Of a stretch of DNA of 64,000 nt, positions 1-64,000 are shown in pieces. A model generated the notes under the pieces. That model saw only the letters and a program-made list of their open reading frames with translations. It had not been told where the DNA came from and ran no database searches. How positions within the stretch are numbered: the stretch's first letter is position 1; each line of letters opens with the position of its first letter. Position numbers and translations under genes: made by a program. Source of the stretch: an uncultured Eubacteriales bacterium (GTDB lineage Bacteria; Acidobacteriota; Aminicenantia; Aminicenantales; UBA8522); assembly GCA_964558915.1 (NCBI GenBank), contig CAZLFV010000001.1, forward strand, positions 6,313 to 70,312, given 5' to 3'.

Positions 1-1559
1 TTCTTTTCAAGTCCAGGGGAGTGTGCAATCAGCTGGTCTGGTCCCCGGACGGCTCCAAGCTGGCTTTTGCGAATTTGCGCGAGGACCATAGTTTCATCGG
101 CGTTTATGACCTCAACGGCAAAACCTTGCATTGGATAGCGCCTTCAGTTGACCGGGATGTCTTTCCCGTGTTTTCACCGGACTCGACAATGCTGGCTTTT
201 TTACGGTTTCCGGGGACTAGTAGGCTTTTCTCGTCAGTCGAAGGCGAGTCCTTCTCGCTGATGGTCGCCAATATCAAGTCCGGCGAGGCTAAGAAAATCT
301 GGACTTGCCCTGACAAAAGCGGTGGATTTGCCCAGTACTATGCGGCTTCCCCGCTCCAATGGGCCTCCGAGGGACGTCTTCTCTTCTATTCTGAGCACGA
401 GGGGTGGATGCACATCTATTCTCTGTCGGCACAGGGCGGATCCCCTGTTTGCTTGACTCCCGGAGAGTATGAAGTTGAGGACTGTGCGCTTTCTCCTAAC
501 GGAAAGATCCTGGTCTTCAACTCGAATTCGGGCGACATTGACCGGCGCCATCTGTGGTCGGTTTCCGTTATGGGCGGAACTCCCGAGATCCTGACCCATG
601 GGAACGGGATGGAATGGGCGCCCGTTTGTGTCGCCACAGGAGGAGCGATTGCCTTCCTGTGCTCTAGTGCGACTCAGCCTGCTGCTCTGGCGGTCTTGCT
701 AACTGATAATAAGAAGAGAAGGCTGGTCGCGCCCGAGTCCATCCCCGCCGACTTCCCGGTGAAGAGCCAGGTTGAGCCTGTTCCGGTGGTTTTCGAGGCT
801 GGAGATGGGCTCGAGATCCATGGGCAGCTTTTCCTTCCTGCCGGGGCCAAAGCGGGAGATAATCGGCCGGCTGTGATTTTTATGCATGGAGGGCCAACAC
901 GGCAAATGCTCCTCGGCTGGCACATGCGGGGTTATTACCATAACGCTTATGCTTTTAACCAGTATATTGTCAGCCAGGGCTATGTGGTCCTTTCCGTAAA
1001 TTTCCGTTCCGGGATCGGCTACGGACGGGCATTCCGGACAGCAGACCACCAAGGGCCGCGCGGGGCATCAGAGTACCAGGACATCCTGGCTGCAGCCAAA
1101 TATCTTCAGGGGCGGCGGGAAGTCAATCCCCAAAAGATTGGGCTTTGGGGCGGTTCGTATGGAGGATATCTTACGGCTCTTGGGCTGGCCCGGGATTCGG
1201 CGGTTTTTGCGGCCGGCGTTGACCTCCACGGAGTCCACGACTGGTCGCTCAGAGAACGCGACGCGACAGCCGAGTGGGGAATTCAGCGCGAGGAAGAAAT
1301 CCGATTGGCCTTTGATTCTTCTCCTGTGGCGGATATCCGCTTCTGGAGCTCTCCTGTTCTTTTAATCCATGGAGATGATGACCGAAATGTCAATTTTGTT
1401 CAGACAGTCGACCTCATCGGACGCTTGAGAAAAGAAGGAAAAGCCCATATCGAGACGATCGTATTTCCCGACGAGGTCCACTCGTTTCTCCTGCATCAGC
1501 ACTGGCTCGAGGCCTTTGCGGCGGCGGCTGACTTTTTTGACCGGTTCTTAAAAAAGTAG
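1..1559 (+). CDS. S9-family serine peptidase (acylaminoacyl-peptidase / dipeptidyl-peptidase type), N-terminus outside window
   Basis: ORF 21..1559 stays open to the window edge. Propeller-like N-part (WSPDGSKLAF, FSPDSTMLAF, LSPNGKILVF). The alpha/beta-hydrolase part has the nucleophile elbow GLWGGSYGG and a distal GDDD / EVHSF region. Confidence 0.8.
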   Translation, partial: LFKSRGVCNQLVWSPDGSKLAFANLREDHSFIGVYDLNGKTLHWIAPSVDRDVFPVFSPDSTMLAFLRFPGTSRLFSSVEGESFSLMVANIKSGEAKKIWTCPDKSGGFAQYYAASPLQWASEGRLLFYSEHEGWMHIYSLSAQGGSPVCLTPGEYEVEDCALSPNGKILVFNSNSGDIDRRHLWSVSVMGGTPEILTHGNGMEWAPVCVATGGAIAFLCSSATQPAALAVLLTDNKKRRLVAPESIPADFPVKSQVEPVPVVFEAGDGLEIHGQLFLPAGAKAGDNRPAVIFMHGGPTRQMLLGWHMRGYYHNAYAFNQYIVSQGYVVLSVNFRSGIGYGRAFRTADHQGPRGASEYQDILAAAKYLQGRREVNPQKIGLWGGSYGGYLTALGLARDSAVFAAGVDLHGVHDWSLRERDATAEWGIQREEEIRLAFDSSPVADIRFWSSPVLLIHGDDDRNVNFVQTVDLIGRLRKEGKAHIETIVFPDEVHSFLLHQHWLEAFAAAADFFDRFLKK

Positions 1560-1614
1560 GGCGGCCCTGCCGATTCTCCGCACCGGTTTTTCTCCTGCCA
1601 ATGAATCTGGCAAT

Positions 1615-1971
1615 TTAGAACGCATCCCGCAGATGATTGACTCGATAGCCGTCCTTGGGGCTAAAAAAAAGCGATAGGATGTCAAACCGGCAGGGGACAT
1701 TGCGGAGGCTCCTCATGGCCAGATAGGCTTCGGCTATTTTCCTGATTTGCTGTTGCTTGAAGGAAGTGACAGATTCTTCGGGAAGGCCGAACTCAAGGCT
1801 CTTGCGGGTTTTAACTTCGATGAATACAAGGGTATCTCTCTCGTAGGCGATAATGTCGATTTCCCCTCTGTGGAAGCGGAAACCCCGCTCGATGACCTTG
1901 AATTTATTCTTTTTCAGGTAGGCGATGGCGACCTCTTCGCCGGATTTTCCGAGGGCGTGAGCGTTGCTCAT
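1615..1971 (-). CDS. yraN: YraN-family (UPF0102) endonuclease-like protein
   Basis: 118 aa with GEIDIIA...LVFIEVKTR core typical of YraN. 4-nt overlap with cysS stop. Confidence 0.75.
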   Translation of the reverse strand: MSNAHALGKSGEEVAIAYLKKNKFKVIERGFRFHRGEIDIIAYERDTLVFIEVKTRKSLEFGLPEESVTSFKQQQIRKIAEAYLAMRSLRNVPCRFDILSLFFSPKDGYRVNHLRDAF

Positions 1972-3443
1972 TCTGAGTGTTTCTTGGGCAGGAGGATTTT
2001 CCAGCGCACACCATCCTTGGTGTCTTCAAGGAGAATCCCTTGCTCCTCGAGCTCTTTCCGGATTGCATCAGCCCGGCCAAAATTTTTCTCTGCGCGTGCC
2101 TTTTCTCTGAGTTTTACTTTTTCAAGCTGTTCAGCTGTCAGTCCAGCTTGGACGGCTGAGCTATCACTCACCTGGGTTTCTTCTTTCTGGCCAAGGATGA
2201 ACGGCCTTGACTTGGCAGTTGGCGTGAGGACCTCTAAAACCGAATTGACGGAGTCCATGAATGCGCTGAGTTTTTCGGCATCGCTTTTTTTGATTTTTCC
2301 CTTTGAGATGAGGATGTTGGCATTTTTAATCAGGTTGAAGACGGCAGTCAAGGCAACGGAGATATTCAGGTCGTCACTTAATCCGGCGGCAAAGCCTTTC
2401 TCGGCCTCCTTTCTGATGCTGCTAACAGCTTGAGTTTCTCCCTCAGAAAAATACCCTGATTTCACTTCTCCGGCGAACTCGTTAATTCTCTGGAGGGCGG
2501 TTTCAGCCTGGTCGAGCGCCTCGAAGGTGAAGTTCAGTGTTTTTCGGTAATGAGTGGACAGCAAAAGAAAACGGACGGCCTCCGGATTGTTCTTGACTTT
2601 AAGGACCTCCCTGAGGGTAATTGTGTTCCCCTTGGATTTCGCCATTTTCTCGCCGTCCCGGATGAGGTGATGGCAGTGGAGCCAGTAGTTCACGAATTTT
2701 TTTCCCGAAAACGCTTCTGATTGTGCGATCTCATTCTCGTGGTGCGGGAAGATATTATCAACACCGCCGCAGTGGATATCGAACGTCTCGCCCAAATATT
2801 TGGCGCTCATGGCTGAACACTCGATATGCCAGCCCGGCCGTCCGGGGCCCAGGTCAGAGGGCCAGGAGGGCTCGCCCTCTTTGGCGGCCTTCCATAAGGC
2901 AAAATCGTGGACATTCTCTTTTTCGTACTCGTCTGCTTCGACTCTCTGGCCGGGCTGGAGTCCTGCCATATCGATTTTGGAAAGCCGGCCGTAAGCCGGG
3001 AACTTGGCGATACTGAAGTAGTACGAGCCGTCTTTTTTATAGGCATACCCTTTCTGGATTAGCCCCTTAACCAGGTTGACCATCTCCGGGATGTGCTCGG
3101 TCGCTCTGGGGAAGCAGCCGGCGGGGGAAATGTGCAGGGTTTTGATGTCTTCAAAAAAAGCATTGATATACTCTCTTGTGTATTCAGCGAGGCTGACGCC
3201 TCTGGCCTTTGCTCCCTTAATTGTCTTATCATCCACATCGGTGATATTCATAACATGAGTGACCTTGTAGCCCATGTAAACAAGGAATCTTTTCAGCAAG
3301 TCCTCGAAGACATAGGCGCGATAATTTCCGATATGGGGATAGTCATAAACCGTGGGGCCGCAGGTGTATAGCTTTACCTCGCCGGCCGTGATCGGCGTAA
3401 AAACCTCTTTCTTGCCGCTGAGAGTGTTATAAAATCTGATCAC
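1968..3443 (-). CDS. cysS: Cysteine--tRNA ligase
   Basis: 491 aa. Class I signature PHIGNYRAY (HIGH) and KMAKSKGN (KMSKS). CysRS-like WHIECS zinc region. Confidence 0.95.
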   Translation of the reverse strand: MIRFYNTLSGKKEVFTPITAGEVKLYTCGPTVYDYPHIGNYRAYVFEDLLKRFLVYMGYKVTHVMNITDVDDKTIKGAKARGVSLAEYTREYINAFFEDIKTLHISPAGCFPRATEHIPEMVNLVKGLIQKGYAYKKDGSYYFSIAKFPAYGRLSKIDMAGLQPGQRVEADEYEKENVHDFALWKAAKEGEPSWPSDLGPGRPGWHIECSAMSAKYLGETFDIHCGGVDNIFPHHENEIAQSEAFSGKKFVNYWLHCHHLIRDGEKMAKSKGNTITLREVLKVKNNPEAVRFLLLSTHYRKTLNFTFEALDQAETALQRINEFAGEVKSGYFSEGETQAVSSIRKEAEKGFAAGLSDDLNISVALTAVFNLIKNANILISKGKIKKSDAEKLSAFMDSVNSVLEVLTPTAKSRPFILGQKEETQVSDSSAVQAGLTAEQLEKVKLREKARAEKNFGRADAIRKELEEQGILLEDTKDGVRWKILLPKKHSE

Positions 3444-3728
3444 AGGTGCATATATTAAAGTGAATGCCGGAGTGAGTCAACTGCGGACACCAACAGTAAG
3501 CATCTTCGTTTCCGGGATCCTGAGGGGGCGGTCTAGGGAGGGTGACACGGCCAGGGGGCCCCCCGCCACCGAAGCGTTTGATGCCTCCCGAATTTCTTTT
3601 GGAGTGATCAACAGAATGGTCCGCGAGGATGCCGGGGGATAAGCCGTGGCAGGCCCCTATTCCAGAACAAAATGATCACGGAAACGATGATGCTTCATAA
3701 CGGAGATGAAATCGCAGGCGGCGTTGGA

Positions 3729-3757
3729 TTGACTGAATCATCAGTTTATGCCATAAT
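3729..3757 (+). promoter_or_regulatory. Sigma70-like promoter for the saccharopine gene pair
   Basis: TTGACT (3729-3734), 17-nt spacer, CATAAT (3752-3757). AGGAG at 3772-3776 precedes the TTG start at 3782. Confidence 0.4.
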
Positions 3758-3781
3758 TTTTGCTCTTGCTCAGGAGACAAA

Positions 3782-5122
3782 TTGACTGAAAAAACTTTGA
3801 TCGGAATCCGTCGGGAGGATAAAAACCCATGGGAAAGACGGGTGCCTATTATCCCGGCGCATGCCAGGGAGTTGATGCGCGAACTTCCCCTGGAAATATG
3901 GATCCAGCCCTCGTCCATTCGTGTCTTCACCGACGAGGATTACCGGAGGGAAGGTGTCCGTGTCTCCGAGGACCTCTCGCCGTGTTCGATTGTCCTCGCA
4001 GTTAAGGAGATCCCCTTGGATTTCTTCGTCAATGAAGCGGCCTATGTGTTCTTTTCTCATACCATCAAAGGGCAGCCGCACAACATGCTGATGCTCAAGA
4101 GAATGATGGAGCGCCGTTGTACTCTTATCGATTATGAAAGGATCGCCGATGAAAAGGGCCGCCGTCTCGTCTTTTTTGGGAGACAGGCCGGCGAAGCCGG
4201 GATGATCGACACTCTTTGGGCCTTGGGCCAGCGCTTCAAGTTGGAAGGCATAAAAACCCCATTTTCTCATGTCCGCAAGACTATTGACTATGCCAGCCTG
4301 GTTGAGGCTAAAGAATCCATCAAGAAAGCCGGCTGGGAAATCTATAACAAGGGTTTGGAATCTTCTCTGGTCCCACTGGTCTTCGGGTTCGCCGGATACG
4401 GCCATGTCTCCCAGGGAGCGCAGGAGATCTTCGACCTCCTTCCTTTTGAGGAGATCGAGCCCGGCCGGTTGAGTGAGTTCTTTCGGAAGAGAAGTTTCTC
4501 AGCGAGAAGGGTCTATAAAACCGTCTTTAAGGAAGAAGACATGGTGCGCCCAAAGCTGGCGAAAAAAAAGTTCAACCTTCAGGAATATTACGATCATCCT
4601 GAGAGATATAAGCCCGTCCTGGAAAAATCAATTCCTTATCTGACTGTTTTTTTAAACGCCATCTTCTGGTCGCCCCGCTATCCGCGATTCTTGACGAAAA
4701 AATTCCTGAAAAAGATGTACGAAACTCACACTCCACCTCGCCTTCGTGTCATCGGGGACATCTCCTGCGATATCGAAGGCGGAGTCGAGTGCACAATCAC
4801 TTGCACGAACCCGGCTGAGCCCGTTTTTACCTACAATGTGGCTGAAGATCACGCTGTAGCCGGGTTTGCAGGAAATGGTCCGGCTGTCGTGGCCGTGGAT
4901 AACCTGCCGGCCGAGATTTCTCTCGAGTCCTCGATTTATTTCAGCCAAACCCTCCTGCCCTTTGTCCCCGGACTGGTGGGGGCGGATTTCTCCAATGGCT
5001 TTTCCCGCTGCCATCTTCCTCCTCCTCTAAAAAGAGCCGTTATTCTGTTCCGAGGAGAATTCACCCCGGATTATGAATACATGCGGAATTTCATCCACTT
5101 ATCTGAAAGGAGTCAACCATGA
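3782..5122 (+). CDS. Lysine-ketoglutarate reductase-like saccharopine dehydrogenase (L-lysine-forming; AlaDH/PNT fold)
   Basis: 446 aa, TTG start. N-terminus IGIRREDKNPWERRVPIIP resembles the LKR half of eukaryotic AASS. ATGA stop/start overlap with the next gene. Confidence 0.7.
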   Translation: MTEKTLIGIRREDKNPWERRVPIIPAHARELMRELPLEIWIQPSSIRVFTDEDYRREGVRVSEDLSPCSIVLAVKEIPLDFFVNEAAYVFFSHTIKGQPHNMLMLKRMMERRCTLIDYERIADEKGRRLVFFGRQAGEAGMIDTLWALGQRFKLEGIKTPFSHVRKTIDYASLVEAKESIKKAGWEIYNKGLESSLVPLVFGFAGYGHVSQGAQEIFDLLPFEEIEPGRLSEFFRKRSFSARRVYKTVFKEEDMVRPKLAKKKFNLQEYYDHPERYKPVLEKSIPYLTVFLNAIFWSPRYPRFLTKKFLKKMYETHTPPRLRVIGDISCDIEGGVECTITCTNPAEPVFTYNVAEDHAVAGFAGNGPAVVAVDNLPAEISLESSIYFSQTLLPFVPGLVGADFSNGFSRCHLPPPLKRAVILFRGEFTPDYEYMRNFIHLSERSQP

Positions 5123-6438
5123 AAAAAGTCCTTATCTTGGGTGCTGGCCTGGTAGCCAGGCCGTTGGTCAGATATCTTCTGGATCAGCCCGACCTGCAAG
5201 TTGAGGTGGCCAGCCGGACCGTCAGCAAGGCGGTCAAGCTCATCGAAGGACATCCGCGAGGTGTGGCCAAGGAGCTCAACTTGAAGAGTGAAGAAGCCCT
5301 GAGAGGTGAAGTGGCCAAGGCTGACTTGGTCATCAGCATGGTTCCGTATTCATTCCATCCGAAAGTCGCCGAGTTCTGTATCGCTCATAAAAAGCACATG
5401 GTCACCACCTCTTATGTCAGCGAGGCCATGAAGAAACTCGATGGTGATGCCAGGAGAGCGGGCGTCATCATCCTGAATGAACTTGGACTCGACCCGGGCA
5501 TCGACCACATGGAAGCCATGAGAGTAATCCATGAGATTCACGACAAAGGCGGCAAGCTTGAGAGTTTCATCTCTTTCTGCGGAGGCCTGCCTGCGCCTGA
5601 GGCCAACACGAATCCCTTCGGTTACAAGTTTTCCTGGAGCCCCGTGGGAGTGCTCCTGGCCGGAAAAAATTCAGCCCAGTACCTGCTCAATGGAAAAAAC
5701 GTCCTGATCTCCTCCGAGAAACTCTTTGAAAGCTACACCTTCCGGACGATCGAGGGCATGGGCGTTTTTGAAGGCTACCCGAACCGGAACTCATTGCCTT
5801 ATATTGACCTTTATGGCGTCCCGGAGACAAAAACAATGCTCCGCGGAACCCTGAGAAACATCGGCTGGTGCGAGACGATTAAGAAGATGGTCGAGCTCGG
5901 CGTGTTGGACCAGGAAGAAAAGGATTGGACGGGTCTGACCTACGCCGGTTTTATCAGGAAGGTCGTCGGCACAAGAGCGAAGGATCTCAAGAAGGCCGTC
6001 TCGAACCGCCTTCAAATAAGCCCCGGCCTGGCCATTATCCGCAGGCTGGAATGGCTCGGCCTTTTCAGCGAAGAGCCTCTGCCGCTTGAGAAGGGCTCGG
6101 CTTTGGATATTATCGGAGCCAGGATGACCGCGAAGCTGGCCTACGCCGAAGGAGAGAGGGACATGATTATTCTCCAGCACGAATTCATCGCCTCTTATCC
6201 GAAGGCTGGGAAAGAGGGGATCGTCTCCACGCTCATTGATTTCGGAATTCCGCACGGTGATTCTTCTATGGCCAGGACCGTCGGCCTGCCCGCGGCGATA
6301 AGCACCAAAATGATTCTTGAAGGCAAGATCACAGAAAGGGGAGTTCATATTCCCGTCCTGCCGGATATCTATGTTCCGATCCTCGAAGAGCTGCAGACTC
6401 TGGGGATTGCCTTCCGGGAGAAAAAAGAAAAGCTTTAG
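5119..6438 (+). CDS. Saccharopine dehydrogenase (L-glutamate-forming) / saccharopine reductase family
   Basis: 439 aa. Rossmann start KVLILGAGLVARPLVRYL. Overall resemblance to the SDH half of AASS / LYS9. Confidence 0.8.
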   Translation: MKKVLILGAGLVARPLVRYLLDQPDLQVEVASRTVSKAVKLIEGHPRGVAKELNLKSEEALRGEVAKADLVISMVPYSFHPKVAEFCIAHKKHMVTTSYVSEAMKKLDGDARRAGVIILNELGLDPGIDHMEAMRVIHEIHDKGGKLESFISFCGGLPAPEANTNPFGYKFSWSPVGVLLAGKNSAQYLLNGKNVLISSEKLFESYTFRTIEGMGVFEGYPNRNSLPYIDLYGVPETKTMLRGTLRNIGWCETIKKMVELGVLDQEEKDWTGLTYAGFIRKVVGTRAKDLKKAVSNRLQISPGLAIIRRLEWLGLFSEEPLPLEKGSALDIIGARMTAKLAYAEGERDMIILQHEFIASYPKAGKEGIVSTLIDFGIPHGDSSMARTVGLPAAISTKMILEGKITERGVHIPVLPDIYVPILEELQTLGIAFREKKEKL

Positions 6439-6469
6439 TTTTGTGCCGTCTGGCCTGAGAGGAGGAGAA

Positions 6470-7276
6470 ATGATCAGAAAGCCTGCCGTTGCCGGCTATT
6501 TTTACCCTGGAAGCGACCGGGAGCTCCGGGCAATGCTTAAACAGATGGTCGACTTGAAGGCCGAGAAAGAAAAGGCCCTGGCCGTTGTTTCGCCTCATGC
6601 CGGGTTTATTTATTCCGGATACGTCGCCGGCGCTGTCTTCTCGTCCGTTGTGCTGCCGGATGACTATATCATTCTTGGGCCCAGCCATCAGGGCATTCGT
6701 CCCCTTTTCGCGATCATGACGGAAGGAGCTTGGCAAACTCCTCTCGGCGAAGTTCCCGTTGCCTCGGGCCTGGCCGAGGCGGTCCGGAAACGCTCACCCT
6801 TAATTCAGGTGGATGAAAACGGCCACAGGAGAGAACATTCTTTGGAGGTGCAGCTGCCGTTTCTCCAATACCTCAAAAAAGATATCTCTTTGGTCCCAAT
6901 CTGTATCAGCCATCTGGCGGACTATCGAGAGCTGGAAGAACTGGCCCGGGCCGTGGCCGCCGGAATTAGAGAATTCGGCAAGGAGACTTTGATAGTAGCC
7001 AGCACTGACATGAGTCATTATGTCAGTCAGGAGATGGCCAAACACAAGGATTTTCTGGCCATTGAGAAGGTCAAATCACTCGATGCCCGTGGGCTTTTTG
7101 ACGTAGTCCGTGATGAAGACATCAGCATGTGCGGATTCCAGCCTACGACTGCGGCCATCCTGGCAGCCAAAGAACTGGGAGCGACAAGGGCTGATCTCAT
7201 CCGGTACATGACTTCTGGCGATACTTCCGGCGACTATAGCCAGGTTGTTGGTTATGCCGGCCTGCGCATTGCCTAG
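6470..7276 (+). CDS. MEMO1 / AmmeMemoRadiSam system protein B family
   Basis: ATG at 6470 preceded by GAGGAGGAG. MIRKPAVAGYFYPG N-terminus and SPHAGFIYSG, HSLEVQLPFL, DMSHY motifs typical of Memo-like proteins. The longer ORF from 6317 overlaps the previous gene and was trimmed. Confidence 0.8.
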   Translation: MIRKPAVAGYFYPGSDRELRAMLKQMVDLKAEKEKALAVVSPHAGFIYSGYVAGAVFSSVVLPDDYIILGPSHQGIRPLFAIMTEGAWQTPLGEVPVASGLAEAVRKRSPLIQVDENGHRREHSLEVQLPFLQYLKKDISLVPICISHLADYRELEELARAVAAGIREFGKETLIVASTDMSHYVSQEMAKHKDFLAIEKVKSLDARGLFDVVRDEDISMCGFQPTTAAILAAKELGATRADLIRYMTSGDTSGDYSQVVGYAGLRIA

Positions 7277-7645
7277 CTTTTTCAAAGACCCGTCCAGAGA
7301 GCAATCGCCTTCCTGCCCAAAATCGCCGCCAGATAATTATTGTTGTCCAATGATGAGGTCTTTTCAAAAGAGCTACCCCCTATTCTTGGCATCGCTCAAC
7401 GGGTGGCGCGGCTGGGGGGCCCCCCGACGAGGCTCGGGAGATGTGGCTCGAAGTCCCGCTGCGATTTCCCCAGCGAGGAAATCTTGCTCGATTCGCTCCT
7501 CGCTCTCCTCTTTGAGGAACCGTGCCCGCTCGTCGCTCATACGGACTTCTCGCCACATCCTCCCTCGCCTCACTCCCCGGGCGGGGGGATGCCGCGACAG
7601 GACCCGTTGACGAATGCCAATGGGATTTTGAGTTCAGGCCAACGA

Positions 7646-7674
7646 TTGAAATTTTAGAGCATTAGTGCTATAAA
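7646..7674 (+). promoter_or_regulatory. Sigma70-like promoter of the hrcA operon
   Basis: TTGAAA (7646-7651), 17-nt spacer, TATAAA (7669-7674), 15 nt before the hrcA ATG. The spacer contains AGCATTAGTGCT, an imperfect inverted repeat with a CIRCE-like right arm (AGTGCTAtAA). Confidence 0.4.
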
Positions 7675-7689
7675 AATTTGTGAATAAAT

Positions 7690-8745
7690 ATGCTGTGGAA
7701 TTTGATTTTAAGAGAGAAAGACAAGGTTGTCCTGAACGTTGTTGTTGAAAACTACCTCAAGTCGGGCAAGCCCATTAGCTCCGGGTTCATTGTTCAAAAA
7801 AGAGCCCTCCCTGATTCGCCGGCCACAATTCGGAATATCATGGTCAAACTGGAGCAGATGGGCTACCTTTTGCAGCCCCACACTTCTGCCGGCAGAGTGC
7901 CGACGGATAAAGGGCTGAGATTTTACGTCAACAGCCTTTTCGATGAAACGCTCTATGCCGCTGAGCCAGTCATTCTCGGCCCGGATAATTTTTCCCTGGA
8001 GAAAGGCGATTTTGGCTCCCTTCTCACACAGGTTTCGTCACTCCTGGCCGAGCACTCAGATAACCTGGGCTTTGTCATATCTCCCCGCGTCTCCAGGATG
8101 AACTTCAACCACGTTCGCTTGATTAAGATCTCCGAAGAAAAAGTGATGATCATCCTGATTACGACGTTCAATCTTGTGCTCACGGAGATCGTTGAAACCC
8201 AGCATTATTTCACCCAACTCGAGCTGGACAATGCGTCTCAGTACATTAACCACCATTTTCGGGGCAAAAGCTTGACCGCAGTTCGGGACTATTTGCTGAA
8301 AGAGATCCCAAGATACAAACTCAGCTATGAGACCGCGGTCAACAAGCTCATTACCCTCCTGAAAGCCTATATCCAGCAGGAGGAGACGGAAAGCCAGATC
8401 TTTTTGCAGGGGACATCCAGGCTCCTCGACAAGGCCGATCTGTTCAAGATGGACAAGCTGAAATCTCTGTTTCAGAACTTTGAAGAAAAGGTTAAGCTGG
8501 CTAAGCTCCTCTCCGATTTTATCAGCCTGGAACGTGTCAAGGTGCTGATCGGCTCGGAGTCCAATATCCCCGATATCTCCGACTGCTCACTTGTCCTTTC
8601 CCACTATGGCTACAACAACCAAGTTTTGGGCACTCTGGGGATCATCGGCCCGAAAAGAATCCCGTATCGCAAAATCATTCCTCTGGTGGACCGCGTGGCC
8701 CAAAAGCTCAGTCAGACCATCAGCCAGGATCACGAAAGAGGTTGA
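7690..8745 (+). CDS. hrcA: Heat-inducible transcription repressor HrcA
   Basis: 351 aa. Winged-helix N-terminus with IRNIMVKLEQMGYLLQPHTSAGRVPTDKGLRFYV. First gene of a grpE-dnaK-dnaJ operon. Confidence 0.9.
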   Translation: MLWNLILREKDKVVLNVVVENYLKSGKPISSGFIVQKRALPDSPATIRNIMVKLEQMGYLLQPHTSAGRVPTDKGLRFYVNSLFDETLYAAEPVILGPDNFSLEKGDFGSLLTQVSSLLAEHSDNLGFVISPRVSRMNFNHVRLIKISEEKVMIILITTFNLVLTEIVETQHYFTQLELDNASQYINHHFRGKSLTAVRDYLLKEIPRYKLSYETAVNKLITLLKAYIQQEETESQIFLQGTSRLLDKADLFKMDKLKSLFQNFEEKVKLAKLLSDFISLERVKVLIGSESNIPDISDCSLVLSHYGYNNQVLGTLGIIGPKRIPYRKIIPLVDRVAQKLSQTISQDHERG

Positions 8746-9446
8746 TCATGACTAAAGATGACATTAAAAATCCGGAGGATGCAGAGACTGCCGAAAACGC
8801 TTCGGAATCTGCAGAATCAAAAAAAATCGATAAGGGCGAGGAGATCATGGAGATCGGCGATAAAGTCGAGTATGAGATTGTGAAGGATGAAGAGTCGTCC
8901 GGGGAAAAGAGGGGGCGGGAACCTGAGCAAAGCCATGAAGAAGAAGACAAAAATTTAAAACACAAGCTGAAGAAGAAAGACTCCGAAATCAAAGCCCTCA
9001 AAAAAGAACGGGAGGAATTTAAGGATAAGTACCTGAGAAAGCTGGCCGAGATGGAGAACCTTCGGAAACGGTTCGACAGAGAGAAGTCTGAGTATCAGCA
9101 ATATGCTCTGAGCGACTTCCTGCGGGAGCTCTTGGTCGTCCTGGATAATTTCGAAAGGGCCCTGCGGAGCGGGGATCAGGCTGACGGCAAGAACTTCCGG
9201 GAAGGGGTGGAGATGATCCTCCGCCAGTACCTGGATATGCTCAAGAAGAAAGGAGTCGCTCCCCTTGAGGTAAAGGACAACAAATTCGACCCGATGTTTC
9301 ATCAGGCAGTCATGACAGAAGAATCAGAGGCTGTGTCCGAGCCTGAAGTTGTCGAGGAATTGCAGCGAGGATACTTGCTCCACGGGCGGCTCCTGCGGCC
9401 GGCTTTGGTGAAAGTGCTTGTCCCTAAGAAGAGAGAGGAACAATGA
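8742..9446 (+). CDS. grpE: Nucleotide exchange factor GrpE (with acidic/Lys-rich N-terminal extension)
   Basis: 234 aa. LRKLAEMENLRKR, VLDNFERAL and HQAV motifs. ATGA overlaps on both sides. Confidence 0.9.
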   Translation: MIMTKDDIKNPEDAETAENASESAESKKIDKGEEIMEIGDKVEYEIVKDEESSGEKRGREPEQSHEEEDKNLKHKLKKKDSEIKALKKEREEFKDKYLRKLAEMENLRKRFDREKSEYQQYALSDFLRELLVVLDNFERALRSGDQADGKNFREGVEMILRQYLDMLKKKGVAPLEVKDNKFDPMFHQAVMTEESEAVSEPEVVEELQRGYLLHGRLLRPALVKVLVPKKREEQ

Positions 9447-11011
9447 GTCATGTCATCGGCATCGATCTAGGCACGACCTTTTCCTGTGTGGCCTATCTGG
9501 AAGCTGCCCAGCCCAAAGTCATCCCCAATCTAGAGGGACAGCCGACAACCCCTTCGGTGGTGAGCTTCACTTCGTCCGGAGAACGTTTGGTCGGAAATCT
9601 GGCTCTGAGGCAGGCCATCACCAACCCCGAAAAAACAGTATTCGCCGTCAAAAGGCTGGTCGGCCGCAAATTCGATTCCGCTGAGGTCGCCGAGGCCATA
9701 ACAAGAATGCCCTACAAACTGGGACGGGCGCCGAACGGGGATGTCGTGGTCGTCGTCGACTCTCATGAGATCAGCCCTCAGGAAATTTCGGGAATGATTC
9801 TTTCCTATCTTAAGAGCTGCGCTGAGTCGTTCTTCGGGGAAGCCGTCAAGGAAGCTGTGATCACTGTCCCAGCTCATTTCGACGACCATCAGAGGCAGGC
9901 GACCAAGGATGCTGCCAAGATCGCCGGCCTCGATGTCCTCAGAGTCATCAACGAGCCGACGGCAGCAAGCCTGGCTTACGGTCTGGACACTCAGAACAAT
10001 GCAAGAGTGGCTGTTTTTGACATGGGCGGTGGAACCTTTGATATCACCCTTCTTGAAATTCAGGATACTGTGTTTCATGTCCTTTCAACCAACGGGGATT
10101 CCTATCTTGGGGGCGAAGACTTTGATAACCGCATCGTTTCGTGGCTGATTGACGACTTTAGGAAAGAACACGGCACCGATCTGCTCCAAGATAAGCTGGC
10201 ACTTCAGAGGATAAAAGAAGCGGCCGAGAGGGCCAAGCGAGAGCTTTCGTTTACTATGGAGAGTGAAATTAACCTTCCTTTCATCTCCTCTCTCTCGGGC
10301 GGCTCCAAGCATATCACCAAAAAAATCACTCGGCGGAAGCTTGAGGAGCTGACCGGAGACCTAGTTCAGAAGACGATCCCTCTCATAGAACAGGCGTTGG
10401 CCGACGCTCATCTAGAGCCTCCAGATATCCAGGAGATCATTCTGGTCGGCGGTCAGACCCGGATGCCCCTCCTCCGGAAGACGATCGCTGACTTTTTCGG
10501 CAGAAAGCCACGCGAAGACATCAATCCGGACGAAATTGTGGCCATGGGCGCGGCGATTCAGTCGGCCATACTGAAGGGGGATAAGAGCGGCCTTGTCCTC
10601 CTTCTTGATGTGACGCCATTTTCCCTGGGAATCGAGACGGAGAATGACATTTTTCAGGTCCTCATCGAGAAGAACACAACCATTCCGACAAAACGCACGA
10701 TGCCCTTCACGACGGTGGAGGACAATCAGATCCGGGTGACCGTTCACGTGCTTCAAGGGGAAGTGACCCAGGCATCAAAAAACAAATCTCTGGCCCGGTT
10801 TGACTTGGTCGGGATTCAGCCCGGGCCTGCGGGCGTTCCCCAGATTGACGTGACCTTCGAGATCGACGCCGACGGCATTTTGAAAGTCTCGGCTCAAGAT
10901 GTGATCACTGGCATGAACCAGGAAATTGAGATCAAGCCGTCCTCCGGACTGAGCCGAAATGAACTCGATGCCATTATTGAGAAAAATCGCTTGCAGCAGA
11001 AAAACCAATAA
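9443..11011 (+). CDS. dnaK: Hsp70 chaperone DnaK-like, naturally lacking the C-terminal helical lid
   Basis: 522 aa. GIDLGTTFSCVA, VITVPAHFDDHQRQATKDA, DMGGGTFD, linker LLLDVTPFSLGIE and the beta-sandwich. Ends about 20 residues after SSGL, and dnaJ starts 7 nt later. Confidence 0.9.
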   Translation: MSHVIGIDLGTTFSCVAYLEAAQPKVIPNLEGQPTTPSVVSFTSSGERLVGNLALRQAITNPEKTVFAVKRLVGRKFDSAEVAEAITRMPYKLGRAPNGDVVVVVDSHEISPQEISGMILSYLKSCAESFFGEAVKEAVITVPAHFDDHQRQATKDAAKIAGLDVLRVINEPTAASLAYGLDTQNNARVAVFDMGGGTFDITLLEIQDTVFHVLSTNGDSYLGGEDFDNRIVSWLIDDFRKEHGTDLLQDKLALQRIKEAAERAKRELSFTMESEINLPFISSLSGGSKHITKKITRRKLEELTGDLVQKTIPLIEQALADAHLEPPDIQEIILVGGQTRMPLLRKTIADFFGRKPREDINPDEIVAMGAAIQSAILKGDKSGLVLLLDVTPFSLGIETENDIFQVLIEKNTTIPTKRTMPFTTVEDNQIRVTVHVLQGEVTQASKNKSLARFDLVGIQPGPAGVPQIDVTFEIDADGILKVSAQDVITGMNQEIEIKPSSGLSRNELDAIIEKNRLQQKNQ

Positions 11012-11017
11012 GGCCAT

Positions 11018-12157
11018 ATGACGAAGAGAGATTATTATGATGTCCTGGGGGTGAGCAGGAATGCCTCCCAGGAAGAGCTTAAGCGGGCCTACCGTCAGCT
11101 CGCCTTGAAATTTCATCCTGATAGAAATCCTGGCAACAAGGAAGCAGAAGAGAAATTCAAGGAAGCGGCCGAAGCCTACAGCGTCCTCGGGGACGCGGAC
11201 AAAAGAGCAACCTATGACCGGTTTGGCCACGACGGGCTGAGAGAGCAGGGATTCACGGGGTTTTCCGGGTTCGACGCTTCAATCTTTGAGGGATTTGAGG
11301 ATATTTTTAGCGGCCTGGGCGATTTCTTTGGGTTCGGGGACATTTTCGGAACACGGGACCGCCGCAGGAGTCACTATCCCGAAAGAGGAAGAGACCTGGC
11401 TTTGGAATTGGAGATCACGCTAGAAGAGGCTGCCGCTGGAGTCGAAAAGGAGATTGGCCTGAACCGAGCCGAGGTGTGTCCGGCCTGCAGGGGCTCGGGA
11501 ATGCAGCCCGGAACGAGGAAGGTCGACTGCCCGACATGCCAGGGAAGAGGGCAGATGCGCTACCAACAGGGATTCTTTACGGTCTCGCGGACATGTTCTC
11601 ATTGCCGGGGAGCGGGAGAAATTATTTCTGCGCCTTGCCAGGAGTGCAAGGGCTCGGCGAAGGTCAAACAGAAAAGGACCCTCAAGATCAGGATTCCCCC
11701 GGGTGTCGATGATGGCTCACGCTTGCGCCTGGAGGGAGAAGGGGAGCCGGGAGAGGCGGGAGCGATCCGGGGCGACCTGTATGTCGTTATTCGCATCGCC
11801 AAGCATGATTTTTTTGAAAGGGAGGAAAACAATCTTTTTTGCCAGGTTGCCATTTCTTTTTCCCAGGCGGCCTTGGGAGCTCTGATTGAGGTGCCCGGTT
11901 TGGACGGCGAGGTCGAGCAGGTCAAGATTCATCCCGGGACACAATCGGGGGAAATACTCAGGCTGAAAGGGAAGGGCATTCAAGACGTTCGCAGCCACCG
12001 GCGTGGGGATCTTTATGTGAAAGCCCTGGTGAAAACGCCGGAAAATTTGTCCAAAGAAGAAAAGGCTGTATTGCGGCGACTCGCTGAGCTCAGGGGAGAA
12101 GACCTGGACAGGCCTGATCAGCATCTGATCCACAAGGTTAGAAATAATATTCATTAG
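11018..12157 (+). CDS. dnaJ: Co-chaperone DnaJ
   Basis: 379 aa. J domain with HPDRN, G/F-rich linker, four CxxCxGxG zinc-finger repeats. Confidence 0.95.
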
Positions 12158-12165
12158 AGACCGGA

Positions 12166-12912
12166 TTGACATCGACCCATTTCTTCGTCAAACAGAAAAG
12201 CATCTCTTTCCCTTCCGCCGTTCTCGAAGGGGAGGAACACTATCACCTGGGCAGGGTTTTGAGGATAAAACCTGGAAAACGGGTCTGGCTCGTCGACGAG
12301 CAAGGGGAGCGCTACTTGGCTGAAGTCAGGGAAGTGGGCAAAAATCAGACCAAGCTCGCCATCCTGGAACACGCAGAAAAACCGGAAACGAAAATTCATC
12401 TGACTTTGGCCCAGGCGCTGATCAAGGCAAAAAAAATGGATTTTCTTGTCGAGAAAGCCACGGAGCTGGGAATGACAAATTTTATTCCGGTCGCCGCCAG
12501 CCGCTCTGTAGTAAAAATTCAGGAGAAAGAAGCGAAAAAAATAGAGCGGTGGCAGAAGATAGCGGCCAGCGCGGTCAAGCAAAGTCGACGGGCTCTCGTG
12601 CCGATCATTCAACCCGTTCAACCGTATCGTTCATTTATCAGGAGCAGGCAGGAGAAGAGAAAGCTCATTCTGTGCGAGGCCTTAGGCAGGTACTTGCGCG
12701 AGATCCTGGCCGACGGGCTGGAGAGCCCTGCAAACGCTGGAATTCCATCCGTTATCATTGCGGTCGGCCCCGAAGGAGGCTGGACCGAGGAGGAAGTCGG
12801 TATTGCTCTCGAGAACGGGTTTGAGCCTGTCAGCTTGGGCAAGGAGGTTTTAAGGTCGGAAACTGCCGCCTTAGCCGCCTTGGCTATGGTCTCTCATTTT
12901 TGGTCGTCCTGA
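12166..12912 (+). CDS. rsmE: 16S rRNA (uracil1498-N3)-methyltransferase RsmE
   Basis: 248 aa, TTG start. HFFV N-terminus, KMDFLVEKATELG and GPEGGW motifs. Confidence 0.85.
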   Translation: MTSTHFFVKQKSISFPSAVLEGEEHYHLGRVLRIKPGKRVWLVDEQGERYLAEVREVGKNQTKLAILEHAEKPETKIHLTLAQALIKAKKMDFLVEKATELGMTNFIPVAASRSVVKIQEKEAKKIERWQKIAASAVKQSRRALVPIIQPVQPYRSFIRSRQEKRKLILCEALGRYLREILADGLESPANAGIPSVIIAVGPEGGWTEEEVGIALENGFEPVSLGKEVLRSETAALAALAMVSHFWSS

Positions 12913-12913
12913 A

Positions 12914-13852
12914 ATGTTTCTTCAAGGTCAGAAAGTCGGCAAATACGAGATCATCCGCTCGCTCGGCAGCGGGGGGTTCGGCTCTGTGTATCTGGCAAAA
13001 GATACATGGTTGGATATCAAAGTGGCCATCAAGGTCCCTCATAAACAATCGGCCGAGCTCTACAAACTTCTTAAAGAGCCGCGTCTTCAGGCTGCCCTGA
13101 ACCATCCGAACATCGTCCGGATGATCGCGGCAGAAAAAGAGAACAAGGTTTTTTTCATGGTGATGGAATTTGTCAAAGGCAAGACGCTGGAGAAGATTTT
13201 GGAGAAGGAGAAGGTTCTGGAGTGTGAAAAAGCCGTGGATTATATCAAGCAAATCGCTCAGGGCGTCGATCATGCCCATAAAAACAAAATCATCCATCGC
13301 GACCTTCGGCCTTCTAACATCATGATTTCCGAGGACGGGACGGCCAAGATCACGGATTTCGGGACTTCGGCGTGGCTGAATAATGTCCCCTACGCCTCGA
13401 CCCGAATCGGTAGCCCCCCCTATATGGCCCCCGAGCAGTTCTTAGGCAAGGCAAGCTATCAGTCCGATGTCTATTCTCTCGGATGCATTTTCTATGAGAT
13501 GATCGTCGGCCGGCCTCCCATTTTCGACCCGGACCCATTTAAAATTCTGGAAAAGGCCCAGCAGGGACTGATCACCCCGCCGAGGATCAGAAATAGTAAA
13601 ATTCCGCGGGAAATCGACGAAATTATTATGAGATGTCTGGCCTCCAAAGTCGAAGACCGTTATGAGAGGGTTTCCGAGTTGGTTCGCGCGTTGGCCTCTC
13701 TCAAGGGCAAGGAAACCGACCGGGAAGAAATTGTGGATATCCTTAGCCGGATCAGAGCAAGGGAGCAGACGAAAACAGGACTCTGCTGGAACTGCCGCCG
13801 GCCCCTGCCCATTAAGACCAGGAACTGTCCCCACTGCGGTGAGGTGAATTGA
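12914..13852 (+). CDS. Ser/Thr protein kinase with C-terminal zinc-ribbon
   Basis: 312 aa. GSGGFGSVY...VAIKV, HRDLRPSN, DFG, SPPYMAPE. C-terminal CWNC...CPHC. Starts 1 nt after the rsmE stop. Confidence 0.85.
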   Translation: MFLQGQKVGKYEIIRSLGSGGFGSVYLAKDTWLDIKVAIKVPHKQSAELYKLLKEPRLQAALNHPNIVRMIAAEKENKVFFMVMEFVKGKTLEKILEKEKVLECEKAVDYIKQIAQGVDHAHKNKIIHRDLRPSNIMISEDGTAKITDFGTSAWLNNVPYASTRIGSPPYMAPEQFLGKASYQSDVYSLGCIFYEMIVGRPPIFDPDPFKILEKAQQGLITPPRIRNSKIPREIDEIIMRCLASKVEDRYERVSELVRALASLKGKETDREEIVDILSRIRAREQTKTGLCWNCRRPLPIKTRNCPHCGEVN

Positions 13853-13953
13853 GCCTCCGAGCAGGGGCCGAGACCGGCGTTTGACTTAGCTATTTGATTC
13901 AGATAATATTGAGTTGAAAACTCCGATGTTTCGATTTCAGCGAGGAGTCATCG

Positions 13954-14880
13954 ATGAGTCCATTTGACGAGAACGGGAAAATTTGGATGAACGGCCAGCT
14001 TGTTCCCTGGAAGGACGCCAAAATCCACATCGCCTCTCATGTCATTCATTACGGAAGCTCCATTTTTGAGGGCTTCCGGGCTTATGCAACTCCCAAGGGC
14101 ACGGCGATCTTCCGTCTCGACGCTCATACCCGGCGCTTGTTCCACTCCTGCAAGATGTACCGAATGAACATCCCCTACACTATGGAGGAACTCAATCGGG
14201 CCATTATCGAGACAATCCGGGCCAATAACATGAAATCTTGCTACATCCGGCCGATCGTCTATCGCGGTTACACGGCTCTTGGAGTGGATCCTTTTCCCAA
14301 TCCCGTTGACTGCGCCATCCTTGTCTGGAATTGGGGCAAATACCTGGGCGATGAAGCCCTGGAAAACGGCGTGGATGTCAAGGTGTCTTCCTGGTGGCGG
14401 ATGGCTCCTAATACATTTCCAGCCCTGGCCAAGTCCGGCGCGAACTACATGAATTCCCAGCTCATTAAAATGGAGGCTCTTTTGGACGGATATGCCGAGG
14501 GCATTGCCTTGAATATTCGGGGCCATATCAGCGAAGGCAGCGGGGAAAATATTTTTCTCGTTTACAATGGCGCTATCTATACGCCTCCCTTGTCCTCCTC
14601 GGTTTTGCCTGGAATCACCAGGGATTCAGTAATCGTGTTGATCAGGGAAAAGGGGATGCGGCTCATTGAAGAGACTATTCCGAGGGAAATGTTATATATC
14701 GCCGACGAGGTTTTTTTCACCGGGTCCGCCGCGGAGATTACGCCAATCCGATCAGTCGACAAGATCAAGATCGGAGAAGGCAAGCGCGGCCCGGTGGTCA
14801 AATTGCTCCAAGATGAATTTTTTAATTATATCAATGGCCAACGGGAGGACACATTTCATTGGTTGACATATATAAAATAA
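13954..14880 (+). CDS. ilvE: Branched-chain amino acid aminotransferase
   Basis: 308 aa. Fold-type IV PLP enzyme pattern ([27 protein letters not shown]). GAGGAG SD. Confidence 0.9.
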
Positions 14881-14892
14881 ACGAGGTGGAGC

Positions 14893-16056
14893 ATGGAAAT
14901 TGATGAACTCCTAAAAATCGCTATCGAACGGGATGCCTCTGACCTTCATCTGAAGGCCGGCAACCATCCCATCATCCGCGTCCATGGGACACTTATCTCG
15001 CTCACCGGGTTCCCTCGGCTGACATCCAAGGATACCCAGGAGCTGGGTGATCAACTGATGACGGATTACCAGAAATCAAGAATAAAGGAAGATTTTGACC
15101 TCGACCTGGCCTACAGCCTGCCCGGGTTTGGCCGGTTCCGGGGGAGCATCTTTCAGCAGCGAGGTTCTCTTGCCATCGCTCTCCGGATTATCCCTCTCGA
15201 AGTAAAAACTATCCGGGGGCTCCTTCTGCCCGAGGTCCTGGAAAAAATCTCCTTGCTCCAGAGAGGTTTGGTCCTGTGCACAGGAACGACGGGAAGCGGC
15301 AAAACAACGACTCTCGCTGCCATGATTGACTATATTAACACCCATCGTAGAGAAAATATCATCACCATCGAGGACCCGATCGAATACCTGCATAAAGACA
15401 AAAAGAGCACGATCAGCCAGCGGGAAGTTGGGATGGATGTCACTTCGTTCTCCCGAGGGCTGCGGGCGACCCTGCGTGAGGATCCGGACGTCATCCTCGT
15501 CGGCGAAATGAGAGACCTGGACACGATCGAAACGGCCATCCTGGCTGCAGAAACCGGACATCTCGTCTTCAGCACCCTCCACACCCTCGACGCTCCTGAA
15601 AGCATCAACCGCATCGTCGCCGTTTTCGCCCCCCATCATCAGAGAGCAGTTCGCCTGCAGCTGGCCAGCATCCTCAAGGCCGTCATCTCCCAAAGGCTGG
15701 TCCCTCGTATGGATGGGCAGGGACGGGTGCCGGCCGTCGAGGTGATGATCACCACACCCTATATTCAGGACTGTATCCAGGACAAAGAAAAAACAAGCCT
15801 GATCCGCGACGCCATCACTGCCGGAGTCTCTCAATACAGCATGCAGACCTTTGACCAGTCCATTTTTCAGCTGTACCGGGACGGCTACATCTCCTTTGAG
15901 CAGGGACTGCGCTACTCCACCAACCCGGACAACTTCAAGCTGCGGGTGATGGGCATCCAGTCCACCCTGGACATTGCTCTTGAAGAGATGGAACAGGGCA
16001 TGGGAAAAGTCGAAAGAGGAGAACCCGGGGGGACCACAGAAGAAGAGACTCCATGA
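14893..16056 (+). CDS. pilT: Type IV pilus retraction ATPase PilT
   Basis: 387 aa. ASDLHL, Walker A GTTGSGKTTT, DPDVILVGEMRD, PilT-type AIRNLIRE-like region. Confidence 0.9.
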   Translation: MEIDELLKIAIERDASDLHLKAGNHPIIRVHGTLISLTGFPRLTSKDTQELGDQLMTDYQKSRIKEDFDLDLAYSLPGFGRFRGSIFQQRGSLAIALRIIPLEVKTIRGLLLPEVLEKISLLQRGLVLCTGTTGSGKTTTLAAMIDYINTHRRENIITIEDPIEYLHKDKKSTISQREVGMDVTSFSRGLRATLREDPDVILVGEMRDLDTIETAILAAETGHLVFSTLHTLDAPESINRIVAVFAPHHQRAVRLQLASILKAVISQRLVPRMDGQGRVPAVEVMITTPYIQDCIQDKEKTSLIRDAITAGVSQYSMQTFDQSIFQLYRDGYISFEQGLRYSTNPDNFKLRVMGIQSTLDIALEEMEQGMGKVERGEPGGTTEEETP

Positions 16057-18752
16057 AAGCCCGGGAGATCAGAGAAGCCTTTCTCGACTTCTTCTCCAAG
16101 AAAAATCACAAGATCATCCCCAGCTCCTCTCTATTGCCCAAGGACGACCCGACTATCCTCTTTACCAACGCCGGGATGAATCAGTTCAAGAATGTTTTCC
16201 TTGGACTGGAGAAGAGGAGCTACAAGAGGGCCGCTTCCGCGCAGAAGTGCCTCCGCGTTTCGGGGAAGCACAACGATTTGGAGCAAGTCGGGAAGACGAA
16301 CAAGCACCACACCTTTTTTGAGATGCTCGGGAATTTCTCTTTCGGAGATTATTTCAAGAAGGAGGCCATCGCCTTTGCCTGGGAGCTCGTCACCGAAGTC
16401 TTCAGGCTCAAAGAAGACCGCCTCTATGCGACAATTTATGAAGAAGATGATGAAGCCTTCCGGGTTTGGAACGCAGATATCGGCCTTCCAGAAGAACGGA
16501 TTTTCAGGTTTGGCAAAGAAGATAATTTTTGGGCCATGGGAGAAACAGGGCCGTGCGGGCCGTGTTCGGAAATCCATTATGATATCGACCCCCGTCTGGA
16601 AGAGGGCCAGCCCCACGACCTGATAGAGAAGGGGAGCGACCGGTTCGTGGAGCTTTGGAACCTGGTGTTCATGCAGTATTTCCAGTCAGAGAACGGGGCG
16701 CTGCATCCTCTTCCTTCTCCGTCGATCGATACGGGAATGGGGCTGGAACGGACCTCCGCCGCCCTGCAGCGAAAACGGAGCAATTTTGATACCGACCTTT
16801 TCCATCCTTTGATCGGGGATATCTGCGAAATGGCTCAGAGAGAATATCCGTCGGACGAGTCGGGCGATATTTCGGTAAGGATCATCGCCGACCATGTCCG
16901 GGCCATCACCTTTTTGATTGGGGACGGCATTATGCCTTCCAACGAGGGCCGGGGATATGTCTTGCGGCGCCTCATCCGGCGGGCTTTTCGGCAGGGGAAT
17001 CTGTTGGGTATAGAAAAACCCTTCGTTCATCGGCTTGTCGGCAGAGTCGCCGATATTATGAAGGACGCCTATCCGGAGCTCCTGACCTCTATCACCTACA
17101 TTTCCCGTCTCTGCCTTTCCGAAGAAGAGAGGTTTGCTCTGACACTATCTTCTGGGCTGCGCTATTTTGAGCAGTTCACTGAGGAGGCCAGGAAGGCCGG
17201 CCGAACCCGGCTCGCCGGTCCCGAGATTTTCAGGCTTTATGACACGTTCGGTTTTCCGCTCGATCTTTCTCAAGAGTTGGCCCTGGAAAAGAACCTGGGT
17301 GTGGATGAGCAGGGATTCTATAATGAACTGGAGAAACAAAAAGAGAGGGCCCGAGCCTCCTGGAAGGGAGACTCCCAGACAGAAGAACTCAAGGCCTACC
17401 GCGGGATGAAAAAACTCCGGGTGGTCTATAAAGGCTATGAGACGGAGCATGTGAGCGATGCTGGAGTTTTGGCCATTGTCAAAGACGGGAAGGAGGTCAA
17501 GGAGCTTAAAAAAGGGGAGACCGGGCAAGTCGTTCTCTCCATGACGCCCTTTTATGCTCAGGCCGGAGGCCAGGTGGGGGATAGCGGCCGGCTTCAGAAT
17601 CCTCACTTTTCTGGGCTGGTCGAGGATGCTTTCTTTCCTGTACCAGACGTGATTGCCCATCGGGTCCGGATCATCTCCGGCGAACTGCATGTCGGTGACA
17701 AAGTTGATGCCTCTGTCGAAGCAACCCGGCGCAAAGCCATTAGCAACAACCATACTGCAACCCATCTCCTTCATGCCGCTCTGCGCCAGGTTCTTGGCGA
17801 CCATGTCAAGCAAGCTGGCTCTCTGGTCTCAGAAGGACGATTGCGGTTTGATTTCACTCATTTTTCTCCTCTCAGCCGGCCGGAGATTCAGAAAGTCGAA
17901 AGCCTAGTCAACCAGAAAATTCAGGAAAACCTTAAGGTCGAGACAAAGCTGACGACGCTTGAGAGTGGGTTGAAGGAAGGCGCGATGGCGATCTTCGAGG
18001 AAAAATACGGAGAAGAGGTGAGGCTGGTTCGTGTGGGAGATTTCAGCAAAGAGCTTTGCGGCGGCGTGCACGTCGGGGCGACCGGAGAAATCGGGTTCTT
18101 CAAGATCATCTCTGAATCGAGCATCGCTGCCGGAATGCGCCGGATAGAGGCAGTAACGGGCGAGGAGGCTTTGCGTTACGCTCAAGAAATGGAGGAGCTG
18201 TTGACTGATATCCAAGCGGCTTTGAGCAGCCCGCGAAAGGAGATCCTCCGCCATCTTGACAAGATGCAGAGCCAGCTTGAAGAAAAAGAGAAAGAGAGCA
18301 GAGCTTTACGGCAAAAGCTCGGCCGCCTCGAAGCTCAGGAGAGCCGGGAGAATATTCGCATGGTCAACGGAATTCCCGTCTTGGCGCAGCGATTAGAAGG
18401 CCTGACCGCCGAGGAGCTCCGCGGCCTGGCTGATTCTCTCAAACAAAAAATCGGCTCCGGGGTGGTTGTCCTTGGCGCTGCCGCGCAAGCCAAGGCTTTT
18501 CTCGTTGTCTCTGTGACTCAGGACCTTGTCGAGCGCATCCGGGCGGATGAGCTCATCCGGGAGATCGCTCCGTTCATCGGGGGCGGTGGCGGTGGACGAG
18601 CGGACTTTGCCCAGGCCGGAGGGAAGAAGGTGGAATTGTTGGACCAGGCCCTGGAAAGGAGCTATTCCATAGTTGAAAAAATGACTGGGACCGATAGACC
18701 AGAAGCGGAAAAATCACCCAAAAAGGTGATTGTCAAACGCCGCTCTTTCTGA
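16053..18752 (+). CDS. alaS: Alanine--tRNA ligase
   Basis: 899 aa. FTNAGMNQFK, KHHTFFEMLGNFSFGDYFK, editing-domain HTATHLLH...GGVHV, C-terminal GGGGG DHHA1 region. Confidence 0.97.
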   Translation: MKAREIREAFLDFFSKKNHKIIPSSSLLPKDDPTILFTNAGMNQFKNVFLGLEKRSYKRAASAQKCLRVSGKHNDLEQVGKTNKHHTFFEMLGNFSFGDYFKKEAIAFAWELVTEVFRLKEDRLYATIYEEDDEAFRVWNADIGLPEERIFRFGKEDNFWAMGETGPCGPCSEIHYDIDPRLEEGQPHDLIEKGSDRFVELWNLVFMQYFQSENGALHPLPSPSIDTGMGLERTSAALQRKRSNFDTDLFHPLIGDICEMAQREYPSDESGDISVRIIADHVRAITFLIGDGIMPSNEGRGYVLRRLIRRAFRQGNLLGIEKPFVHRLVGRVADIMKDAYPELLTSITYISRLCLSEEERFALTLSSGLRYFEQFTEEARKAGRTRLAGPEIFRLYDTFGFPLDLSQELALEKNLGVDEQGFYNELEKQKERARASWKGDSQTEELKAYRGMKKLRVVYKGYETEHVSDAGVLAIVKDGKEVKELKKGETGQVVLSMTPFYAQAGGQVGDSGRLQNPHFSGLVEDAFFPVPDVIAHRVRIISGELHVGDKVDASVEATRRKAISNNHTATHLLHAALRQVLGDHVKQAGSLVSEGRLRFDFTHFSPLSRPEIQKVESLVNQKIQENLKVETKLTTLESGLKEGAMAIFEEKYGEEVRLVRVGDFSKELCGGVHVGATGEIGFFKIISESSIAAGMRRIEAVTGEEALRYAQEMEELLTDIQAALSSPRKEILRHLDKMQSQLEEKEKESRALRQKLGRLEAQESRENIRMVNGIPVLAQRLEGLTAEELRGLADSLKQKIGSGVVVLGAAAQAKAFLVVSVTQDLVERIRADELIREIAPFIGGGGGGRADFAQAGGKKVELLDQALERSYSIVEKMTGTDRPEAEKSPKKVIVKRRSF

Positions 18753-18783
18753 CAAGATAGGCAAGGATGAGCAGGACGAGGAC

Positions 18784-19377
18784 ATGCTGATTATTTTAAG
18801 GCGGAAACCATTGTGTTGGATTTTTGGGGTTGGTTTAATCGCTCTGTGTCTGTTTCCTTCGCCGCTCGAAGCAACGTCTCAGGATGAAATGAAGCAGATG
18901 TATGATCCGATCATCAAGATTTATGGCCGCAGATATAATGTCCCCTCCGACCTCATTCACTCTGTCATTGCCGCTGAGTCTGCCTATAACAGCCGGGCTG
19001 TTTCTCCCAAGGGAGCGGCGGGGTTGATGCAGCTCATGCCCGAAACAGCTGCCCGGTACGGAGTCCAGGATAGATTTAATGCCGAACAAAACATTATGGG
19101 CGGCGTCCAATACCTCAGGGACTTGTGCCGGCTTTATAGGAACAGGACCAATCTTGTCCTGGCGGCTTATAATGCCGGCCAAGACGCCTTGAAAAAGTTT
19201 AATGGCATCCCTCCTTACCCTGAGACGAGAGAATATATCCGCAGGGTGATGGCCTCTTATTCAAATCCATGGATTAAAGGCGGGACACCCGTCCGGAGGA
19301 TCACGTCACCCGACGGCAAAGCCATCTTTACTAACGACCCCTACTACCATCTGAATATCCGGAAAGATAATCAATAG
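18784..19377 (+). CDS. Lytic transglycosylase (SLT domain) with signal anchor
   Basis: AESAYNSRAVSPKGAAGLMQLMP and AAYNAG motifs. ATG at 18784 gives a hydrophobic N-terminus. The ORF from 18730 overlaps alaS. Confidence 0.8.
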   Translation: MLIILRRKPLCWIFGVGLIALCLFPSPLEATSQDEMKQMYDPIIKIYGRRYNVPSDLIHSVIAAESAYNSRAVSPKGAAGLMQLMPETAARYGVQDRFNAEQNIMGGVQYLRDLCRLYRNRTNLVLAAYNAGQDALKKFNGIPPYPETREYIRRVMASYSNPWIKGGTPVRRITSPDGKAIFTNDPYYHLNIRKDNQ

Positions 19378-19408
19378 GGGTTCACGTCTTTTTTGCCAGC
19401 GAGTCATC

Positions 19409-20344
19409 TCAGACGTATCCTTTGATGGGCAGCCGGCGGGGAAGAATTTCGAATGTGGCCGGAAGACGCCCCAACTGCTCACCGTCGAGCTCCAAAAGCA
19501 CGTCTCCTTCTTCTAAACCGACGGCTTCTATCCGCCGGCATGAAATCAACCTGATTTTGGGATGGGCAAGGTGCGTCCCCAGAAAGATCTTCCAGCCATG
19601 GCGGCAGAATTCCAGAAATTTCATCCCTTTGACCAGGACAAAATCGAACAGGCCGTCGTCGAGCTGCGCTGTGGGTGCCACCTTCATCCCTTTACCGAAT
19701 ATTCTACCGTTGGCCACTGCGCCCACAAGGTATTCTGCTTCCGGAATTTCTTTGCCATCAACACGGATTCGGAGGCGTTTGCTTTTATAGTTAACCATGG
19801 CAGAAACGAGACAGCGCACGTAGGAGGATGCTTTTCTCTGGAGCCTGTTTTGGTTGACCCGTTTCACCACTTCACCGCCAAGGCCAAAGTCGGCCACGTT
19901 CAGGAAAAATCGCTCGGATTCTTTCCCGTTGTGGTCCTGAAACGTCACTCTCCCGACGTCGATCAGGGAAGAGGGCGCCTGGGTGATGACCTGAAGGGCG
20001 TCTTTGAGTCGTCGGGGGATTTTCAGGCTCTTGGTCAGGTCTGAGCCTGTCCCGGAAGGGAGGACGCCGAGCGTCGTTTCAGGATTGATGATTTCTCTGC
20101 CCTCGAAAAAACCGTTGGCGATCTCATTCATCGTCCCGTCGCCGCCGACTCCGATGATAAGTTCAGAGCCGGCCTTGATCGCTTCCCGGGCAAGGTCAAT
20201 GGCCTGGAAGGGCTTTTCTGTGAATTCGTAGGCGAACTCGTGGATATAAGTCTTGATCGCCTCTTTGATCTGTTTCCAGCGTTTCCGCGTTTTTCCCTGG
20301 TTAGACTCCGGGTTGACGATCACCTGGGCCTTGAGGCGTTTCAT
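19409..20344 (-). CDS. Diacylglycerol/lipid kinase family protein (YegS/BmrU type)
   Basis: 311 aa. NPESNQGK and GVGGDGTMNE signature. Confidence 0.85.
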   Translation of the reverse strand: MKRLKAQVIVNPESNQGKTRKRWKQIKEAIKTYIHEFAYEFTEKPFQAIDLAREAIKAGSELIIGVGGDGTMNEIANGFFEGREIINPETTLGVLPSGTGSDLTKSLKIPRRLKDALQVITQAPSSLIDVGRVTFQDHNGKESERFFLNVADFGLGGEVVKRVNQNRLQRKASSYVRCLVSAMVNYKSKRLRIRVDGKEIPEAEYLVGAVANGRIFGKGMKVAPTAQLDDGLFDFVLVKGMKFLEFCRHGWKIFLGTHLAHPKIRLISCRRIEAVGLEEGDVLLELDGEQLGRLPATFEILPRRLPIKGYV

Positions 20345-20831
20345 CTTTCGTTCCTTGAACGGGCAGGGGTTTTTTCTTGCCGAAAAGAGACGCTCCGATC
20401 ACTCCGCCCAACGCGCCGAAGACTGCGAAGACCGCCATGGAAATCACCAGACTCAGCATAAACCAGGCCGGAGAGATTCCCCCCTTTCCCATTTCCAGCC
20501 ATTTTTCCCAGCCCGAAGGCATATCTTCCGTGAACTGGGAGAACTGTTCCATGAACCTTTGGAGGAACTGTTGATTCAAGGCCTGAAAAGGGAGGCTGAC
20601 AACGGAATCGACGACTGCGCCAATGATGCCCGCAAATATGCCGACAATAGCCCCGTCCCCGGATGTCAGGGAGACTGTTGAGTTTCTGGCCAGAAGGTAA
20701 GAGGCCAACATGGCTCCTCCGATAATCCAGAGGCAGCAAAGACAATTGACTAACGGAATCGCCATGAGCACTCCTGCCACTCCACCGCCGACGAGAGCCG
20801 GAATGAACATCCCTCTAGGCTGATTGCTCAT
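20301..20831 (-). CDS. Hypothetical integral membrane protein
   Basis: 176 aa, several hydrophobic segments. GGAGG SD 4 nt upstream of the ATG. No family recognised. Confidence 0.55.
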   Translation of the reverse strand: MSNQPRGMFIPALVGGGVAGVLMAIPLVNCLCCLWIIGGAMLASYLLARNSTVSLTSGDGAIVGIFAGIIGAVVDSVVSLPFQALNQQFLQRFMEQFSQFTEDMPSGWEKWLEMGKGGISPAWFMLSLVISMAVFAVFGALGGVIGASLFGKKKPLPVQGTKDETPQGPGDRQPGV

Positions 20832-20893
20832 CGTTCCTCCTCATTGATCGGATTGTCCTTATTCTAAGGGGATTGAGTTTTCGATTTCAAGGT

Positions 20894-21376
20894 TTATTTT
20901 CCTTCCGAACCCTTCTTTCCGATATTCTGCAATAGGTCGGCCAACCCGGTAATAAAATAAAAGGGCAACAGGGACCCCCAGAGCAATCCGATGCCAAACC
21001 TGGCGGCGTTGGACGTCTCCCATAGCCCGATCAGGTTGCCCAGCGTGTCTGTTACGATGGGAAAAGAAATCAGCATAAAGATGCTTGTCCTGGGCAAAGA
21101 AGCTTCATCAAATCCTCTCAGGAAGGGGTAAAGACTGACTCCGATGAAAAAACCTGCATAAATACCGAGACAGCGAGCGCAGACAGCCAGCGGCTGTCCA
21201 AAAATATGGAAAGACCGCGAGGAAAGCTGATGACAAACAGGAGAGAAGACTGAATAGACAAGCCTAGCTCCGGGGCGGGAATGACTCCGCAAATAGGGCG
21301 CCCAGAAAATAGCCGCAAGCCATGCACCGATCCCAATTGCGGTTAAAACATAAGTCAAAATGATGCGTTTGTTCAT
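20894..21376 (-). CDS. DUF2085-like membrane protein
   Basis: Start trimmed to ATG 21376 (MNKRIILTY...). CHQLSSRSFHIFGQPLAVCARCLGIY resembles the DUF2085 Cys motif. Confidence 0.6.
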   Translation of the reverse strand: MNKRIILTYVLTAIGIGAWLAAIFWAPYLRSHSRPGARLVYSVFSPVCHQLSSRSFHIFGQPLAVCARCLGIYAGFFIGVSLYPFLRGFDEASLPRTSIFMLISFPIVTDTLGNLIGLWETSNAARFGIGLLWGSLLPFYFITGLADLLQNIGKKGSEGK

Positions 21377-21395
21377 TCTTCCAGGCACGGCATTT

Positions 21396-22553
21396 TCACG
21401 CGTGGCCCCTGACCCGGAGATAGGCCAGAAACCCAATGAGGACCAGAAAATTGACCGTGATAACCGACCAAGACATGAAGCGAGCATAAGGCTCTCTTCC
21501 CATGAGGTCAAATAATGAGAGGGCGATGACCGCGAAATTCAGACATAGAATGGCCTTCCAAAAGGAGCTGTATTTATCGAAATGGGAGAGGACAAGCATG
21601 ACGGCCGGAGCCGAGGAGAGAAGTGTATAGTCCCAACCCAGGGGCGAGATGAGGGGAATGAGGCTCAAGAGCAGGAAGCCATCCAGGACCCCGGGTTCTG
21701 GGGTTTTGGCTTTCCGGAGAATAAGAACAAGAACCAGCCCCGCCAGGACGGCTAGCGAGATGAGATAAAAGGCCAGAGACAGGTTTTGCCGGCTTGTCCA
21801 TTTGGTGAAGAAACCGACGAGAGAGATGTTGTCCTGGCTGGAGAAAAGAGATGGAGTCGAGGCGCGAAGCGAAGACTGCCATTCCCAGAGCACCTTGAAA
21901 TTTCCCCTGAGGCCATAGAACATTGAGGGCGCCAGGACAGCCAAACCCAGGACAATGATTCCTGCTCCGAGGGTCAAATACTTTTTTCGGATGATGAAAT
22001 ATGGAAAAAAGATGGCCGCGTAGGGCTTGAGTGCAGTGGACAAGCCGAGAAATATTCCCGAACCGGCCTGCCGGCGAGCGAGGCTTTTTCCTTGGATAAG
22101 CAGCGACATCATCAGGAGGAGCAGGAAAGTGATCAGGGCATTGATCTGCCCGAGCTGGACCTCCCTGAAGAGATATCTGGCTAAGATCAAGAATGAAAGG
22201 AAGCCGATGGTCAATGATTTCCTTTTATCGAGATGGAGGAGTTTTAAGGCGAGGAAAAAGATTAGGGCCAGGGAAACCAAGACGATCCCATACCATATTC
22301 CTTTGGCAGCAGATAGGGGAAGCAGGCTCAGCGGCAGGTAGAGAAAAGCGGAGAAGGGCAGATACTTGAATTGATAGTGTCCGTCAGAGGCACGATAAAG
22401 AGTCTCCCCGAGCCGGAGCCGCTGGGCTGCCTGATAATTCACCTCAAAATCGAGCATCTCATTTTTCACCCGGAGGAGAAAAATCAGGCATAAGGAGACG
22501 AGAAGAAGCAACAGGATAAGCGCGCTGGACGAGCGAATAGCCATGGTCTTCAA
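21396..22553 (-). CDS. Polytopic membrane glycosyltransferase-like protein (GT87/DUF2029-like)
   Basis: 385 aa with about 10 hydrophobic segments. Overall look of GT-C type mannosyltransferase-like proteins. Assignment by resemblance only. Confidence 0.5.
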   Translation of the reverse strand: MKTMAIRSSSALILLLLLVSLCLIFLLRVKNEMLDFEVNYQAAQRLRLGETLYRASDGHYQFKYLPFSAFLYLPLSLLPLSAAKGIWYGIVLVSLALIFFLALKLLHLDKRKSLTIGFLSFLILARYLFREVQLGQINALITFLLLLMMSLLIQGKSLARRQAGSGIFLGLSTALKPYAAIFFPYFIIRKKYLTLGAGIIVLGLAVLAPSMFYGLRGNFKVLWEWQSSLRASTPSLFSSQDNISLVGFFTKWTSRQNLSLAFYLISLAVLAGLVLVLILRKAKTPEPGVLDGFLLLSLIPLISPLGWDYTLLSSAPAVMLVLSHFDKYSSFWKAILCLNFAVIALSLFDLMGREPYARFMSWSVITVNFLVLIGFLAYLRVRGHA

Positions 22554-22678
22554 GGCTAACCGAGACCTGGCTTTTTGTCAATCTGCCCTGTCAGCCAGAG
22601 ATTTTTTCATTAAGGATTTGACAGATCATAAAGCAACGTGTAAATTTGTCTCATCATGCCTTTATAGGAGGACGGAGA

Positions 22679-24508
22679 ATGACCACGTATCATCGGGCCA
22701 TCGGTCTTCTCATTGTGTTCCTTGTCACCGGAACATACATTTATTCTCAAACGGAAGATGCCGCCAGGCTCTTTGACCAGAATAAAGAAGCCGTGCTCTC
22801 ACTCCATGTTTATGGGGGAAACAAAGAGCTCATCGCCAAAGGCGTCGGCTTCGGCCTGAGCGAGGATGTCATTGCCACGTGCTACCATCTCGTCAGCGAG
22901 GCGGGAGAAGTGGAAGCCACGACTTACAAAGGGAAGAAATTAAGGGTCGACGGTATAATCGCGGTGGATAAGAACTCTGACGTAGCCTTGCTCAGGATTA
23001 AGGGCAAAGTGCCCATCCTCCCGCTGGGAAATTCCGATGCGCTGAAGCAGGCAGACAGGATTTTTGCCCTCGGAGCCAACGAGTCAGGAGAGATCATGGT
23101 GTCTGAGGGAACAGTGAGAAACGTTGCCAAAATCTCCGAGACTCTCTCCATCATTGAGCCGTCTCTTGCTGTCCCTGACGGGTTCGCAGGAGGGCCGTTA
23201 CTCATGCTGGATGGGCAGACCGCGGGCCTTACGCTCATCCTTGAGAAGGTGGCCAGGGTCGGAATACCGGCAAACCTGTGGAAAAATCTGCCCAGGTTGG
23301 CCAAGGCGACGCCATTCAAAGACTGGGCCAAGGAAGATTATTTTACGACTTTCGAAGGCGCCTTTCTGGCCGGACGCATTTTTAGCCTGATCGACGACCA
23401 GGGGAATGCCAAGAAATATCTGGAAAGGGTGATCAAGCTCAACCCGTCCACCACTGAGGCTTATGCCCTTCTGGCCTCCGTATATTCTCAACAGAGGGAC
23501 TATTCCTCGGCCATAACTGCCTTTAATAAAGTGGTCCAACTCGACCCGAGTCGAGCCACGGCTTATTTTGGATTGGGAGAGAATTATGCCCGGATGCAGC
23601 GCTGGAGCGATGCGGTAGCAGCGCTGGAAAGGGGCGTTTCCATAAACAGCGCCAACAAGGAGGCCTATTTTGCCATCGGCAACGCCTACGAAGAGTTGCG
23701 CAATTTCACCGAAGCGGCGGAGGCCTATGAAAAATATATCAACGCGAAACCTGAAATCACCTGGACAGGTTATCTGCGTTTGGGCAGTTGCCGGATGGAG
23801 CTGGGGGAGTATGACAAAGCTGTTGCTGCTTTTGAGGAGGCTCAGAAAGGTCAGCCCAAAGACATCAATGTGAACTACAAGTTGGCCCAGGCTTATGAGA
23901 AGATGGGCCAGCTAGAGAAGGCGCAAGCCACGTATGAAAACCTCGCCGTCCTCAACCCGTCGGAAGCCGCAACCTATTATGGGCGGATCGTCATCATGTA
24001 CGACAGTGCCGGCCGCTATGAAAATGCGATAGCTGCCTCCAAGAAAGTGATCGAGCTCAACCCGAAAAGCGAGATCGCGGTCTACAATTTGGGGATCATG
24101 TATCTGAAGCTCGACAGATGCGATGAAGCCATCGCGACGTTCAAGGAGGCTTTAGCCATCAGGGCGGATTACGACTATGCTTATTATAATATCGGGATCT
24201 GTTACTCCAAGCAGAAAAAATGGAAAGACGCCGTCGCCGCTTTTAAGAATTTTGTCGCGCTGGTCCCCGATAACTCGGACGCATGGCTGAACATTGGCAT
24301 CGGTTACATGCAGCTGAAAGACTTCGAATCGGCTCTCGAGCCTCTCAAGAAATGCGTTGATTTGAGGCCGGATTACGGGGTGGCCCTGTTTAACCTGGCC
24401 ATCGTCTACCTGAACCTCAAAGATAACCTGAGCGCGCGCGACGTTTACCGAACCCTTGTCGCCGTAGACCCAGCGCTGGCGGAAAGACTGAAAAAATATC
24501 TGAGATAA
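22679..24508 (+). CDS. Secreted trypsin-like serine protease domain fused to a long TPR array
   Basis: ATG 22679 after AGGAGG. Signal anchor. The N-domain resembles the S1C fold (ATCYHLV, DVALLRI, GFAGGPL). More than 8 TPR repeats follow. Confidence 0.75.
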   Translation: MTTYHRAIGLLIVFLVTGTYIYSQTEDAARLFDQNKEAVLSLHVYGGNKELIAKGVGFGLSEDVIATCYHLVSEAGEVEATTYKGKKLRVDGIIAVDKNSDVALLRIKGKVPILPLGNSDALKQADRIFALGANESGEIMVSEGTVRNVAKISETLSIIEPSLAVPDGFAGGPLLMLDGQTAGLTLILEKVARVGIPANLWKNLPRLAKATPFKDWAKEDYFTTFEGAFLAGRIFSLIDDQGNAKKYLERVIKLNPSTTEAYALLASVYSQQRDYSSAITAFNKVVQLDPSRATAYFGLGENYARMQRWSDAVAALERGVSINSANKEAYFAIGNAYEELRNFTEAAEAYEKYINAKPEITWTGYLRLGSCRMELGEYDKAVAAFEEAQKGQPKDINVNYKLAQAYEKMGQLEKAQATYENLAVLNPSEAATYYGRIVIMYDSAGRYENAIAASKKVIELNPKSEIAVYNLGIMYLKLDRCDEAIATFKEALAIRADYDYAYYNIGICYSKQKKWKDAVAAFKNFVALVPDNSDAWLNIGIGYMQLKDFESALEPLKKCVDLRPDYGVALFNLAIVYLNLKDNLSARDVYRTLVAVDPALAERLKKYLR

Positions 24509-24699
24509 ACGATTTCCGCTTGGTTATCATTTTGCTGTCGAAGGGGGGTTGTCGGCGCTTGGACAGACTTAGTTTGACTATAGACGGCTCCTTAGTTTAC
24601 CATCGCTACCGAAATGATGAAACCGACACTAAAAATGTTCCCGTGCCTCCACCTTGATGGATTCGATCTTGGTGAGTGTAAAATTTAAGAGGCAATAAA

Positions 24700-24807
24700 A
24701 TGAAATCACAAAAACTGAACTTGGTTTTCGTAATCATGTCATCCTTCATTGGATTTATAATTTTCTCTGCGTGTACGCACTTGAACATTGAACAATTGAG
24801 TGAATGA
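24700..24807 (+). CDS. Possible 35-aa lipoprotein-like peptide in AT-rich islet
   Basis: AAGAGG SD 7 nt upstream. MKSQKLNLVFVIMSSFIGFIIFSAC... has a signal sequence ending in a lipobox-like FSAC. Too short to be sure. Confidence 0.3.
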   Translation: MKSQKLNLVFVIMSSFIGFIIFSACTHLNIEQLSE

Positions 24808-24876
24808 GGCAGAGCCATAATTTGCAGGATGGGAAGTTTTTTAGAGTTAACTAAAACTTTTAAAAGGAGGCACAAA

Positions 24877-26427
24877 ATGAAACGAATAATAAAAATTTCG
24901 TATGGAAGTATTTTGCTTATAAGTATGTACTTATGTACTTCGTCATTTTTATTTGTACAGGATTATGACAGCGAACCTTGCTGTAATAGAGACATTGGTA
25001 CACCAAGAGTTCAAATGCCATCTGACCAGTATACTGACTGGGGTGGGTTTATGGAGGTTAGTTCTGAGCAATATTTCTTCGAACCATCTGTTATAGAAAA
25101 CCTTTGGGATGAATGCCCCATAGAAATAACTTTTAAGAACATTGATGCCCTTATGGATTGGTATAATCTTATCAATAAAATTGATACGATTTACTATAAG
25201 AAAGTAGATCCGCTTCAAATAGAGTCACAAAAAAAATTAGAGGAATTAGATTATCTAATTATTGGCACTATTATCCCAGAGAAAATAATTGGCAAAACAA
25301 AAATATGGTGCGAAGAGGGTTATGAACCTGGATCGGAAGTTTGCTGGGGAGGTAACCTGATTGGGAGTTTTCGCTTTAAATGGGAATTAGTGGATAATCA
25401 TCACAATAAAGCGGTCGTCACTACTCTGGAAACACGGTGGGATGGGGAAATCCATGACTATATGGGTTATCTAAACCCGAATGATAAAAAAACATATTTT
25501 GATAAAATAACAGAGATGACAAAATCCGTGGCGAATCTCGATGAGATTATTTATGATTATGAACAGATGCCATTAAAGTGCAAAATAAAATTAGAGGATG
25601 GCCGTGATTATGTTGAGAATGGCGAGACGATTAAAATCAATTTAGCTGAAATTAACGATTTTAAAGGAAGAACAGCCAAAGAGTGGCAATATTTAATGGT
25701 GAAGGTTGATAAAGGGAAAATAACTAATGGAAAACCTTGCAGAGATTGTGGAAGAGGAGAAGAAGAATACAAGATATTTGAAGTTGGAAATGGAAATGTA
25801 GAGATCAATTATAAAGCTCCGGATGAATGTAAGAATCAAAAAGAAAAGATTTTTATTTATAACACCTGCGAACACAGGGTATATCAAGCTGGATATATTG
25901 ATTCATTCAATCCTAAAAAGGAAATAGCCAACAAAGAATTTGACATTGTATGTGCACGTGGTTACATCGAATATAACCACACTGTTAAAATTGGTTATAG
26001 TTCGTTTAGTCAAAATATGTCATTCAACGGATCTGTGCCTTTCCGGATAAAACAACCATCTAAAGGCAGTAAAGATAAACCAAAAATTGAAGGTTCGGGC
26101 GATGTTAATTTCTCTGTGAACGGGGAGGCAGACAAATGTACCTGGAGTGGTAACTCTCCAATTCATGTTCAATTGGAAGGTGAAATATTAATTGAAAATG
26201 AAGGACCATATATTGAATTAAAATTCAATGAAAAGGTTCCTAATATCTGGCCAGTTACTCAATTATGTCCTGATAAAAAACCAGAAAAGATAATGATGCC
26301 TGTGATGATACCAGCTCAATATGATAAGATGAAATTTAAATTTGAAGATGGATTTTCTATAACAAAACCTTTTCAAGGTATGGGTGGCAGTGGCACATAT
26401 AGTTGGACTTTACATTTGGGCAAGTAA
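24877..26427 (+). CDS. Orphan secreted protein (516 aa) encoded in AT-rich islet
   Basis: GGAGG SD then ATG 24877. N-terminal signal sequence (ILLISMYLCTSSFLF). Lys/Asn/Ile-rich with scattered Cys. No motif I recognise. Confidence 0.7.
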   Translation: MKRIIKISYGSILLISMYLCTSSFLFVQDYDSEPCCNRDIGTPRVQMPSDQYTDWGGFMEVSSEQYFFEPSVIENLWDECPIEITFKNIDALMDWYNLINKIDTIYYKKVDPLQIESQKKLEELDYLIIGTIIPEKIIGKTKIWCEEGYEPGSEVCWGGNLIGSFRFKWELVDNHHNKAVVTTLETRWDGEIHDYMGYLNPNDKKTYFDKITEMTKSVANLDEIIYDYEQMPLKCKIKLEDGRDYVENGETIKINLAEINDFKGRTAKEWQYLMVKVDKGKITNGKPCRDCGRGEEEYKIFEVGNGNVEINYKAPDECKNQKEKIFIYNTCEHRVYQAGYIDSFNPKKEIANKEFDIVCARGYIEYNHTVKIGYSSFSQNMSFNGSVPFRIKQPSKGSKDKPKIEGSGDVNFSVNGEADKCTWSGNSPIHVQLEGEILIENEGPYIELKFNEKVPNIWPVTQLCPDKKPEKIMMPVMIPAQYDKMKFKFEDGFSITKPFQGMGGSGTYSWTLHLGK

Positions 26428-26686
26428 GAATTATTAATGTTGAGACTGCAAAGAAAAACCATCTGATACATAGACTGTAAGAATCAACAGGGAGGTGTTG
26501 TCGAATCAACTGCTCTATTTTTTATCAAATAAATCAGACAGATGTATTAAACAAAATTATGGCCATTATTGGCGTATCGCTCTGTTTGACAGCAGGCCTC
26601 GACATGTGGTAAAAAAGAATCTATCCCTGCACCGGAAGAGGTGCTCTATCCATCGTCAGCGGGCCATATATTTATCAATCCTGTAC

Positions 26687-26771
26687 GGGCAGGTGGCGGA
26701 ATAGGCAGACGCGCTAGGCTTAGGACCTAGTTCCTGATGAAGGAGTGCGGGTTCGACTCCCGCTCTGCCCA
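26687..26771 (+). tRNA. tRNA-Leu (anticodon UAG), type II with long variable arm
   Basis: Hand-folded. Acceptor GGGCAGG/TCTGCCC (one G-U pair), 3-bp D stem, anticodon stem CTAGG/CCTAG with loop CTTAGGA, 16-nt variable arm, T arm GCGGG-TTCGACT-CCCGC, discriminator A. CCA not encoded. Confidence 0.9.
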
Positions 26772-26839
26772 CATCCCTTTTGCGCCCCGTGGAGATGATG
26801 GCTTGACGGACTTTTTGCCCCGAGGCGAGGAAAACTGAA

Positions 26840-28117
26840 ATGAGTGAAAACGAGCAGAGAATTAAGGCCAAAATTGCCAGCCCCAGTTCCAGCAAACGAG
26901 AGTTAGAAATCGAGGTCCCGGCCGAGGAGGCCGCTGAAGAGTTCGAAAAAACTCTGGCCGATTTCGCCTCGCGGGTCCGTCTCGACGGATTTCGACGGGG
27001 CAAAGCTCCCCGGGATATGGTTAAACGTCTATTTTACTCGGACATCAAGAACTCGGTCATCGAAAGCCTTGCCCCCAGGGCCCTGAAAGACAGCCTGAAG
27101 GCAGAGAATATCAACCCCATTGCAACGCCGTTGATCAGTGAGATCTCCTACCAGGAAGGCCAGCCTTTTCGGTTCAAGGCGACGGTGGAAGTTTTGCCCG
27201 ATTTCGAGCTTCCTCCTTACAAGAAAATACGAGTCAAGAAGAGAGAGGTCGTGGTCGAGACCGATGAAGTCGATCGTTCCCTAGAGGAACTCCGGCAAAA
27301 ATCGGCCGAATACATTCCTGTCGAGGGGAGGGGAGTGGCGGATGGGGATTATGTTGTCCTGGAGTGGAAGGGCAAAGAAGTCAAGACCAAAAAAATGCTG
27401 CCGACAGAAAAGACTTTGGTCCTGGCGGGACATCCAGACAACGAACGGCCGCTGAATGAGAACCTGATCGGCCTCAAGCCTCAAGAGTCGCGGAGTTTTG
27501 CGATTTCTTGCCCTCCGGATCATCGTCAGAAAAAAATAGCCGGCAAGACCATCGAGTATGAAATCAAGGTCATATCCATAAAAGAGAAGAAAGTTCCCGA
27601 ATTGAGCGACGATTGGGCCAAAGACCTGGGTGAAGCGGAGAATTTTGCGGACCTGCGCGCGAAAGTGCGGCAGGAACTCGTTAAAATCAAGGAGGATGTC
27701 GCTCGTCGGGAAATGGGCGATGAAGTCATCAGGACGCTCTCCGATATGCTCAACGTTGAGCTCCCCGAGGTTTTGGTCGAGGAGGAAGCCGCGGCTCTGG
27801 TGAGAAGCCGGGTCCAAGCCGCGCCCGAGACGCTAACGCCAGAACATCTTAAAGAACTCGGCCAGCGCGCTAGGGCCCAGGCTGAACAGACGGTTAAAAA
27901 CAGCCTTCTTCTTGATAAAATCGCCGCCGCAGAAAAATTGGATGTGACTGACGAAGAAGTGATGGGAGAAATAAAAATCCTGGCCCAGCGCAACAACATC
28001 CCCCTGGCCCAGGCTGTTGAAGGCATCAACCGCGAAGGAAAGAGGGACGACTTGAAGCACCGTCTGCTTCTTCGGAAAACCATTGACTTTTTGCTGGAGA
28101 ACGCGGTATTATATTAA
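26840..28117 (+). CDS. tig: Trigger factor
   Basis: 425 aa. N-terminal ribosome-binding GFRRGKAP motif, central PPIase-like domain, C-terminal helical arms. Confidence 0.95.
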   Translation: MSENEQRIKAKIASPSSSKRELEIEVPAEEAAEEFEKTLADFASRVRLDGFRRGKAPRDMVKRLFYSDIKNSVIESLAPRALKDSLKAENINPIATPLISEISYQEGQPFRFKATVEVLPDFELPPYKKIRVKKREVVVETDEVDRSLEELRQKSAEYIPVEGRGVADGDYVVLEWKGKEVKTKKMLPTEKTLVLAGHPDNERPLNENLIGLKPQESRSFAISCPPDHRQKKIAGKTIEYEIKVISIKEKKVPELSDDWAKDLGEAENFADLRAKVRQELVKIKEDVARREMGDEVIRTLSDMLNVELPEVLVEEEAAALVRSRVQAAPETLTPEHLKELGQRARAQAEQTVKNSLLLDKIAAAEKLDVTDEEVMGEIKILAQRNNIPLAQAVEGINREGKRDDLKHRLLLRKTIDFLLENAVLY

Positions 28118-28314
28118 TACTCCCGAGGCCCTTAATCCCCTTTGCTATTAAGCAAGCGGATAGGGGTAAAACGAGCGTGTGGCTCTGCCTCGCTTGCTTA
28201 TTTATAAGAATAGCCTGGTTAGGCCAAAGCACTTAAGCATGGATCTGGCGAAGTCAAAAAAAAGAATGATCGATGGAGTTTCGTCCGACTAAAAGAGAGC
28301 AGTAGGAGCATTTT

Positions 28315-30744
28315 ATGACCGGGGACGTCAACGGCAATTCTGAAATTATCCGTAATATCCCGCTCATTCCCTTGCGGGACCTGGTTATTTTCCCCTCGAC
28401 CTTGGTCCCGTTCATCATCGGACGTTTGTCTTCCATCCAGGCCCTAGAAAAGGCCAATGAGAAGGACAAGATGATTTTCCTCTCAGCGCAGATGGATGCG
28501 TCTCTGGATAACCCCACGCCTAAGGATATTTACAGCCTGGGCGTCACGGCCAAGATCATCCGCACGGTCAAATCAGATGAGAAGAACGTCAAGGTCATTG
28601 TCGAGGCCAAGAAAAGGGCCCGTGTGATCGAATACCTGAGCACATACCCCTATTATCAGGTCCTGGCAAAAGTCATCAGAGAGATTGAAGACCGCAGTCC
28701 CGAGGTCAAAGAGCTCCTCAAGCGAGTCCTGGCCCTGTTTGAGGATTATCTGAAACTCAATCAGAACGCCAATATCGAATCCATTATTCCCGCCCTGAGA
28801 GACACGACTCCTGAAAGAATTACGGATATCATTTCTTCCCATCTTTATCTGCCGCTCGAAGAGAAACAGAACTTGCTTGAAACAATCAATATCCTCGAGA
28901 GGATCCGCCGTCTGAACTATCTCCTGGAGAACGAGATCCTGAAGATCCATTCCAAGCTGCGCCGGGAGACAAAGCCGGACCGTCAGAGAATCACTGGCAA
29001 AGAGCCAAGGCAGCCGAATATTTTCTCCCCGGGACCCGGGTTCAGGAAAGAAGACCAGCCCAATGAGATCGAGGAGCTTCGCCAGAAAGTCAAAAAAGCC
29101 AACATGCCCTCTGATGCAGAAGAGAAAGCCTTGAAAGAGATCGAACGACTGGAAACCATGCCTCCGATGTCAGCAGAGGCTACGGTCTGCCGCAACTATT
29201 TGGACTGGTTGCTTTCGTTACCCTGGAACAAGAAGTCCCGAGAGAAGAGAGACCTCAAGGAAGCGGAGAGGATCCTGGACGAAGACCATTATGGTTTGGA
29301 TAAGGTTAAGGACCGGATTATCGAATACCTTTCCATCCGCCAGTTGGTCAAGAATCCCAAGGGCGTCATCTTGGGGTTGATTGGCCCTCCGGGAGTGGGA
29401 AAAAGCTCATTAGGCCGGTCGATTGCCCGGGCCACGGGAAGGAAGTTCGTCCGGCTTTCTCTGGGCGGAGTCCGCGATGAAGCCGAGATCCGAGGACATC
29501 GCAGGACTTATATCGGCGCCTACCCCGGAAGAATTATCCAGATGGTTAAGCGCGCCGGCACGAAGAATCCCGTTTTCCTGCTTGATGAAGTCGATAAGAT
29601 GAGCATGGATTTCCGCGGCGACCCGGCCTCGGCTCTTATGGAAGTCCTTGATCCTGAACAAAATAGCACGTTTCTGGACCATTATATAGATACTGATTTT
29701 GACCTGTCCCAGGTGATGTTTATCGTCACCGCCAATATGCTTGAGCCCATTCCCCGGCCTCTCACAGACCGGATGGAGGTCATCCGCTTGCCTGGATATA
29801 CAGAGGACGAAAAAATCCAGATTGCCAAGCGCTTCTTGCTGCTCAAACAGATGAAAGCCCACGGCCTAAAGGGGAACAACCTGAAGATCACAGACCCGGC
29901 CCTGCAAAAAATCGTCCGGGAATACACACGGGAAGCCGGCGTGCGCAACCTGGAGCGGGAAATCACTTCTATCTGCCGCAAGCTCGTCAAAAGAGTGGTC
30001 GAGAAGGGCAAGGACCATAAGGAACGCGTGAGCCCCAAAAACCTCGAGGCTTATCTCGGGATCCCGAAATACCGCCGCTCAGAAATCGGCAAGAAGGATG
30101 AGATCGGCGCTGCCCTGGGGATGGCCTGGACTGAGTTCGGCGGAGAGCTCCTAACCTTTGAGGCAAACAAGGTTCACGGGAAGGGGAGCTTCACCCTCAC
30201 CGGTCAGCTGGGCGAGATCATGCAGGAATCAGCTCAGGCGGCTTTCAGCTATGTCCGGGGCAAAATATTCGAATTGAATATCGCTAAAGACCTCCATAAG
30301 AACTTTGATATCCACGTCCATGTGCCCGAGGGAGCGACGCCAAAGGAGGGCCCCTCGGCGGGAATAACCATAGCGACATCGATCCTTTCCTTGCTGACCG
30401 ACATTCCGGTCAATAGGAAGGTGGCCATGACCGGAGAAATCACCCTCAAGGGAAAGGTCCTCCCTGTTGGCGGGATTAAAGAAAAACTCCTGGCCGCGCA
30501 TCGCGAAGGCCTTCGAGAAGCAATCATTCCCATAGATAACAAAGCGGACCTGAAGGACTTGCCCAAGGTCATCAAGCAGGATCTCCGGATCCATCTTGTT
30601 GAAAACATGGATGAGGTCCTAAAAATAGCCTTGACAATGGAGCTTCCCCAGAAGCCCCTCAAAGACAATATCCCGGCAACGTCAGAGCTCTCCCAGAGGG
30701 GAGGGGAGGGCGACGGCCCGGCTGAGCCTCCTCTCACCCATTAG
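28315..30744 (+). CDS. lon: ATP-dependent Lon protease (LonA)
   Basis: 809 aa. LON N-domain (IPLIPLRDLVIFP), Walker A GPPGVGKSS, protease site PKEGPSAGIT with downstream K. Confidence 0.97.
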   Translation: MTGDVNGNSEIIRNIPLIPLRDLVIFPSTLVPFIIGRLSSIQALEKANEKDKMIFLSAQMDASLDNPTPKDIYSLGVTAKIIRTVKSDEKNVKVIVEAKKRARVIEYLSTYPYYQVLAKVIREIEDRSPEVKELLKRVLALFEDYLKLNQNANIESIIPALRDTTPERITDIISSHLYLPLEEKQNLLETINILERIRRLNYLLENEILKIHSKLRRETKPDRQRITGKEPRQPNIFSPGPGFRKEDQPNEIEELRQKVKKANMPSDAEEKALKEIERLETMPPMSAEATVCRNYLDWLLSLPWNKKSREKRDLKEAERILDEDHYGLDKVKDRIIEYLSIRQLVKNPKGVILGLIGPPGVGKSSLGRSIARATGRKFVRLSLGGVRDEAEIRGHRRTYIGAYPGRIIQMVKRAGTKNPVFLLDEVDKMSMDFRGDPASALMEVLDPEQNSTFLDHYIDTDFDLSQVMFIVTANMLEPIPRPLTDRMEVIRLPGYTEDEKIQIAKRFLLLKQMKAHGLKGNNLKITDPALQKIVREYTREAGVRNLEREITSICRKLVKRVVEKGKDHKERVSPKNLEAYLGIPKYRRSEIGKKDEIGAALGMAWTEFGGELLTFEANKVHGKGSFTLTGQLGEIMQESAQAAFSYVRGKIFELNIAKDLHKNFDIHVHVPEGATPKEGPSAGITIATSILSLLTDIPVNRKVAMTGEITLKGKVLPVGGIKEKLLAAHREGLREAIIPIDNKADLKDLPKVIKQDLRIHLVENMDEVLKIALTMELPQKPLKDNIPATSELSQRGGEGDGPAEPPLTH

Positions 30745-30880
30745 AATTTTTAATAAAAACAGGATTGCCTTTCGTCTCGCGCAACCGATTGTGAATAGCT
30801 AACAATCTAGACAGGACTAAGAATTCCTGAGAGGAATAAAGGATGATCAATATGAAAATTCATCGCAAGGAGGAATATGC

Positions 30881-32182
30881 ATGACCTCAAAGAGCACAGA
30901 AATGAGAGAGTACGGCTTGGTCGACCTGGAAGAGAAGGAGATGAAAGACCTCGAAAGGATCGCCGGCCAGGCTGGTGTGGAAGACGAGGAAATCGAGGAT
31001 GCCACAAAGCATAACCTTATTTTCAAAATCCTCGAGGCCCAGGCCAAGAGAAACGGCCTGCTTTTTTCCGAGGGTGTTCTGGAGTGCCTGGAGGACGGGT
31101 TCGGGTTCCTGCGCGCCCCAGAATTCAGCTATCTGCCCAGCCAGGATGATATTTATGTCTCTCCCTCTCAGATCCGCAAATTTCAGCTGCGGACGGGAGA
31201 TACTATCTCCGGAATCGTCCGGCCGCCCAAGAACGGGGAGAAATACTTCGCCTTGATCAAGATCGAAGCGATCAACTTCACTCATCCTGATATCCTTCAG
31301 GACATGCGCAGAAACATCCATTTTGAGCACTTGACGCCGCTTTATCCGTTCGAAAAGATCAACCTGGAAGACGGAAATTCAAAGAACATGAATGCCCGGA
31401 TCATGGACCTCTTAACCCCCATCGGCAAAGGTCAAAGAGGCTTGATCGTCTCTCCTCCCAGGGCGGGGAAGACCACGCTGCTCAAAACAATTGCCAAGTC
31501 GATCGAAAAAAATCACCCCGAAATCTTCCTGATCGTTCTTTTGGTGGCGGAGAGGCCGGAAGAGGTTACGGACTTCCAGAGAAGCGTGAGTGGCGAAGTC
31601 GTAGCTTCCACTTTTGACGAGCCGCCCGCCAGAAACGCCCAGGTGGCCAATATCGTCCTGGAAAAGGCCAAGCGGCTGGTCGAAATCAAAAGAGATGTGA
31701 CAATTCTGCTCGACAGTGTGACCAGGCTGGCCCGCGCTCATAACGCCATCATTCCTCCTTCTGGAAAAGTCCTTTCTGGGGGAATTGATGCGAACGCCCT
31801 GAACAAACCCAAGAAATTCTTCGGCTCCGCCCGGAAAATTGAAGAAGGTGGGAGCCTCACCATTGTCGCCACAGCCTTGGTCGATACGGGTAGTCGAATG
31901 GATGACGTCATTTTTGAAGAATTCAAAGGAACCGGAAACATGGAGATCAACCTTGACCGTCGCCTGGTGGACAAGCGCCTTTTTCCGGCGCTCGACATCA
32001 ACCGTTCGGCGACAAGAAAAGAGGAGCTCTTGATTGAAGAAAACGACCTCAACAGGATCTGGATCTTGAGGAAGGTTTTGAGCCAACTCTCCGAGGTCGA
32101 GGCCATGGAGCTCCTGGTTGAAAAGCTTTCTAAGACCAAGACAAACTCGGACTTTCTGAACGCAATGAGCAAGGGGCTGTAG
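30881..32182 (+). CDS. rho: Transcription termination factor Rho
   Basis: 433 aa. Rho N-terminal and CSD-like RNA-binding domain (GFGFLR), Walker A PPRAGKTT, conserved C-terminal ATPase. Confidence 0.97.
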
Positions 32183-32477
32183 GCGGGGCGGGACAAAGAC
32201 TCGCTCTCGTCTAGGCAGGCCCCTTTGCTCGGGCCTCTCTCGCGGATTTTTCCTTTATCGCCTAAAGAATTTGATCGCCCTTGACTCTTCCAATTTAGCT
32301 CAAAAGCGAAACCGGAAGGCTGGAAGCTGGCTGATAACAAAAAATTGCCGGGTTGCAAGTCTTTATAAGCGGGTTTTTGGGGGGTTTTAAAAAAAAGATG
32401 GGAGGTGGGGAAAAAGGCAGAAAAGGGTTGTGATTAATTAAAAACGAAATGGCTTATATCAAAAATAAATTCAAATT

Positions 32478-32505
32478 GCGTCGCATAAGGAATATTATGT
32501 CAACT
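32478..32505. other. dif: dif-like Xer recombination site
   Basis: GCGTCGCATAA-GGAATA-TTATGTCAACT. The 11-6-11 layout has inner arms that are mutually inverted (CATAA / TTATG). The right arm differs at 1 position from B. subtilis dif TTATGTAAACT and at 2 from E. coli TTATGTTAAAT. The left arm matches 8/11 of E. coli GGTGCGCATAA. Sits in an AT-rich convergent spacer at the gene-orientation switch. Confidence 0.6.
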
Positions 32506-32550
32506 ATAGTATTTTCTACCCAAATTTTCTAGCTCAGATAAAGCCCCCTT

Positions 32551-33384
32551 CTATTTTGCCTTGAGCCGAGCCAGGGTCTCTTCCAAAACCCTGATGATTT
32601 CATCTTTCGTAATATTGTGCTTTTTAAACTCGATGCGCAAATGATACGAATCGCTATGCGGAGGCGCATAGCTGAAAACATATGGTTTGGTTGTCTTTTG
32701 CTTGCCTTTGAATTTTTTGGATAGTTCTCTGGTATCCTCCCGCCTGAGACCGCGCGCCGCGATCTCCTCGATGAGGCGTTCCATGTCCTGCTCTTTTTCT
32801 TGTTTTGCGATCTCAATGAGCGTGCTGCGGCTGGAAATATCGTGGGTCTTGCACAGGTCGCGAAGGCGTTTGGGAATGCGGGCGACGTTCACGATTTCGG
32901 TGATCGTCGAGCGGGCTTTGCCGATCTTTTCGGCGAGTTGGCTATGGTTATAGCCGTAGATATCAACAAGGGTTTTAAGGCCGTCTGCCTCCTCGAAGAC
33001 ATCGAGGTCCTTCCGCTGGAGGTTCTCAATCAGGGCGAGCTCAAGGGCTTCGTTGTCCTTGACGTTCATTTCAATGCATGGTATTTCTCTCAAGCCGATG
33101 TTCTTTGAGGCGACATACCGGCGCTCTCCGGCGATAATCTCATAGCGGTCGTTCTTCGGGCGGACCAAGATCGGCTCAAGAATGCCTTTCGCCCTAATGG
33201 AAGCCATAAGCTCTTCGAGGTTGCCCAGTTCGCAGCGGGCCTGTCGAGGGTTGGGGTCGATCCTGTCCAGAGGGATCATGCGGATTCTTGGGCCGGCAAC
33301 GCGGGCCGAGATCAAATCGACAAAATGGTCGTCGTGGCGCATCACGATCGTGTCGGGCAGACCGGATCTTTTAGTTTTTCGCAC
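32551..33384 (-). CDS. parB: Chromosome partitioning protein ParB/Spo0J
   Basis: GTG 33384 with GAGGAG 10 nt upstream, overlapping the parA stop. IDPNPRQAR, GILEPILVRP, IIAGERRYVASK and an HTH region. The 343-aa ORF extension was rejected. Confidence 0.85.
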   Translation of the reverse strand: MRKTKRSGLPDTIVMRHDDHFVDLISARVAGPRIRMIPLDRIDPNPRQARCELGNLEELMASIRAKGILEPILVRPKNDRYEIIAGERRYVASKNIGLREIPCIEMNVKDNEALELALIENLQRKDLDVFEEADGLKTLVDIYGYNHSQLAEKIGKARSTITEIVNVARIPKRLRDLCKTHDISSRSTLIEIAKQEKEQDMERLIEEIAARGLRREDTRELSKKFKGKQKTTKPYVFSYAPPHSDSYHLRIEFKKHNITKDEIIRVLEETLARLKAK

Positions 33385-34135
33385 GCTCGATAATCTCCTC
33401 AGCAATCTTTTTATATTGAAAAGCTCCCACGGAATTCGGAGCATAGGTAAAAATGCTCTCCTTATAAGCGGGGCTTTCTTCGAGTTTGACGCTCTTGGAA
33501 ACATAAGTCTTGAAGACCAGCCTGCCAAAAACTTTGCGGATCCTCTTGACAACGTCTTTGGAAATATTGGTGCGCTTGTCATGGAGCGTAATAAGAATTC
33601 CGAGAACGCGAAGATCCGGGTTGGCCACCTTTTTGACTTTGTCGATCGTCTCGAGCAGGTCGTCGGTTCCCTCGAGGCATAAGTACGATGATTGGATGGG
33701 AATCAAAATGTGTGTTGCGGCCACTAGGGAGTTTAAGGTGATAAGGCCGAGGGTTGGCGGCGTATCGATAACAATATGGTCATATTGAGGCTTGATCGGC
33801 TCAATAATATCCTTGAGGCGAAAATGGCCGTCGATCTCGCCGAGCAACGAGGGCTCCAGCTTGGCCATAGAAATTCTCGAGATGGCAATGTCGAGGCCGG
33901 GAATGGTGGATTTGGCGATAATGCTTTCAAATTTTTGTTCCGGCCGCATCATGACGTCGAACAGCGATTTGGGATGCTCGGACGGGTCGTTCAAGCAGGA
34001 AACTGTGCTGTGAGCCTGAGGATCCGTGTCAATCAGGAGGATCCTATTTCCCATTAACGCGAGGGCCGCAGAGACGTTGAGGGCGGTCGTGGTCTTTCCC
34101 ACTCCTCCTTTTTGATTAGTAATGGCGATGATCAC
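33371..34135 (-). CDS. parA: Chromosome partitioning ATPase ParA/Soj
   Basis: GTG 34135 with GGAGG 7 nt upstream gives VIIAITNQKGGVGKTTT (deviant Walker A) near the N-terminus. About 255 aa, as is typical. Confidence 0.9.
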   Translation of the reverse strand: MIIAITNQKGGVGKTTTALNVSAALALMGNRILLIDTDPQAHSTVSCLNDPSEHPKSLFDVMMRPEQKFESIIAKSTIPGLDIAISRISMAKLEPSLLGEIDGHFRLKDIIEPIKPQYDHIVIDTPPTLGLITLNSLVAATHILIPIQSSYLCLEGTDDLLETIDKVKKVANPDLRVLGILITLHDKRTNISKDVVKRIRKVFGRLVFKTYVSKSVKLEESPAYKESIFTYAPNSVGAFQYKKIAEEIIERAKN

Positions 34136-34362
34136 AATCGGGCCTCCAAGGCGCGAGAAAATATAGGTCATTAGGATAATCAATGAAAAAAGAAAATGCA
34201 AGAAATTTAATGGAAAAAAAATCGGGTCGATTGCGCAAAAAGGGGAAAGAAGTATATATGTTCAGGGGACTCTAAAAGGAAGGGATATATAAAGGAATGT
34301 CGGCATGCCGACATAGGGGCAAGCAGTTGAAAATAAATAAATTAAATTTGAATGGATCTCCC

Positions 34363-35070
34363 CTATCCGGGCATTTTGGGGTCAAGAATGATAATAATTT
34401 TATCGATATCGAGGTGAAAAGCGGACGGCTCAAGGGCTTCTTGAGAAATGGGGTGAAGGACGGAGCAGCATGGAACGGTCATGATTGAAACGATGAGGGA
34501 TTTTATATTGTTCTCATAAAAAATCTCGGCCGACTTATCCACATATCGGTTTGTATCATCGAGCTTGGGGCAAGCGATAATAGGCCTCTTGCCCTCAGGG
34601 AGGTCGTGGTGGAGACTTGCAAGGGGGAAAGCTGTGCAATCGGTGGCGAGTAGTCAATCGGAAGACTTAAACTTGGGCGCGTGGGGAGACTCCAGATGTA
34701 GCTGGATCGGCCAATGGCGGAGCTCGGAGGCGCCAAAAATGGGGTTTTGATGTGTGTCCGCGGGAACTCCATGCCCCTTTCCTGCGGCCGTGGTTCCCCT
34801 TCTGAAAAGGGCTTGTTCATAAGTCGCGGCAGGGTTATAGGCTTCGCTTTGCCTCTCGACTATTGCAAGGGGTCTTGTTGGGCAGACGTCCGAACGGACC
34901 CGCATCCGGTCGCAATAGATTTCTTTCAACAGAACAGCCCCGTTTTCCTTATCTAAGGCGAGGGCTACTCGCCCGCGCAAGCTGTCGTATAAAGTCCGCA
35001 GCCGTTCCAGTTCTCCCAGCAAATTTCGATAATTTTCCTTTTGGGCACTCCAGTCCTCTTTTTTTGGCAA
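34363..35070 (-). pseudogene. Decayed 4Fe-4S dicluster protein gene (WPxQLHL...CPKLDD...VPCC family)
   Basis: In-frame TGA at 34654-34656 splits ...HWPIQLHLESPHAPKFKSSD from LLATDCTAFP...IIACPKLDD...MTVPCCSVL. The second cluster motif reads CDRMRVRSDVCP, with ligand Cys lost. The first cluster motif is visible only in another frame (NGCGLYTTAC). Confidence 0.55.
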
Positions 35071-35126
35071 ATCTCACCAAAGGATATGATTCGCCTTTCG
35101 GCCAGTCTTTGATTAAAGTCAAAAAG

Positions 35127-35639
35127 TCAAGAGGAAAGCGCCTTCCGCATTTTCAGGCATTCTCGGACCTGGATTTGTTTCCCCCGGACTTCAATCAGGC
35201 CTTCCTCCTGCATTTCCCTCGGATTTCTGGAGAGAGCCGGGCTAATTGTGCCCAAAAGCCTGGCCAGGTCAGATTTCTTGATACCGAGTTCCACAAGGCA
35301 GGCCTTCTCTCCCTGGCATTGAGAAAGGAGATACTGAATCAGCCTCTGCCTGACCGTCCGATGACCGAGAGATTCAATCCGTTCGTTGAGAACGAGGCAT
35401 TTTCTCGCCAGCAAGACAAGAAAAAAGCGGCCCAAATAGGTATCGGTTTTGACTTTCTTAAAGAAGGTTCTAGTTCCACCTCCCGGCCTTTTTCGTCCAT
35501 TTTGAAAACGCGGACCTGCCCTTTGAGGATATAAAAAACCAGTGGCGTTCTGCTCGGCCTTGAAAACGACGGCATTTTTGGGGTATGCCCTGGTGGTTCC
35601 CAGAGCCATAGTTTTGCTGTGCAGACTCTCACTCTTCAT
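35127..35639 (-). pseudogene. Frameshifted Crp/Fnr-family regulator
   Basis: The C-terminal HTH (RTVRQRLIQYLL...KSDLARLLGTISPALSR) is in one frame. The cNMP-binding beta-roll (FYILKGQVRVFKMDEKGREVEL) is in another (ORF 35339..35632). At least two frameshifts. Confidence 0.6.
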
Positions 35640-35718
35640 CGGCCTCTCCCCCGCCCGAATACTTGGCCTTTTTGAAGAAGTGTTGTAAATTATTGATAAT
35701 AAACAAGATAATTGGCTC

Positions 35719-36528
35719 TCACGAGCGATCGACCGGAAGAATCAGGCAGGTGGGGCCTCCCCTGCCCTTGAGAAACTCTGATAGGCCAAGAGTGCGGACA
35801 GTGAATCCGGCCAGGCGAAGGCTCTGCGCGGCCAGAGCGTTTCTTTTTTCGACAATAACCGTCTTGTCTCCCAGGGCAATGACATTGGCGCTCGATGATT
35901 CATTCTCATGGATTTCGATTGTGGCAATTCCCCGGAAAAAGTCTTTGGGAAACATACCTTGATAGCACAGGACCGTGTCGGAGCTGACCATGCTCATGGC
36001 GCCGCCGAGGTGCAAGTGGGTCGGCGGCAGAATGATCGTCCTCACTTCATAGTCCATTCGGGCGAGGAGCCGTGACAATTGACTTGCACCAGAGGAATTC
36101 GTTCTCTCGGAGCGTCCGATAAAAGCCGCCTTGCCGGCCAGGATGACGTCTCCCCCTTCAACGCTCCCCGGCGCTTCGATCTTGCCGGCGCAGGGTACCT
36201 TGAGAGAATCCAGGGCCGCAGCAGCCCAGGCTTCCTCTCCCCGTCTTGTTCGAAGTCCCATCCTCAGCTGAATATACCCTTTGGGCGTGACCAGGCTTGT
36301 GTCCCGGACGAAAACAGAATTCGGGTGGCCGGACAGCTCTTTGATCTTGACCACCTGGCTGCCCGATGCCTTGAGCAACCCCTGGAGCTTGCGGTGTTCG
36401 GCCAAGGCTTTTGTCCGGTCAGCAACCTGCCCGATGTTATGTTCCTTCAGATTGGCTACACTAAAGTACTCTCTATTTGGTTCACAGACTACGACGCGCT
36501 GCAACTTGTGACCTTCGTTTTTGACCAT
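35719..36528 (-). CDS. Amidinotransferase-superfamily hydrolase (dimethylarginine dimethylaminohydrolase-like)
   Basis: 269 aa. NSVFVRD, HLHLGGAMS and C-terminal GGPTCL (catalytic Cys) pattern of the DDAH/ADI fold. Confidence 0.7.
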   Translation of the reverse strand: MVKNEGHKLQRVVVCEPNREYFSVANLKEHNIGQVADRTKALAEHRKLQGLLKASGSQVVKIKELSGHPNSVFVRDTSLVTPKGYIQLRMGLRTRRGEEAWAAAALDSLKVPCAGKIEAPGSVEGGDVILAGKAAFIGRSERTNSSGASQLSRLLARMDYEVRTIILPPTHLHLGGAMSMVSSDTVLCYQGMFPKDFFRGIATIEIHENESSSANVIALGDKTVIVEKRNALAAQSLRLAGFTVRTLGLSEFLKGRGGPTCLILPVDRS

Positions 36529-36569
36529 GTTGTTTTGCTTTCTCCAAATCTCCCGAATCCCGCGATTTT

Positions 36570-38567
36570 TTAGTATCGCTTGAGTTTGAAGCTCGAGGCA
36601 ATCTGACGCACGATTTTTGGGGCCTTCTTCCCCTCGACTGTCCAGACGAAAACTTCAAGGCCGCGGCCGATGGCCGCTGCTGATTTCAGGCCCTGGGGAG
36701 AATCGGCGTAAAAAATTCTGTGATGCCGCGCTCTTCCTTTCTCGCGGCGGCCATGTGGCACGAGCTTCTCCAGAATCTTCCACATTCTCTGCTCCGCGTC
36801 CTGCCAGGGGAATATTACCTGCTGCTCTAGCACGGCTTTTGTCCCGTCCGGACCTTCGAGCCCCATAACCGTCGGGTTTGGCCAGGTGGCGTCGAGCCCA
36901 GAAAATCGGAAATCAGCCGGTTTCTTGACCTTGACCCCAAGCCAAGGATTATCATACCAGTTGTCCTTGATCTCAAAGGGTTTTGCTCCAGCGGGAACAA
37001 TATAGGTTATTCTCGCGATCTTATACTCGAGGATTTCGATTCCGACCTGGCCGAAAACTTGTTGAGCGGAGCCAAGCGCAATTTCCCCCCAGCCGTCTAT
37101 TAGCGATGAAGAGGCACAATAAAAGCGGGTTGCGTCGGCGACTCCTTCATTGACGATGGCCGCGTCCAGCGGTATCCACTTCTCCCCTACTCTGATTTCT
37201 GTCCAGGCGTGGCCCCCGAACATTCCAAGGGCATAGACGTATCCCATAACCACTCTTGAGGGTATCCTGGCGGCGCGGGCCAAAGAGGCCAGCAGCGTGG
37301 CGTAGCCGATACAGGTTCCGCGGCGGTCTCGGAAAATCTCCGTCGCCGGCGCAAAAGCAATACCCAAATCAAATTTCATGTTTTCGGCCACCCAGCGTTC
37401 CAGGGTGAGCGCCGCGGATAGAATATCCTTATGCTTGGCCACGAGCCGCTTAGCCAAGTCTTCAATCCCCGGATCATCGGATTGGATATAAACGTTGGGT
37501 TTGAGGTAGGCGCTGTTTTCCTCGGTCATGGCCACGGGAAAGCTCAATCCTTTGGCCCGCTTGGGCCGCTGGATTTCGAGGTCGAGCGTTTTTTCAGTTT
37601 GGGCAAGAACTTTCTGGGTTGGGCCGTTCATGTCGGGCCAGCCCAGACCCGGATTCTTATGGCTCAGCCTGAGCCTCATCCTGTCGATGGTCTTCGCTCG
37701 GGGAAGGCGGATATTCGCTGGCACGATCGACCTCTTATAAATCTCTTCCGGAAGCTCTCCTCCAGCCGCTGCTGCCAGGGCTGTTGCCTTATCCGAACGC
37801 AGAGCCTCTGTCGTGCCAAAAGGCCCTGATTCCTCCTGTTTAACAACATTTCCAAGCCGGTCGAGCCAGACAGTGCGCTTGACGGCCACGCCTGAGAAAA
37901 TCTCTTCAATCTTAAGCGCGGGGACATTCTCATCTCCCACCGCGAGCGTTTCCTCGGAAATCAGAGTCCTTTCCAACTGACTCACCCGGGAAGCTTCGGG
38001 AATGAAGGTCTGGGCGGTGACCTTATCGCCGGGATTTTTGAGTCCCAGTACGGAGAGCCTACGGATTCCCTCCGGGCCATAAAGCTCGCCCGCGTAATTC
38101 AGGGTGCGAACATATTTTTTCCCTCCAGCATCGCTCTGGATCTCGATCATCCCCGGGGTGATAAGGGCTTCCGCGCTTGTTTTCTGATTGGAGGCCGTCA
38201 TTTCAGATTGAACGGCCCGGAGCCGGCCCTCAACGGATTCCTCTGCGGTGGAGACAAACCCGAGTTCCACTTTGACGGCAAGGCGGTTAAGCACCAGCCG
38301 CATTTCCGAGGCAGTTTGAAGTACGCTGCCTTCGCCTTCCGGGGTGAGAACGGGCAAGGTGCGGAGGTTCTCGTGATAATATCCTACCGTATTGCCGCCG
38401 ATTTTTATGACATACCAGACGTCGTGCCCGGTTTGGGGCTGGCCTTGAGGAAGGGTCCCGGCACAGGGGGGCGGTGCAATCTGCAGGATGAAAATAAAAA
38501 CCGGGATAAAAACTGCAGCAAAACGAAATTTCACCCGGCCCACAGCGAACCTAAAAATTGAGTTCAT
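36570..38567 (-). CDS. Secreted transglutaminase-like cysteine protease domain protein
   Basis: 665 aa, signal peptide. C-terminal core RRGTCIGYATLLASLARAARIPSRVV...GGHAWTEI...PLDA (Cys-His-Asp). Confidence 0.8.
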   Translation of the reverse strand: MNSIFRFAVGRVKFRFAAVFIPVFIFILQIAPPPCAGTLPQGQPQTGHDVWYVIKIGGNTVGYYHENLRTLPVLTPEGEGSVLQTASEMRLVLNRLAVKVELGFVSTAEESVEGRLRAVQSEMTASNQKTSAEALITPGMIEIQSDAGGKKYVRTLNYAGELYGPEGIRRLSVLGLKNPGDKVTAQTFIPEASRVSQLERTLISEETLAVGDENVPALKIEEIFSGVAVKRTVWLDRLGNVVKQEESGPFGTTEALRSDKATALAAAAGGELPEEIYKRSIVPANIRLPRAKTIDRMRLRLSHKNPGLGWPDMNGPTQKVLAQTEKTLDLEIQRPKRAKGLSFPVAMTEENSAYLKPNVYIQSDDPGIEDLAKRLVAKHKDILSAALTLERWVAENMKFDLGIAFAPATEIFRDRRGTCIGYATLLASLARAARIPSRVVMGYVYALGMFGGHAWTEIRVGEKWIPLDAAIVNEGVADATRFYCASSSLIDGWGEIALGSAQQVFGQVGIEILEYKIARITYIVPAGAKPFEIKDNWYDNPWLGVKVKKPADFRFSGLDATWPNPTVMGLEGPDGTKAVLEQQVIFPWQDAEQRMWKILEKLVPHGRREKGRARHHRIFYADSPQGLKSAAAIGRGLEVFVWTVEGKKAPKIVRQIASSFKLKRY

Positions 38568-38752
38568 ATCGTGTTATCTCAAGGACGTTATTTTGCCCCG
38601 ACCGCCATTATAGTTTATCCCTATCGCCCGGGTTGAGGCAACATCGCCGAATAAAAAGCAAGCTTCTCTGGGAATACGGGGTTGGGAAAGGGCGAGAGCA
38701 GTTGCCTTAGGGGGAATTTTTAACTGACGCGATAAGTAGTAAGGGCGGACGT

Positions 38753-38869
38753 TTAGCAGACCGGACGCCGGCGCCTGCGGTTTTTGATGAGACGGCTGGT
38801 CAATACAGCCAAACCTCCGATCATCAGGCCGACAAGCCCGAACAATTTCCAGTTTCGGACCTTTAGCAT
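38753..38869 (-). CDS. Possible 38-aa single-pass membrane peptide (copy A)
   Basis: GGAGGAG SD 4 nt before ATG. MLKVRNWKLFGLVGLMIGGLAVLTSRLIKNRRRRRPVC. Identical ORF in copy B. Short, unverified. Confidence 0.3.
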   Translation of the reverse strand: MLKVRNWKLFGLVGLMIGGLAVLTSRLIKNRRRRRPVC

Positions 38870-38960
38870 CTGACTCCTCCGCTAATTTTGTCGCAGGACG
38901 GCCTTTTTTATGGACCAAATGGCTGTGGCCATAATCTGGCCGGATCAGTCCTCAGTATTT

Positions 38961-39320
38961 TTATCGAAATAGTATGCTATATTTCACAGCCTTTGAGCAG
39001 GTGGCGAATGGACGAAGCCTATCTCTTGTACCTTCCCATGACCTGACCCTGGGCGAGGATGTGCCCCTCCATGGCTTTGAGGAGCTCCGCCTTGGTCGCT
39101 CCAGCGGGGAAGCCGAGGACCGTGTCCAGAGCGTAGAGCTTGAAATAATATCTGTGCGTTCCGCCGGGAGGTTGGAGATGACCCAATGGACCCAGGTCCC
39201 CATCGGGGCATCGGGGTCGTCGCTGATCAAGGCGAAACTCTGAGTTTCCGCGGGCGCTCCGGACCACGAAAGAGGTGGCGAGAGATCCGCCCCGTCGCAA
39301 GTGTAGCGGCGGGGAATCAT
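38961..39320 (-). pseudogene. PEBP (YbhB/YbcL) family gene, internally deleted and 5'-truncated copy
   Basis: Matches 45199..45660 but lacks 115 nt (equivalent to 45352-45466), which shifts the frame. The two halves appear as ORFs 38961..39320 and 39019..39300. The first 14 codons and the SD are also missing. Confidence 0.85.
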
Positions 39321-39323
39321 CCC

Positions 39324-39550
39324 TTAAATTTTTCCTCGATAATGCTTCGTTTCACCTTCAAAGTGGGGGTGATTTCTCCCTTTCCAATATCAAAATCCCG
39401 GTCGAGAAGGGCGATTTTCTTGATTTTTTCATACGGGGCAAGATGGGGCGTGCTCCTGTCCACCTCTTCCAGCAAAAAGTCCCGAATGGCCTCTTTTTGG
39501 ACCGGCTCTTTCGGGCTGATATAAGAGACATTCTTCAGCTTGGCATATTC
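39324..39550 (-). pseudogene. 3'-terminal fragment of a long-chain acyl-CoA synthetase gene
   Basis: Encodes ...[78 protein letters not shown], homologous to the C-terminus of 45739..47517. No upstream part. Confidence 0.8.
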
Positions 39551-39623
39551 TTCGCTTCACGGCTCCTCCCCGTCTAAGCTCAGGCCAGTGGCTTCGAAAC
39601 CAGGCTCGTTTTACCCTGGCAGC

Positions 39624-39647
39624 CGCAACCTTGAGGTTGCGTTTTTT
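39624..39647 (+). terminator. Rho-independent terminator-like hairpin with no + strand gene upstream
   Basis: CGCAACC-TTGA-GGTTGCG followed by TTTTTT. A second 8-bp hairpin TCGCAAGC-TAAA-GCTTGCGA lies at 39652-39671. Confidence 0.5.
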
Positions 39648-39880
39648 AAAATCGCAAGCTAAAGCTTGCGACTACCAAGGCTTGCTTTTTCTATTCGCGG
39701 AGCCGTGCTCGCTCGTCCCTCCACGGGTTTTTTCAACTACTCGCTTTCGCCTTATCCCCAGATACCTCGCTGCGAGCGGGGCCTGGGGCTCCGCAGTGCC
39801 ACCCAAGTTTGATGACAGCTAAATTATCATAGAAAAAAGACGATTAAGGCAAAAACGTATCCCAAAAAGCTGTTGTTTTT

Positions 39881-39929
39881 TTGACATTTGCCTCAAGATG
39901 GCTTAAAATTTGTAACTAAAATAATTACG
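39881..39929 (+). promoter_or_regulatory. Promoter of the Rrf2 gene with operator-like half-palindrome
   Basis: TTGACA (39881-39886), 17 nt, TAAAAT (39904-39909). TGTAACTAA-A-ATAATTACG at 39911-39929 has 6/9 symmetric positions. Its left half is identical to the perfect palindrome at 42995. Confidence 0.5.
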
Positions 39930-39945
39930 TTTTTGCCACAATGCC

Positions 39946-40353
39946 ATGAAGTTACAAGCAAGAATAAGATACGCTATTCGGATCCTGGTCGAGATCGGGA
40001 AAAATCCGGACATACCTCTTTCCCTGCCGATAGTCGAAGAAAAACAGCACATTTCTGCGAAGTATGCCAGGCAAATCCTCCAGCCTCTTGAAGACAAAAG
40101 AATTGTCGGGAGCAGGCGTGGAATGAAGGGTGGATATTTTCTAAAGAAAAAAGCATCCAAGATTTCATTAATGGAGGTGATTGCTGCTTTAGCGGAAAAG
40201 GTGAAAGTTGCCCCCTGCCTGGAAACACCCGGAATCTGCGAACGAGAGGAAGTCTGCGGCGCTAAGACAAAGTGGGAAGATCTTCAGGGCCTGATTGAGA
40301 AGTTCTTCAAAAAGACGACAATCCAGGACGTGATCGACCGGGAAAGAGAGTAG
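39946..40353 (+). CDS. Rrf2-family transcriptional regulator with three-Cys cluster-binding motif
   Basis: 135 aa. MKLQARIRYAIRILVEIG wHTH N-terminus, then CLETPGICEREEVCG (C-x6-C-x6-C, close to the IscR C-x5-C-x5-C Cys spacing). Confidence 0.85.
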   Translation: MKLQARIRYAIRILVEIGKNPDIPLSLPIVEEKQHISAKYARQILQPLEDKRIVGSRRGMKGGYFLKKKASKISLMEVIAALAEKVKVAPCLETPGICEREEVCGAKTKWEDLQGLIEKFFKKTTIQDVIDRERE

Positions 40354-40361
40354 TCTCCGTT

Positions 40362-41171
40362 TTAGCGGCGGGCGGCCATGGTTTCTTCCAATCGCAGTCC
40401 TTTATTTTTGAAATAATCACTGATATATTTTCTCCCGATTGTTTCAAGTTTCGGCTTGATCGAATTCACCGTCATTTCAGCGGTCATCTCTTCCTTGACG
40501 TTGAAGAAATTCCGCTTCCAGTGAATCAGATAACCTGAGAGGCAGATGGGCTGGTATCTTTTATAGAACCTTTTGTTGAAGACGTCGAAGATAGACTTCT
40601 TTTTTCGGTCTAGGCTGTTGAAGTCGATCCTGGCCCCCAAACCCAGAAGCTCATCCCGGCGTTCCCTGCGCGTCTTGAAATTATAGAGGACGGGAAGATA
40701 GCTCACCCTGTATTCTCTGGCAAAACTCTTAATGACTTCCAAAAATTCGGGATAATTATCGGCTGTTGCCAATACTCGCTCTCCGTCCGGGGCCTGCTCC
40801 CAGTTGGCGCCATCCGTGAATTCTGGGATCTCATTTTCCAGGGCATAGATAATGCTCTGCAGCATCATCGACGCCCTGCAGGGGACGCACCAGGCAATCT
40901 CACTGCCGTACTGGCTCTTTGTCTCTTTATAGGTTTTGACCGCCATCTCTTTGAATAGCTCTTTGATCTCGATAAATGAATAAATGAATTTATTTTCCCC
41001 GTGAAGGCTCTTGAGCAGGCCGATATTGGCTTGATTCGCCTTCAAAGCGAAATGAAGATAGCCTTTGTTGAAGGTTACCAGGTGAACCCTGTCGTATTGA
41101 GGTGCAAGATAATGGGCGGCGTACAAAGAATCAATCCCGCCTGAAAACTGGATAATGACTTCTTTTTTCAA
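40362..41171 (-). CDS. PP-loop ATP pyrophosphatase superfamily protein, unassigned subfamily (putative sulfurtransferase)
   Basis: 269 aa, TTG start after AGGAG. SGGIDS at residues 10-15, CVPC motif mid-protein, third Cys in QPICLSGY. Confidence 0.7.
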   Translation of the reverse strand: MKKEVIIQFSGGIDSLYAAHYLAPQYDRVHLVTFNKGYLHFALKANQANIGLLKSLHGENKFIYSFIEIKELFKEMAVKTYKETKSQYGSEIAWCVPCRASMMLQSIIYALENEIPEFTDGANWEQAPDGERVLATADNYPEFLEVIKSFAREYRVSYLPVLYNFKTRRERRDELLGLGARIDFNSLDRKKKSIFDVFNKRFYKRYQPICLSGYLIHWKRNFFNVKEEMTAEMTVNSIKPKLETIGRKYISDYFKNKGLRLEETMAARR

Positions 41172-41186
41172 TTTTTTCTCCTAGAT

Positions 41187-41558
41187 TCAGAGGAAGGTTA
41201 AACCCTCAAAAATAAGGAACGAGGCCAGAACCAGGGTGCCGAACACAATCAGGTTGAAATATTTATAGACGGCTCCCGCAAGCGAAGAGGAAAAACCCAT
41301 CAGTCTTCCGCCTACCTTGCATCTGGTCGCTGAATCAAAAAGGAAAGGCTCATTGAGGATTCTATCGATCAACCCGCTCTCCAATTGTATGAAAGTTTTT
41401 AAAGCTCTGAGTCGCCTGGCGGCAAGGGTTGGGCTGAACAAACTGCCCACGGATAAAAGTGCGACGCGGAGGCCGCCAAAAGCTCCAACCATAAGGAACA
41501 GGGCCACTGGCAGAATCATCCATTGCTTTTTTCTTTTTCTCAACGCGCAGCAGGCCAT
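41187..41558 (-). CDS. Small membrane protein (123 aa), unknown function
   Basis: GGAGGAGG SD 4 nt before ATG. N-terminal MACCALRKRKK then a hydrophobic helix, with a second hydrophobic helix at the C-terminus. Packed 13 and 15 nt from its neighbours. Confidence 0.5.
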   Translation of the reverse strand: MACCALRKRKKQWMILPVALFLMVGAFGGLRVALLSVGSLFSPTLAARRLRALKTFIQLESGLIDRILNEPFLFDSATRCKVGGRLMGFSSSLAGAVYKYFNLIVFGTLVLASFLIFEGLTFL

Positions 41559-41571
41559 CGATCCTCCTCCT

Positions 41572-42795
41572 TTAGTGTCTAAAAAATTTCAGGACGCTTC
41601 GCAGTGAGCGGACCATTGTATCGATCTCTTCAAAGGTGTTGTAGACGCCGAAAGAAAACCTCAGAGAGTCAGGCTTTTTGTGGCTGTTGTACCAGGAATG
41701 GAGGCAGTGCTTTCCATAGCGGGCCATGATGTTTTCGGATTCGTTCAATATTTTGGAAGCGTCGGCCACAGGAATCCCCTCGATCCAGAGGTTGGTGATT
41801 CCGGAACGCAGCCGGGAGTCCAGCGGGCCGATGAATTGAACTCCGCGGATCTCAGACAGCCGGCTTGTAGCATGGGCATTGAGCTCTTTGATGTGCTCGT
41901 AGATATTTTCTTGCCCGATTTTGCGGATATAATCCACAGCAACGCCGGCTCCGATAGCTCCCGCATAGTCCTGTAACCCCGCTTCAAACTTGTCGGGAAG
42001 CGGCGAGATCTTTGCCGAGCCATAGGTAATGTCTTCGACCGTGCCTCCTCCGGCCAGAAATTGGGGAAGCTTATCCAGAAGCTCCTTTTTCCCGTAAAGG
42101 ATACCGGTCCCTGTTGGGCCCAACATCTTATGGACTGAGGCCACCATGAAATCGATGTCGAGCTTTTGGACATCGATGGGCCGGGAGAGGGCCGCCTGGG
42201 CGGCATCCACGCAAACCCAGGCCTCGTTTTTATGGGCGATCTGAATTATGTCTTCGATGGGAAAAGTAACGCCGGACAGGTTTGAAGTGTGGAGCACGGA
42301 CACGACTTTGACTTCCGGAGTCATCCGCTCTCGATACTTGTCCAGGTTAAAGGTTGTATCCGGATTTGTGGGGATGATCAGCCTTTGGATCTTTTTCTTT
42401 TTCTCGAGGAGCTGCCAGGGGAGAAGGTTTGAGTTATGTTCGATGTCTGAAGTGACAACAATATCGCCGGGGTTGAATTCGATGGTGTTAGCCAGGAGGT
42501 TAAGACCTTCGGTGGCGTTGCGGACAAAGATAATTTCTTCGGGATAGGCGGTATTAAAAAATTTGGCGATTTTTTTTCGAGCTTCTCCGTATTTTTTAGA
42601 GGTCTCGGAACCAAACCAATGATCGGTCCGGCCGTGGCAGCCCGGAAAATTATTGTAATAATCGAGAATGGCTTCGGTCACAGGCCTAGGCTTGAGAGTC
42701 ATGCAGGCGTTGTCAAAGTAGATAAGGGGCTTTTTTTTGATCGTCTGGTGCAGGGGAGCAAAGTCATCTCTCAGCTTGTGTACATTCAAGCTCAT
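41572..42795 (-). CDS. Cysteine desulfurase, SufS/CsdA-like (class V aminotransferase)
   Basis: 407 aa. YFDNA start region, PLP-Lys in ASVHKMLGPTGTGILYG, catalytic Cys loop RYGKHCLHSW (compare SufS RxGHHCA). Confidence 0.85.
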   Translation of the reverse strand: MSLNVHKLRDDFAPLHQTIKKKPLIYFDNACMTLKPRPVTEAILDYYNNFPGCHGRTDHWFGSETSKKYGEARKKIAKFFNTAYPEEIIFVRNATEGLNLLANTIEFNPGDIVVTSDIEHNSNLLPWQLLEKKKKIQRLIIPTNPDTTFNLDKYRERMTPEVKVVSVLHTSNLSGVTFPIEDIIQIAHKNEAWVCVDAAQAALSRPIDVQKLDIDFMVASVHKMLGPTGTGILYGKKELLDKLPQFLAGGGTVEDITYGSAKISPLPDKFEAGLQDYAGAIGAGVAVDYIRKIGQENIYEHIKELNAHATSRLSEIRGVQFIGPLDSRLRSGITNLWIEGIPVADASKILNESENIMARYGKHCLHSWYNSHKKPDSLRFSFGVYNTFEEIDTMVRSLRSVLKFFRH

Positions 42796-42973
42796 TAAGA
42801 CTTCATCCTTCGGTTGTTTTTAATTAAATTGGCAGCTGAATACATTTCAATATTCCCTCTCCCTGCCGAAATCGTTGAAAAAGGATATCCGTTAGAATTG
42901 TTTTCATCAGTTACGCTCGAGGTCAGCTTTATACTCGGCTCGCCATAAATCTAAAAGCGTTCCAATTCTTGAC

Positions 42974-43021
42974 TTTAGCTCGTTCGAGCTAAATTGTAAC
43001 TAAATTAGTTACATTTGTCAA
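42974..43021 (-). promoter_or_regulatory. Promoter of the desulfurase operon with two adjacent perfect palindromes
   Basis: Minus strand: TTGACA (43016-43021), 17 nt, TACAAT (42993-42998). The perfect palindrome TGTAACTAA-A-TTAGTTACA (42995-43013) fills the spacer. A second perfect palindrome TTTAGCTCG-TT-CGAGCTAAA lies at 42974-42993. Confidence 0.6.
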
Positions 43022-43069
43022 TCAGATATTGTATCCAAAGAATAAAATTGACGGAATCTTGCCGATGAA

Positions 43070-43684
43070 ATGGATTGTTTGGCTGACAATCCCTTTTTGT
43101 TCTGGGGGAGAATTAGACGGCTGATGGAAGAAGATTTGAAGCATCGGGGCAATACTCTGGCGTCATTGGCGCCAGACGAAATTATGGGCTGGAAGGCAAA
43201 GGAAGAACGGACCTATGATCCGCGGACAATTTTTGATTATATCGACGGTGCCGGGGAAGTCTACCGGTCCTATAATTTCAAAAATTTGCTCGCCCGTCGG
43301 TTTGAAAAGGAAGGGCAGACAGACCCAGTCGTTGATTTTTTTGATATGGGGCTGGCGAGCGATGCCTTCGGTGTCTTCACCCATGACCTCTAAGGAGAGG
43401 ATCCTGGCATCGGCCAGGGCTCAGCCTATAAAGGAGGATTGCTTTCTTTCTGGAAGGCATGAATCGGACCGACCTGCGCGAGGACTTCCCCTGGGGAGGG
43501 CTCGAACGGGGAGGTTTAAGCACACATTTCTTCCCCGGCACTTTTTTTTAATTCTTCGGGTAAAAGAGCTCGAGAGCAAATAGTGATTTATCCCGAGGCC
43601 CTGGCCGAAGCCCCGTTAACCGCGCCCTTTGATGCTGAAAAACGACCATGGGCTCTTTGGTTTTCTAGATGTGTTTAGGCCATA
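43070..43684 (+). pseudogene. Disrupted hypothetical gene at right edge of the cassette
   Basis: The 107-aa ORF ends at TAA 43391. The reading continues in the same frame as GEDPGIGQGSAYKGGLLSFWKA, then stops. Further protein-like stretches follow in other frames up to the duplication boundary. Confidence 0.4.
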
Positions 43685-43870
43685 CCGGGATTTTTGAGTC
43701 CTAGAACGGAGAGCCTACGGATTCCCTCCGGGCCATAAAGCTCGCCCGGGTTGAGGCAACATCGCCGAATAAAAAGCAAGCTTCTCTGGGAATGCGGGGT
43801 TGGGAAAGGGCGAGAGCAGTTGCCTTAGGGGGAATTTTTAACTGACGCGATAAGTAGTAAGGGCGGACGT

Positions 43871-43987
43871 TTAGCAGACCGGACGCCGGCGCCTGCGGTT
43901 TTTGATGAGACGGCTGGTCAATACAGCCAAACCTCCGATCATCAGGCCGACAAGCCCGAACAATTTCCAGTTTCGGACCTTTAGCAT
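43871..43987 (-). CDS. Possible 38-aa single-pass membrane peptide (copy B)
   Basis: Identical coding sequence to 38753..38869. One substitution lies in the SD-ATG spacer. Confidence 0.3.
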   Translation of the reverse strand: MLKVRNWKLFGLVGLMIGGLAVLTSRLIKNRRRRRPVC

Positions 43988-44137
43988 CTGGCTCCTCCGC
44001 TAATTTTGTCGCAGGACGGCCTTTTTTGGTGGACGAAATCGGCCTGGCTGGGAGCGCCTGTGAGAGCTGCTGTTCGTACCAGACCTCTGCTCTTTTGCTT
44101 ACCAGCGCGGACGGAGAGGGACAGCCCTGCTTTCAAT

Positions 44138-45133
44138 TCAGGTTTTGTGCTCTAAAGAAACGTTGTCGAGATAATCCAGCTCGTCCTTGGTCAGCTGGAT
44201 TTTCATACTTTCTGCGTTCTCCGTGGCCTGGGTGGTCCGAGTCGCGCCCGGGATGGCAACGACTGTCTCTCCACGTGAGTGAATCACCCAGCTGAGGGCG
44301 ACCTCGGCGAGCGAGCCGTTGTGGTGTTGCGCGACCTCCCGCAACGCCGCGATCACGGGCCGGGAGCGCTCAAGGCCCTTGGGCCTGAATGCGGACAAGT
44401 ATTTTCTGTAACCGCCTCTGCTCCGGATCAATCCCGGATTCTCATGGAATTTTCCAGAGAGAAGCCCTTGGGCCAATGGAGAATACGCGATGATAGAAAT
44501 TCCGAGCTCGCGGGCTGTTTCCAGAATGCCGTTCTGCTCGATTCTCCGGTCGAGCAAACTGTAGCGGACCTGATTTGAGACAAGCTGCAGGCCTTCGTTC
44601 TGGAGGAGCCGATGCGAGACTCTCATCTGCTTGGCTGAAAAATTGCTGACTCCGATATAGCGAATTTTACGATTCCGGACCAGCCCAGCCATGGATTCGA
44701 CCTGCTTCTCAATCGAGGAAAAAGAAAAAGGATTGTGGATTTGATAGAGGTCTATAGGAAAACCGGCCAGCACTTCCAGCCTCCGGTCGATCGTTTTGGC
44801 GATCGACCTGGCCGTCCGGAAAATTGGCCGCCATTTGGTGGCGATGATGATATCTCCAGGGATTCTTCCCAATGTGTTGAGAGCTTGCGCAAGGGCTCTC
44901 TCTGATTCTCCAGCGCCGTAAGCTTCGGCCGTATCAAACCAATTCACCCCACCCCGGAGGCTGGCTTCAACGATTCCGGCAATCTCCGCTTCGGGCAAAT
45001 TGGGCCAATAGCGTCCGTTCAGTCCTCTGCCTCGGCTGAACTGCCAGCATCCCAGCCCGACCGGCGAGACCATCAGCTCGGATTGTCCCAGTCGTCTGAG
45101 AGGAGGAATGGATGCGGCCATAATCTTATCCAA
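44138..45133 (-). CDS. Aldo/keto reductase
   Basis: 331 aa (TTG 45133, alternative ATG 45121). GLGCWQF, FDTAEAYG, GVSNF and AYSPLAQG motifs. Confidence 0.85.
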   Translation of the reverse strand: MDKIMAASIPPLRRLGQSELMVSPVGLGCWQFSRGRGLNGRYWPNLPEAEIAGIVEASLRGGVNWFDTAEAYGAGESERALAQALNTLGRIPGDIIIATKWRPIFRTARSIAKTIDRRLEVLAGFPIDLYQIHNPFSFSSIEKQVESMAGLVRNRKIRYIGVSNFSAKQMRVSHRLLQNEGLQLVSNQVRYSLLDRRIEQNGILETARELGISIIAYSPLAQGLLSGKFHENPGLIRSRGGYRKYLSAFRPKGLERSRPVIAALREVAQHHNGSLAEVALSWVIHSRGETVVAIPGATRTTQATENAESMKIQLTKDELDYLDNVSLEHKT

Positions 45134-45198
45134 AATATTTCTATCGAAATAGTATGGTATATTTCACAGCCTTTGAGCAGGTGGCGAATGGACGAAGC

Positions 45199-45660
45199 CT
45201 ATCTCTTGTACCTTCCCATGACCTGACCCTGGGCGAGGATGTGCCCCTCCATGGCTTTGAGGAGCTCCGCCTTGGTCGCTCCAGCGGGGAAGCCGAGGAC
45301 CGTGTCCAGAGCGTAGAGCTTGAAATAATATCTGTGCGTTCCGCCGGGAGGACAGGGGCCACCGTAGCCGATCTTTCTGAAATCATTGCGACCCTGGCGG
45401 GCGCCATTTTTAAGGTCCTTTTCGGGCGGGACCGCTTCGTGGAGTTCGCTCGCGCTCGCCGGCAGGTTGTAGATAACCCAATGGACCCAGGTCCCCATCG
45501 GGGCATCGGGGTCGTCGCTGATCAAGGCGAAACTCTGAGTTTCCGCGGGCGCTCCGGACCACGAAAGAGGTGGCGAGAGATCCGCCCCGTCGCAAGTGTA
45601 GCGGCGGGGAATCATCCCCCCTTCTTCAAATGCAGTGCTGGTGATTTTTAGGTCCATCAT
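45199..45660 (-). CDS. PEBP-family protein (YbhB/YbcL, Raf kinase inhibitor-like)
   Basis: Start set at ATG 45660 after [20 protein letters not shown] and [20 protein letters not shown] signatures. The longer ORF to 45735 would add a hydrophobic leader, so a secreted form cannot be excluded. Confidence 0.85.
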   Translation of the reverse strand: MMDLKITSTAFEEGGMIPRRYTCDGADLSPPLSWSGAPAETQSFALISDDPDAPMGTWVHWVIYNLPASASELHEAVPPEKDLKNGARQGRNDFRKIGYGGPCPPGGTHRYYFKLYALDTVLGFPAGATKAELLKAMEGHILAQGQVMGRYKR

Positions 45661-45738
45661 CTCTCCTCCTCTAGAGAAAATTGTCCCTATAAACATCAAG
45701 AGAATGGTCGGCCAGAGGCATTGCCTTTGATGCATCTC

Positions 45739-47517
45739 TCACTCCTTGTAGAGAGAGTCGATCACACCCTTAAATTTTTCCTCGATAATGCTTCGTTTCA
45801 CCTTCAAAGTGGGGGTGATTTCTCCCTTTCCAATATCAAAATCCCGGTCGAGAAGGGCGATTTTCTTGATTTTTTCATACGGGGCAAGATGGGGCGTGCT
45901 CCTGTCCACCTCTTCCAGCAAAAAGTCCCGAATGGCCTCTTTTTGGAGCAGGTCTTTGGCGCCGGCATAAGGAATGTTCTTGAGCTTGGCGTAATCCTCG
46001 AGTTTTTCGAGATCCGGGACGATGAGGGCCGAGATGAATTTTCTTTTGCCGCCGATGACCACGGCGTTCAGGATGTACGAATTTTGCTTGAGCATGTTCT
46101 CGATCGGCTGCGGAGCGATGTTTTTTCCGCCCGAGGTGATAATCAAGTCTTTTTTCCTGTCGGTGATGGTGAGGAAGCCCTGGTCATCGAGATGACCGAT
46201 GTCTCCTGTCTGGAGCCAGCCGTCCAGCAGAGTTTCCCGCGTCTCCTCCTCTTTCTTGTAATAGCCCCTCATAATGTTTGGTCCCCGGGCCAGGATCTCT
46301 CCGTCAGGCGCAATCTTCACCTCTACGCCCGGGATAGGCTTTCCCACTGTTCCGAATTTCAGGTCATTGAACGTATTCACGGCAATCACCGGGGAGCTTT
46401 CGGTTAGGCCATAGCCTTCCAAGACGACCAGGCCCAGGGCGAAAAAAAACTCGGCGATGTCCTTTGACAGCGGCGCTCCTCCGGAGACGAAGAAGCGGAC
46501 CCGGCCGCCGGTTTTTTCGAGAATCTTGGAGAAGACGAGCTTACGAGCGAGGTTGGCGCGGAAGCGAAGGGAGCCTGAGACAGGCTGATGAAAAAAGCTT
46601 TTTTCGCGATATTGCTTCCCTGTTTTAACGGCCCAGAAAAAGATCTTTTTTTTCAACCCGGACCCGGCCAGAATCGTGTCCATGACCTTGGCGTAGATCT
46701 TTTCAAAAAGCCGGGGGACGCTAACCATAATGGTTGGCCGAACCTCGATCAGGTTGTCGGCCACAGTCTCGACGCTTTCGGCATAGGCGATGGAACAGCC
46801 TTTATAGAGGAAGGCAAAGATAACCAGCCGCTCGAGCACGTGGGAAAGGGGAAGGAACGACAAGTCTGTATCTTTATCTCCGAAATCAATAATTGAAGCG
46901 AGTGTCTTGATATTGCTGACGAAGTTAGCGTGAGTGAGCATGACTCCCTTGGGAATCCCCGTCGTGCCGGAGGTATAGATAATGGAAGCGAGATCATCCG
47001 GTTTGACAGTAAGGACGATTTCTTCAAAAAGGCCGGGACGTTGGGCCTGGATTTTTTCTCCGCGCTCCAGGATTTGCGACAGGGGCAATAGTCCGTCCTG
47101 AGTCTGGGTCTCAAAGGTGATGAAATTTCTCACTAAGGGCAGGTCCTTTTTTACGGCTGCCACTTTCTCCCAAAGTGCTGGTCCGGACACAATAACGACC
47201 TTGGCGTCCGAGTCATTGATGATATATTTGACTTGTTCAGGGACCAGTGAGGTGTAGACTGGAACCGTTATCCCTCCAAGAGAGAGAACGGCGTAATCCG
47301 TGATTGTCCATTCGGGGCCATTATCGGCAAGAAGAATCACCTTGTCGCCATGGCTCACGCCTAACTCGTGCAGCCCCAGGGCCAGGCGGATGACCCTGTT
47401 TCTGAATTCTTCCGTGGAGATGGAGACATAGCGCCCCTCTTTTTTGGACAGCATAATGTCCGGCTTGGGATATGATTTGGTCAGATGAAGAAACATTTGC
47501 GGAAGGGTATCGGTCAT
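45739..47517 (-). CDS. Long-chain-fatty-acid--CoA ligase (AMP-forming)
   Basis: 592 aa. AMP-binding motif IIYTSGTTGIPKGVMLTH, GYGLTESS, TGDIG...DRKKDLI. Confidence 0.9.
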   Translation of the reverse strand: MTDTLPQMFLHLTKSYPKPDIMLSKKEGRYVSISTEEFRNRVIRLALGLHELGVSHGDKVILLADNGPEWTITDYAVLSLGGITVPVYTSLVPEQVKYIINDSDAKVVIVSGPALWEKVAAVKKDLPLVRNFITFETQTQDGLLPLSQILERGEKIQAQRPGLFEEIVLTVKPDDLASIIYTSGTTGIPKGVMLTHANFVSNIKTLASIIDFGDKDTDLSFLPLSHVLERLVIFAFLYKGCSIAYAESVETVADNLIEVRPTIMVSVPRLFEKIYAKVMDTILAGSGLKKKIFFWAVKTGKQYREKSFFHQPVSGSLRFRANLARKLVFSKILEKTGGRVRFFVSGGAPLSKDIAEFFFALGLVVLEGYGLTESSPVIAVNTFNDLKFGTVGKPIPGVEVKIAPDGEILARGPNIMRGYYKKEEETRETLLDGWLQTGDIGHLDDQGFLTITDRKKDLIITSGGKNIAPQPIENMLKQNSYILNAVVIGGKRKFISALIVPDLEKLEDYAKLKNIPYAGAKDLLQKEAIRDFLLEEVDRSTPHLAPYEKIKKIALLDRDFDIGKGEITPTLKVKRSIIEEKFKGVIDSLYKE

Positions 47518-47625
47518 GGATTCCTCCTTCTGTCATTAAGATACAAAAAAATGACCCTGTTTGTCTAACTCTTGTAAAAAAACCTGCAAAAGAATAACCT
47601 AAGGAGAGAAATTTTCTAAGAACCG

Positions 47626-49386
47626 ATGGCTCACAAGATCGAAATCCTGTCCCATGGCCGGATAATCAAGGCCAAAGAAAAAGAGGTTCTGGCCGATGCG
47701 ATCCACCGGGCCGGCATCCCCTTGAGCCTCTACTGCGACAAGCGTGGTCTGTGCGGGAAGTGCTTTATTGAGATCCTCAGGGGCCCGCGGCCGCCTCTCG
47801 GCGAAAAAGAAGAGTTCTGGGTCAAGCAGAAAACCCTAGGGAAAAACTACAGGTTGGCCTGCCAATACAGAGTCAGCAAGGATCTCGTGATCAATGTGCC
47901 TGCTCTGTTCACGTCTCGAGCTGCGCCGGTGCTTCCGGCCATCCCGCGGTCGGCCTTTCCTCCTGACCCCGCGGTCAAAAAATATTTTCTTGAAGTTGAG
48001 GCACCGGATATCGTCTCTCCTCATTCTCTTTTCGATAAGCTCGTAGAGAATCTCGGATCCAGGCATCTGGACATTCCCGTCGAGGTGCTGAATGCGCTGG
48101 GGCGAACCTTGGCGAAAGGACGGCACAAAGTGACCGTGACGGTATATCGGGAAAAGGAAATCCTCGCCGTGGAGCCCGGAAACACGATCGACCAGAACTT
48201 CGGGCTGGCCGTTGACATCGGAACGACGACTCTGGTTATGGACCTTGTTGACGTGAATTTCGGGAAAACGCTGGATACCGTGGCCGCTCTGAACAACCAG
48301 GTGACGCGGGGAGCAGACGTGATCTCGCGGATTGCCTATGCAACTCTTGCTCCCCAAAACGCTGTCGAACTCAGGAGCGTGGTCCTGGAAGCTCTGAACG
48401 GGATGATCGGACGAATTCTCGCGAAAAATGGCCTCTCCCCTAACTCGGTGTATGAAGTCGTTGTCTCTGCCAACACAACCATGAATCACCTGCTCCTTGG
48501 AATTCCTGTCGATACTCTTGCCGTGGCTCCTTATCATGCCGTCTTTTCCCGTCTTCCGGCGCTCTCAGCGCGGCAGGTGGGTTTTGACGTTCATCCGCAG
48601 GGCAAGGTCTATTTGGCGCCGAACATCAAAAGCTTTGTCGGTGGAGATATCGCTTCCGGCCTCCTGGCTGCGCGGGTGTCTTCAAAGAGGGAGAATTTTC
48701 TCTTCATTGACCTGGGGACAAACGGCGAGATTGTCCTCAAAGCCGGGCCCAAGCTCCTAGCCACCTCGACTGCGGCAGGCCCGGCCTTTGAGGGGATGAA
48801 CATCAGCTGCGGAATGCCGGCGCTTCCGGGCGCCATATATAGGGCTGAGGAGGGGCGGACGATCAAAACATATACGCTTGGGAACACGCCGTCGCGGGGG
48901 GTCTGCGGGACCGGCCTGATTGACCTCGTTGCCCTTTTTCTTAAAAGGGGTTTGATCTCGCCGCGCGGAACGATCCGAGGCTCGGCAAAAAAAATCCGGG
49001 TCAAACGAAACATTGTTTTTACGCAGGAGGACATCCGGCAGATGCAGCTGGCCTGCGCCGCCATTAAGACAGGAATCCGGATGATGCTCAAGGCTAATCA
49101 TCTCGCGGAGCGAGACTTGCACGGGATCTATATTGCCGGCGCCTTCGGTAATTATCTGAATATCAAGAATAGCATGGCGATCGGGCTTTTGCCCCGGGTT
49201 GAGGAGCGCAAACTCGCCTTCATCGGAAATTCTTCTCTTGCCGGGGCCAGACTCCTTCTGATCTCCGCCCCAGAAAGAGAGAGGATCGAGTCCCTGACTC
49301 AGAAGGTCGAGTATGTTTCCCTGGCCGCCAACCATAAATTCCAGGAGCATTTCATCAAGGCTCTGCAATTTGAACCCTGGCCTTAG
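47626..49386 (+). CDS. RACo-like protein: plant-type [2Fe-2S] ferredoxin domain fused to ASKHA (DUF4445) ATPase domain
   Basis: 586 aa. N-terminal CDKRGLCGKCFIEI...LACQ, central DIGTTT and DLGTNGE ASKHA phosphate motifs, as in reductive activators of corrinoid proteins. Confidence 0.75.
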   Translation: MAHKIEILSHGRIIKAKEKEVLADAIHRAGIPLSLYCDKRGLCGKCFIEILRGPRPPLGEKEEFWVKQKTLGKNYRLACQYRVSKDLVINVPALFTSRAAPVLPAIPRSAFPPDPAVKKYFLEVEAPDIVSPHSLFDKLVENLGSRHLDIPVEVLNALGRTLAKGRHKVTVTVYREKEILAVEPGNTIDQNFGLAVDIGTTTLVMDLVDVNFGKTLDTVAALNNQVTRGADVISRIAYATLAPQNAVELRSVVLEALNGMIGRILAKNGLSPNSVYEVVVSANTTMNHLLLGIPVDTLAVAPYHAVFSRLPALSARQVGFDVHPQGKVYLAPNIKSFVGGDIASGLLAARVSSKRENFLFIDLGTNGEIVLKAGPKLLATSTAAGPAFEGMNISCGMPALPGAIYRAEEGRTIKTYTLGNTPSRGVCGTGLIDLVALFLKRGLISPRGTIRGSAKKIRVKRNIVFTQEDIRQMQLACAAIKTGIRMMLKANHLAERDLHGIYIAGAFGNYLNIKNSMAIGLLPRVEERKLAFIGNSSLAGARLLLISAPERERIESLTQKVEYVSLAANHKFQEHFIKALQFEPWP

Positions 49387-49488
49387 GGAGCAGTGAAATC
49401 GTTATTCTCCGGAGTTCGGAACTCAATGAGATTTCGGCCGTCTGCCGGCGTCGACGAAGATCTTCTCCACTCGATGTCAAGAACTAAA

Positions 49489-50892
49489 TCAGGCTTCCGC
49501 CTCCCATACATTCCCCAGCCCGGGTGTGGAGACATGGAATCCCTTTTGGTTCTTCAAATAATCGGCCAGGTTCAGGGCGACCTTCCTTTCTCCGTGGGCG
49601 AGGAAAAGGAGCGGAAGAGGCTGGCGGAAATGATCCAGCCATAGAACTAAGGCGCTGCGGTCGGCGTGGGCAGAAAAACTCTGGATTTGTCTTATTTTCG
49701 CTCGGACGCTGTGATACTGGCCAAATATCCTCACCTCTGGCTGACCTTCTAGGATTTGCCTCCCCAGCGTCCCTTCGGCTTGATAGCCGACGAAGAGCAA
49801 AGTTGCTTCGGGCCGGCTGATGTTGTGGACGAGATGATGCTTGATCCGGCCTCCGGTGCACATGCCCGAGCCGGCCATAATGACGCAGGGGTCGCGAAAC
49901 GAGTTGATCGCTTTTGACTCTTCCTGAGAGCGAGCATATTGGAGACCAGCAAATTGAAACGGCGACTGGCCCGAGTGAAAAAGTTGCTGTGCCTCTTCGT
50001 CCAGGCTTTCCTGGTGCCGCTTAAAGACCTCGGTGACGTTCATGGCCATGGGGCTATCCAAAAAGACGGGTAGGCGCGGGATCCGCTCTTGGCGGATGAG
50101 CCGGCTGAGGTGGTACATTAACTCCTGGGCCCGTTCGACGGCGAAAACAGGGATGACAGTATTCCCTCCCGCTCTGGCGGTTTCAATGATGATCTCTCTC
50201 AGCAGAGTTGGGATATCGGCAGGGTCCTCGTGGTCTCGGTCCCCATAGGTCGAATCCATAATGACGGCGTCCGCTTTGTCAAAAACGCAAGGATCCCGGA
50301 CGAGCGGCTTGTGCCGCTGGCCGATATCGCCGCTAAATACGACCTTCAGGGTTTTTTTCTTTTCCTTGACGGTGAGCTCGATCATGGCCGAACCGAGAAT
50401 ATGTCCGGCCTCATGAAAACGGGCCGACACGTTATTGCTGAGAGCGATCGGCTTCTCATATGAAACGGGTTGGATAAACCCGGAGACTCTAGCGGCCTCA
50501 GCTTCCGTGTAGAGGGGAATCTCCGGAAAACGGCCGCGGCGTCCCTCTTTTTCATGCCGCTTCTTTTTGTAGGCGGCATCTTCTTCCTGGACCCGCCCCG
50601 AGTCCTGGAGGACGATTGGAAGAAGGTCTGCGCTTGCTGCTGTGGTCAGAATCCTTCCTCGAAAGCCTTCTCGAATGAGCTTGGGGAGGAGCCCTGAATG
50701 ATCCAGATGGACGTGGGTGAGAAGAAGACAATCGAGGCTATCCGGAGGGACAGGAAAGCGTTCCCAGTTTCGTTCGAGATAAGCCCTTTCCTGAAAGAGA
50801 CCGCAGTCAAAGAGCAGGCGGGCGCCGTTGGCCTCGAGATAAAAGCTCGAACCTGTGACTTGTTGAGCCGCGCCAAGGAACCGGATTTTCAT
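49489..50892 (-). CDS. MBL-fold beta-CASP family hydrolase (RNA-metabolising nuclease type)
   Basis: 467 aa. LLTHVHLDHSG (HxHxDH), beta-CASP insert and C-terminal AHADR-type motif (SAHADRSAL). Confidence 0.85.
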   Translation of the reverse strand: MKIRFLGAAQQVTGSSFYLEANGARLLFDCGLFQERAYLERNWERFPVPPDSLDCLLLTHVHLDHSGLLPKLIREGFRGRILTTAASADLLPIVLQDSGRVQEEDAAYKKKRHEKEGRRGRFPEIPLYTEAEAARVSGFIQPVSYEKPIALSNNVSARFHEAGHILGSAMIELTVKEKKKTLKVVFSGDIGQRHKPLVRDPCVFDKADAVIMDSTYGDRDHEDPADIPTLLREIIIETARAGGNTVIPVFAVERAQELMYHLSRLIRQERIPRLPVFLDSPMAMNVTEVFKRHQESLDEEAQQLFHSGQSPFQFAGLQYARSQEESKAINSFRDPCVIMAGSGMCTGGRIKHHLVHNISRPEATLLFVGYQAEGTLGRQILEGQPEVRIFGQYHSVRAKIRQIQSFSAHADRSALVLWLDHFRQPLPLLFLAHGERKVALNLADYLKNQKGFHVSTPGLGNVWEAEA

Positions 50893-51105
50893 TCGAGTTT
50901 TTTAGGCCGGACGGACGCAGCCACTATATCAGTTTCCCGATGGGAGGTCTAATGCTTTATTGCTTTCCAAATTTACCAATAGAAACGCCCGACGGGTCCT
51001 GTCGCGGTTCGCCCCCGAACCATGCCACCCGTCGGGTGCGGGCTCTTTTTGCTGGTTTACTAAATAGCTAAGTGTTTTAAATCGCGGAGACGGAGATCAA
51101 GCCCT

Positions 51106-51933
51106 CTATTTGGTCAGATGGATGGAGCCGTTGACTGTTTTCAGGGAGATCTGAGGCCCGCCCTTTCCGAGCTTGCCTTCAAGGGCGTGCTTCGTTTTGA
51201 CCAACCCCTGAAGCGTTACGGGAAAATCTAAAGAAATGCTGCCGTTGACCGTTTCTGCTTTGAGATCGGCATTGAGTTCCTGGGCGGGGCTGACCTGCAG
51301 GGTGATGCCCCCATTGACCGTCTCGGCCTTGATCCCATTCTCGAGCGCGCCGACAGAGAGCTTGATGCTGCCGTTGACCGTGTTAGACCTTATCATACCC
51401 TTGACGTTGAGGGCTTCGATATTTCCGTTGGTCGTGGAGAAGGACAACTCGCCTGAGGCTTTTGACGCGGAAATATCGCCGTTGACCGTCGTGGCGGATG
51501 CTTTTCCAAACGGACCGGTGAGAGAGACCTTTCCGTTGACCGAGCTGACCCTACTCAACTCAGTTCCTTCGGGAACTTTGACATCATATGTCACGCTAAC
51601 TCCCGTCTGATCATGCTCCGGGTAGATTGTCTTGACAGAGACGGACGAAGCGGTTGACTCCACCTCGATTTTCACTTTGGCCAGGTTCTCGGCGGCCTTG
51701 GCTGTGGATTTTACGGCTTTGATTTCGACTTTTTGTTCGGTCCAGGTGGTGACCGCTACAGATCCATTGACATTGTCGAGGCTGAAGGTTCCCTGGGCGC
51801 TGAGCGGTACAACCTTGCTGAATTCCTCCTTATTCTCGTCCGCCTGAAGAGACGCAAAAAAGAAGAACAGGGAAACAAGAATAAGCAAAATGAGCCAGAT
51901 AAGCTTTCTTGGATGCATTTCATCCTCCATCAT
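51106..51933 (-). CDS. DUF4097-like beta-helical putative adhesin with signal anchor
   Basis: 275 aa. Repeated VNG(S/D)I(S/K) units about every 20 residues after a hydrophobic N-terminus. Confidence 0.6.
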   Translation of the reverse strand: MMEDEMHPRKLIWLILLILVSLFFFFASLQADENKEEFSKVVPLSAQGTFSLDNVNGSVAVTTWTEQKVEIKAVKSTAKAAENLAKVKIEVESTASSVSVKTIYPEHDQTGVSVTYDVKVPEGTELSRVSSVNGKVSLTGPFGKASATTVNGDISASKASGELSFSTTNGNIEALNVKGMIRSNTVNGSIKLSVGALENGIKAETVNGGITLQVSPAQELNADLKAETVNGSISLDFPVTLQGLVKTKHALEGKLGKGGPQISLKTVNGSIHLTK

Positions 51934-52001
51934 TTTGATTTCATTCTTAATAGACGCACAAGAGAGGCAGAAGGTTGCTTCGGGCCAGGATGAGCCCAGT
52001 C

Positions 52002-52484
52002 CTAGCTTCTTTCTATCTGAGTCTGCGGAGTGGCGTTTCTGATCATTTCTTCCCAGGCCCTCTTCCTGGGAAAATACATGAACTCGAGAAAGAGAGAGAC
52101 AAAAAGGAGATAATAGAAATCCCTGGACTGGCCGGTGAGGAGAAAGGAAATCAGCCCAAGAAGGGCGGGCAATTCGGCGACGACGGAGATGACCACCGCT
52201 GCCCGGCTCAATTTCTGAACGAAGAGGGAGAGCGTCTCGTTGCCTTTTTTCTTGGTCAAGGCCCGGATAAGAACCCGGAGAAAGATGGCGACGAGGATGG
52301 CCATCCCGTAGAGAAAATAGCGCTCTACCTGAAGACTTGAAGGACGGACAATGCCTGGGTAAGGGCTCAGGACAGACTTGATGATTTCGACGAGTACCGC
52401 GTAGATAAGCAGAGTCGCCACGGCCGCCCAGCTGACGAGGACGCTGGCGCGGAAGGGCTTTTCGAGATCAGTTCTTGGGTCCAT
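52002..52484 (-). CDS. Hypothetical membrane protein
   Basis: 160 aa, 4 hydrophobic segments, AGGAG upstream. No family recognised. Confidence 0.45.
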   Translation of the reverse strand: MDPRTDLEKPFRASVLVSWAAVATLLIYAVLVEIIKSVLSPYPGIVRPSSLQVERYFLYGMAILVAIFLRVLIRALTKKKGNETLSLFVQKLSRAAVVISVVAELPALLGLISFLLTGQSRDFYYLLFVSLFLEFMYFPRKRAWEEMIRNATPQTQIERS

Positions 52485-52559
52485 TTTTGCCGGCTCCTTT
52501 CGAGAAACGCTCTTCCCCTAATTCAAGGGAATTCACATTAGCTCAATTCACTTCTTTGG

Positions 52560-53729
52560 TCATTGAACATGAAGGACGAGGCTTTTTAGGTAATCGCTCT
52601 CAGGATGGTAAATATTGATCGGATGATCGCAGGCGAGATGGTGCCTTTGGATGATGCGGACCTTCCGGCGGGCTTCAACCGCAGCCTGAAAAACCACCTT
52701 TTGAAAGAGGGCCTCGTCCACGTAATAAGAGCAGGAGAAAGTGAGCAGCAGGCCGCCTGACAAAATCTTTTGCAGCGCCAGTCGGTTGATGTCCTTGTAG
52801 CCCCGGCAAGCCTGGACGACGTCCGCTTTCTTTTTGGCGAATGCCGGAGGGTCGAGGATGATGAAATCGTACGGCAGGTCCGTCCGGCGCAAAAATGCAA
52901 AAACATCGTCAACTGCAAAAGTTCTGGATCCTTCCGGGATTCCGTTCAGTGCGAAATTTTGCTTGGCCAGCTCAATGGCCCGCTCCGAGGAGTCGACGGA
53001 ATCAACTCTGGCCGCGCCGCCTGCCAAAGCAGTGACCGAAAACGCCCCGGTGTAGCAGAAACAGTTCAACACGGTTCGTCTCTCGGCCAGAGACCTCACC
53101 AGCCGGCGCATGTCCCTGAGGTCAAGAAAAAAACCCGTCTTCTGAGAGCCCTGGATTTCGACGAGGAAACGAAGCCCGTCCTCCTTGATTTCTACATGGT
53201 CCAGCCGTTCTCCAAAGAGGTGGCCCTCGAAGTCGGAGAGTCCTTCTTCGCGACGCGCTGGGACGTTGGACCTCTCATAGATCGAGCGCGGCGATACTTT
53301 CCGGATGAGCAGGTCCAGGATAAAGGGTTTGAGCTTTTCCATGCCCAGAGTAGTGATTTGAATCACCAGGACATCATTATAACGGTCGACAGTTAGACCG
53401 GGCAGGTTGTCCCCTTCCCCGTTGATCAGCCGGCAGGCATTCGTCCGTTCGGCGAGAAGGACTTCCCGCAAGGCCAGCGCGTCGTCCACATTTGCCTCCA
53501 CGGCTTCAAGAGGGGGTCTTTCGTCAAAGGTCAGCATCCGGCCGATGATAGAGCTCTTCCTGTTAAAATAGGCCTGGCCCAATAGCTCGCCCTCCTCGCT
53601 CCGCACGGGCAGGATCGCGCCGTCTTTAAAATCAGGCAACCGTTTGACCGCGCCGGAAAAAATCCAATGATGCCGGTTGCGGATGGGCTTGTCCTTGTCC
53701 TTCTTGAGGATCACAGCCTGGGCATTCAT
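52560..53729 (-). CDS. rlmI: 23S rRNA (cytosine-C5)-methyltransferase RlmI-type (PUA + class I SAM MTase)
   Basis: 389 aa. HHWIFSGAV N-terminal PUA-like region, LNCFCYTGAFSV SAM motif I, ILDPPAF motif IV. Confidence 0.8.
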   Translation of the reverse strand: MNAQAVILKKDKDKPIRNRHHWIFSGAVKRLPDFKDGAILPVRSEEGELLGQAYFNRKSSIIGRMLTFDERPPLEAVEANVDDALALREVLLAERTNACRLINGEGDNLPGLTVDRYNDVLVIQITTLGMEKLKPFILDLLIRKVSPRSIYERSNVPARREEGLSDFEGHLFGERLDHVEIKEDGLRFLVEIQGSQKTGFFLDLRDMRRLVRSLAERRTVLNCFCYTGAFSVTALAGGAARVDSVDSSERAIELAKQNFALNGIPEGSRTFAVDDVFAFLRRTDLPYDFIILDPPAFAKKKADVVQACRGYKDINRLALQKILSGGLLLTFSCSYYVDEALFQKVVFQAAVEARRKVRIIQRHHLACDHPINIYHPESDYLKSLVLHVQ

Positions 53730-54124
53730 TGCCTTTTTGGGGAAGTCAATTTTTTGAGTTGATGGACGATAGCCACATCCGGCTCGGCCAAAGAATATCT
53801 TCCCATCTCTTCAAGTAGAACCCAGCGGATATCATCGTGCTCACGGAGCCGGAACCGGCCGGCGACATGATTCACTTTATACGCCATGAGCTCAAGCGAA
53901 GAAGCCCGAGAGCTGTAACGGACGGAACAGAGAAAACCTCCCACGCTGGCCTCGATGCTGAATTCTTCGCGAAGCTCCCGTTTGAGCCCTTCTGCGGGAG
54001 TTTCTCCCGGCTCCAGCTTTCCACCGGGAAATTCCCAGAGGCCTTCCGAGCGGTCCCCTTTCTTGCGCCGGGCGATCAGAAGCTTTCCGTCTTTCTCAAT
54101 GATGGCGGCAAGGACTTTCTGCAT
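53726..54124 (-). CDS. Nudix hydrolase (MutT-like)
   Basis: 132 aa. Nudix box GGKLEPGETPAEGLKRELREEFSI. Confidence 0.85.
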   Translation of the reverse strand: MQKVLAAIIEKDGKLLIARRKKGDRSEGLWEFPGGKLEPGETPAEGLKRELREEFSIEASVGGFLCSVRYSSRASSLELMAYKVNHVAGRFRLREHDDIRWVLLEEMGRYSLAEPDVAIVHQLKKLTSPKRQ

Positions 54125-54203
54125 CGCCTAACTATCATATTTCTGCGGGGCGGTTTTGGCAAGCGTTCTCTGATGTTTCCCCGATGACGGGCAGGAAGGC
54201 TTG

Positions 54204-54212
54204 TGGTATAAT
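54204..54212 (+). promoter_or_regulatory. Extended -10 promoter element directly abutting the glgA start
   Basis: TGgTATAAT at 54204-54212. The glgA ATG begins 8 nt after the hexamer, and there is no SD in between. Confidence 0.35.
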
Positions 54213-54219
54213 CCGCGGC

Positions 54220-55668
54220 ATGAAAATTGCGCTCCTCGCCTCTGAAGTTGCGCCGTTCGCCAAAACGGGCGGTTTGGCGGATGTCGCCGGTGCTCTGCCC
54301 AAGGTCTTGAGCAAGCTGGGTCTTGAGGTCGTTGTCCTCATGCCGTTCTATCGCGAGACGAAAAAAAAGAACTTCTCCCTCAAAAAAATTGGCTCAGGCG
54401 GGGAATTTGTTTGGAACGGGAAACCGGAGAATTGTTCCCTCTGGGAATATCGGGAAGCCGGCCTTTCGTTTGTCTTTGTGGAGAAGGATGAATACTTCGA
54501 CCGCGATTATCTTTACGGAACTGCGCAAGGGGATTACCCCGACAACGGAGAGCGGTTTGCCTTTTTTTCCAGGGCGGCACTGGAAAGCCTCAAATTGCTC
54601 GGTTTTCGTCCCGATGTCATTCATGGGCATGACTGGCAGTCTGCCCTCGCCCCGGCATATCTTAAGCATGTTTGTTCTCATGACCCTTTCTTTGCCAGGA
54701 CGCGCTCTCTCTTCACCATCCATAACCTGGCCTATCAAGGCTTGTTCGAGAAAGAAATCCTCGGACGCGTTGGCCTGCCCGAATATCTCTTTAACATGGA
54801 AGACCTGGAATTCTACGGCCGGGTTAATTATCTTAAGGCAGGAATCCTTTATTCTACAGCCGTCAGCACAGTCAGCCCGCGCTACAGCCAGGAAATTCAG
54901 ACTCCTGAATTCGGCTACCGTCTGGACGGGCTCTTAAGAAAACGCCGCGGGTCTCTTTTTGGAATCTTGAACGGAGTGGATTGTTCAGATTGGAATCCGG
55001 CGACCGACAAGTTCATCATTAAGAAATTCGATGTGGGATCTCCGGGAGGCAAGCTCGATTGCAAAGCGGACCTGCTCAGGTCGTTGTCGCTTCCGCGCTC
55101 CAAGGAGGACGTCCCCGTCGTGGGAATGGTTTCGCGGCTGGCCGGACAAAAAGGGCTCGATATCCTTTGTGACGCTCTTGATGGCATGTTCAAGCTTGGA
55201 GTCTATCTTATTGTCCTGGGCACTGGGGAGGAAGTCTTTCAGAAAGCCCTCCTCTCCGCTCAAAAAAAATACTCTCGGTTTTTCGGCCTCCGTATTGCCT
55301 TTGATGAGGCCCTTTCTCATAAGATCTATGCGGGGAGCGACATCTTCCTTATCCCCTCCCGCTATGAACCGTGCGGCCTGACCCAGATGTATAGTCTTCG
55401 CTATGGCACTGTGCCAGTGGTCCGGGCCACCGGCGGGTTGGAGGATACGATTCAAGAGTTCAACTCGGAGACGAACACGGGAAACGGGTTTAAGTTCCAG
55501 GAGTATTCTGCTTCTGCCTTACTGACCTCTCTCCAGAGAGCGGTGTCCGTGTATCGGCAGAAAGAGAAATGGCAGACTCTTCTCACCAAGGCCATGTCCT
55601 GCGATTTTTCCTGGGATCGGTCAGCCCGCGAATATCTCCGTCTCTATGAGAAAATTTCCTCTTCCTGA
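54220..55668 (+). CDS. glgA: Glycogen synthase (ADP-glucose type, GT5)
   Basis: MKIALLASEVAPFAKTGGLADV N-terminus at ATG 54220. HDWQSAL and PSRYEPCGLTQMY motifs. Confidence 0.9.
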   Translation: MKIALLASEVAPFAKTGGLADVAGALPKVLSKLGLEVVVLMPFYRETKKKNFSLKKIGSGGEFVWNGKPENCSLWEYREAGLSFVFVEKDEYFDRDYLYGTAQGDYPDNGERFAFFSRAALESLKLLGFRPDVIHGHDWQSALAPAYLKHVCSHDPFFARTRSLFTIHNLAYQGLFEKEILGRVGLPEYLFNMEDLEFYGRVNYLKAGILYSTAVSTVSPRYSQEIQTPEFGYRLDGLLRKRRGSLFGILNGVDCSDWNPATDKFIIKKFDVGSPGGKLDCKADLLRSLSLPRSKEDVPVVGMVSRLAGQKGLDILCDALDGMFKLGVYLIVLGTGEEVFQKALLSAQKKYSRFFGLRIAFDEALSHKIYAGSDIFLIPSRYEPCGLTQMYSLRYGTVPVVRATGGLEDTIQEFNSETNTGNGFKFQEYSASALLTSLQRAVSVYRQKEKWQTLLTKAMSCDFSWDRSAREYLRLYEKISSS

Positions 55669-55703
55669 TTACTCTCGGATTATTTCTTTGAGCGCACTCC
55701 GGG

Positions 55704-56723
55704 CTATCCCCTGAGAAAACCGGCTGCCGTTTCCGGAGTCACGGGGTTGATATAGAATCCCGTGCCCCATTCAAACCCGGCCACACGCGTAACTACCGGG
55801 ATGATTTCCAGGTGCCAATGATAGCTTTTCTCCAGATTGATCCAGGCTTCATGGGTCAGGTTAGGGTTCGGCGCTTGATGGATAAAATAGTTGAACGGCG
55901 GGTCGGAAAGGACATTCTTGAGCTGGCTCAGGACGGTTCGCAGGGTCTTGGCCAAGACCCCTAATTCTATCTTGCTCATAGTCGTGAACCAGGGAGAGTG
56001 GCGGAGAGGATAGACCCGCATCTCAAACGGGAAACGAGGAGCGAAAGGTGTAATGACACAGAAATGCTCGTTCTTGAGGACAAGCCGCTCTCCGATCATG
56101 GTTTCGTCGCGGATGATCCGGCAAAATATACATTCGCGGAACTGACGGTGAAGCCTTTCACAGTTATATAATTCCTCGTTGACGCCCTTGGGAATGATCG
56201 GAGTCGCCACGATCTGGGAATGCGGGTGGTTAAGGGATGCGCCCGCCTCCCGGCCCTTGTTCTTGAAGACATGGACATACTTGTACTGGAACTCCTTTTC
56301 GATGCTGATGACCCTGTCCCTATATGTCTCCAGCACGCCTTGGATATGATAAAGCGGCAGCTCGAAAAGCTCTTTGTCGTGGGCGGGGGTTTCGATGATC
56401 ACTTCATGCACGCCCGTCCCGTCCATCCACTGGAAAATGCCTTCGTCGTGCCGGACCGGAGGTATCCCCCTGGTTAGAGCGGGAAACTTGTTGGGGACGA
56501 CTCTGACCCACCACCCCGGTTTGTCTTTGCGTGTTCCTTTTCTTCGCCGGGCGAAAACCTCGGAGGGCGTTTTTGATTCATTGCCTTCGCAGAAAGGGCA
56601 GAATCCCGGCTCAACCTCTTTTTTTTCCGGTTGGGCGGGCCGGAAGTCATCCGGCCTTTTACTTCGCTCCGAGGCCAGAATAACCCAACGCCCGCTGACG
56701 ATGTCTTTTCGAAGTTCTGACAT
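55704..56723 (-). CDS. galT: Galactose-1-phosphate uridylyltransferase-family (GalT-type HIT) nucleotidyltransferase
   Basis: 339 aa. CPFCEGNE zinc motif and active-site HPHSQI (HxHxQ). The context suggests an NDP-glucose-related role. Confidence 0.8.
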   Translation of the reverse strand: MSELRKDIVSGRWVILASERSKRPDDFRPAQPEKKEVEPGFCPFCEGNESKTPSEVFARRRKGTRKDKPGWWVRVVPNKFPALTRGIPPVRHDEGIFQWMDGTGVHEVIIETPAHDKELFELPLYHIQGVLETYRDRVISIEKEFQYKYVHVFKNKGREAGASLNHPHSQIVATPIIPKGVNEELYNCERLHRQFRECIFCRIIRDETMIGERLVLKNEHFCVITPFAPRFPFEMRVYPLRHSPWFTTMSKIELGVLAKTLRTVLSQLKNVLSDPPFNYFIHQAPNPNLTHEAWINLEKSYHWHLEIIPVVTRVAGFEWGTGFYINPVTPETAAGFLRG

Positions 56724-56728
56724 GGGCT

Positions 56729-57082
56729 TTAGCCAACGAGCTCCTTGACTTTTGATTTGAGTTCCTCGAGTGAGGCTGACTTAACGATATATGCATCTGC
56801 TGCCCAGGTCATGAAATCACGTTTGTAACTCTGGTAAGCGGTGTTAATGATGATCGGGATGTCTTTGCGCAGGGCCATGATCTGAGTTATAAGGTCAATC
56901 CCGTTTTTCACTGGCATCCTGATATCCGTGATGATGAGGTCGAACTTTTGCTTTTTGACCAATCGGAGCGCTGCGTCCGCATCCATGACTGTGGTCACAT
57001 GGTAGCCCTCCTTGGTCAATTCTTCCTTATACAGAACACACAGGTTTTTTTCGTCTTCCACGACAAGCAATTTTTTCTTCAT
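56729..57082 (-). CDS. Stand-alone response regulator receiver (CheY-like)
   Basis: 117 aa. LLVVEDE, DLIITDIRMP (phospho-Asp) and a later T/K pattern. ATGA overlap with the kinase stop. Confidence 0.9.
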   Translation of the reverse strand: MKKKLLVVEDEKNLCVLYKEELTKEGYHVTTVMDADAALRLVKKQKFDLIITDIRMPVKNGIDLITQIMALRKDIPIIINTAYQSYKRDFMTWAADAYIVKSASLEELKSKVKELVG

Positions 57083-58428
57083 TTTTGAGTTCCCCCTTCT
57101 CCTGTTCTAAAATAGAGTTTAAAGGTTGTCCCTTTTCCTTCCTTGCTCTCGACTTCGATCCTCCCGGCGCAGGCATCCACAACTTTTTTCACGTAGGCCA
57201 GGCCCAGACCCATCCCCTGTTCTTTGGTCGAAACAAGTGTTTCGAATATTTTATCCTTAATGGCCTCGGGTATTCCCTTCCCGTTATCCTGGACGGAAAT
57301 GGCGGCCCATCCCTTACCCTCCCGGTAGGCGCGGACATGAATTTCACCGCCATCAGGCAGCGCGTCCAGGGCGTTGTCGATCACGTTCCTCAATGCTTCT
57401 CCCATATGGGTGGGATCACAGAGGATCGTGTTCAACCCCTTTTCGACTTCGGTCGTTATCGCAACTTTTGTCCGGCCGGCCCTTGCCTTGACCGCGTTGA
57501 CAACGAGCTTGAACATTTCCTGAATGTTGACCGGAACCTTTTCCTTGATATCGATCCGCAGGAATCGGGTGAGCCGGAGAAGGATTCTTTCCAGCCTCCG
57601 AATTTCACTCCGGATGATGAGGAGATTCCGCTTCTGCTTTTTTTTGTCCGTCTTGGAGTCGAGGAGCTGGTCCGCAAACCCGCCGATTGTGACCAGCGGA
57701 TTCCTCAGCTGATGTGTTACAAACATGGCCATCTCTCCCATAGCCGCTACCCTTTTCATGTCCACGACTCTCTTTTGGAGCTTGGATGTATAAATATAGT
57801 TACTGGCGATAAGCCCGCAGACAGAGGCCAATTCGATATCCCGGCTCTGGATGGGCTGCCTCGTGATGGCATTGTCTAGGATGATCTCCCCGAGAACCTC
57901 TTTTTGGGCGAGGAGCGGAATACAGAGGAATTCGTCGACGCCGATGACCTCCTGGAAACGCCTTTCCACCAGGGGTTCGTTCCAGGCATCCTTGACCAGA
58001 ATAATCTCTTGGGAGGTTGTCGCCGCAGCTGGGATTAGAGAGTGCTCTTGATGAAGAGGGTACGAAATCTTTTTCACCCTTTTGGTCAGGTTATCAGCAT
58101 CGCTTGTTAATAAAGACCGGTTGTGTTCGATAATCTCTAAATAGCCGATCCCCGGTGTGGAGAGAAGCCGCCAGATCGAATCGGCCTCGGCGGCAGAAGA
58201 CGGTCCCAGCCAAAACTCGCCTTTCAGTGTGTCTCCGTTGGCCAGAAAGAGCATGGCTCTGTTAAACCCGAGGCCTGGACCAGCAGTCAGGGCGGTCAGA
58301 ATCACGAGAAGGTTATCTATGAGCGAAAAGGGTTGAAAGAAGCTCTGGGCAATGATCGAAAAAAGCTGGAGTTCCTTGGGCGTCCCCGCGGGGAATTCCC
58401 GGATAAAAATGTTGTGGCTCTCGATCAT
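57079..58428 (-). CDS. Cytoplasmic GAF-domain sensor histidine kinase
   Basis: 449 aa with no TM segment. H-box FVTHQLRNPL. N, G1 (DNGKGI) and G2 (GMGLGL) boxes. Confidence 0.85.
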   Translation of the reverse strand: MIESHNIFIREFPAGTPKELQLFSIIAQSFFQPFSLIDNLLVILTALTAGPGLGFNRAMLFLANGDTLKGEFWLGPSSAAEADSIWRLLSTPGIGYLEIIEHNRSLLTSDADNLTKRVKKISYPLHQEHSLIPAAATTSQEIILVKDAWNEPLVERRFQEVIGVDEFLCIPLLAQKEVLGEIILDNAITRQPIQSRDIELASVCGLIASNYIYTSKLQKRVVDMKRVAAMGEMAMFVTHQLRNPLVTIGGFADQLLDSKTDKKKQKRNLLIIRSEIRRLERILLRLTRFLRIDIKEKVPVNIQEMFKLVVNAVKARAGRTKVAITTEVEKGLNTILCDPTHMGEALRNVIDNALDALPDGGEIHVRAYREGKGWAAISVQDNGKGIPEAIKDKIFETLVSTKEQGMGLGLAYVKKVVDACAGRIEVESKEGKGTTFKLYFRTGEGGTQK

Positions 58429-59609
58429 TCGTGTCTCCAGTTTTTGGGGACGACTCGGATCCCTTCCTCGCTGATCATGAAATTCCTGCGGTCTTTCTTG
58501 GAGTCATAGCCGATCTCAAAATTGTCCGGTATCCTGGCGAACTTATCAACAATTGCCCGGCGCAGCCTGGCGCCCCGGCCGATCTGCGCTCCCTCAAAAA
58601 TGATCGAATCCTGCACCAGGGCCCCGGCAGCAATCCTGGTGCCCGGAGAGATGATCGAATGCCGGACAGTTCCGCCCTGGATGCGGCAGCCCGTTGAGAC
58701 AATGGACATTTTAAGGTCGGCCTGGTGAAAATAAGAGGGGCCGTAAGGCGCCTTATAGGTCCTGATTGGCCAGGAGGTTTCATCCAGAGAGAACGGCGGC
58801 TCCGGAGAAAGAAAAGCCATGTTTGCCTTCCAGTAGGCGTCGATTGTCCCGATGTCTTCCCAGTATCCCTCAAAAAGATATGCATAAACCCGCGCCTTTT
58901 GAATCATCCGCGGGATAACGTCCTTACCGAAGTCGTGGCTGCTCTGGGAATCTTTGGCATCCTGGATCAGAGCTCGAATCAACGCGGGCGTGCGGAAGAG
59001 GTAAACTCCCATAGAAATGAGAGAGCTTTTCCTGTCCCAGGGCAGACCGGGTGGACTATCCGGCTTTTCCAGGAATTTGACAATTTTTTGCTCCTTGTTC
59101 ACCGCGACGACACCAAATCGGCTCGCTTCGGCACGCTTCACGGTCTTCGCGAGGACGACCGCTTCGGCCTTTTTGTCCTTATAATATTGGACGATTTTTT
59201 TGTAATCCGCGCGATAAACATGATCACCTGAGAGCACCAAAATGGCCTGAGGATTCTCTTGCTGGATTGTATAAATATTTTGGAAAACTGCGTCGGCCGT
59301 TCCTTCGTACCAATGATCAGCCACCCTTCCCTGGGCCGGAAGAGAGATAATATAGCCGCCGCTTTCAGAATGAAAGATATTCCAGCCGTAAAGAATGTGC
59401 CGTTCCAAGGACAAAGACTTGTATTGCGTCAAAAGAGCGATCTTGCGCAGGCCGGAGTTCAGGGAATTGGAAAGGCTGAAGTCAATAATCCGGTGCCCGC
59501 CCAGGAACGGAACCGACGGCTTGGCCCGGTCCCGCGTCAAAGGGTAGAGCCTCTCTCCCTTCCCACCGCAAAGGATCATGACTAGGATTTTTTCAGATGA
59601 TGTCTCCAT
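58425..59609 (-). CDS. glgC: Glucose-1-phosphate adenylyltransferase
   Basis: Start set at ATG 59609 (alternative 59579). MILCGGKGERLYPLT nucleotide-binding loop and a C-terminal left-handed beta-helix. The upstream 98 codons of the ORF overlap the GH57 gene and were rejected. Confidence 0.85.
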   Translation of the reverse strand: METSSEKILVMILCGGKGERLYPLTRDRAKPSVPFLGGHRIIDFSLSNSLNSGLRKIALLTQYKSLSLERHILYGWNIFHSESGGYIISLPAQGRVADHWYEGTADAVFQNIYTIQQENPQAILVLSGDHVYRADYKKIVQYYKDKKAEAVVLAKTVKRAEASRFGVVAVNKEQKIVKFLEKPDSPPGLPWDRKSSLISMGVYLFRTPALIRALIQDAKDSQSSHDFGKDVIPRMIQKARVYAYLFEGYWEDIGTIDAYWKANMAFLSPEPPFSLDETSWPIRTYKAPYGPSYFHQADLKMSIVSTGCRIQGGTVRHSIISPGTRIAAGALVQDSIIFEGAQIGRGARLRRAIVDKFARIPDNFEIGYDSKKDRRNFMISEEGIRVVPKNWRHE

Positions 59610-61248
59610 GAAGACCCACGACCGTTTCAAAAATCTGATCTTCCTCTTCCCACGTCGCCAGAAGCTTCTGCTCATCTGGGTTGAGGGGTTCCTTTCTCCA
59701 CAGCCATTCGATGAGAGTTCTCGCCCTCTCAAAATGCTCGGCGGCTCTGTTTTCAGAATAATCCCGGGCCGTCCAGGTGGAGATGAGGAAAGGCCAGTCC
59801 GAGCTTTCCAGGAGAAACTTTTCCCGGCTGAATTGCTTGATGAGCCTTTTCTTGTTGGATAAAGGAAGCTGTCTGAGTTTTTTCGCTGCCTCCTCAATCC
59901 CATAGATCTTTTCCCAAATCCAAGATGTGTCGTCGTTGAGCCAGATCCAATGGAAGCCTCCCTTGCCCCAAGAGCCCTCGGGAAGAGAGATTAGCGTATG
60001 GGGATGAACGGCTTCTAGGCACCTGCTCGCCGTTTGAGGCTTTACTGCGGACTTCTTTAGCTTCTTCAAAACAAGGTACAGCCAATCCGGGCCTTCGAAC
60101 CACCAATGGCCAAACAGCTCGGTATCGTATAGAGCGACCACAACTCCCTCTTTTCGGCCCCGCAGGGTTTCCTGGAGGGAGTCGACAAAGTGATCAGAGT
60201 TTTCTTCGAGTCTTTCTCTGGTTTTCTCCGGACTATAAGGTTCTTTGTCGCCGAGGTCCGCGTTGCTCGACGTAATCCTCCAGTATCTCATTCCGCCCGG
60301 AAAATGCTTTTTATGGAACTCGAGGTACCAGCCGTCGCCCGGATAACCCGTCTTACCGCTCCAGACCTGTGTTCCTGATTGCTCGTCCCTGACCAGGAAC
60401 GGCACCTTTGAAGGGTGCGCGAGATAGGCCGAATAAGGGCTCTTGGGGATTTCTCGAGCCACATGATATTCTTTTTTGTATTTTTCCCAGAGGAGCTTAA
60501 GAGCCGGAAAACGGTCTAAATAGACGCCCTTTGCCTCCCCTCCCCGGAGGAGATGCGTATCCACAAAAAAGCATCCCAGGCCTTCTTGACCTAAGATCTC
60601 ATCAATGCCCAAACGTTCGGTCGGCTCCCTTTTTCCCAGCGGCGCTTTCCAAAGATATCCCGGCCTGTAGGCGCATTCAGGAAGCCAGAACCCCTTTGGT
60701 TCGCGGCCAAAGTATTGCCGGTAGGTCATTCGGCCCTGGCGGACCTGGAGGCGGATGCTCTCATCCTGGGAAAGAAGCGGAAAATAGGAATGGGTGGCGG
60801 CCGAAGTCATGATTTCGATCCCGCCTTCATCCTGGAGGCGGCCGTAGGCTGAGACGATGTCTTCTTTATAGGTCTCTACGAAATTTTGAAGGAGGTTTTC
60901 ATACCAGGTTTGCCAGTAGGACGTGAGGCCGAGAAGGGCTGCGTTGCCAATCTTTTCAAAATAGGCGCGGTCCTTTTTGGCAATATCAATCTTCATCCTC
61001 AAGTATTCTTTAAATCCCGGGCCAAAGGTGCTGTTCTTTAGCTGCTCCATGAGGACAGGGGTAAATGAGACGTTGACGTTCGCCGAGATTCCTTCGTTGC
61101 GTAGGCGATAAAAGACATCGAGAAGCGGCAGATAGCTCTCGGCGGCCGCCTCGAAAAGCCAATCCACTCCGTGCGGCCAGCTTCCATGGGCCAAGACATA
61201 GGGAATGTGGCTGTGGAGGACAAGAGAAAAGTATTTAGCGGACATCAT
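59593..61248 (-). CDS. GH57-family 1,4-alpha-glucan branching enzyme-like protein
   Basis: 551 aa. LVLHSHIPYV start, GFWLPECAY nucleophile region, DTELFGHWWFEG acid/base region typical of GH57 branching enzymes. Confidence 0.8.
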   Translation of the reverse strand: MMSAKYFSLVLHSHIPYVLAHGSWPHGVDWLFEAAAESYLPLLDVFYRLRNEGISANVNVSFTPVLMEQLKNSTFGPGFKEYLRMKIDIAKKDRAYFEKIGNAALLGLTSYWQTWYENLLQNFVETYKEDIVSAYGRLQDEGGIEIMTSAATHSYFPLLSQDESIRLQVRQGRMTYRQYFGREPKGFWLPECAYRPGYLWKAPLGKREPTERLGIDEILGQEGLGCFFVDTHLLRGGEAKGVYLDRFPALKLLWEKYKKEYHVAREIPKSPYSAYLAHPSKVPFLVRDEQSGTQVWSGKTGYPGDGWYLEFHKKHFPGGMRYWRITSSNADLGDKEPYSPEKTRERLEENSDHFVDSLQETLRGRKEGVVVALYDTELFGHWWFEGPDWLYLVLKKLKKSAVKPQTASRCLEAVHPHTLISLPEGSWGKGGFHWIWLNDDTSWIWEKIYGIEEAAKKLRQLPLSNKKRLIKQFSREKFLLESSDWPFLISTWTARDYSENRAAEHFERARTLIEWLWRKEPLNPDEQKLLATWEEEDQIFETVVGLHGDII

Positions 61249-63190
61249 GTTCTCTCAGGTTCATGATCACAGAGAATTTTTTCCAGCTGTTCAGGGTGAA
61301 TTTCCAGTGAGGAAGGAAACACATCCCTTGTTGGATTATATCATATCCTTCCTCTGATTGGGAGAGCGTTTCAAGAGGAAAATGCCACATTGCGGGAGGC
61401 GCCGAAAACTCGAGAGCCAGCCGCCGGCCGAGCAAAAGGAGTCCGTTTTTTCTCATTTCCCATTCCTGGCGAAGAAGATATAAGTTCCATTCGCAACCGA
61501 AGAACAACGATATTTCCTTCGCGCTCTGATTCTGGATTTCATAGGCTATGGTGACCGATGTTGGCTCAGGGACGACTTCTTTCGCCACTCTCACAGGCGT
61601 TCTTTCCCCATTGATCCAAACATGTCCGCGCCTTTGCAGGACGATTTTTTCGTCCTTGAGATCGGATTCATACTCCTGGTTGACGAAGTCTCCTTGCTCG
61701 CCAAACTCGATTCGCCGGAACGCTTCCTGGGTGGTCTCTGGATGGAGGAAGTGGTCGAGGAGCGAATAGCGGGGGTGCCAATCATATCTGAATAGAGAAG
61801 CCGCTTCAGGAGGAAGACGTTTAGCCAATTCGTGGATACTTTTTCCTTCCTCATGATCCGGTTCCTTTTGGCGATGGTATGATTCCTCGCTGCGGGACAG
61901 GACATCGGACAAGTTGCGAGAAAGAGGGCGATAATCCAGCTCCACTAGGCTCCCGCCGAAGGAGGGTTTGAGCAGCAGTTGGAACACTTTGCCACGATAA
62001 ATGATTTCTTCCCTGCCGTCGAAATCGTAGTCCGATTTTTCCCAGGCGTGCCGAAGCGGGACCATTTTTTCGGCCTCGATAAGGTGCCGGTAGGCTTCTT
62101 CGCGCAGGTGAGGGAGGTAAAGCCCTCCGAAAACGCCGTGCCAATAGGCGTCGTTACATTGCCCCTGGTAAAGCTCTTTTGCGGCCGCTCTGTTTTTATG
62201 GCTGCTGACCTCTTTGGAAACAAGAATCATCCTTTTATGGAGGTGATTGCTCTCAGGGTATTTTAAGAAGAACTCGCGGAAAAAGCCTCCCCGGAGAAAT
62301 CTTCTGGCCGCGGTGGGGCTGTCCGCCTTGAGCTTCTGGAAATGGCCAAAGTCCTCGGGTCCGAGGATCCATTCCATCATCTCCTCGTAGGATGCCGGCG
62401 GGAGGTAAACCCTGCCGAAACGGGGGCGCGTATCCAAATACTCCGAATAGGTCAGAGTCTTGACCTCTTCTTTTTCCAAAAAGGCCAGAAAATTTTCCAG
62501 CCAGCCCTCTTCATAGACCCAGCGGTTCGTCCCAGGCCAGAGGCCGAATTTCTCGCCGTCGTCCCCGAGAATGGCGACACCGTTCTGCGCTTCAATTTCT
62601 TGGAAATACGGATGAATCTCTTCAACCTTGCGGAATGGAATCATGTAACGAAGCTTTTTATTGACCGGGAAGAGCACGAGCGGGTGTCCTTGTTCTTCGG
62701 TGATGTAGGGCATGAAGATATTCTTAACGCCGGCATAATGAAAGTGCTCTTCGTCGAGCAGCGTATATTCGATATCTGCAAGCGCCAGCGTTTTTGGAAG
62801 CTGCGGCTCCCAGACCCTTTCTGTCAGCCACAGTCCGCGGGCCTTGATCTTGAAATTCTCCTCTAAAAACTCGTTCATCATCCGGATCTGTCCGAGCCGG
62901 TCCTCCTCGGGAATAATCGGAAGAATCGGTTCATAAAAACCTCCGCTCAGGAGCTCAACCTGACCGCGCCGGGTTAACTCCTTGACTGCATCCCAGCAGC
63001 CCTTCTCATTGGCTTCCATGTGCTCCCAGAGCGGGCCGGAAAAATGGAGGGTAAACTTGATGGACGGATGTCTGGTCATCACTTGAAGAAAAGGCAGATA
63101 GCAATCCTGGAAGGCCCTCCTAAAAACAAACTCGAAATTCCCCACAGGCTGGTGATTATGGACGGCGAGCAGGAAAACGAGCTTATTCAT
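61235..63190 (-). CDS. GH57-family glycoside hydrolase (4-alpha-glucanotransferase / amylopullulanase-like)
   Basis: Start set at ATG 63190 (overlaps the upstream stop as ATGAATAA). LAVHNHQPVGNF, GLWLTERVW and GDDGEKFG motifs. Confidence 0.7.
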   Translation of the reverse strand: MNKLVFLLAVHNHQPVGNFEFVFRRAFQDCYLPFLQVMTRHPSIKFTLHFSGPLWEHMEANEKGCWDAVKELTRRGQVELLSGGFYEPILPIIPEEDRLGQIRMMNEFLEENFKIKARGLWLTERVWEPQLPKTLALADIEYTLLDEEHFHYAGVKNIFMPYITEEQGHPLVLFPVNKKLRYMIPFRKVEEIHPYFQEIEAQNGVAILGDDGEKFGLWPGTNRWVYEEGWLENFLAFLEKEEVKTLTYSEYLDTRPRFGRVYLPPASYEEMMEWILGPEDFGHFQKLKADSPTAARRFLRGGFFREFFLKYPESNHLHKRMILVSKEVSSHKNRAAAKELYQGQCNDAYWHGVFGGLYLPHLREEAYRHLIEAEKMVPLRHAWEKSDYDFDGREEIIYRGKVFQLLLKPSFGGSLVELDYRPLSRNLSDVLSRSEESYHRQKEPDHEEGKSIHELAKRLPPEAASLFRYDWHPRYSLLDHFLHPETTQEAFRRIEFGEQGDFVNQEYESDLKDEKIVLQRRGHVWINGERTPVRVAKEVVPEPTSVTIAYEIQNQSAKEISLFFGCEWNLYLLRQEWEMRKNGLLLLGRRLALEFSAPPAMWHFPLETLSQSEEGYDIIQQGMCFLPHWKFTLNSWKKFSVIMNLREHDVR

Positions 63191-64000
63191 CGATGAATTT
63201 TTTACCCTCCAAAGCACAGGCTTTTCTGAGATAACTCTTGAAGAGAAATTCAAAATCGGCCGTGTTCTCTTCTCCAAACCACCAGAACCAGTCCGAGCCC
63301 TCGGCTACGAAAATCTGTTCTCTCGGGCCGCAGAGTTCTCTGGCCAGGGAGAGTTTGTCCCAGCCGGCGTTTTTTGCCGGCGACCCGAGCCACTTGGAAA
63401 AGTTCCCCATCCAGGTTCCGGCAACCAGCTGGATCTCTGTTTTGGGCTTGTGGAGGGCAAGATAATCCTGGAGGAAGATTGGCTGGATCGGCTCCCGTTT
63501 TTTGAGCTGAATGTAGAATTCCCGAAGGAACGGGACGCCATTTAGTTTATATCCTGCCCAGGGGTTTTCCCCATCCAGGGCGAGAACGCAGATCGCGTCC
63601 TGTGATGCGGATTCTCTCCTTTTTTCGAGCTGATTCATGAAATGCACCACGGCTTCTTTTTCATTCCACTTCCAGTATTCGAAACTGAGAAGGTCTGAGA
63701 GCTCGCGGTCGCGAAAGAAGACGGCAAGGCCTTGACAGGAGTGCGGTCGGTAAAGAAGATTCGGGTCGGGGGTTTTGTGCAGGCTTTTCCAAAGGAGATT
63801 CTCGTCTGTTACAGCGAAATCATAACCTTTTGTTGAGATGGCCCGCGCCACCTCCTGGCTGATGCCTCCCTCCGAGGGCCAGAAGCCTCTGGGGGCATTC
63901 CCAAAAACTCGCTTGAAATACTCTCTTCCTTTTTCGATTTGAGCATTGCCGTCCTCAGGATGGGCGAACGGACGGGAAGGCATTTTCTCCTCCCCGCCAA
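63183..64000 (-). CDS. GH57-family protein, C-terminal part (gene continues beyond window)
   Basis: GFWPSEGGIS nucleophile-type region, LDGENPW, EGSDWFWWFGE. The frame is open to the window end. The first GH57 motifs (HQP) are absent, so the N-terminus must lie outside. Confidence 0.55.
   Translation of the reverse strand, partial: GGEEKMPSRPFAHPEDGNAQIEKGREYFKRVFGNAPRGFWPSEGGISQEVARAISTKGYDFAVTDENLLWKSLHKTPDPNLLYRPHSCQGLAVFFRDRELSDLLSFEYWKWNEKEAVVHFMNQLEKRRESASQDAICVLALDGENPWAGYKLNGVPFLREFYIQLKKREPIQPIFLQDYLALHKPKTEIQLVAGTWMGNFSKWLGSPAKNAGWDKLSLARELCGPREQIFVAEGSDWFWWFGEENTADFEFLFKSYLRKACALEGKKFIDE

Follow-up and report, generated by a model that had tools for sequence, protein, structure and literature searches.

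A direct duplication of a five-gene segment bracketing a sulfur-metabolism operon in an uncultured Aminicenantes bacterium

Related duplications and integrants in bacteria

Duplicated bacterial genes such as tufA and tufB undergo concerted evolution by gene conversion. Short-junction tandem duplications, which are formed by illegitimate joints and later shortened by deletions at microhomologies, were reportedly described for Salmonella and E. coli by the Roth and Andersson laboratories. The merodiploid duplications that arise during transformation span 100–900 kb, carry IS-derived repeats at their borders and are unstable in the laboratory (Johnston et al. 2013, PMC3784515). Homology-facilitated illegitimate recombination integrates non-homologous DNA by illegitimate joining beside a homologous stretch (PMC3240628). 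It normally yields an insertion plus a deletion and not a flanking duplication.

The locus described here was found on contig CAZLFV010000001.1 (GCA_964558915.1) of an uncultured, metagenome-derived Aminicenantes bacterium, of which a stretch of 64,000 nt (the window) was analyzed. A 4.1-kb sulfur-metabolism operon is flanked there by two direct copies of a five-gene segment of approximately 2.9 kb. As for tufA/tufB, the interiors of the two copies are nearly identical, their edges are diverged and strain differences occur in tracts; in contrast, one partner is a decayed pseudogene copy. Illegitimate joints and remodelling by deletion are shared with the short-junction tandem duplications. However, the present locus is an evolutionary fossil in metagenomes, whose larger precursor would have to be deduced. 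With Campbell-type integrants and merodiploids it has in common the direct duplication on both sides of an insert, the reciprocal truncation and the possible loss by recombination between the repeats, whereas a vector or circle is not evident, the insert is a piece of a different chromosomal locus from the same lineage and both joins are non-homologous. One intact and one disrupted gene copy, free to decay, are also seen in transformation merodiploids, but our duplication measures only 2.9 kb, includes 4.1 kb of relocated DNA at its joint, lacks repeats at its borders and has become fixed in natural populations (compare PMC3784515). Exogenous DNA as in homology-facilitated illegitimate recombination is not evident. 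As a bacterial rearrangement the scar is of a common type, and it reveals no new kind of biological system.

Repeat architecture and decay of the two copies

The repeats were mapped by a repeat search and by self-BLASTN of the whole window. This analysis confirmed the large direct duplication around a 4.1-kb cassette that the initial annotation had reported, and it resolved copy A (38029–39557) and copy B (43685–46003) into five collinear direct-repeat blocks of 93–99% identity (E-values 1e-23 to 1e-149). No other repeats were detected over the full 64 kb. Positions 38029–38092 of copy A correspond to 43685–43748 of copy B (97% identity), 38624–38923 to 43742–44043 (98%), 38956–39171 to 45136–45351 (99%), 39162–39323 to 45457–45618 (98%) and 39321–39554 to 45767–46000 (93%). 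Homology extends about 55 nt beyond the previously assigned end points 39500 and 45946, and this extension is approximately 25% diverged. The duplicated segment reaches from inside a gene for a transglutaminase-like protein (TGase) to inside an acyl-CoA synthetase (ACS) gene. Copy A is a patchwork in which the 5' part of the TGase gene and a small open reading frame are kept, while aldo/keto reductase (AKR), PEBP-family and ACS genes are reduced to remnants. Copy B contains a scrap of the TGase gene, the small reading frame, intact AKR and PEBP genes and the 3' end of the intact ACS gene. This gene content, with an intact TGase gene at copy A and intact AKR, PEBP and ACS genes at copy B, agrees with the initial annotation.

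The intact TGase gene (36570–38567; minus strand, like all genes and gene remnants of the segment) encodes 665 amino acids (PF01841) and has orthologues in the related contigs L009 and L010; copy A includes no more of it than the 5' 539 nt. In copy B a scrap of 64 nt (43685–43748, codons 160–180) is joined straight to the small-ORF block through a 538-bp deletion. The small ORF encodes a conserved membrane peptide of 38 amino acids (MLKVRNWKLFGLVGLMIGGLAVLTSRLIKNRRRRRPVC), has an orthologue of the same length in L009 and is intact in both copies (38753–38869 and 43871–43987), whereas every other complete gene survives only once. The AKR gene (44138–45121; 327 amino acids, PF00248) is intact in copy B, and an identical product is encoded on 7 contigs. 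From copy A a net 1062 bp comprising the AKR body is missing; the AKR start codon region is kept in a diverged edge (38905–38955), which has changes peculiar to A and others peculiar to B. The intact PEBP gene (45199–45735) shares an identical 66-nt tract (45226–45291) with its pseudogene copy. This remnant (39019–39320) consists of the C-terminal 50 codons, a frameshifting 115-bp deletion and part of the N-terminal half. A further deletion of 151 bp removed the PEBP signal and start region together with the ACS stop codon. The ACS gene itself (45739–47517; 592 amino acids, AMP-binding, PF00501) is intact. Its 3' fragment in copy A (39321–39557) matches copy B exactly over a 180-nt core, and in the terminal 57 nt (39501–39557), which are about 25% diverged, an ACS-like peptide is still readable.

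Three of the deletions lie between direct repeats of 5–9 nt, namely the 7-nt repeats TCGCCCG at the 538-bp, GCCGG[G/C]AGG at the 115-bp and CCCTT at the 151-bp deletion joint. The decay of each redundant copy that had been proposed earlier is seen as gene loss by deletion. Copy A of contigs L096 and L090 may lack the 151-bp deletion; if so, this deletion was a separate, later event. The pseudogene fragments at 38905–39557, 43124–43456 and 43685–43748 should not be called genes by annotators.

The same structure was recovered from other samples. The 30.8-kb contig L089 (ERZ781360) is continuous through the cassette and differs from window positions 34000–51171 by 2 mismatches without gaps. Junctions are also covered by contigs from four further samples (L090, L091, L096 and L097), and the joins 39557/39558 and 43684/43685 are identical wherever they are covered. 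In L096, additional SNPs split repeat block D1 into stretches of at most 112 nt. The resulting phasing connects the TGase 5' part with the A-type remnants, and AKR with the joint of the 538-bp deletion, in agreement with the window, and thus rules out an intact chromosome accompanied by a separate circle. As judged from these contigs, the structure is a real chromosomal one and fixed in the species.

Content and origin of the insert

The insert begins with a filler of 313 nt (39558–39870) that contains back-to-back terminator-like hairpins, one of them at 39624–39641, and gives no alignment with the sequence upstream of Rrf2 in relatives. It is followed by intact genes for an Rrf2-family regulator (39946–40353, plus strand; 135 amino acids, PF02082, TIGR00738), a PP-loop protein (adenine nucleotide alpha-hydrolase, QueC-like; 40362–41171, minus strand; 269 amino acids) from a family mostly confined to Aminicenantes, and a SufS-family cysteine desulfurase (41572–42795, minus strand; 407 amino acids, PF00266, TIGR01979). 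A predicted membrane protein of 123 amino acids without family assignment is encoded between the latter two (41187–41558, minus strand). The initial annotation had noticed this cassette, a terminator and a broken gene. The broken gene is a truncated DUF6599 gene (43124–43456, plus strand; PF20244) which comprises codons 1–111 of a 279-codon gene, as determined by tblastn against the full-length gene of L092, and carries a nonsense mutation (in-frame stop at 43391–43393). A second filler of 226 nt (43459–43684) completes the insert. Neither filler had a match among the sequences compared. The join of ACS-internal sequence to the insert (39557/39558) and that of the insert to TGase-internal sequence (43684/43685) are both without homology.

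The relatives L009 and L010 (78–91% protein identity to the window) exhibit a single ACS-PEBP-AKR-small ORF-TGase arrangement from which the cassette is absent, just as the initial annotation had predicted. Gene order in these relatives shows the single arrangement to be the ancestral state. Among Aminicenantes, the interval between ACS and TGase is variable.

For the operon the closest relatives are L092, L093 and L094, in which the PP-loop protein is 89% identical and the operon is located between a full-length gene for a 279-aa DUF6599 protein and a serine hydrolase gene. Homology of the window to this locus covers 39871–43458 and ends at DUF6599 codon 111; the DUF6599 fragment marks the right breakpoint within the native locus of the operon. 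The insert had been described as foreign. Three observations speak against this: it carries a fragment of its native neighbor, its divergence from the orthologous loci (81–82% nucleotide identity) resembles that of the flanks from L009 and L010 (80–87%), and its G+C content, which is lower than that of the flanks, is equally low at the native locus in L092 and L094. These comparisons identify the insert as a chromosomal operon of Aminicenantes (genes for Rrf2, a SufS-like desulfurase, a membrane protein and a PP-loop ATPase) plus the 5' third of DUF6599, with one breakpoint inside DUF6599 and the other upstream of Rrf2. The native operon locus of the organism itself was not found, the locus type being seen in relatives, and a search for a second genomic context of an identical cassette protein was negative.

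Age and mechanism of the rearrangement

Site patterns in copies A and B were polarised with two outgroups. In the block cores, 97 derived sites are common to both copies and only 6 differences were counted, all of them 5–52 nt from a block edge. At the edges the copies differ by about 25%, and each retains ancestral bases lost from the other. The terminal 57 nt contain no shared-derived, 12 A-unique and 4 B-unique sites and the edge at 38905–38955 contains 4 A-unique and 4 B-unique sites, both being small counts. The recency implied by the initial annotation on the basis of near-identity is contradicted by these diverged edges. Apparently the event is old, roughly of the age of the split from the nearest sampled relatives, and near-identity despite this age would be due to gene conversion between the copies, which seems to have homogenised the cores and maintained them at 98–100% identity. 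Under active gene conversion the near-identity of repeats can mislead on age. The 64-nt TGase scrap at the left end differs from copy A at only 2 sites, which is hard to reconcile with 25% divergence at the right end except by a recent conversion.

Strain differences point in the same direction. Window and L089 differ by only 2 SNPs over 17 kb, and differences among strains are concentrated in the repeats as short tracts. At 45226, 45235, 45289 and 45291 copy B of the window equals copy A in the derived state; at all four positions L096 and L097 have retained the outgroup base, as has L090 at 45226 and 45235. Similarly, A equals B at 38746, 38757 and 38760 in the window, and copy A of L096 differs there. 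The PEBP tract 45226–45291 is derived relative to other strains and outgroups and gives the substitution L149F. From this pattern, the decayed copy A appears to have donated the tract to the functional PEBP gene. Alternatively, assemblers that collapse repeat variants could in principle generate such A = B tracts.

The end of the duplicated segment is joined via the insert to its own start, in the same orientation and with joints that lack homology. The locus is probably best read as an old tandem duplication that received relocated chromosomal DNA at its join point by non-homologous joining. The segment of approximately 2.9 kb from TGase to ACS would have been tandemly duplicated with the 4.1-kb piece of another Aminicenantes locus at the join point, and we infer illegitimate or replicative joining, and not the integration of a circle, as the origin of the two novel joints. 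One possible route starts from a larger tandem duplication, from TGase to the original site of the operon, which a deletion with end points in ACS and upstream of Rrf2 later shortened. Alternatively, the operon may have been copied into the join point in one step, by template switching. Afterwards each redundant copy lost genes by deletion. The two fillers count against simple duplication plus trimming, from which they would be expected only if this lineage had different native flanks. An old duplication of this type would be a clean natural case of an operon that changed its chromosomal position without mobile-element machinery, and it would illustrate the reciprocal decay that follows such a duplication, by deletions at microhomologies.

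The initial annotation had proposed a Campbell-type insertion. In this model a non-replicating circle with the cassette and a TGase'-to-'ACS fragment of approximately 2.9 kb would have entered by one homologous crossover. The topological part of the proposal stands, since a duplicated segment with reciprocally truncated outer genes around inserted DNA is exactly the layout of a single-crossover integrant and relatives possess the single arrangement; both ends of L097, moreover, lie in one repeat block, with a unit of 6446 bp, as expected for a circle or a tandem repeat. The foreign insert and the recency did not hold up, and nothing points to a circular carrier. Both insert/duplication junctions lack homology, so that two illegitimate joins between two chromosomal loci would be needed to make such a circle before it could cross over, which gives three events compared with one or two. 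Among the annotated genes of the insert none is for replication, mobilisation or a recombinase, its content is native to the group, the L096 variants phase as a chromosomal tandem structure, and what lies between the copies is a chromosomal-locus fragment with a truncated neighbor gene and does not look like the remainder of a circular molecule. Consequently, we regard this explanation as doubtful.

Less probable still is a recent complex replicative event, in which a restarted fork copied B, skipped three segments at microhomologies and added the operon, identity then reflecting youth. The microhomology at the deletion joints, mismatches clustered near joints (read as error-prone synthesis) and the composite insert with its two unmatched fillers would suit this model. 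However, eight edge sites (4 in the tail, 4 at 38905–38955) have the outgroup base in A and a derived base in B. Where A is ancestral and B derived, copying errors from B cannot be the explanation. Divergence of 20–25% is also far above polymerase error, the nonsense codon in the DUF6599 fragment had to be acquired, and L096 and L090 may possess a copy A without the 151-bp deletion.

It is distinctly unlikely that copy A is a maintained partner which exchanges sequence with the functional genes, and that A and B bracket a 6.4-kb unit (PEBP, AKR, small ORF and sulfur operon) excisable and re-insertable via homologous recombination. If true, this would be an IS-free and recombinase-free excisable gene cassette in a phylum without cultured members.

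It is very improbable that the duplication is an assembly artefact, either because strain variants led the assembler along a wrong graph path or because an intact chromosome coexists with a separate small circular element. In favor of an artefact, the block cores exceed typical k-mers in length, the 151-bp site of L096 and L090 deviates from the window as it could after a bubble path, and L090 has a divergent end. Nevertheless, junctions and phasing recur in independent assemblies of five further samples with SPAdes- and MEGAHIT-style names, the L096 SNPs phase unambiguously across D1 and both joins are the same wherever covered, by which this objection, raised in the initial annotation, is largely excluded.

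Finally, it is hardly conceivable that a mobile element or genomic island inserted here and left the repeats behind, a view that the variable ACS-TGase interval and the low G+C content of the cassette might suggest: no integrase, transposase, relaxase, terminal inverted repeats, tRNA target, Rfam match or convincing terminal repeat was found at the locus (the earlier statement that the window lacks integrase and transposase holds), a 2.9-kb duplication is no target-site duplication, and the low G+C content is intrinsic to the operon in relatives.

The duplicated segment and its reproducibility

The organization of the duplicated region was determined by self-BLASTN of the whole window and by a repeat search of positions 36-48 kb. 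These comparisons revealed five collinear direct-repeat blocks and no other repeat in 64 kb: D5 (copy A 38029-38092, copy B 43685-43748, 97% identity), D1 (38624-38923 and 43742-44043, 98%), D3 (38956-39171 and 45136-45351, 99%), D4 (39162-39323 and 45457-45618, 98%) and D2 (39321-39554 and 45767-46000, 93%). Thus, the near-identical duplication in the same orientation around the cassette, as described in the initial annotation, was recovered in refined form. The A-to-B offset shifts from block to block (5656, 5118, 6180, 6295 and 6446 in the order given), which means that sequence is missing from each copy. A stretch of 538 bp is present in copy A only, and three stretches, in order a net 1062 bp, 115 bp and 151 bp, are missing from copy A relative to copy B.

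Pfam and NCBIfam agreed with the gene identities named before. These are the transglutaminase-like (TGase) gene (36570-38567, minus strand), the Rrf2 regulator (39946-40353, plus strand) and, all on the minus strand, the PP-loop/QueC-like protein (40362-41171), the SufS-family desulfurase (41572-42795), the aldo/keto reductase (AKR, 44138-45121), PEBP (45199-45735) and the acyl-CoA synthetase (ACS, 45739-47517). A 123-aa membrane protein is encoded at 41187-41558 on the minus strand, and the "broken gene" of the cassette represents the 5' portion of a DUF6599 gene (PF20244). Sequence searches with the PP-loop and 123-aa proteins against solved structures gave no useful assignment.

Complete genes are kept once each, TGase in copy A and AKR, PEBP and ACS in copy B. 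The only gene intact in both copies is a conserved 38-aa membrane ORF (38753-38869 and 43871-43987). It encodes a single-pass membrane protein with an arginine-rich tail and is conserved between the window and the cassette-free relative L009 (11706-11822). The 538-bp loss from copy B occurred between 7-nt repeats TCGCCCG (38086-38092 and 38624-38630), the 115-bp loss from copy A between GCCGG[G/C]AGG repeats and its 151-bp loss between CCCTT repeats. The AKR body is gone from copy A, and the flanks of this loss have diverged.

The same PP-loop and AKR products, residue for residue, were found on contigs from several samples and assemblers. The same-organism contig L089 (ERZ781360, SPAdes-style, 30.8 kb) matches window positions 34000-51171 with 2 mismatches and no gaps, and consequently contains both copies and every joint. 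Both cassette junctions are also covered by L090 (ERZ27245483, MEGAHIT style) and L097 (JGI 3300010324), the left one by L091 (Logan SRR5215464). The organism is present in JGI sample 3300025144 as well. Contig L096 (JGI 3300022551) runs from copy-B block D4 through AKR and the cassette into all of copy A and TGase. An intact chromosome accompanied by a separate 5-kb circle with all deleted variants was rejected on the phasing of L096. In this contig three extra SNPs split block D1 into identical stretches of at most 112 nt, and the contig connects the TGase 5' part with the A-type remnants, and AKR with the 538-bp-deleted joint. Thus, the tandem chromosomal arrangement stands. Copy A appears without the 151-bp deletion in L096 and in the last 13 nt of L090, which may be a graph-path artefact since identical stretches of 140 and 180 nt flank this site. 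At the end of L090 (1-490), past window position 45264, PEBP is only about 80% identical to that of the window; a chimeric join to sequence from a related species, or a recombinant allele of PEBP, would account for this end.

Cassette-free relatives and the source of the cassette

The genome collection contained distant relatives only, all of them Aminicenantes with 47-56% TGase protein identity and with other gene content between ACS and TGase. Scanning metagenomes with AKR yielded two closer loci, L009 and L010, with 78-91% protein identity to the window. Their gene order is RACo (reversed), ACS, PEBP, AKR, (rubrerythrin), 38-aa ORF, TGase and DDAH-like. Every gene of the ACS-TGase arrangement is present once and the cassette is absent, as had been predicted for relatives lacking it. 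The gene content of this interval differs among Aminicenantes: rubrerythrin lies between ACS/AKR and TGase in L009 (11001-11561), a radical-SAM gene and GH123 in L012 (11072-15681, with TGase in fragments), and an M28 peptidase and GH123 in L002 (3749-9655). The ACS/AKR-TGase interval is a local gene-turnover hotspot in Aminicenantes. The genes parA, parB, rho and lon (L089 17037-20810, approximately window 30.4-34.1 kb) lie 2.4-6 kb from the TGase-adjacent DDAH-like gene, and judged from this gene content the replication origin may be close to the TGase/DDAH locus.

Homologues of the PP-loop protein were found nearly exclusively in Aminicenantes. The closest (89% identity) belong to the loci L092, L093 and L094, where the four operon genes have a full-length DUF6599 gene (279 aa) on one side, followed by DUF362, and on the other a beta-lactamase/DUF3471-type serine hydrolase. 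Window positions 39871-42820 and 42988-43458 align to this native locus at 75-82%. The DUF6599 protein match covers residues 1-111 of 279, crosses an in-frame stop (43391-43393) and then ends suddenly. On the basis of this alignment and of the match ending at residue 111, the insert is a piece of a chromosomal locus, cut within DUF6599 and upstream of Rrf2. In the native loci L092 (5274-6497) and L093 (6029-7252) the desulfurase was called as two pieces (59 + 317 aa versus 407 aa) and may be broken there; the window and L094 carry an intact copy.

The cassette was initially regarded as foreign DNA. This view could not be upheld. The cassette is 81-82% identical to L092-L094 at the nucleotide level and the flanks are 80-87% identical to L009/L010, a comparable divergence. 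The G+C content is 47% for the cassette and 46% for the native locus of L092 and L094, so that composition is no mark of foreign origin.

An identical PP-loop protein in a second context was not present in the collection. Among intact DUF6599 sequences, identity to the fragment did not exceed 67%, the sole near-identical match being an 89-aa version of the fragment itself. Together with the passage of L089 through the cassette, this indicates that the operon appears to be single-copy in this organism. The best multi-sample candidate for the native site, the serine hydrolase P0125, was set aside, as it has a different context and no sample in common with the window organism. No integrase or transposase was found, in agreement with the earlier statement, and likewise no tRNA target, RNA family or convincing terminal repeat; Rfam and tRNA scans gave no match near the junctions. 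A 27-nt terminal inverted-repeat pair of the insert with 70% complementarity was judged to be due to chance.

The fillers at the ends of the insert (39558-39870 and 43459-43684) showed no match outside same-strain contigs in BLASTN and TBLASTX searches of 111 loci and the window. When the left filler was compared by MAFFT with the regions upstream of Rrf2 in L092-L094, only the last approximately 75 nt could be aligned; these correspond to the promoter and probable operator. The left filler contains several strong hairpins without an Rfam match, among them a plus-strand terminator (GCAACCTTGAGGTTGC, then T6) and, beside it, the hairpin TCGCAAGCT..AGCTTGCGA with a minus-strand T run after it. 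It looks like an intergenic region of convergent genes moved out of context. A near-palindromic motif, TTGTAACTAAA(T/A)TA(G/A)TTAC, at 39909-39927 and 42994-43013 overlaps the best sigma-70-like promoters of Rrf2 and of the desulfurase operon, and L092 and L093 share the 34 nt of 42988-43021 at 100% identity. This motif is probably the operator of the Rrf2 regulator, as predicted from sequence; if so, the cassette would be self-regulating.

Age of the copies and probable gene conversion

Site classes were derived from an alignment of copy A, copy B, L009 and L010; sites at which A equals B and differs from both outgroups were counted as shared-derived. The block cores contain 97 shared-derived, 4 A-unique and 2 B-unique sites, and all 6 A/B differences lie 5-52 nt from a block edge. 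The corresponding numbers are 0, 12 and 4 for the terminal 57 nt of copy A (39501-39557), which still translate as an ACS-like peptide, and 1, 4 and 4 for the edge at 38905-38955. Ancestral bases at the block edges were kept in copy A and lost from the functional copy B. Consequently, by the pattern of these sites, copy A is not a recent copy of present-day copy B, and the recent origin implied by near-identity does not hold. At 39500, 180 nt with 0 differences give way abruptly to 57 nt with about 14, a change that resembles the boundary of a conversion tract. In the 64-nt TGase scrap just 2 sites separate the copies, each copy having one derived base, and the scrap appears younger than the tail on the right.

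Comparison of the window with L089 over 17 kb gave 2 differing sites. A 66-nt tract inside the functional PEBP gene contains four sites (45226, 45235, 45289 and 45291) that distinguish L096 and L097 from the window. Here copy B of the window carries the derived bases of copy A, and the outgroup bases are retained in L096 and L097 and, at the first two sites, in L090. In the window the derived tract results in L149F. At 38746, 38757 and 38760 copies A and B of the window are equal and copy A of L096 differs. These between-strain differences point to gene conversion, as does the block-edge pattern, although in all these comparisons the site counts are small. Tracts in which A equals B may also result from homogenisation of repeat variants by the assembler.

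Formation of the duplication

The topology is that of a tandem duplication with extra DNA at the join point; a Campbell integrant is the same structure formed by another route. Homology is absent at both joints, ACS-internal/filler and filler/TGase-internal. In route (a) a larger tandem duplication would first have extended from inside TGase to inside DUF6599 at the original site of the operon, and a deletion from inside ACS to upstream of Rrf2 would then have trimmed it. Route (b) would consist of one replicative template-switching event. A lead favouring route (a) came from L099, a locus encoding an 81% identical PP-loop protein. Its operon lies approximately 3.6 kb upstream of a glycogen-type cluster (GH57, AmyA-like 4-alpha-glucanotransferase, GH57 branching enzyme and GlgC-like), and this cluster at L099 14801-20810 is syntenic with window 58425-64000. 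A native site of this type would be expected immediately to the right of the window and would share the orientation of the inserted operon; the GlgC contigs end within AmyA. The fillers without match fit route (b) or later turnover.

Single-crossover integration of a circle, as proposed initially, agrees with the topology and the single-copy relatives; its foreign DNA, circular carrier and recency were not borne out. With joints lacking homology, two chromosomal loci would first have to be linked by two illegitimate joins to form a circle, which a crossover would then insert; routes (a) and (b) need fewer events.

Duplications remodelled by deletion and the concerted evolution of tufA/tufB are parallels to the present locus. 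This kind of rearrangement is already known, and the locus is a new example. It is useful mainly as a detailed illustration of IS-free operon relocation, and also of repeat identity upheld by conversion. Transformation-induced merodiploids likewise keep one intact and one disrupted gene copy (PMC3784515). A further published parallel is homology-facilitated illegitimate recombination (PMC3240628).

Contigs from four samples (L108-L111) terminate within AmyA, at window 61846-61858, and three of these have a further end at 57395-57411. No repeat within the window explains these ends; a repeat in another part of the genome or structural variation between strains may be responsible.

What the first reader, a model, noticed from the sequence alone, without database searches (positions are those of the whole stretch)
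39881..43021. Rrf2-controlled desulfurase / small membrane protein / PP-loop ATPase cassette: candidate uncharacterised thiolation module
Four genes form a compact unit.
- The Rrf2 regulator (39946..40353) has a three-Cys motif, CLETPGICEREEVCG, like cluster-binding IscR-type members. It converges tail-to-tail, 8 nt between stops, on a three-gene minus-strand operon.
- The first operon gene is a SufS-type cysteine desulfurase (41572..42795), with PLP-Lys in SVHKMLGPTG and catalytic Cys in RYGKHCLHSW.
- The second is a 123-aa protein with hydrophobic N- and C-terminal helices and an MACCAL start (41187..41558).
- The third is a 269-aa PP-loop ATP pyrophosphatase (40362..41171). It has SGGIDS at residues 10-15, a CVPC motif mid-protein and a third Cys in QPICLSGY.

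Intergenic gaps are 13 and 15 nt, each with its own strong SD. PP-loop plus CxxC plus a distal Cys is the ligand layout of [4Fe-4S]-dependent thiolases of the TtcA/TtuA type. By motif inspection I cannot place this protein in TtcA, TtuA, QueC, LarE, ThiI, MnmA or TilS.

The cassette combines a dedicated persulfide source, an adenylating sulfurtransferase, an unexplained membrane component and an Fe-S-type repressor. That has the logic of a self-contained sulfur-insertion pathway. Its substrate (tRNA base, cofactor or small molecule) is not evident. The unit sits in a recombination-scarred accessory segment.
Basis: partly seen in the sequence, partly recalled or inferred. Interest (0 to 1): 0.75.

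Follow-up and report, generated by a model that had tools for sequence, protein, structure and literature searches.

The report
Rrf2-controlled YcfA-like sulfur-insertion cassette
A four-gene unit conserved in Aminicenantes bacteria most likely puts sulfur into a target that is still unknown; its core enzyme is a distant, uncharacterised relative of the 6-thioguanine enzyme YcfA, and its conserved small membrane partner carries a Cys-Cys motif.

Summary

- **Core enzyme.** The 269-aa PP-loop protein fits no curated family. Profile and fold searches place it nearest YcfA, the thioamide-forming enzyme of 6-thioguanine biosynthesis (profile E 4e-11; TM 0.71/0.86; about 15% identity). YcfA's guanine and L-Cys contact residues are not kept. 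The protein's only three cysteines (C95, C98, C210) are invariant. Their spacing matches the [4Fe-4S] ligands of CtaC.
- **Partners.** The PLP enzyme keeps the SufS catalytic Cys, unlike YcfC.
- **Co-occurrence.** SufS-like, 123-aa and PP-loop genes occur in that order in 19 of 19 assessable loci anchored on the small protein.
- **Regulation.** A 19-bp palindrome overlaps the operon promoter, and a weaker copy follows the Rrf2 promoter. It is conserved across species.
- **New.** The small protein starts M-A-C-C-A-L-[KR]-K. An unrelated 54-aa membrane peptide ending QGGCC[IV][RK][RK] precedes a paralogous PP-loop group. CC-bearing small ORFs also follow two of four distant homologues.

Best reading: an ATP-dependent, probably Fe-S-dependent sulfur-insertion module with a Cys-Cys membrane partner. 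The substrate is unknown. It is a new variant of a known kind.

The parts
39881..39909 (+). Sigma-70-like promoter of the Rrf2 gene (TTGACA-17-TAAAAT, 11 of 12 matches)
   Evidence: It is one of the two best promoter-like sites in 39600-43300.
39911..39929 (.). Imperfect copy of the operator palindrome (TGTAACTAAAATAATTACG), directly after the -10 of the Rrf2 promoter. This suggests autoregulation.
   Evidence: family D7; 3 mismatches to the perfect site. The same second site occurs beside Rrf2 in L071, L072, L078 and L080.
39946..40353 (+). Rrf2-family regulator, 135 aa, with three Cys (PC-x6-C-xR-x3-CG) invariant in orthologues. Probable Fe-S-sensing repressor.
   Evidence: PF02082 6e-29; below the IscR, CymR and NsrR equivalog cut-offs; invariant Cys in 17 orthologues.
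40362..41171 (-). YcfA-like PP-loop ATP pyrophosphatase, 269 aa. SGGIDS at 10-15. Its only three Cys (C95, C98, C210) are invariant. pI 9.3.
41187..41558 (-). 123-aa protein with two hydrophobic segments. N-terminal M-A-C-C-A-L-R-K-R-K-K, invariant EPFLFDS and R-C80. Partner (sulfur relay or target) of the PP-loop enzyme.
   Evidence: No Pfam or NCBIfam family. The AF2 model has low confidence.
41572..42795 (-). SufS-type (type II) cysteine desulfurase, 407 aa. The PLP-Lys (HKM) and catalytic-Cys loop (RYGKHC) align with those of SufS structures.
   Evidence: (TIGR01979 389.7 bits, below the 475.1 cut-off).
42796..42992 (-). 5' leader of about 190 nt. It is not conserved, is about 90 nt longer than in the closest relatives, and has no Rfam match.
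42993..43021 (-). Sigma-70-like promoter of the three-gene operon (TTGACA-17-TACAAT, 11 of 12 matches)
   Evidence: The block TTGACAAATGTAACTAATTTAGTTACAAT is nearly invariant in five loci while the leader is not.
42995..43013 (.). Perfect 9-1-9 palindrome TGTAACTAA-A-TTAGTTACA spanning the spacer and -10 of the operon promoter. Putative Rrf2 operator.
   Evidence: It is conserved upstream of the first operon gene in many loci.
38029..39554 (.). Left flank: a mosaic of duplicated fragments, including a truncated PEBP-like gene and the last 52 codons of an acyl-CoA ligase. These copy right-flank sequence at 43685-46000.
   Evidence: (D1-D5, D8).

Best explanation
The cassette is a self-contained sulfur-insertion module that is repressed through a palindromic operator.

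Shown:
- Four genes with conserved order.
- A SufS-type PLP enzyme that keeps its persulfide-forming Cys.
- A PP-loop enzyme of the YcfA fold with an invariant Cys triad.
- A small hydrophobic protein with an invariant N-terminal Cys-Cys.
- An Rrf2 protein with three invariant Cys.
- A 19-bp palindrome overlapping the operon promoter, with a weaker copy at the Rrf2 promoter.

Inferred mechanism:
1. The Rrf2 dimer binds the palindrome and blocks the -10 region. Binding is probably governed by an Fe-S cluster on its three Cys. Release induces the operon.
2. The SufS-like enzyme takes sulfur from L-cysteine as an enzyme persulfide.
3. The membrane-anchored Cys-Cys protein accepts and relays that sulfur, playing the role SufE, SufU or TusA play elsewhere. 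The neighbouring Cys could release it as sulfide.
4. The PP-loop enzyme adenylates a carbonyl oxygen of its substrate with ATP, releasing PPi as YcfA does.
5. The enzyme replaces the activated oxygen with sulfur. The sulfur is held at a [4Fe-4S] cluster on C95, C98 and C210, as in TtuA, TtcA and CtaC. The product is a thioamide or thiocarbonyl.

The substrate is not identified. It is probably anionic and not guanine.
For: - **Closest relative.** YcfA, by profile (E 3.8e-11) and by fold (top 20 Foldseek hits; TM 0.71/0.86; rmsd 2.4-2.7 Å; the next families reach TM 0.49 or less, apart from ThiI-RNA complexes at 0.52-0.54). The model is confident (pLDDT 89).
- **Catalytic residues.** The PP-loop Asp and YcfA's catalytic Gln129 are kept as invariant D14 and Q126.
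- **Cys triad.** The three Cys are the only Cys in the protein and are invariant. CxxC[KR] and QPC persist in most of 149 distant representatives. The nearby His217 does not, which argues against a Cys3His zinc site. The spacing D14 / C95, C98 / C210 parallels CtaC's D77 / C154, C157 / C284 [4Fe-4S] ligands.
- **Desulfurase.** It aligns full length with SufS structures, including the PLP Lys and the catalytic Cys.
- **Co-occurrence.** SufS, small protein and PP-loop occur together in 19 of 19 assessable loci, in varied flanking contexts.
- **Joint loss.** SufS and the small protein were lost together in one nested clade that keeps the PP-loop, Rrf2 and operator. This suggests they form a supply unit rather than the sole substrate.
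- **CC partners elsewhere.** CC-motif small ORFs accompany paralogue group C (about 27 of 33 loci) and two of four distant homologues. One of these sits next to a thioredoxin-reductase-like flavoprotein and a NifU_N gene.
- **Regulation.** Operator and promoter evidence is.
- **Charge.** The enzyme is basic (pI about 9-9.5), with eight invariant or near-invariant Arg/Lys (seven invariant plus K219).
Against: - There is no biochemical evidence. Fe-S binding is inferred from Cys pattern and spacing alone.
- I could not read the model's coordinates, so I could not check that the three Cys come together in space.
- The CxxC could not be aligned to NcsA's by profile comparison; only the PP-loop aligned.
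- YcfA itself needs no cluster and no persulfide.
- A membrane-anchored sulfur relay has no precedent that I know of.
- Paralogue group B and the 'solo' clade of group A have no adjacent CC protein.
- Group C has the CC peptide but no dedicated desulfurase.
- One distant homologue lies in a RiPP-like cluster, which favours peptides as substrates.
Confidence: 0.45

Rival explanations
1. The Cys-Cys small protein is the substrate, not a relay. The PP-loop enzyme adenylates a backbone or side-chain carbonyl at or next to the CC motif. It then installs a thioamide, or drives thiazoline formation. The product would be a modified membrane-anchored peptide, in a RiPP-like or post-translational pathway.
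For: - A small ORF with a conserved CC motif lies immediately next to the PP-loop gene, in the same direction, in four unrelated small-protein families.
- A distant homologue sits inside a RiPP-like cluster with rSAM enzymes, PqqD, YcaO and a 78-aa Cys-containing peptide.
- CtaC shows that Fe-S AANH enzymes can thioamidate peptide backbones.
Against: - A nested group A clade kept the PP-loop, Rrf2 and operator but lost the small protein and SufS together.
- Group B has no CC partner.
- The enzyme is strongly basic, and so is the flank of the CC motif (RKRKK), which is a poor electrostatic match.
- The proteins have no recognisable leader/core organisation, protease or exporter.
Confidence: 0.2
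2. It is a tRNA thiolation module built on the logic of CymR-YrvO-MnmA or IscR-IscS-MnmA: an Rrf2 regulator, a dedicated desulfurase and a PP-loop thiolase that makes a thionucleoside in tRNA.
For: - The gene logic matches. An actual Rrf2-IscS-like-MnmA-like operon turned up in L069. The B. subtilis cymR-yrvO-mnmA arrangement is from my own knowledge.
- The enzyme is basic, with many invariant Arg/Lys.
- Weak PP-loop matches to MnmA, ThiI and NcsA were found.
Against: - The protein has a single domain, with no THUMP domain, zinc finger or MnmA C-terminal barrel.
- It scores below threshold for all tRNA-thiolase models.
- Its nearest relative acts on free nucleotides.
- The family proper is confined to one phylum, with up to two detected copies per assembly drawn from three paralogous groups, which is unusual for a core tRNA modification.
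- It has a conserved membrane partner and envelope-glycosylation neighbours.
Confidence: 0.15
3. It is a YcfA/YcfC-type pathway that makes a thiopurine-like or other thioamide nucleotide antimetabolite.
For: - It gives the best sequence and fold match to YcfA.
- Its partner is a PLP enzyme of the same fold class as YcfC.
- The cassette is compositionally distinct and flanked by rearrangement scars.
Against: - YcfA residues R18, Y128, F132, E134 and Q135, which bind guanine, L-Cys and the triphosphate, are replaced by invariant I13 and E125 and by variable positions.
- YcfC lacks the catalytic Cys and acts as a C-S lyase, whereas this partner keeps the SufS Cys.
- No additional accessory genes (such as a hydrolase or exporter) accompany the three operon genes.
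- YcfA has no equivalent of the Cys triad.
Confidence: 0.08
4. It does not insert sulfur. The PP-loop enzyme is an amidotransferase or nitrile synthetase of the QueC, ArtA or WbuX type with a structural metal site. The desulfurase merely serves Fe-S or cysteine metabolism under an IscR-like regulator.
For: - The best curated HMM hits, though below threshold, are to QueC.
- ArtA nitrile synthetase and QueC form the second tier of Foldseek matches.
- Several paralogues sit among sugar-modifying genes.
Against: - The tight, conserved desulfurase / CC-protein / PP-loop operon has one operator.
- QueC's C-terminal Cys4 zinc motif is absent.
- There is no glutaminase or ammonia-donor partner.
- Three Cys without a conserved fourth ligand fits an open-site [4Fe-4S] cluster better than structural zinc.
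Confidence: 0.07

Closest known systems
YcfA-YcfC (6-thioguanine thioamide formation, Erwinia amylovora; PDB 9KQ6/9KQ7/9KQ9/9KQD; PMC12494993)
   Same: - A PP-loop adenylating enzyme paired with a PLP enzyme of the class V aminotransferase / desulfurase fold.
- The best profile hit (E 3.8e-11) and the best fold match (TM 0.71/0.86).
- The PP-loop Asp and catalytic Gln129 are conserved (as D14 and Q126).
   Different: - About 15% identity.
- The guanine, L-Cys and triphosphate contact residues are not conserved.
- This family adds an invariant CxxC...C triad and about 35 extra C-terminal residues.
- The partner keeps the persulfide-forming Cys, whereas YcfC lacks it and is a C-S lyase.
- A Cys-Cys membrane protein and an Rrf2 regulator are added.
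[4Fe-4S]-dependent AANH sulfur-insertion enzymes: TtuA, TtcA, NcsA/Ncs6, CtaC (closthioamide; PMC6772006), T. maritima LarE (PMC9283937)
   Same: A PP-loop plus three conserved Cys arranged as CxxC followed by a distal Cys. The spacing is very close to CtaC's (D77 / C154, C157 / C284 against D14 / C95, C98 / C210). Sulfur comes from a cysteine desulfurase.
   Different: - No significant HMM or profile match beyond the PP-loop.
- Fold similarity is clearly lower than to YcfA (TM about 0.4).
- There are no zinc fingers or tRNA-binding modules.
- Cluster binding is untested.
Rrf2-desulfurase-MnmA operons (B. subtilis cymR-yrvO-mnmA; iscR-iscS-mnmA types, e.g. L069)
   Same: The same three-part logic: an Rrf2 regulator, a dedicated cysteine desulfurase and a PP-loop thiolase encoded together.
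   Different: - The PP-loop enzyme is not MnmA.
- The desulfurase is type II (SufS-like), not type I (IscS/NifS-like).
- The regulator gene converges on the operon.
- A Cys-Cys membrane protein is inserted between the two enzymes.
QueC (7-cyano-7-deazaguanine synthase), the name some databases give to homologues
   Same: PP-loop fold; weak N-terminal HMM match.
   Different: Scores are below the cut-offs (19.4 against 22 bits; 21.6 against 150.3 bits). QueC's C-terminal Cys4 zinc site is absent. The genomic context is unrelated.

Membership tests
YcfA (thioamide-forming AANH of 6-thioguanine biosynthesis) | PP-loop SGGxDS with the catalytic Asp (YcfA D19) | tested here: met
   SGGIDS at 10-15 is invariant and aligns to the YcfA motif TGGRDS.
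YcfA (thioamide-forming AANH of 6-thioguanine biosynthesis) | Full-length fold match to YcfA structures | tested here: met
   The top 20 Foldseek PDB hits are all YcfA chains: E 1.7e-10, TM 0.71 (query) / 0.86 (target), rmsd 2.4-2.7 Å. The model has pLDDT 89.
YcfA (thioamide-forming AANH of 6-thioguanine biosynthesis) | Catalytic Gln129 (stabilises the ATP transition state and bridges a proton to L-Cys) | tested here: met
   It aligns to the invariant Q126 of DGANWEQ.
YcfA (thioamide-forming AANH of 6-thioguanine biosynthesis) | Guanine nucleotide and L-Cys binding residues R18, Y128, F132, E134, Q135 | tested here: not met
   The aligned positions are I13 (invariant), E125 (invariant), D129, E131 and R132 (the last three variable within the family).
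YcfA (thioamide-forming AANH of 6-thioguanine biosynthesis) | The partner is a Cys-less PLP C-S lyase (YcfC) | tested here: not met
   The partner aligns full length to SufS, with the catalytic Cys loop RYGKHC retained. YcfC lacks that Cys.
YcfA (thioamide-forming AANH of 6-thioguanine biosynthesis) | Two-layer heptameric assembly needed for activity | not testable with these tools
   Only monomer prediction was available.
TtuA/TtcA/NcsA/CtaC-type [4Fe-4S] AANH sulfurtransferases | Three conserved Cys (CxxC plus a distal Cys) downstream of the PP-loop | tested here: met
   C95, C98 and C210 are invariant in 26 sequences and largely kept in distant representatives. They are the only Cys in the protein. 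The spacing resembles CtaC's.
TtuA/TtcA/NcsA/CtaC-type [4Fe-4S] AANH sulfurtransferases | Sequence membership (family HMMs, or profile alignment including the CxxC) | tested here: not met
   No TtcA or TtuA model is hit. NcsA gives E 0.15. hhalign aligns only the PP-loop.
TtuA/TtcA/NcsA/CtaC-type [4Fe-4S] AANH sulfurtransferases | An oxygen-labile [4Fe-4S] cluster required for activity | not testable with these tools
   This needs anaerobic reconstitution and spectroscopy.
QueC | Score at or above the curated cut-off, and the C-terminal Cys4 zinc motif | tested here: not met
   PF06508 19.4 against 22; TIGR00364 21.6 against 150.3. Only three Cys are present, at different positions.
MnmA / ThiI / LarE / TilS | Score at or above the curated cut-offs | tested here: not met
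   All hits have E of 0.02 or worse, cover only the first 35 to about 110 residues (the PP-loop N-terminal region), and score far below the cut-offs.
SufS (type II cysteine desulfurase), for the 407-aa protein | Class V fold, PLP Lys and catalytic Cys loop aligned with SufS | tested here: met
   Aminotran_5 7e-109. E 3e-82 to 1T3I and 7e-79 to B. subtilis SufS, with HKM and (H/K)HC aligned.
SufS (type II cysteine desulfurase), for the 407-aa protein | NCBIfam sufS subfamily cut-off, and SufE, SufU or SufBCD partners | tested here: not met
   TIGR01979 389.7 against 475.1. No suf genes lie next to it in any locus.
Fe-S-binding Rrf2 regulators (IscR, NsrR, RirA type) | Rrf2 domain with three conserved C-terminal Cys | tested here: met
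   PF02082 6e-29. PC-x6-C-x5-CG is invariant in 17 orthologues. The protein scores below all named equivalog cut-offs.

The most novel reading that the evidence does not exclude
The SGGxDS...CxxC[KR]...QPC PP-loop superfamily has at least 520 clusters at 50% identity across many uncultured phyla and no curated family. On this reading it works with, or on, small proteins that carry a vicinal Cys-Cys motif. Either of two things would then be true:
- These are a new type of (often membrane-anchored) sulfur carrier for Fe-S-dependent thiolation.
- They are ribosomal substrates of a new ATP-dependent and Fe-S-dependent peptide thio-modification, independent of YcaO/TfuA.
Probability: 0.25. Interest if true: 0.85.

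Novelty: new variant of a known kind. Interest (0 to 1): 0.66.

Why it matters
- **A possible mechanistic hybrid.** Sulfur-inserting PP-loop enzymes make thionucleosides, cofactors and thioamide antibiotics. Only a few mechanistic types are known: persulfide relay, Fe-S-bound sulfide, sacrificial Cys, and the YcfA Cys-adduct/lyase route. This cassette joins a YcfA-type fold to an Fe-S-type Cys triad and a true desulfurase. It may therefore be a hybrid of two routes.
- **A ready-made test set.** The cassette brings its own regulator, operator and sulfur source, so it can be tested directly.
- **A handle on a large unannotated family.** The recurring Cys-Cys small-protein partner gives a concrete starting point for a superfamily that databases now call 'hypothetical' or mislabel as QueC, MnmA or TilS.
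- **An uncultured phylum.** It also bears on the sulfur and envelope biology of Aminicenantes, which has no cultured member.

Tried and rejected
- **Curated families.** Pfam and NCBIfam scans of all four proteins placed the PP-loop and small proteins in no family. The same held for ten distant homologues and for the CC small proteins of other loci.
- **RNA elements.** An Rfam scan of 38500-44500 at E up to 1 found nothing. The long 5' leader is not conserved, so I dropped the riboswitch idea.
- **Plasmids.** tblastn against PLSDB plasmids gave no match.
- **Small-protein model.** The AF2 model has pLDDT 66 and pTM 0.36, too poor for Foldseek, so I did not run that search.
- **NcsA comparison.** hhalign of the family profile against the NcsA segment aligned only the PP-loop, so ligand equivalence stays unproven.
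- **Uninformative look-ups.** Context look-ups for distant homologues P0111 and P0114 returned contigs of only 1.7 kb.
- **Literature.** Searches for DUF7411, PF24167 and MJ0690, for Aminicenantes with desulfurase or Rrf2, and for AANH enzymes in RiPP thioamidation found no prior description.
- **Zinc site.** I considered a Cys3His zinc site using His217. It is disfavoured because His217 is not conserved in distant homologues while the three Cys are.
- **Fe-S biogenesis operon.** I considered a minimal IscR-type Fe-S biogenesis operon. I rejected it as the main reading because there is no scaffold homologue and the third gene is a PP-loop pyrophosphatase.

Full report
**1. Observation**

- The Rrf2 protein matches PF02082 (6e-29). 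The 407-aa protein matches Aminotran_5 (7e-109).
- The 269-aa protein reaches no curated threshold: QueC 19.4 bits against a cut-off of 22, DUF7411 18.1 against 28.7. MnmA, ThiI, LarE and WbuX match only the PP-loop N-terminal region (at most the first 110 residues).
- The 123-aa protein matches nothing.
- The long form of the small protein (M-A-C-C-A-L...) is the real one. In 17 distinct loci the ATG has an AGGAG-type SD 5-8 nt upstream. The first codons vary synonymously (GCC/GCT, TGC/TGT, CTG/TTA/CTT) while the residues stay fixed.
- The setting is indeed scarred. Segments at 38029-39554 are 93-99% copies of segments at 43685-46000, including a truncated PEBP-like gene and the 3' end of an acyl-CoA ligase gene.
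- The cassette has about 47% GC against 53-56% around it.

**2. The PP-loop enzyme**

- Close homologues form 105 clusters. Every named one comes from Candidatus Aminicenantes or Acidobacteriota metagenome-assembled genomes.
- A species-level genome scan found 62 loci. They fall into three paralogous groups: A (60-89% identical to the window protein), B (50-58%) and C (38-44%). One assembly often carries two of them.
- Invariant positions include SGGIDS, W-C95-x-P-C98-R, D-G-x-N-x-E-Q126-x-P, Q-P-x-C210-x-S-G and eight invariant or near-invariant Arg/Lys.
- The window protein has only three Cys, which are exactly these. Its pI is 9.3.
- A profile of the family hits one solved protein significantly. 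This is 9KQ6, E 3.8e-11 over positions 9-184.
- 9KQ6 is YcfA of Erwinia amylovora, the enzyme that adenylates guanine nucleotides and adds L-cysteine during 6-thioguanine biosynthesis (PMC12494993).
- The AlphaFold model is confident (pLDDT 89, pTM 0.90).
- Its 20 best PDB matches are all YcfA chains (TM 0.71 by query length, 0.86 by target length; rmsd 2.4-2.7 Å).
- The next families (ArtA, QueC, argininosuccinate synthetase, MnmA, TtuA) reach TM 0.49 at most, apart from the ThiI-RNA complexes (4KR6, 4KR7) at 0.52-0.54.
- YcfA's PP-loop Asp and its catalytic Gln129 are conserved here.
- YcfA's residues that hold guanine, the triphosphate and L-Cys (R18, Y128, F132, E134, Q135) are not conserved. 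YcfA also has no CxxC.
- So the protein works like YcfA in its adenylation half, but it is not a YcfA orthologue.

**3. The wider superfamily**

- An exhaustive profile search found 520 representatives at 50% identity with E up to 1e-3.
- Of 149 distant ones, about 128 keep CxxC at the aligned positions. Where the C-terminal part aligns, QPC is kept.
- His217 near C210 is not conserved. Three conserved Cys without a conserved fourth ligand fits the open-site [4Fe-4S] clusters of TtuA, TtcA and CtaC. CtaC's ligands (C154, C157, C284, with the PP-loop at D77/S78) have almost the same spacing.
- This equivalence is inferred. Profile comparison with NcsA aligned only the PP-loop, and I could not inspect model coordinates.
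- None of these proteins has a curated family or an informative name.
- One representative is fused to a TudS-like desulfidase domain.

**4. The partners**

- The 407-aa protein aligns end to end with SufS structures (1T3I at 3e-82; B. subtilis SufS at 7e-79). Both the PLP lysine and the catalytic cysteine loop align.
- It is below the NCBIfam sufS cut-off (389.7 against 475.1). No SufE, SufU or SufBCD gene is nearby.
- This differs from YcfC, which lacks the catalytic Cys and is a C-S lyase.
- The 123-aa protein belongs to a 47-cluster family.
- That family has M-[AP]-C-C-A-L-[RK]-K nearly invariant, and the EPFLFD core of EPFLFDS and R-C80 invariant.
- It has two hydrophobic segments (12-41 and 97-123) with Lys/Arg-rich flanks.

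**5. Co-occurrence**

- In the genome scan, seven group A species have SufS-like, small protein and PP-loop genes in that order.
- Loci anchored independently on the small protein give the same trio in 19 of 19 assessable cases. They sit in at least four different flanking contexts. Rrf2 converges on the operon in most of them.
- One clade nested inside group A kept the PP-loop gene, Rrf2 and the operator but lost the desulfurase and small protein together. Its members come from hydrothermal-type MAGs and share a ZnuABC / M20 peptidase context.
- That pattern suggests the two lost genes form a sulfur-supply unit rather than the enzyme's only substrate.

**6. Regulation**

- The two best sigma-70-like promoters in the region (11 of 12 matches each) lie before the operon (43021..42993, minus strand) and before Rrf2 (39881..39909).
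- A perfect 9-1-9 palindrome, TGTAACTAA-A-TTAGTTACA (42995-43013), spans the spacer and -10 of the operon promoter. An imperfect copy (39911-39929) follows the -10 of the Rrf2 promoter.
- The palindrome recurs just upstream of the first operon gene in other species, whether that gene is the desulfurase or, in the 'solo' clade, the PP-loop gene. A shuffled control gave 7 hits in 919 kb.
- In five close loci the promoter-operator block is nearly invariant, while the leader behind it is not.
- The Rrf2 orthologues keep three Cys.
- A cluster-sensing Rrf2 repressor that also autoregulates is the simplest reading.

**7. The Cys-Cys partner recurs**

- In paralogue group C, about 27 of 33 loci have a 51-60-aa ORF 60-240 nt upstream of the PP-loop gene. 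It is a single hydrophobic helix followed by [FW]-[FW]-[HY]-Q-G-G-C-C-[IV]-[RK]-[RK] and a basic tail.
- This ORF is not detectably related to the 123-aa protein. It shares only 'CC, one hydrophobic residue, then a basic run' next to a membrane helix.
- Two of four distant homologues whose context I could retrieve also have a CC-bearing ORF directly downstream:
  - One starts MPCCGGNKGGK. It is followed by a thioredoxin-reductase-like flavoprotein, a NifU_N gene and a GT2 gene.
  - The other carries KKKCCEQ plus a hydrophobic helix.
- With Cys at about 1% of residues, a CC dipeptide is expected in about 1% of 100-residue proteins. Four unrelated partners with it are unlikely to be chance.
- Group B and the 'solo' clade have no such neighbour.
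- Another distant homologue, from Omnitrophota, sits in a RiPP-like cluster: B12-rSAM, a 78-aa Cys-containing peptide, rSAM, TPR, PqqD, rSAM and YcaO.
- Envelope glycosylation genes recur near groups B, C and distant members. These include GT2, GT4, ArnT/PMT-like transferases, epimerases, rSAM-SPASM and PD40 proteins.

**8. Mechanism and rivals**

The best-supported mechanism is an Rrf2-gated sulfur-insertion pathway. The steps are a desulfurase persulfide, hand-over to the Cys-Cys membrane protein, and then the PP-loop enzyme. That enzyme adenylates a carbonyl as YcfA does and substitutes sulfur from a probable [4Fe-4S]-bound sulfide as TtuA and CtaC do.

- The fold, motifs, gene linkage and operator are shown. 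Cluster binding, sulfur hand-over and the chemistry are inferred.
- The substrate is unknown. The enzyme's basic character points to an anionic substrate (nucleotide, RNA or phospho-linked lipid or sugar). The loss of YcfA's guanine contacts argues against guanine.
- The rivals, each with a refuting experiment in its own section, are:
  - The CC protein is itself the substrate.
  - It is a tRNA thiolase on the CymR-YrvO-MnmA pattern. A true Rrf2-IscS-MnmA operon is seen in L069.
  - It is a YcfA-like thiopurine pathway.
  - It is a non-sulfur amidotransferase.

**9. Novelty**

- I found no description in the searchable literature. Database names are 'hypothetical' or borrowed from QueC, MnmA or TilS.
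- The kind of system, a PP-loop thiolase with a dedicated desulfurase and an Rrf2 regulator, is known.
- What is new is the YcfA-fold enzyme with an Fe-S-type triad, the Cys-Cys membrane partner and the operator. I therefore rate it a new variant of a known kind, with a more novel reading not excluded.

Noticed in passing
window 38029-39554 and 43685-46000: The left flank is a mosaic of direct repeats (93-99% identical) of right-flank sequence. It includes a truncated copy of the PEBP-like gene (intact at 45199-45735) and the last 52 codons of the acyl-CoA ligase gene (intact at 45739-47517). The repeats bracket the cassette plus an aldo-keto reductase gene. This could be a real rearrangement or an assembly artefact.
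   Followed up: partly
L007, L036, L042, L066 and about 23 other group C loci, 60-240 nt upstream of the PP-loop gene: A conserved 51-60-aa single-helix membrane peptide ending ...F[HY]QGGCC[IV][RK][RK]..., with no family assignment. It lies among GT2, GT4, ArnT-like, epimerase, methyltransferase and rSAM-SPASM genes.
   Followed up: partly
L096 1-8729 (Omnitrophota, 'Ca. Gygaella'): A distant PP-loop homologue (P0238) sits in a RiPP-like cluster with a B12-rSAM enzyme, a 78-aa Cys/Ser-rich peptide, two further rSAM enzymes, TPR proteins, PqqD and YcaO.
   Followed up: no
L094 5001-8340: A distant homologue is followed by a 120-aa ORF starting MPCCGGNKGGK, a thioredoxin-reductase-like flavoprotein, an unknown 274-aa protein, a NifU_N gene and a GT2 gene. 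Two carbamoyltransferase genes precede it.
   Followed up: partly
L013 about 7600-7650 (closed Aminicenantes chromosome OY969696.1): The small-protein gene carries a one-base change in the A-rich tract that encodes KKKKQ. This shifts the frame after residue 10. It is either a homopolymer sequencing error or a slippage-prone tract.
   Followed up: no
P0139 (386 aa): A superfamily member is fused to a TudS-related (thiouracil desulfidase-like) [4Fe-4S] domain.
   Followed up: no
window 41187-41558: The public gene call for this protein (P0255, 110 aa) starts at Met14. This removes the conserved MACCALRKRKKQ N-terminus.
   Followed up: yes
window 43070-43393 (+): A 107-aa ORF between the operon promoter and the repeat at 43685 looks like a truncated gene fragment. 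I did not analyse it.
   Followed up: no
L069 6248-10477 (Ca. Anaeroferrophillacea): A classical co-directional operon of Rrf2, an IscS/NifS-like desulfurase, an MnmA-like PP-loop enzyme and a MiaB-like rSAM enzyme. It is a useful known comparator for the operon logic.
   Followed up: partly
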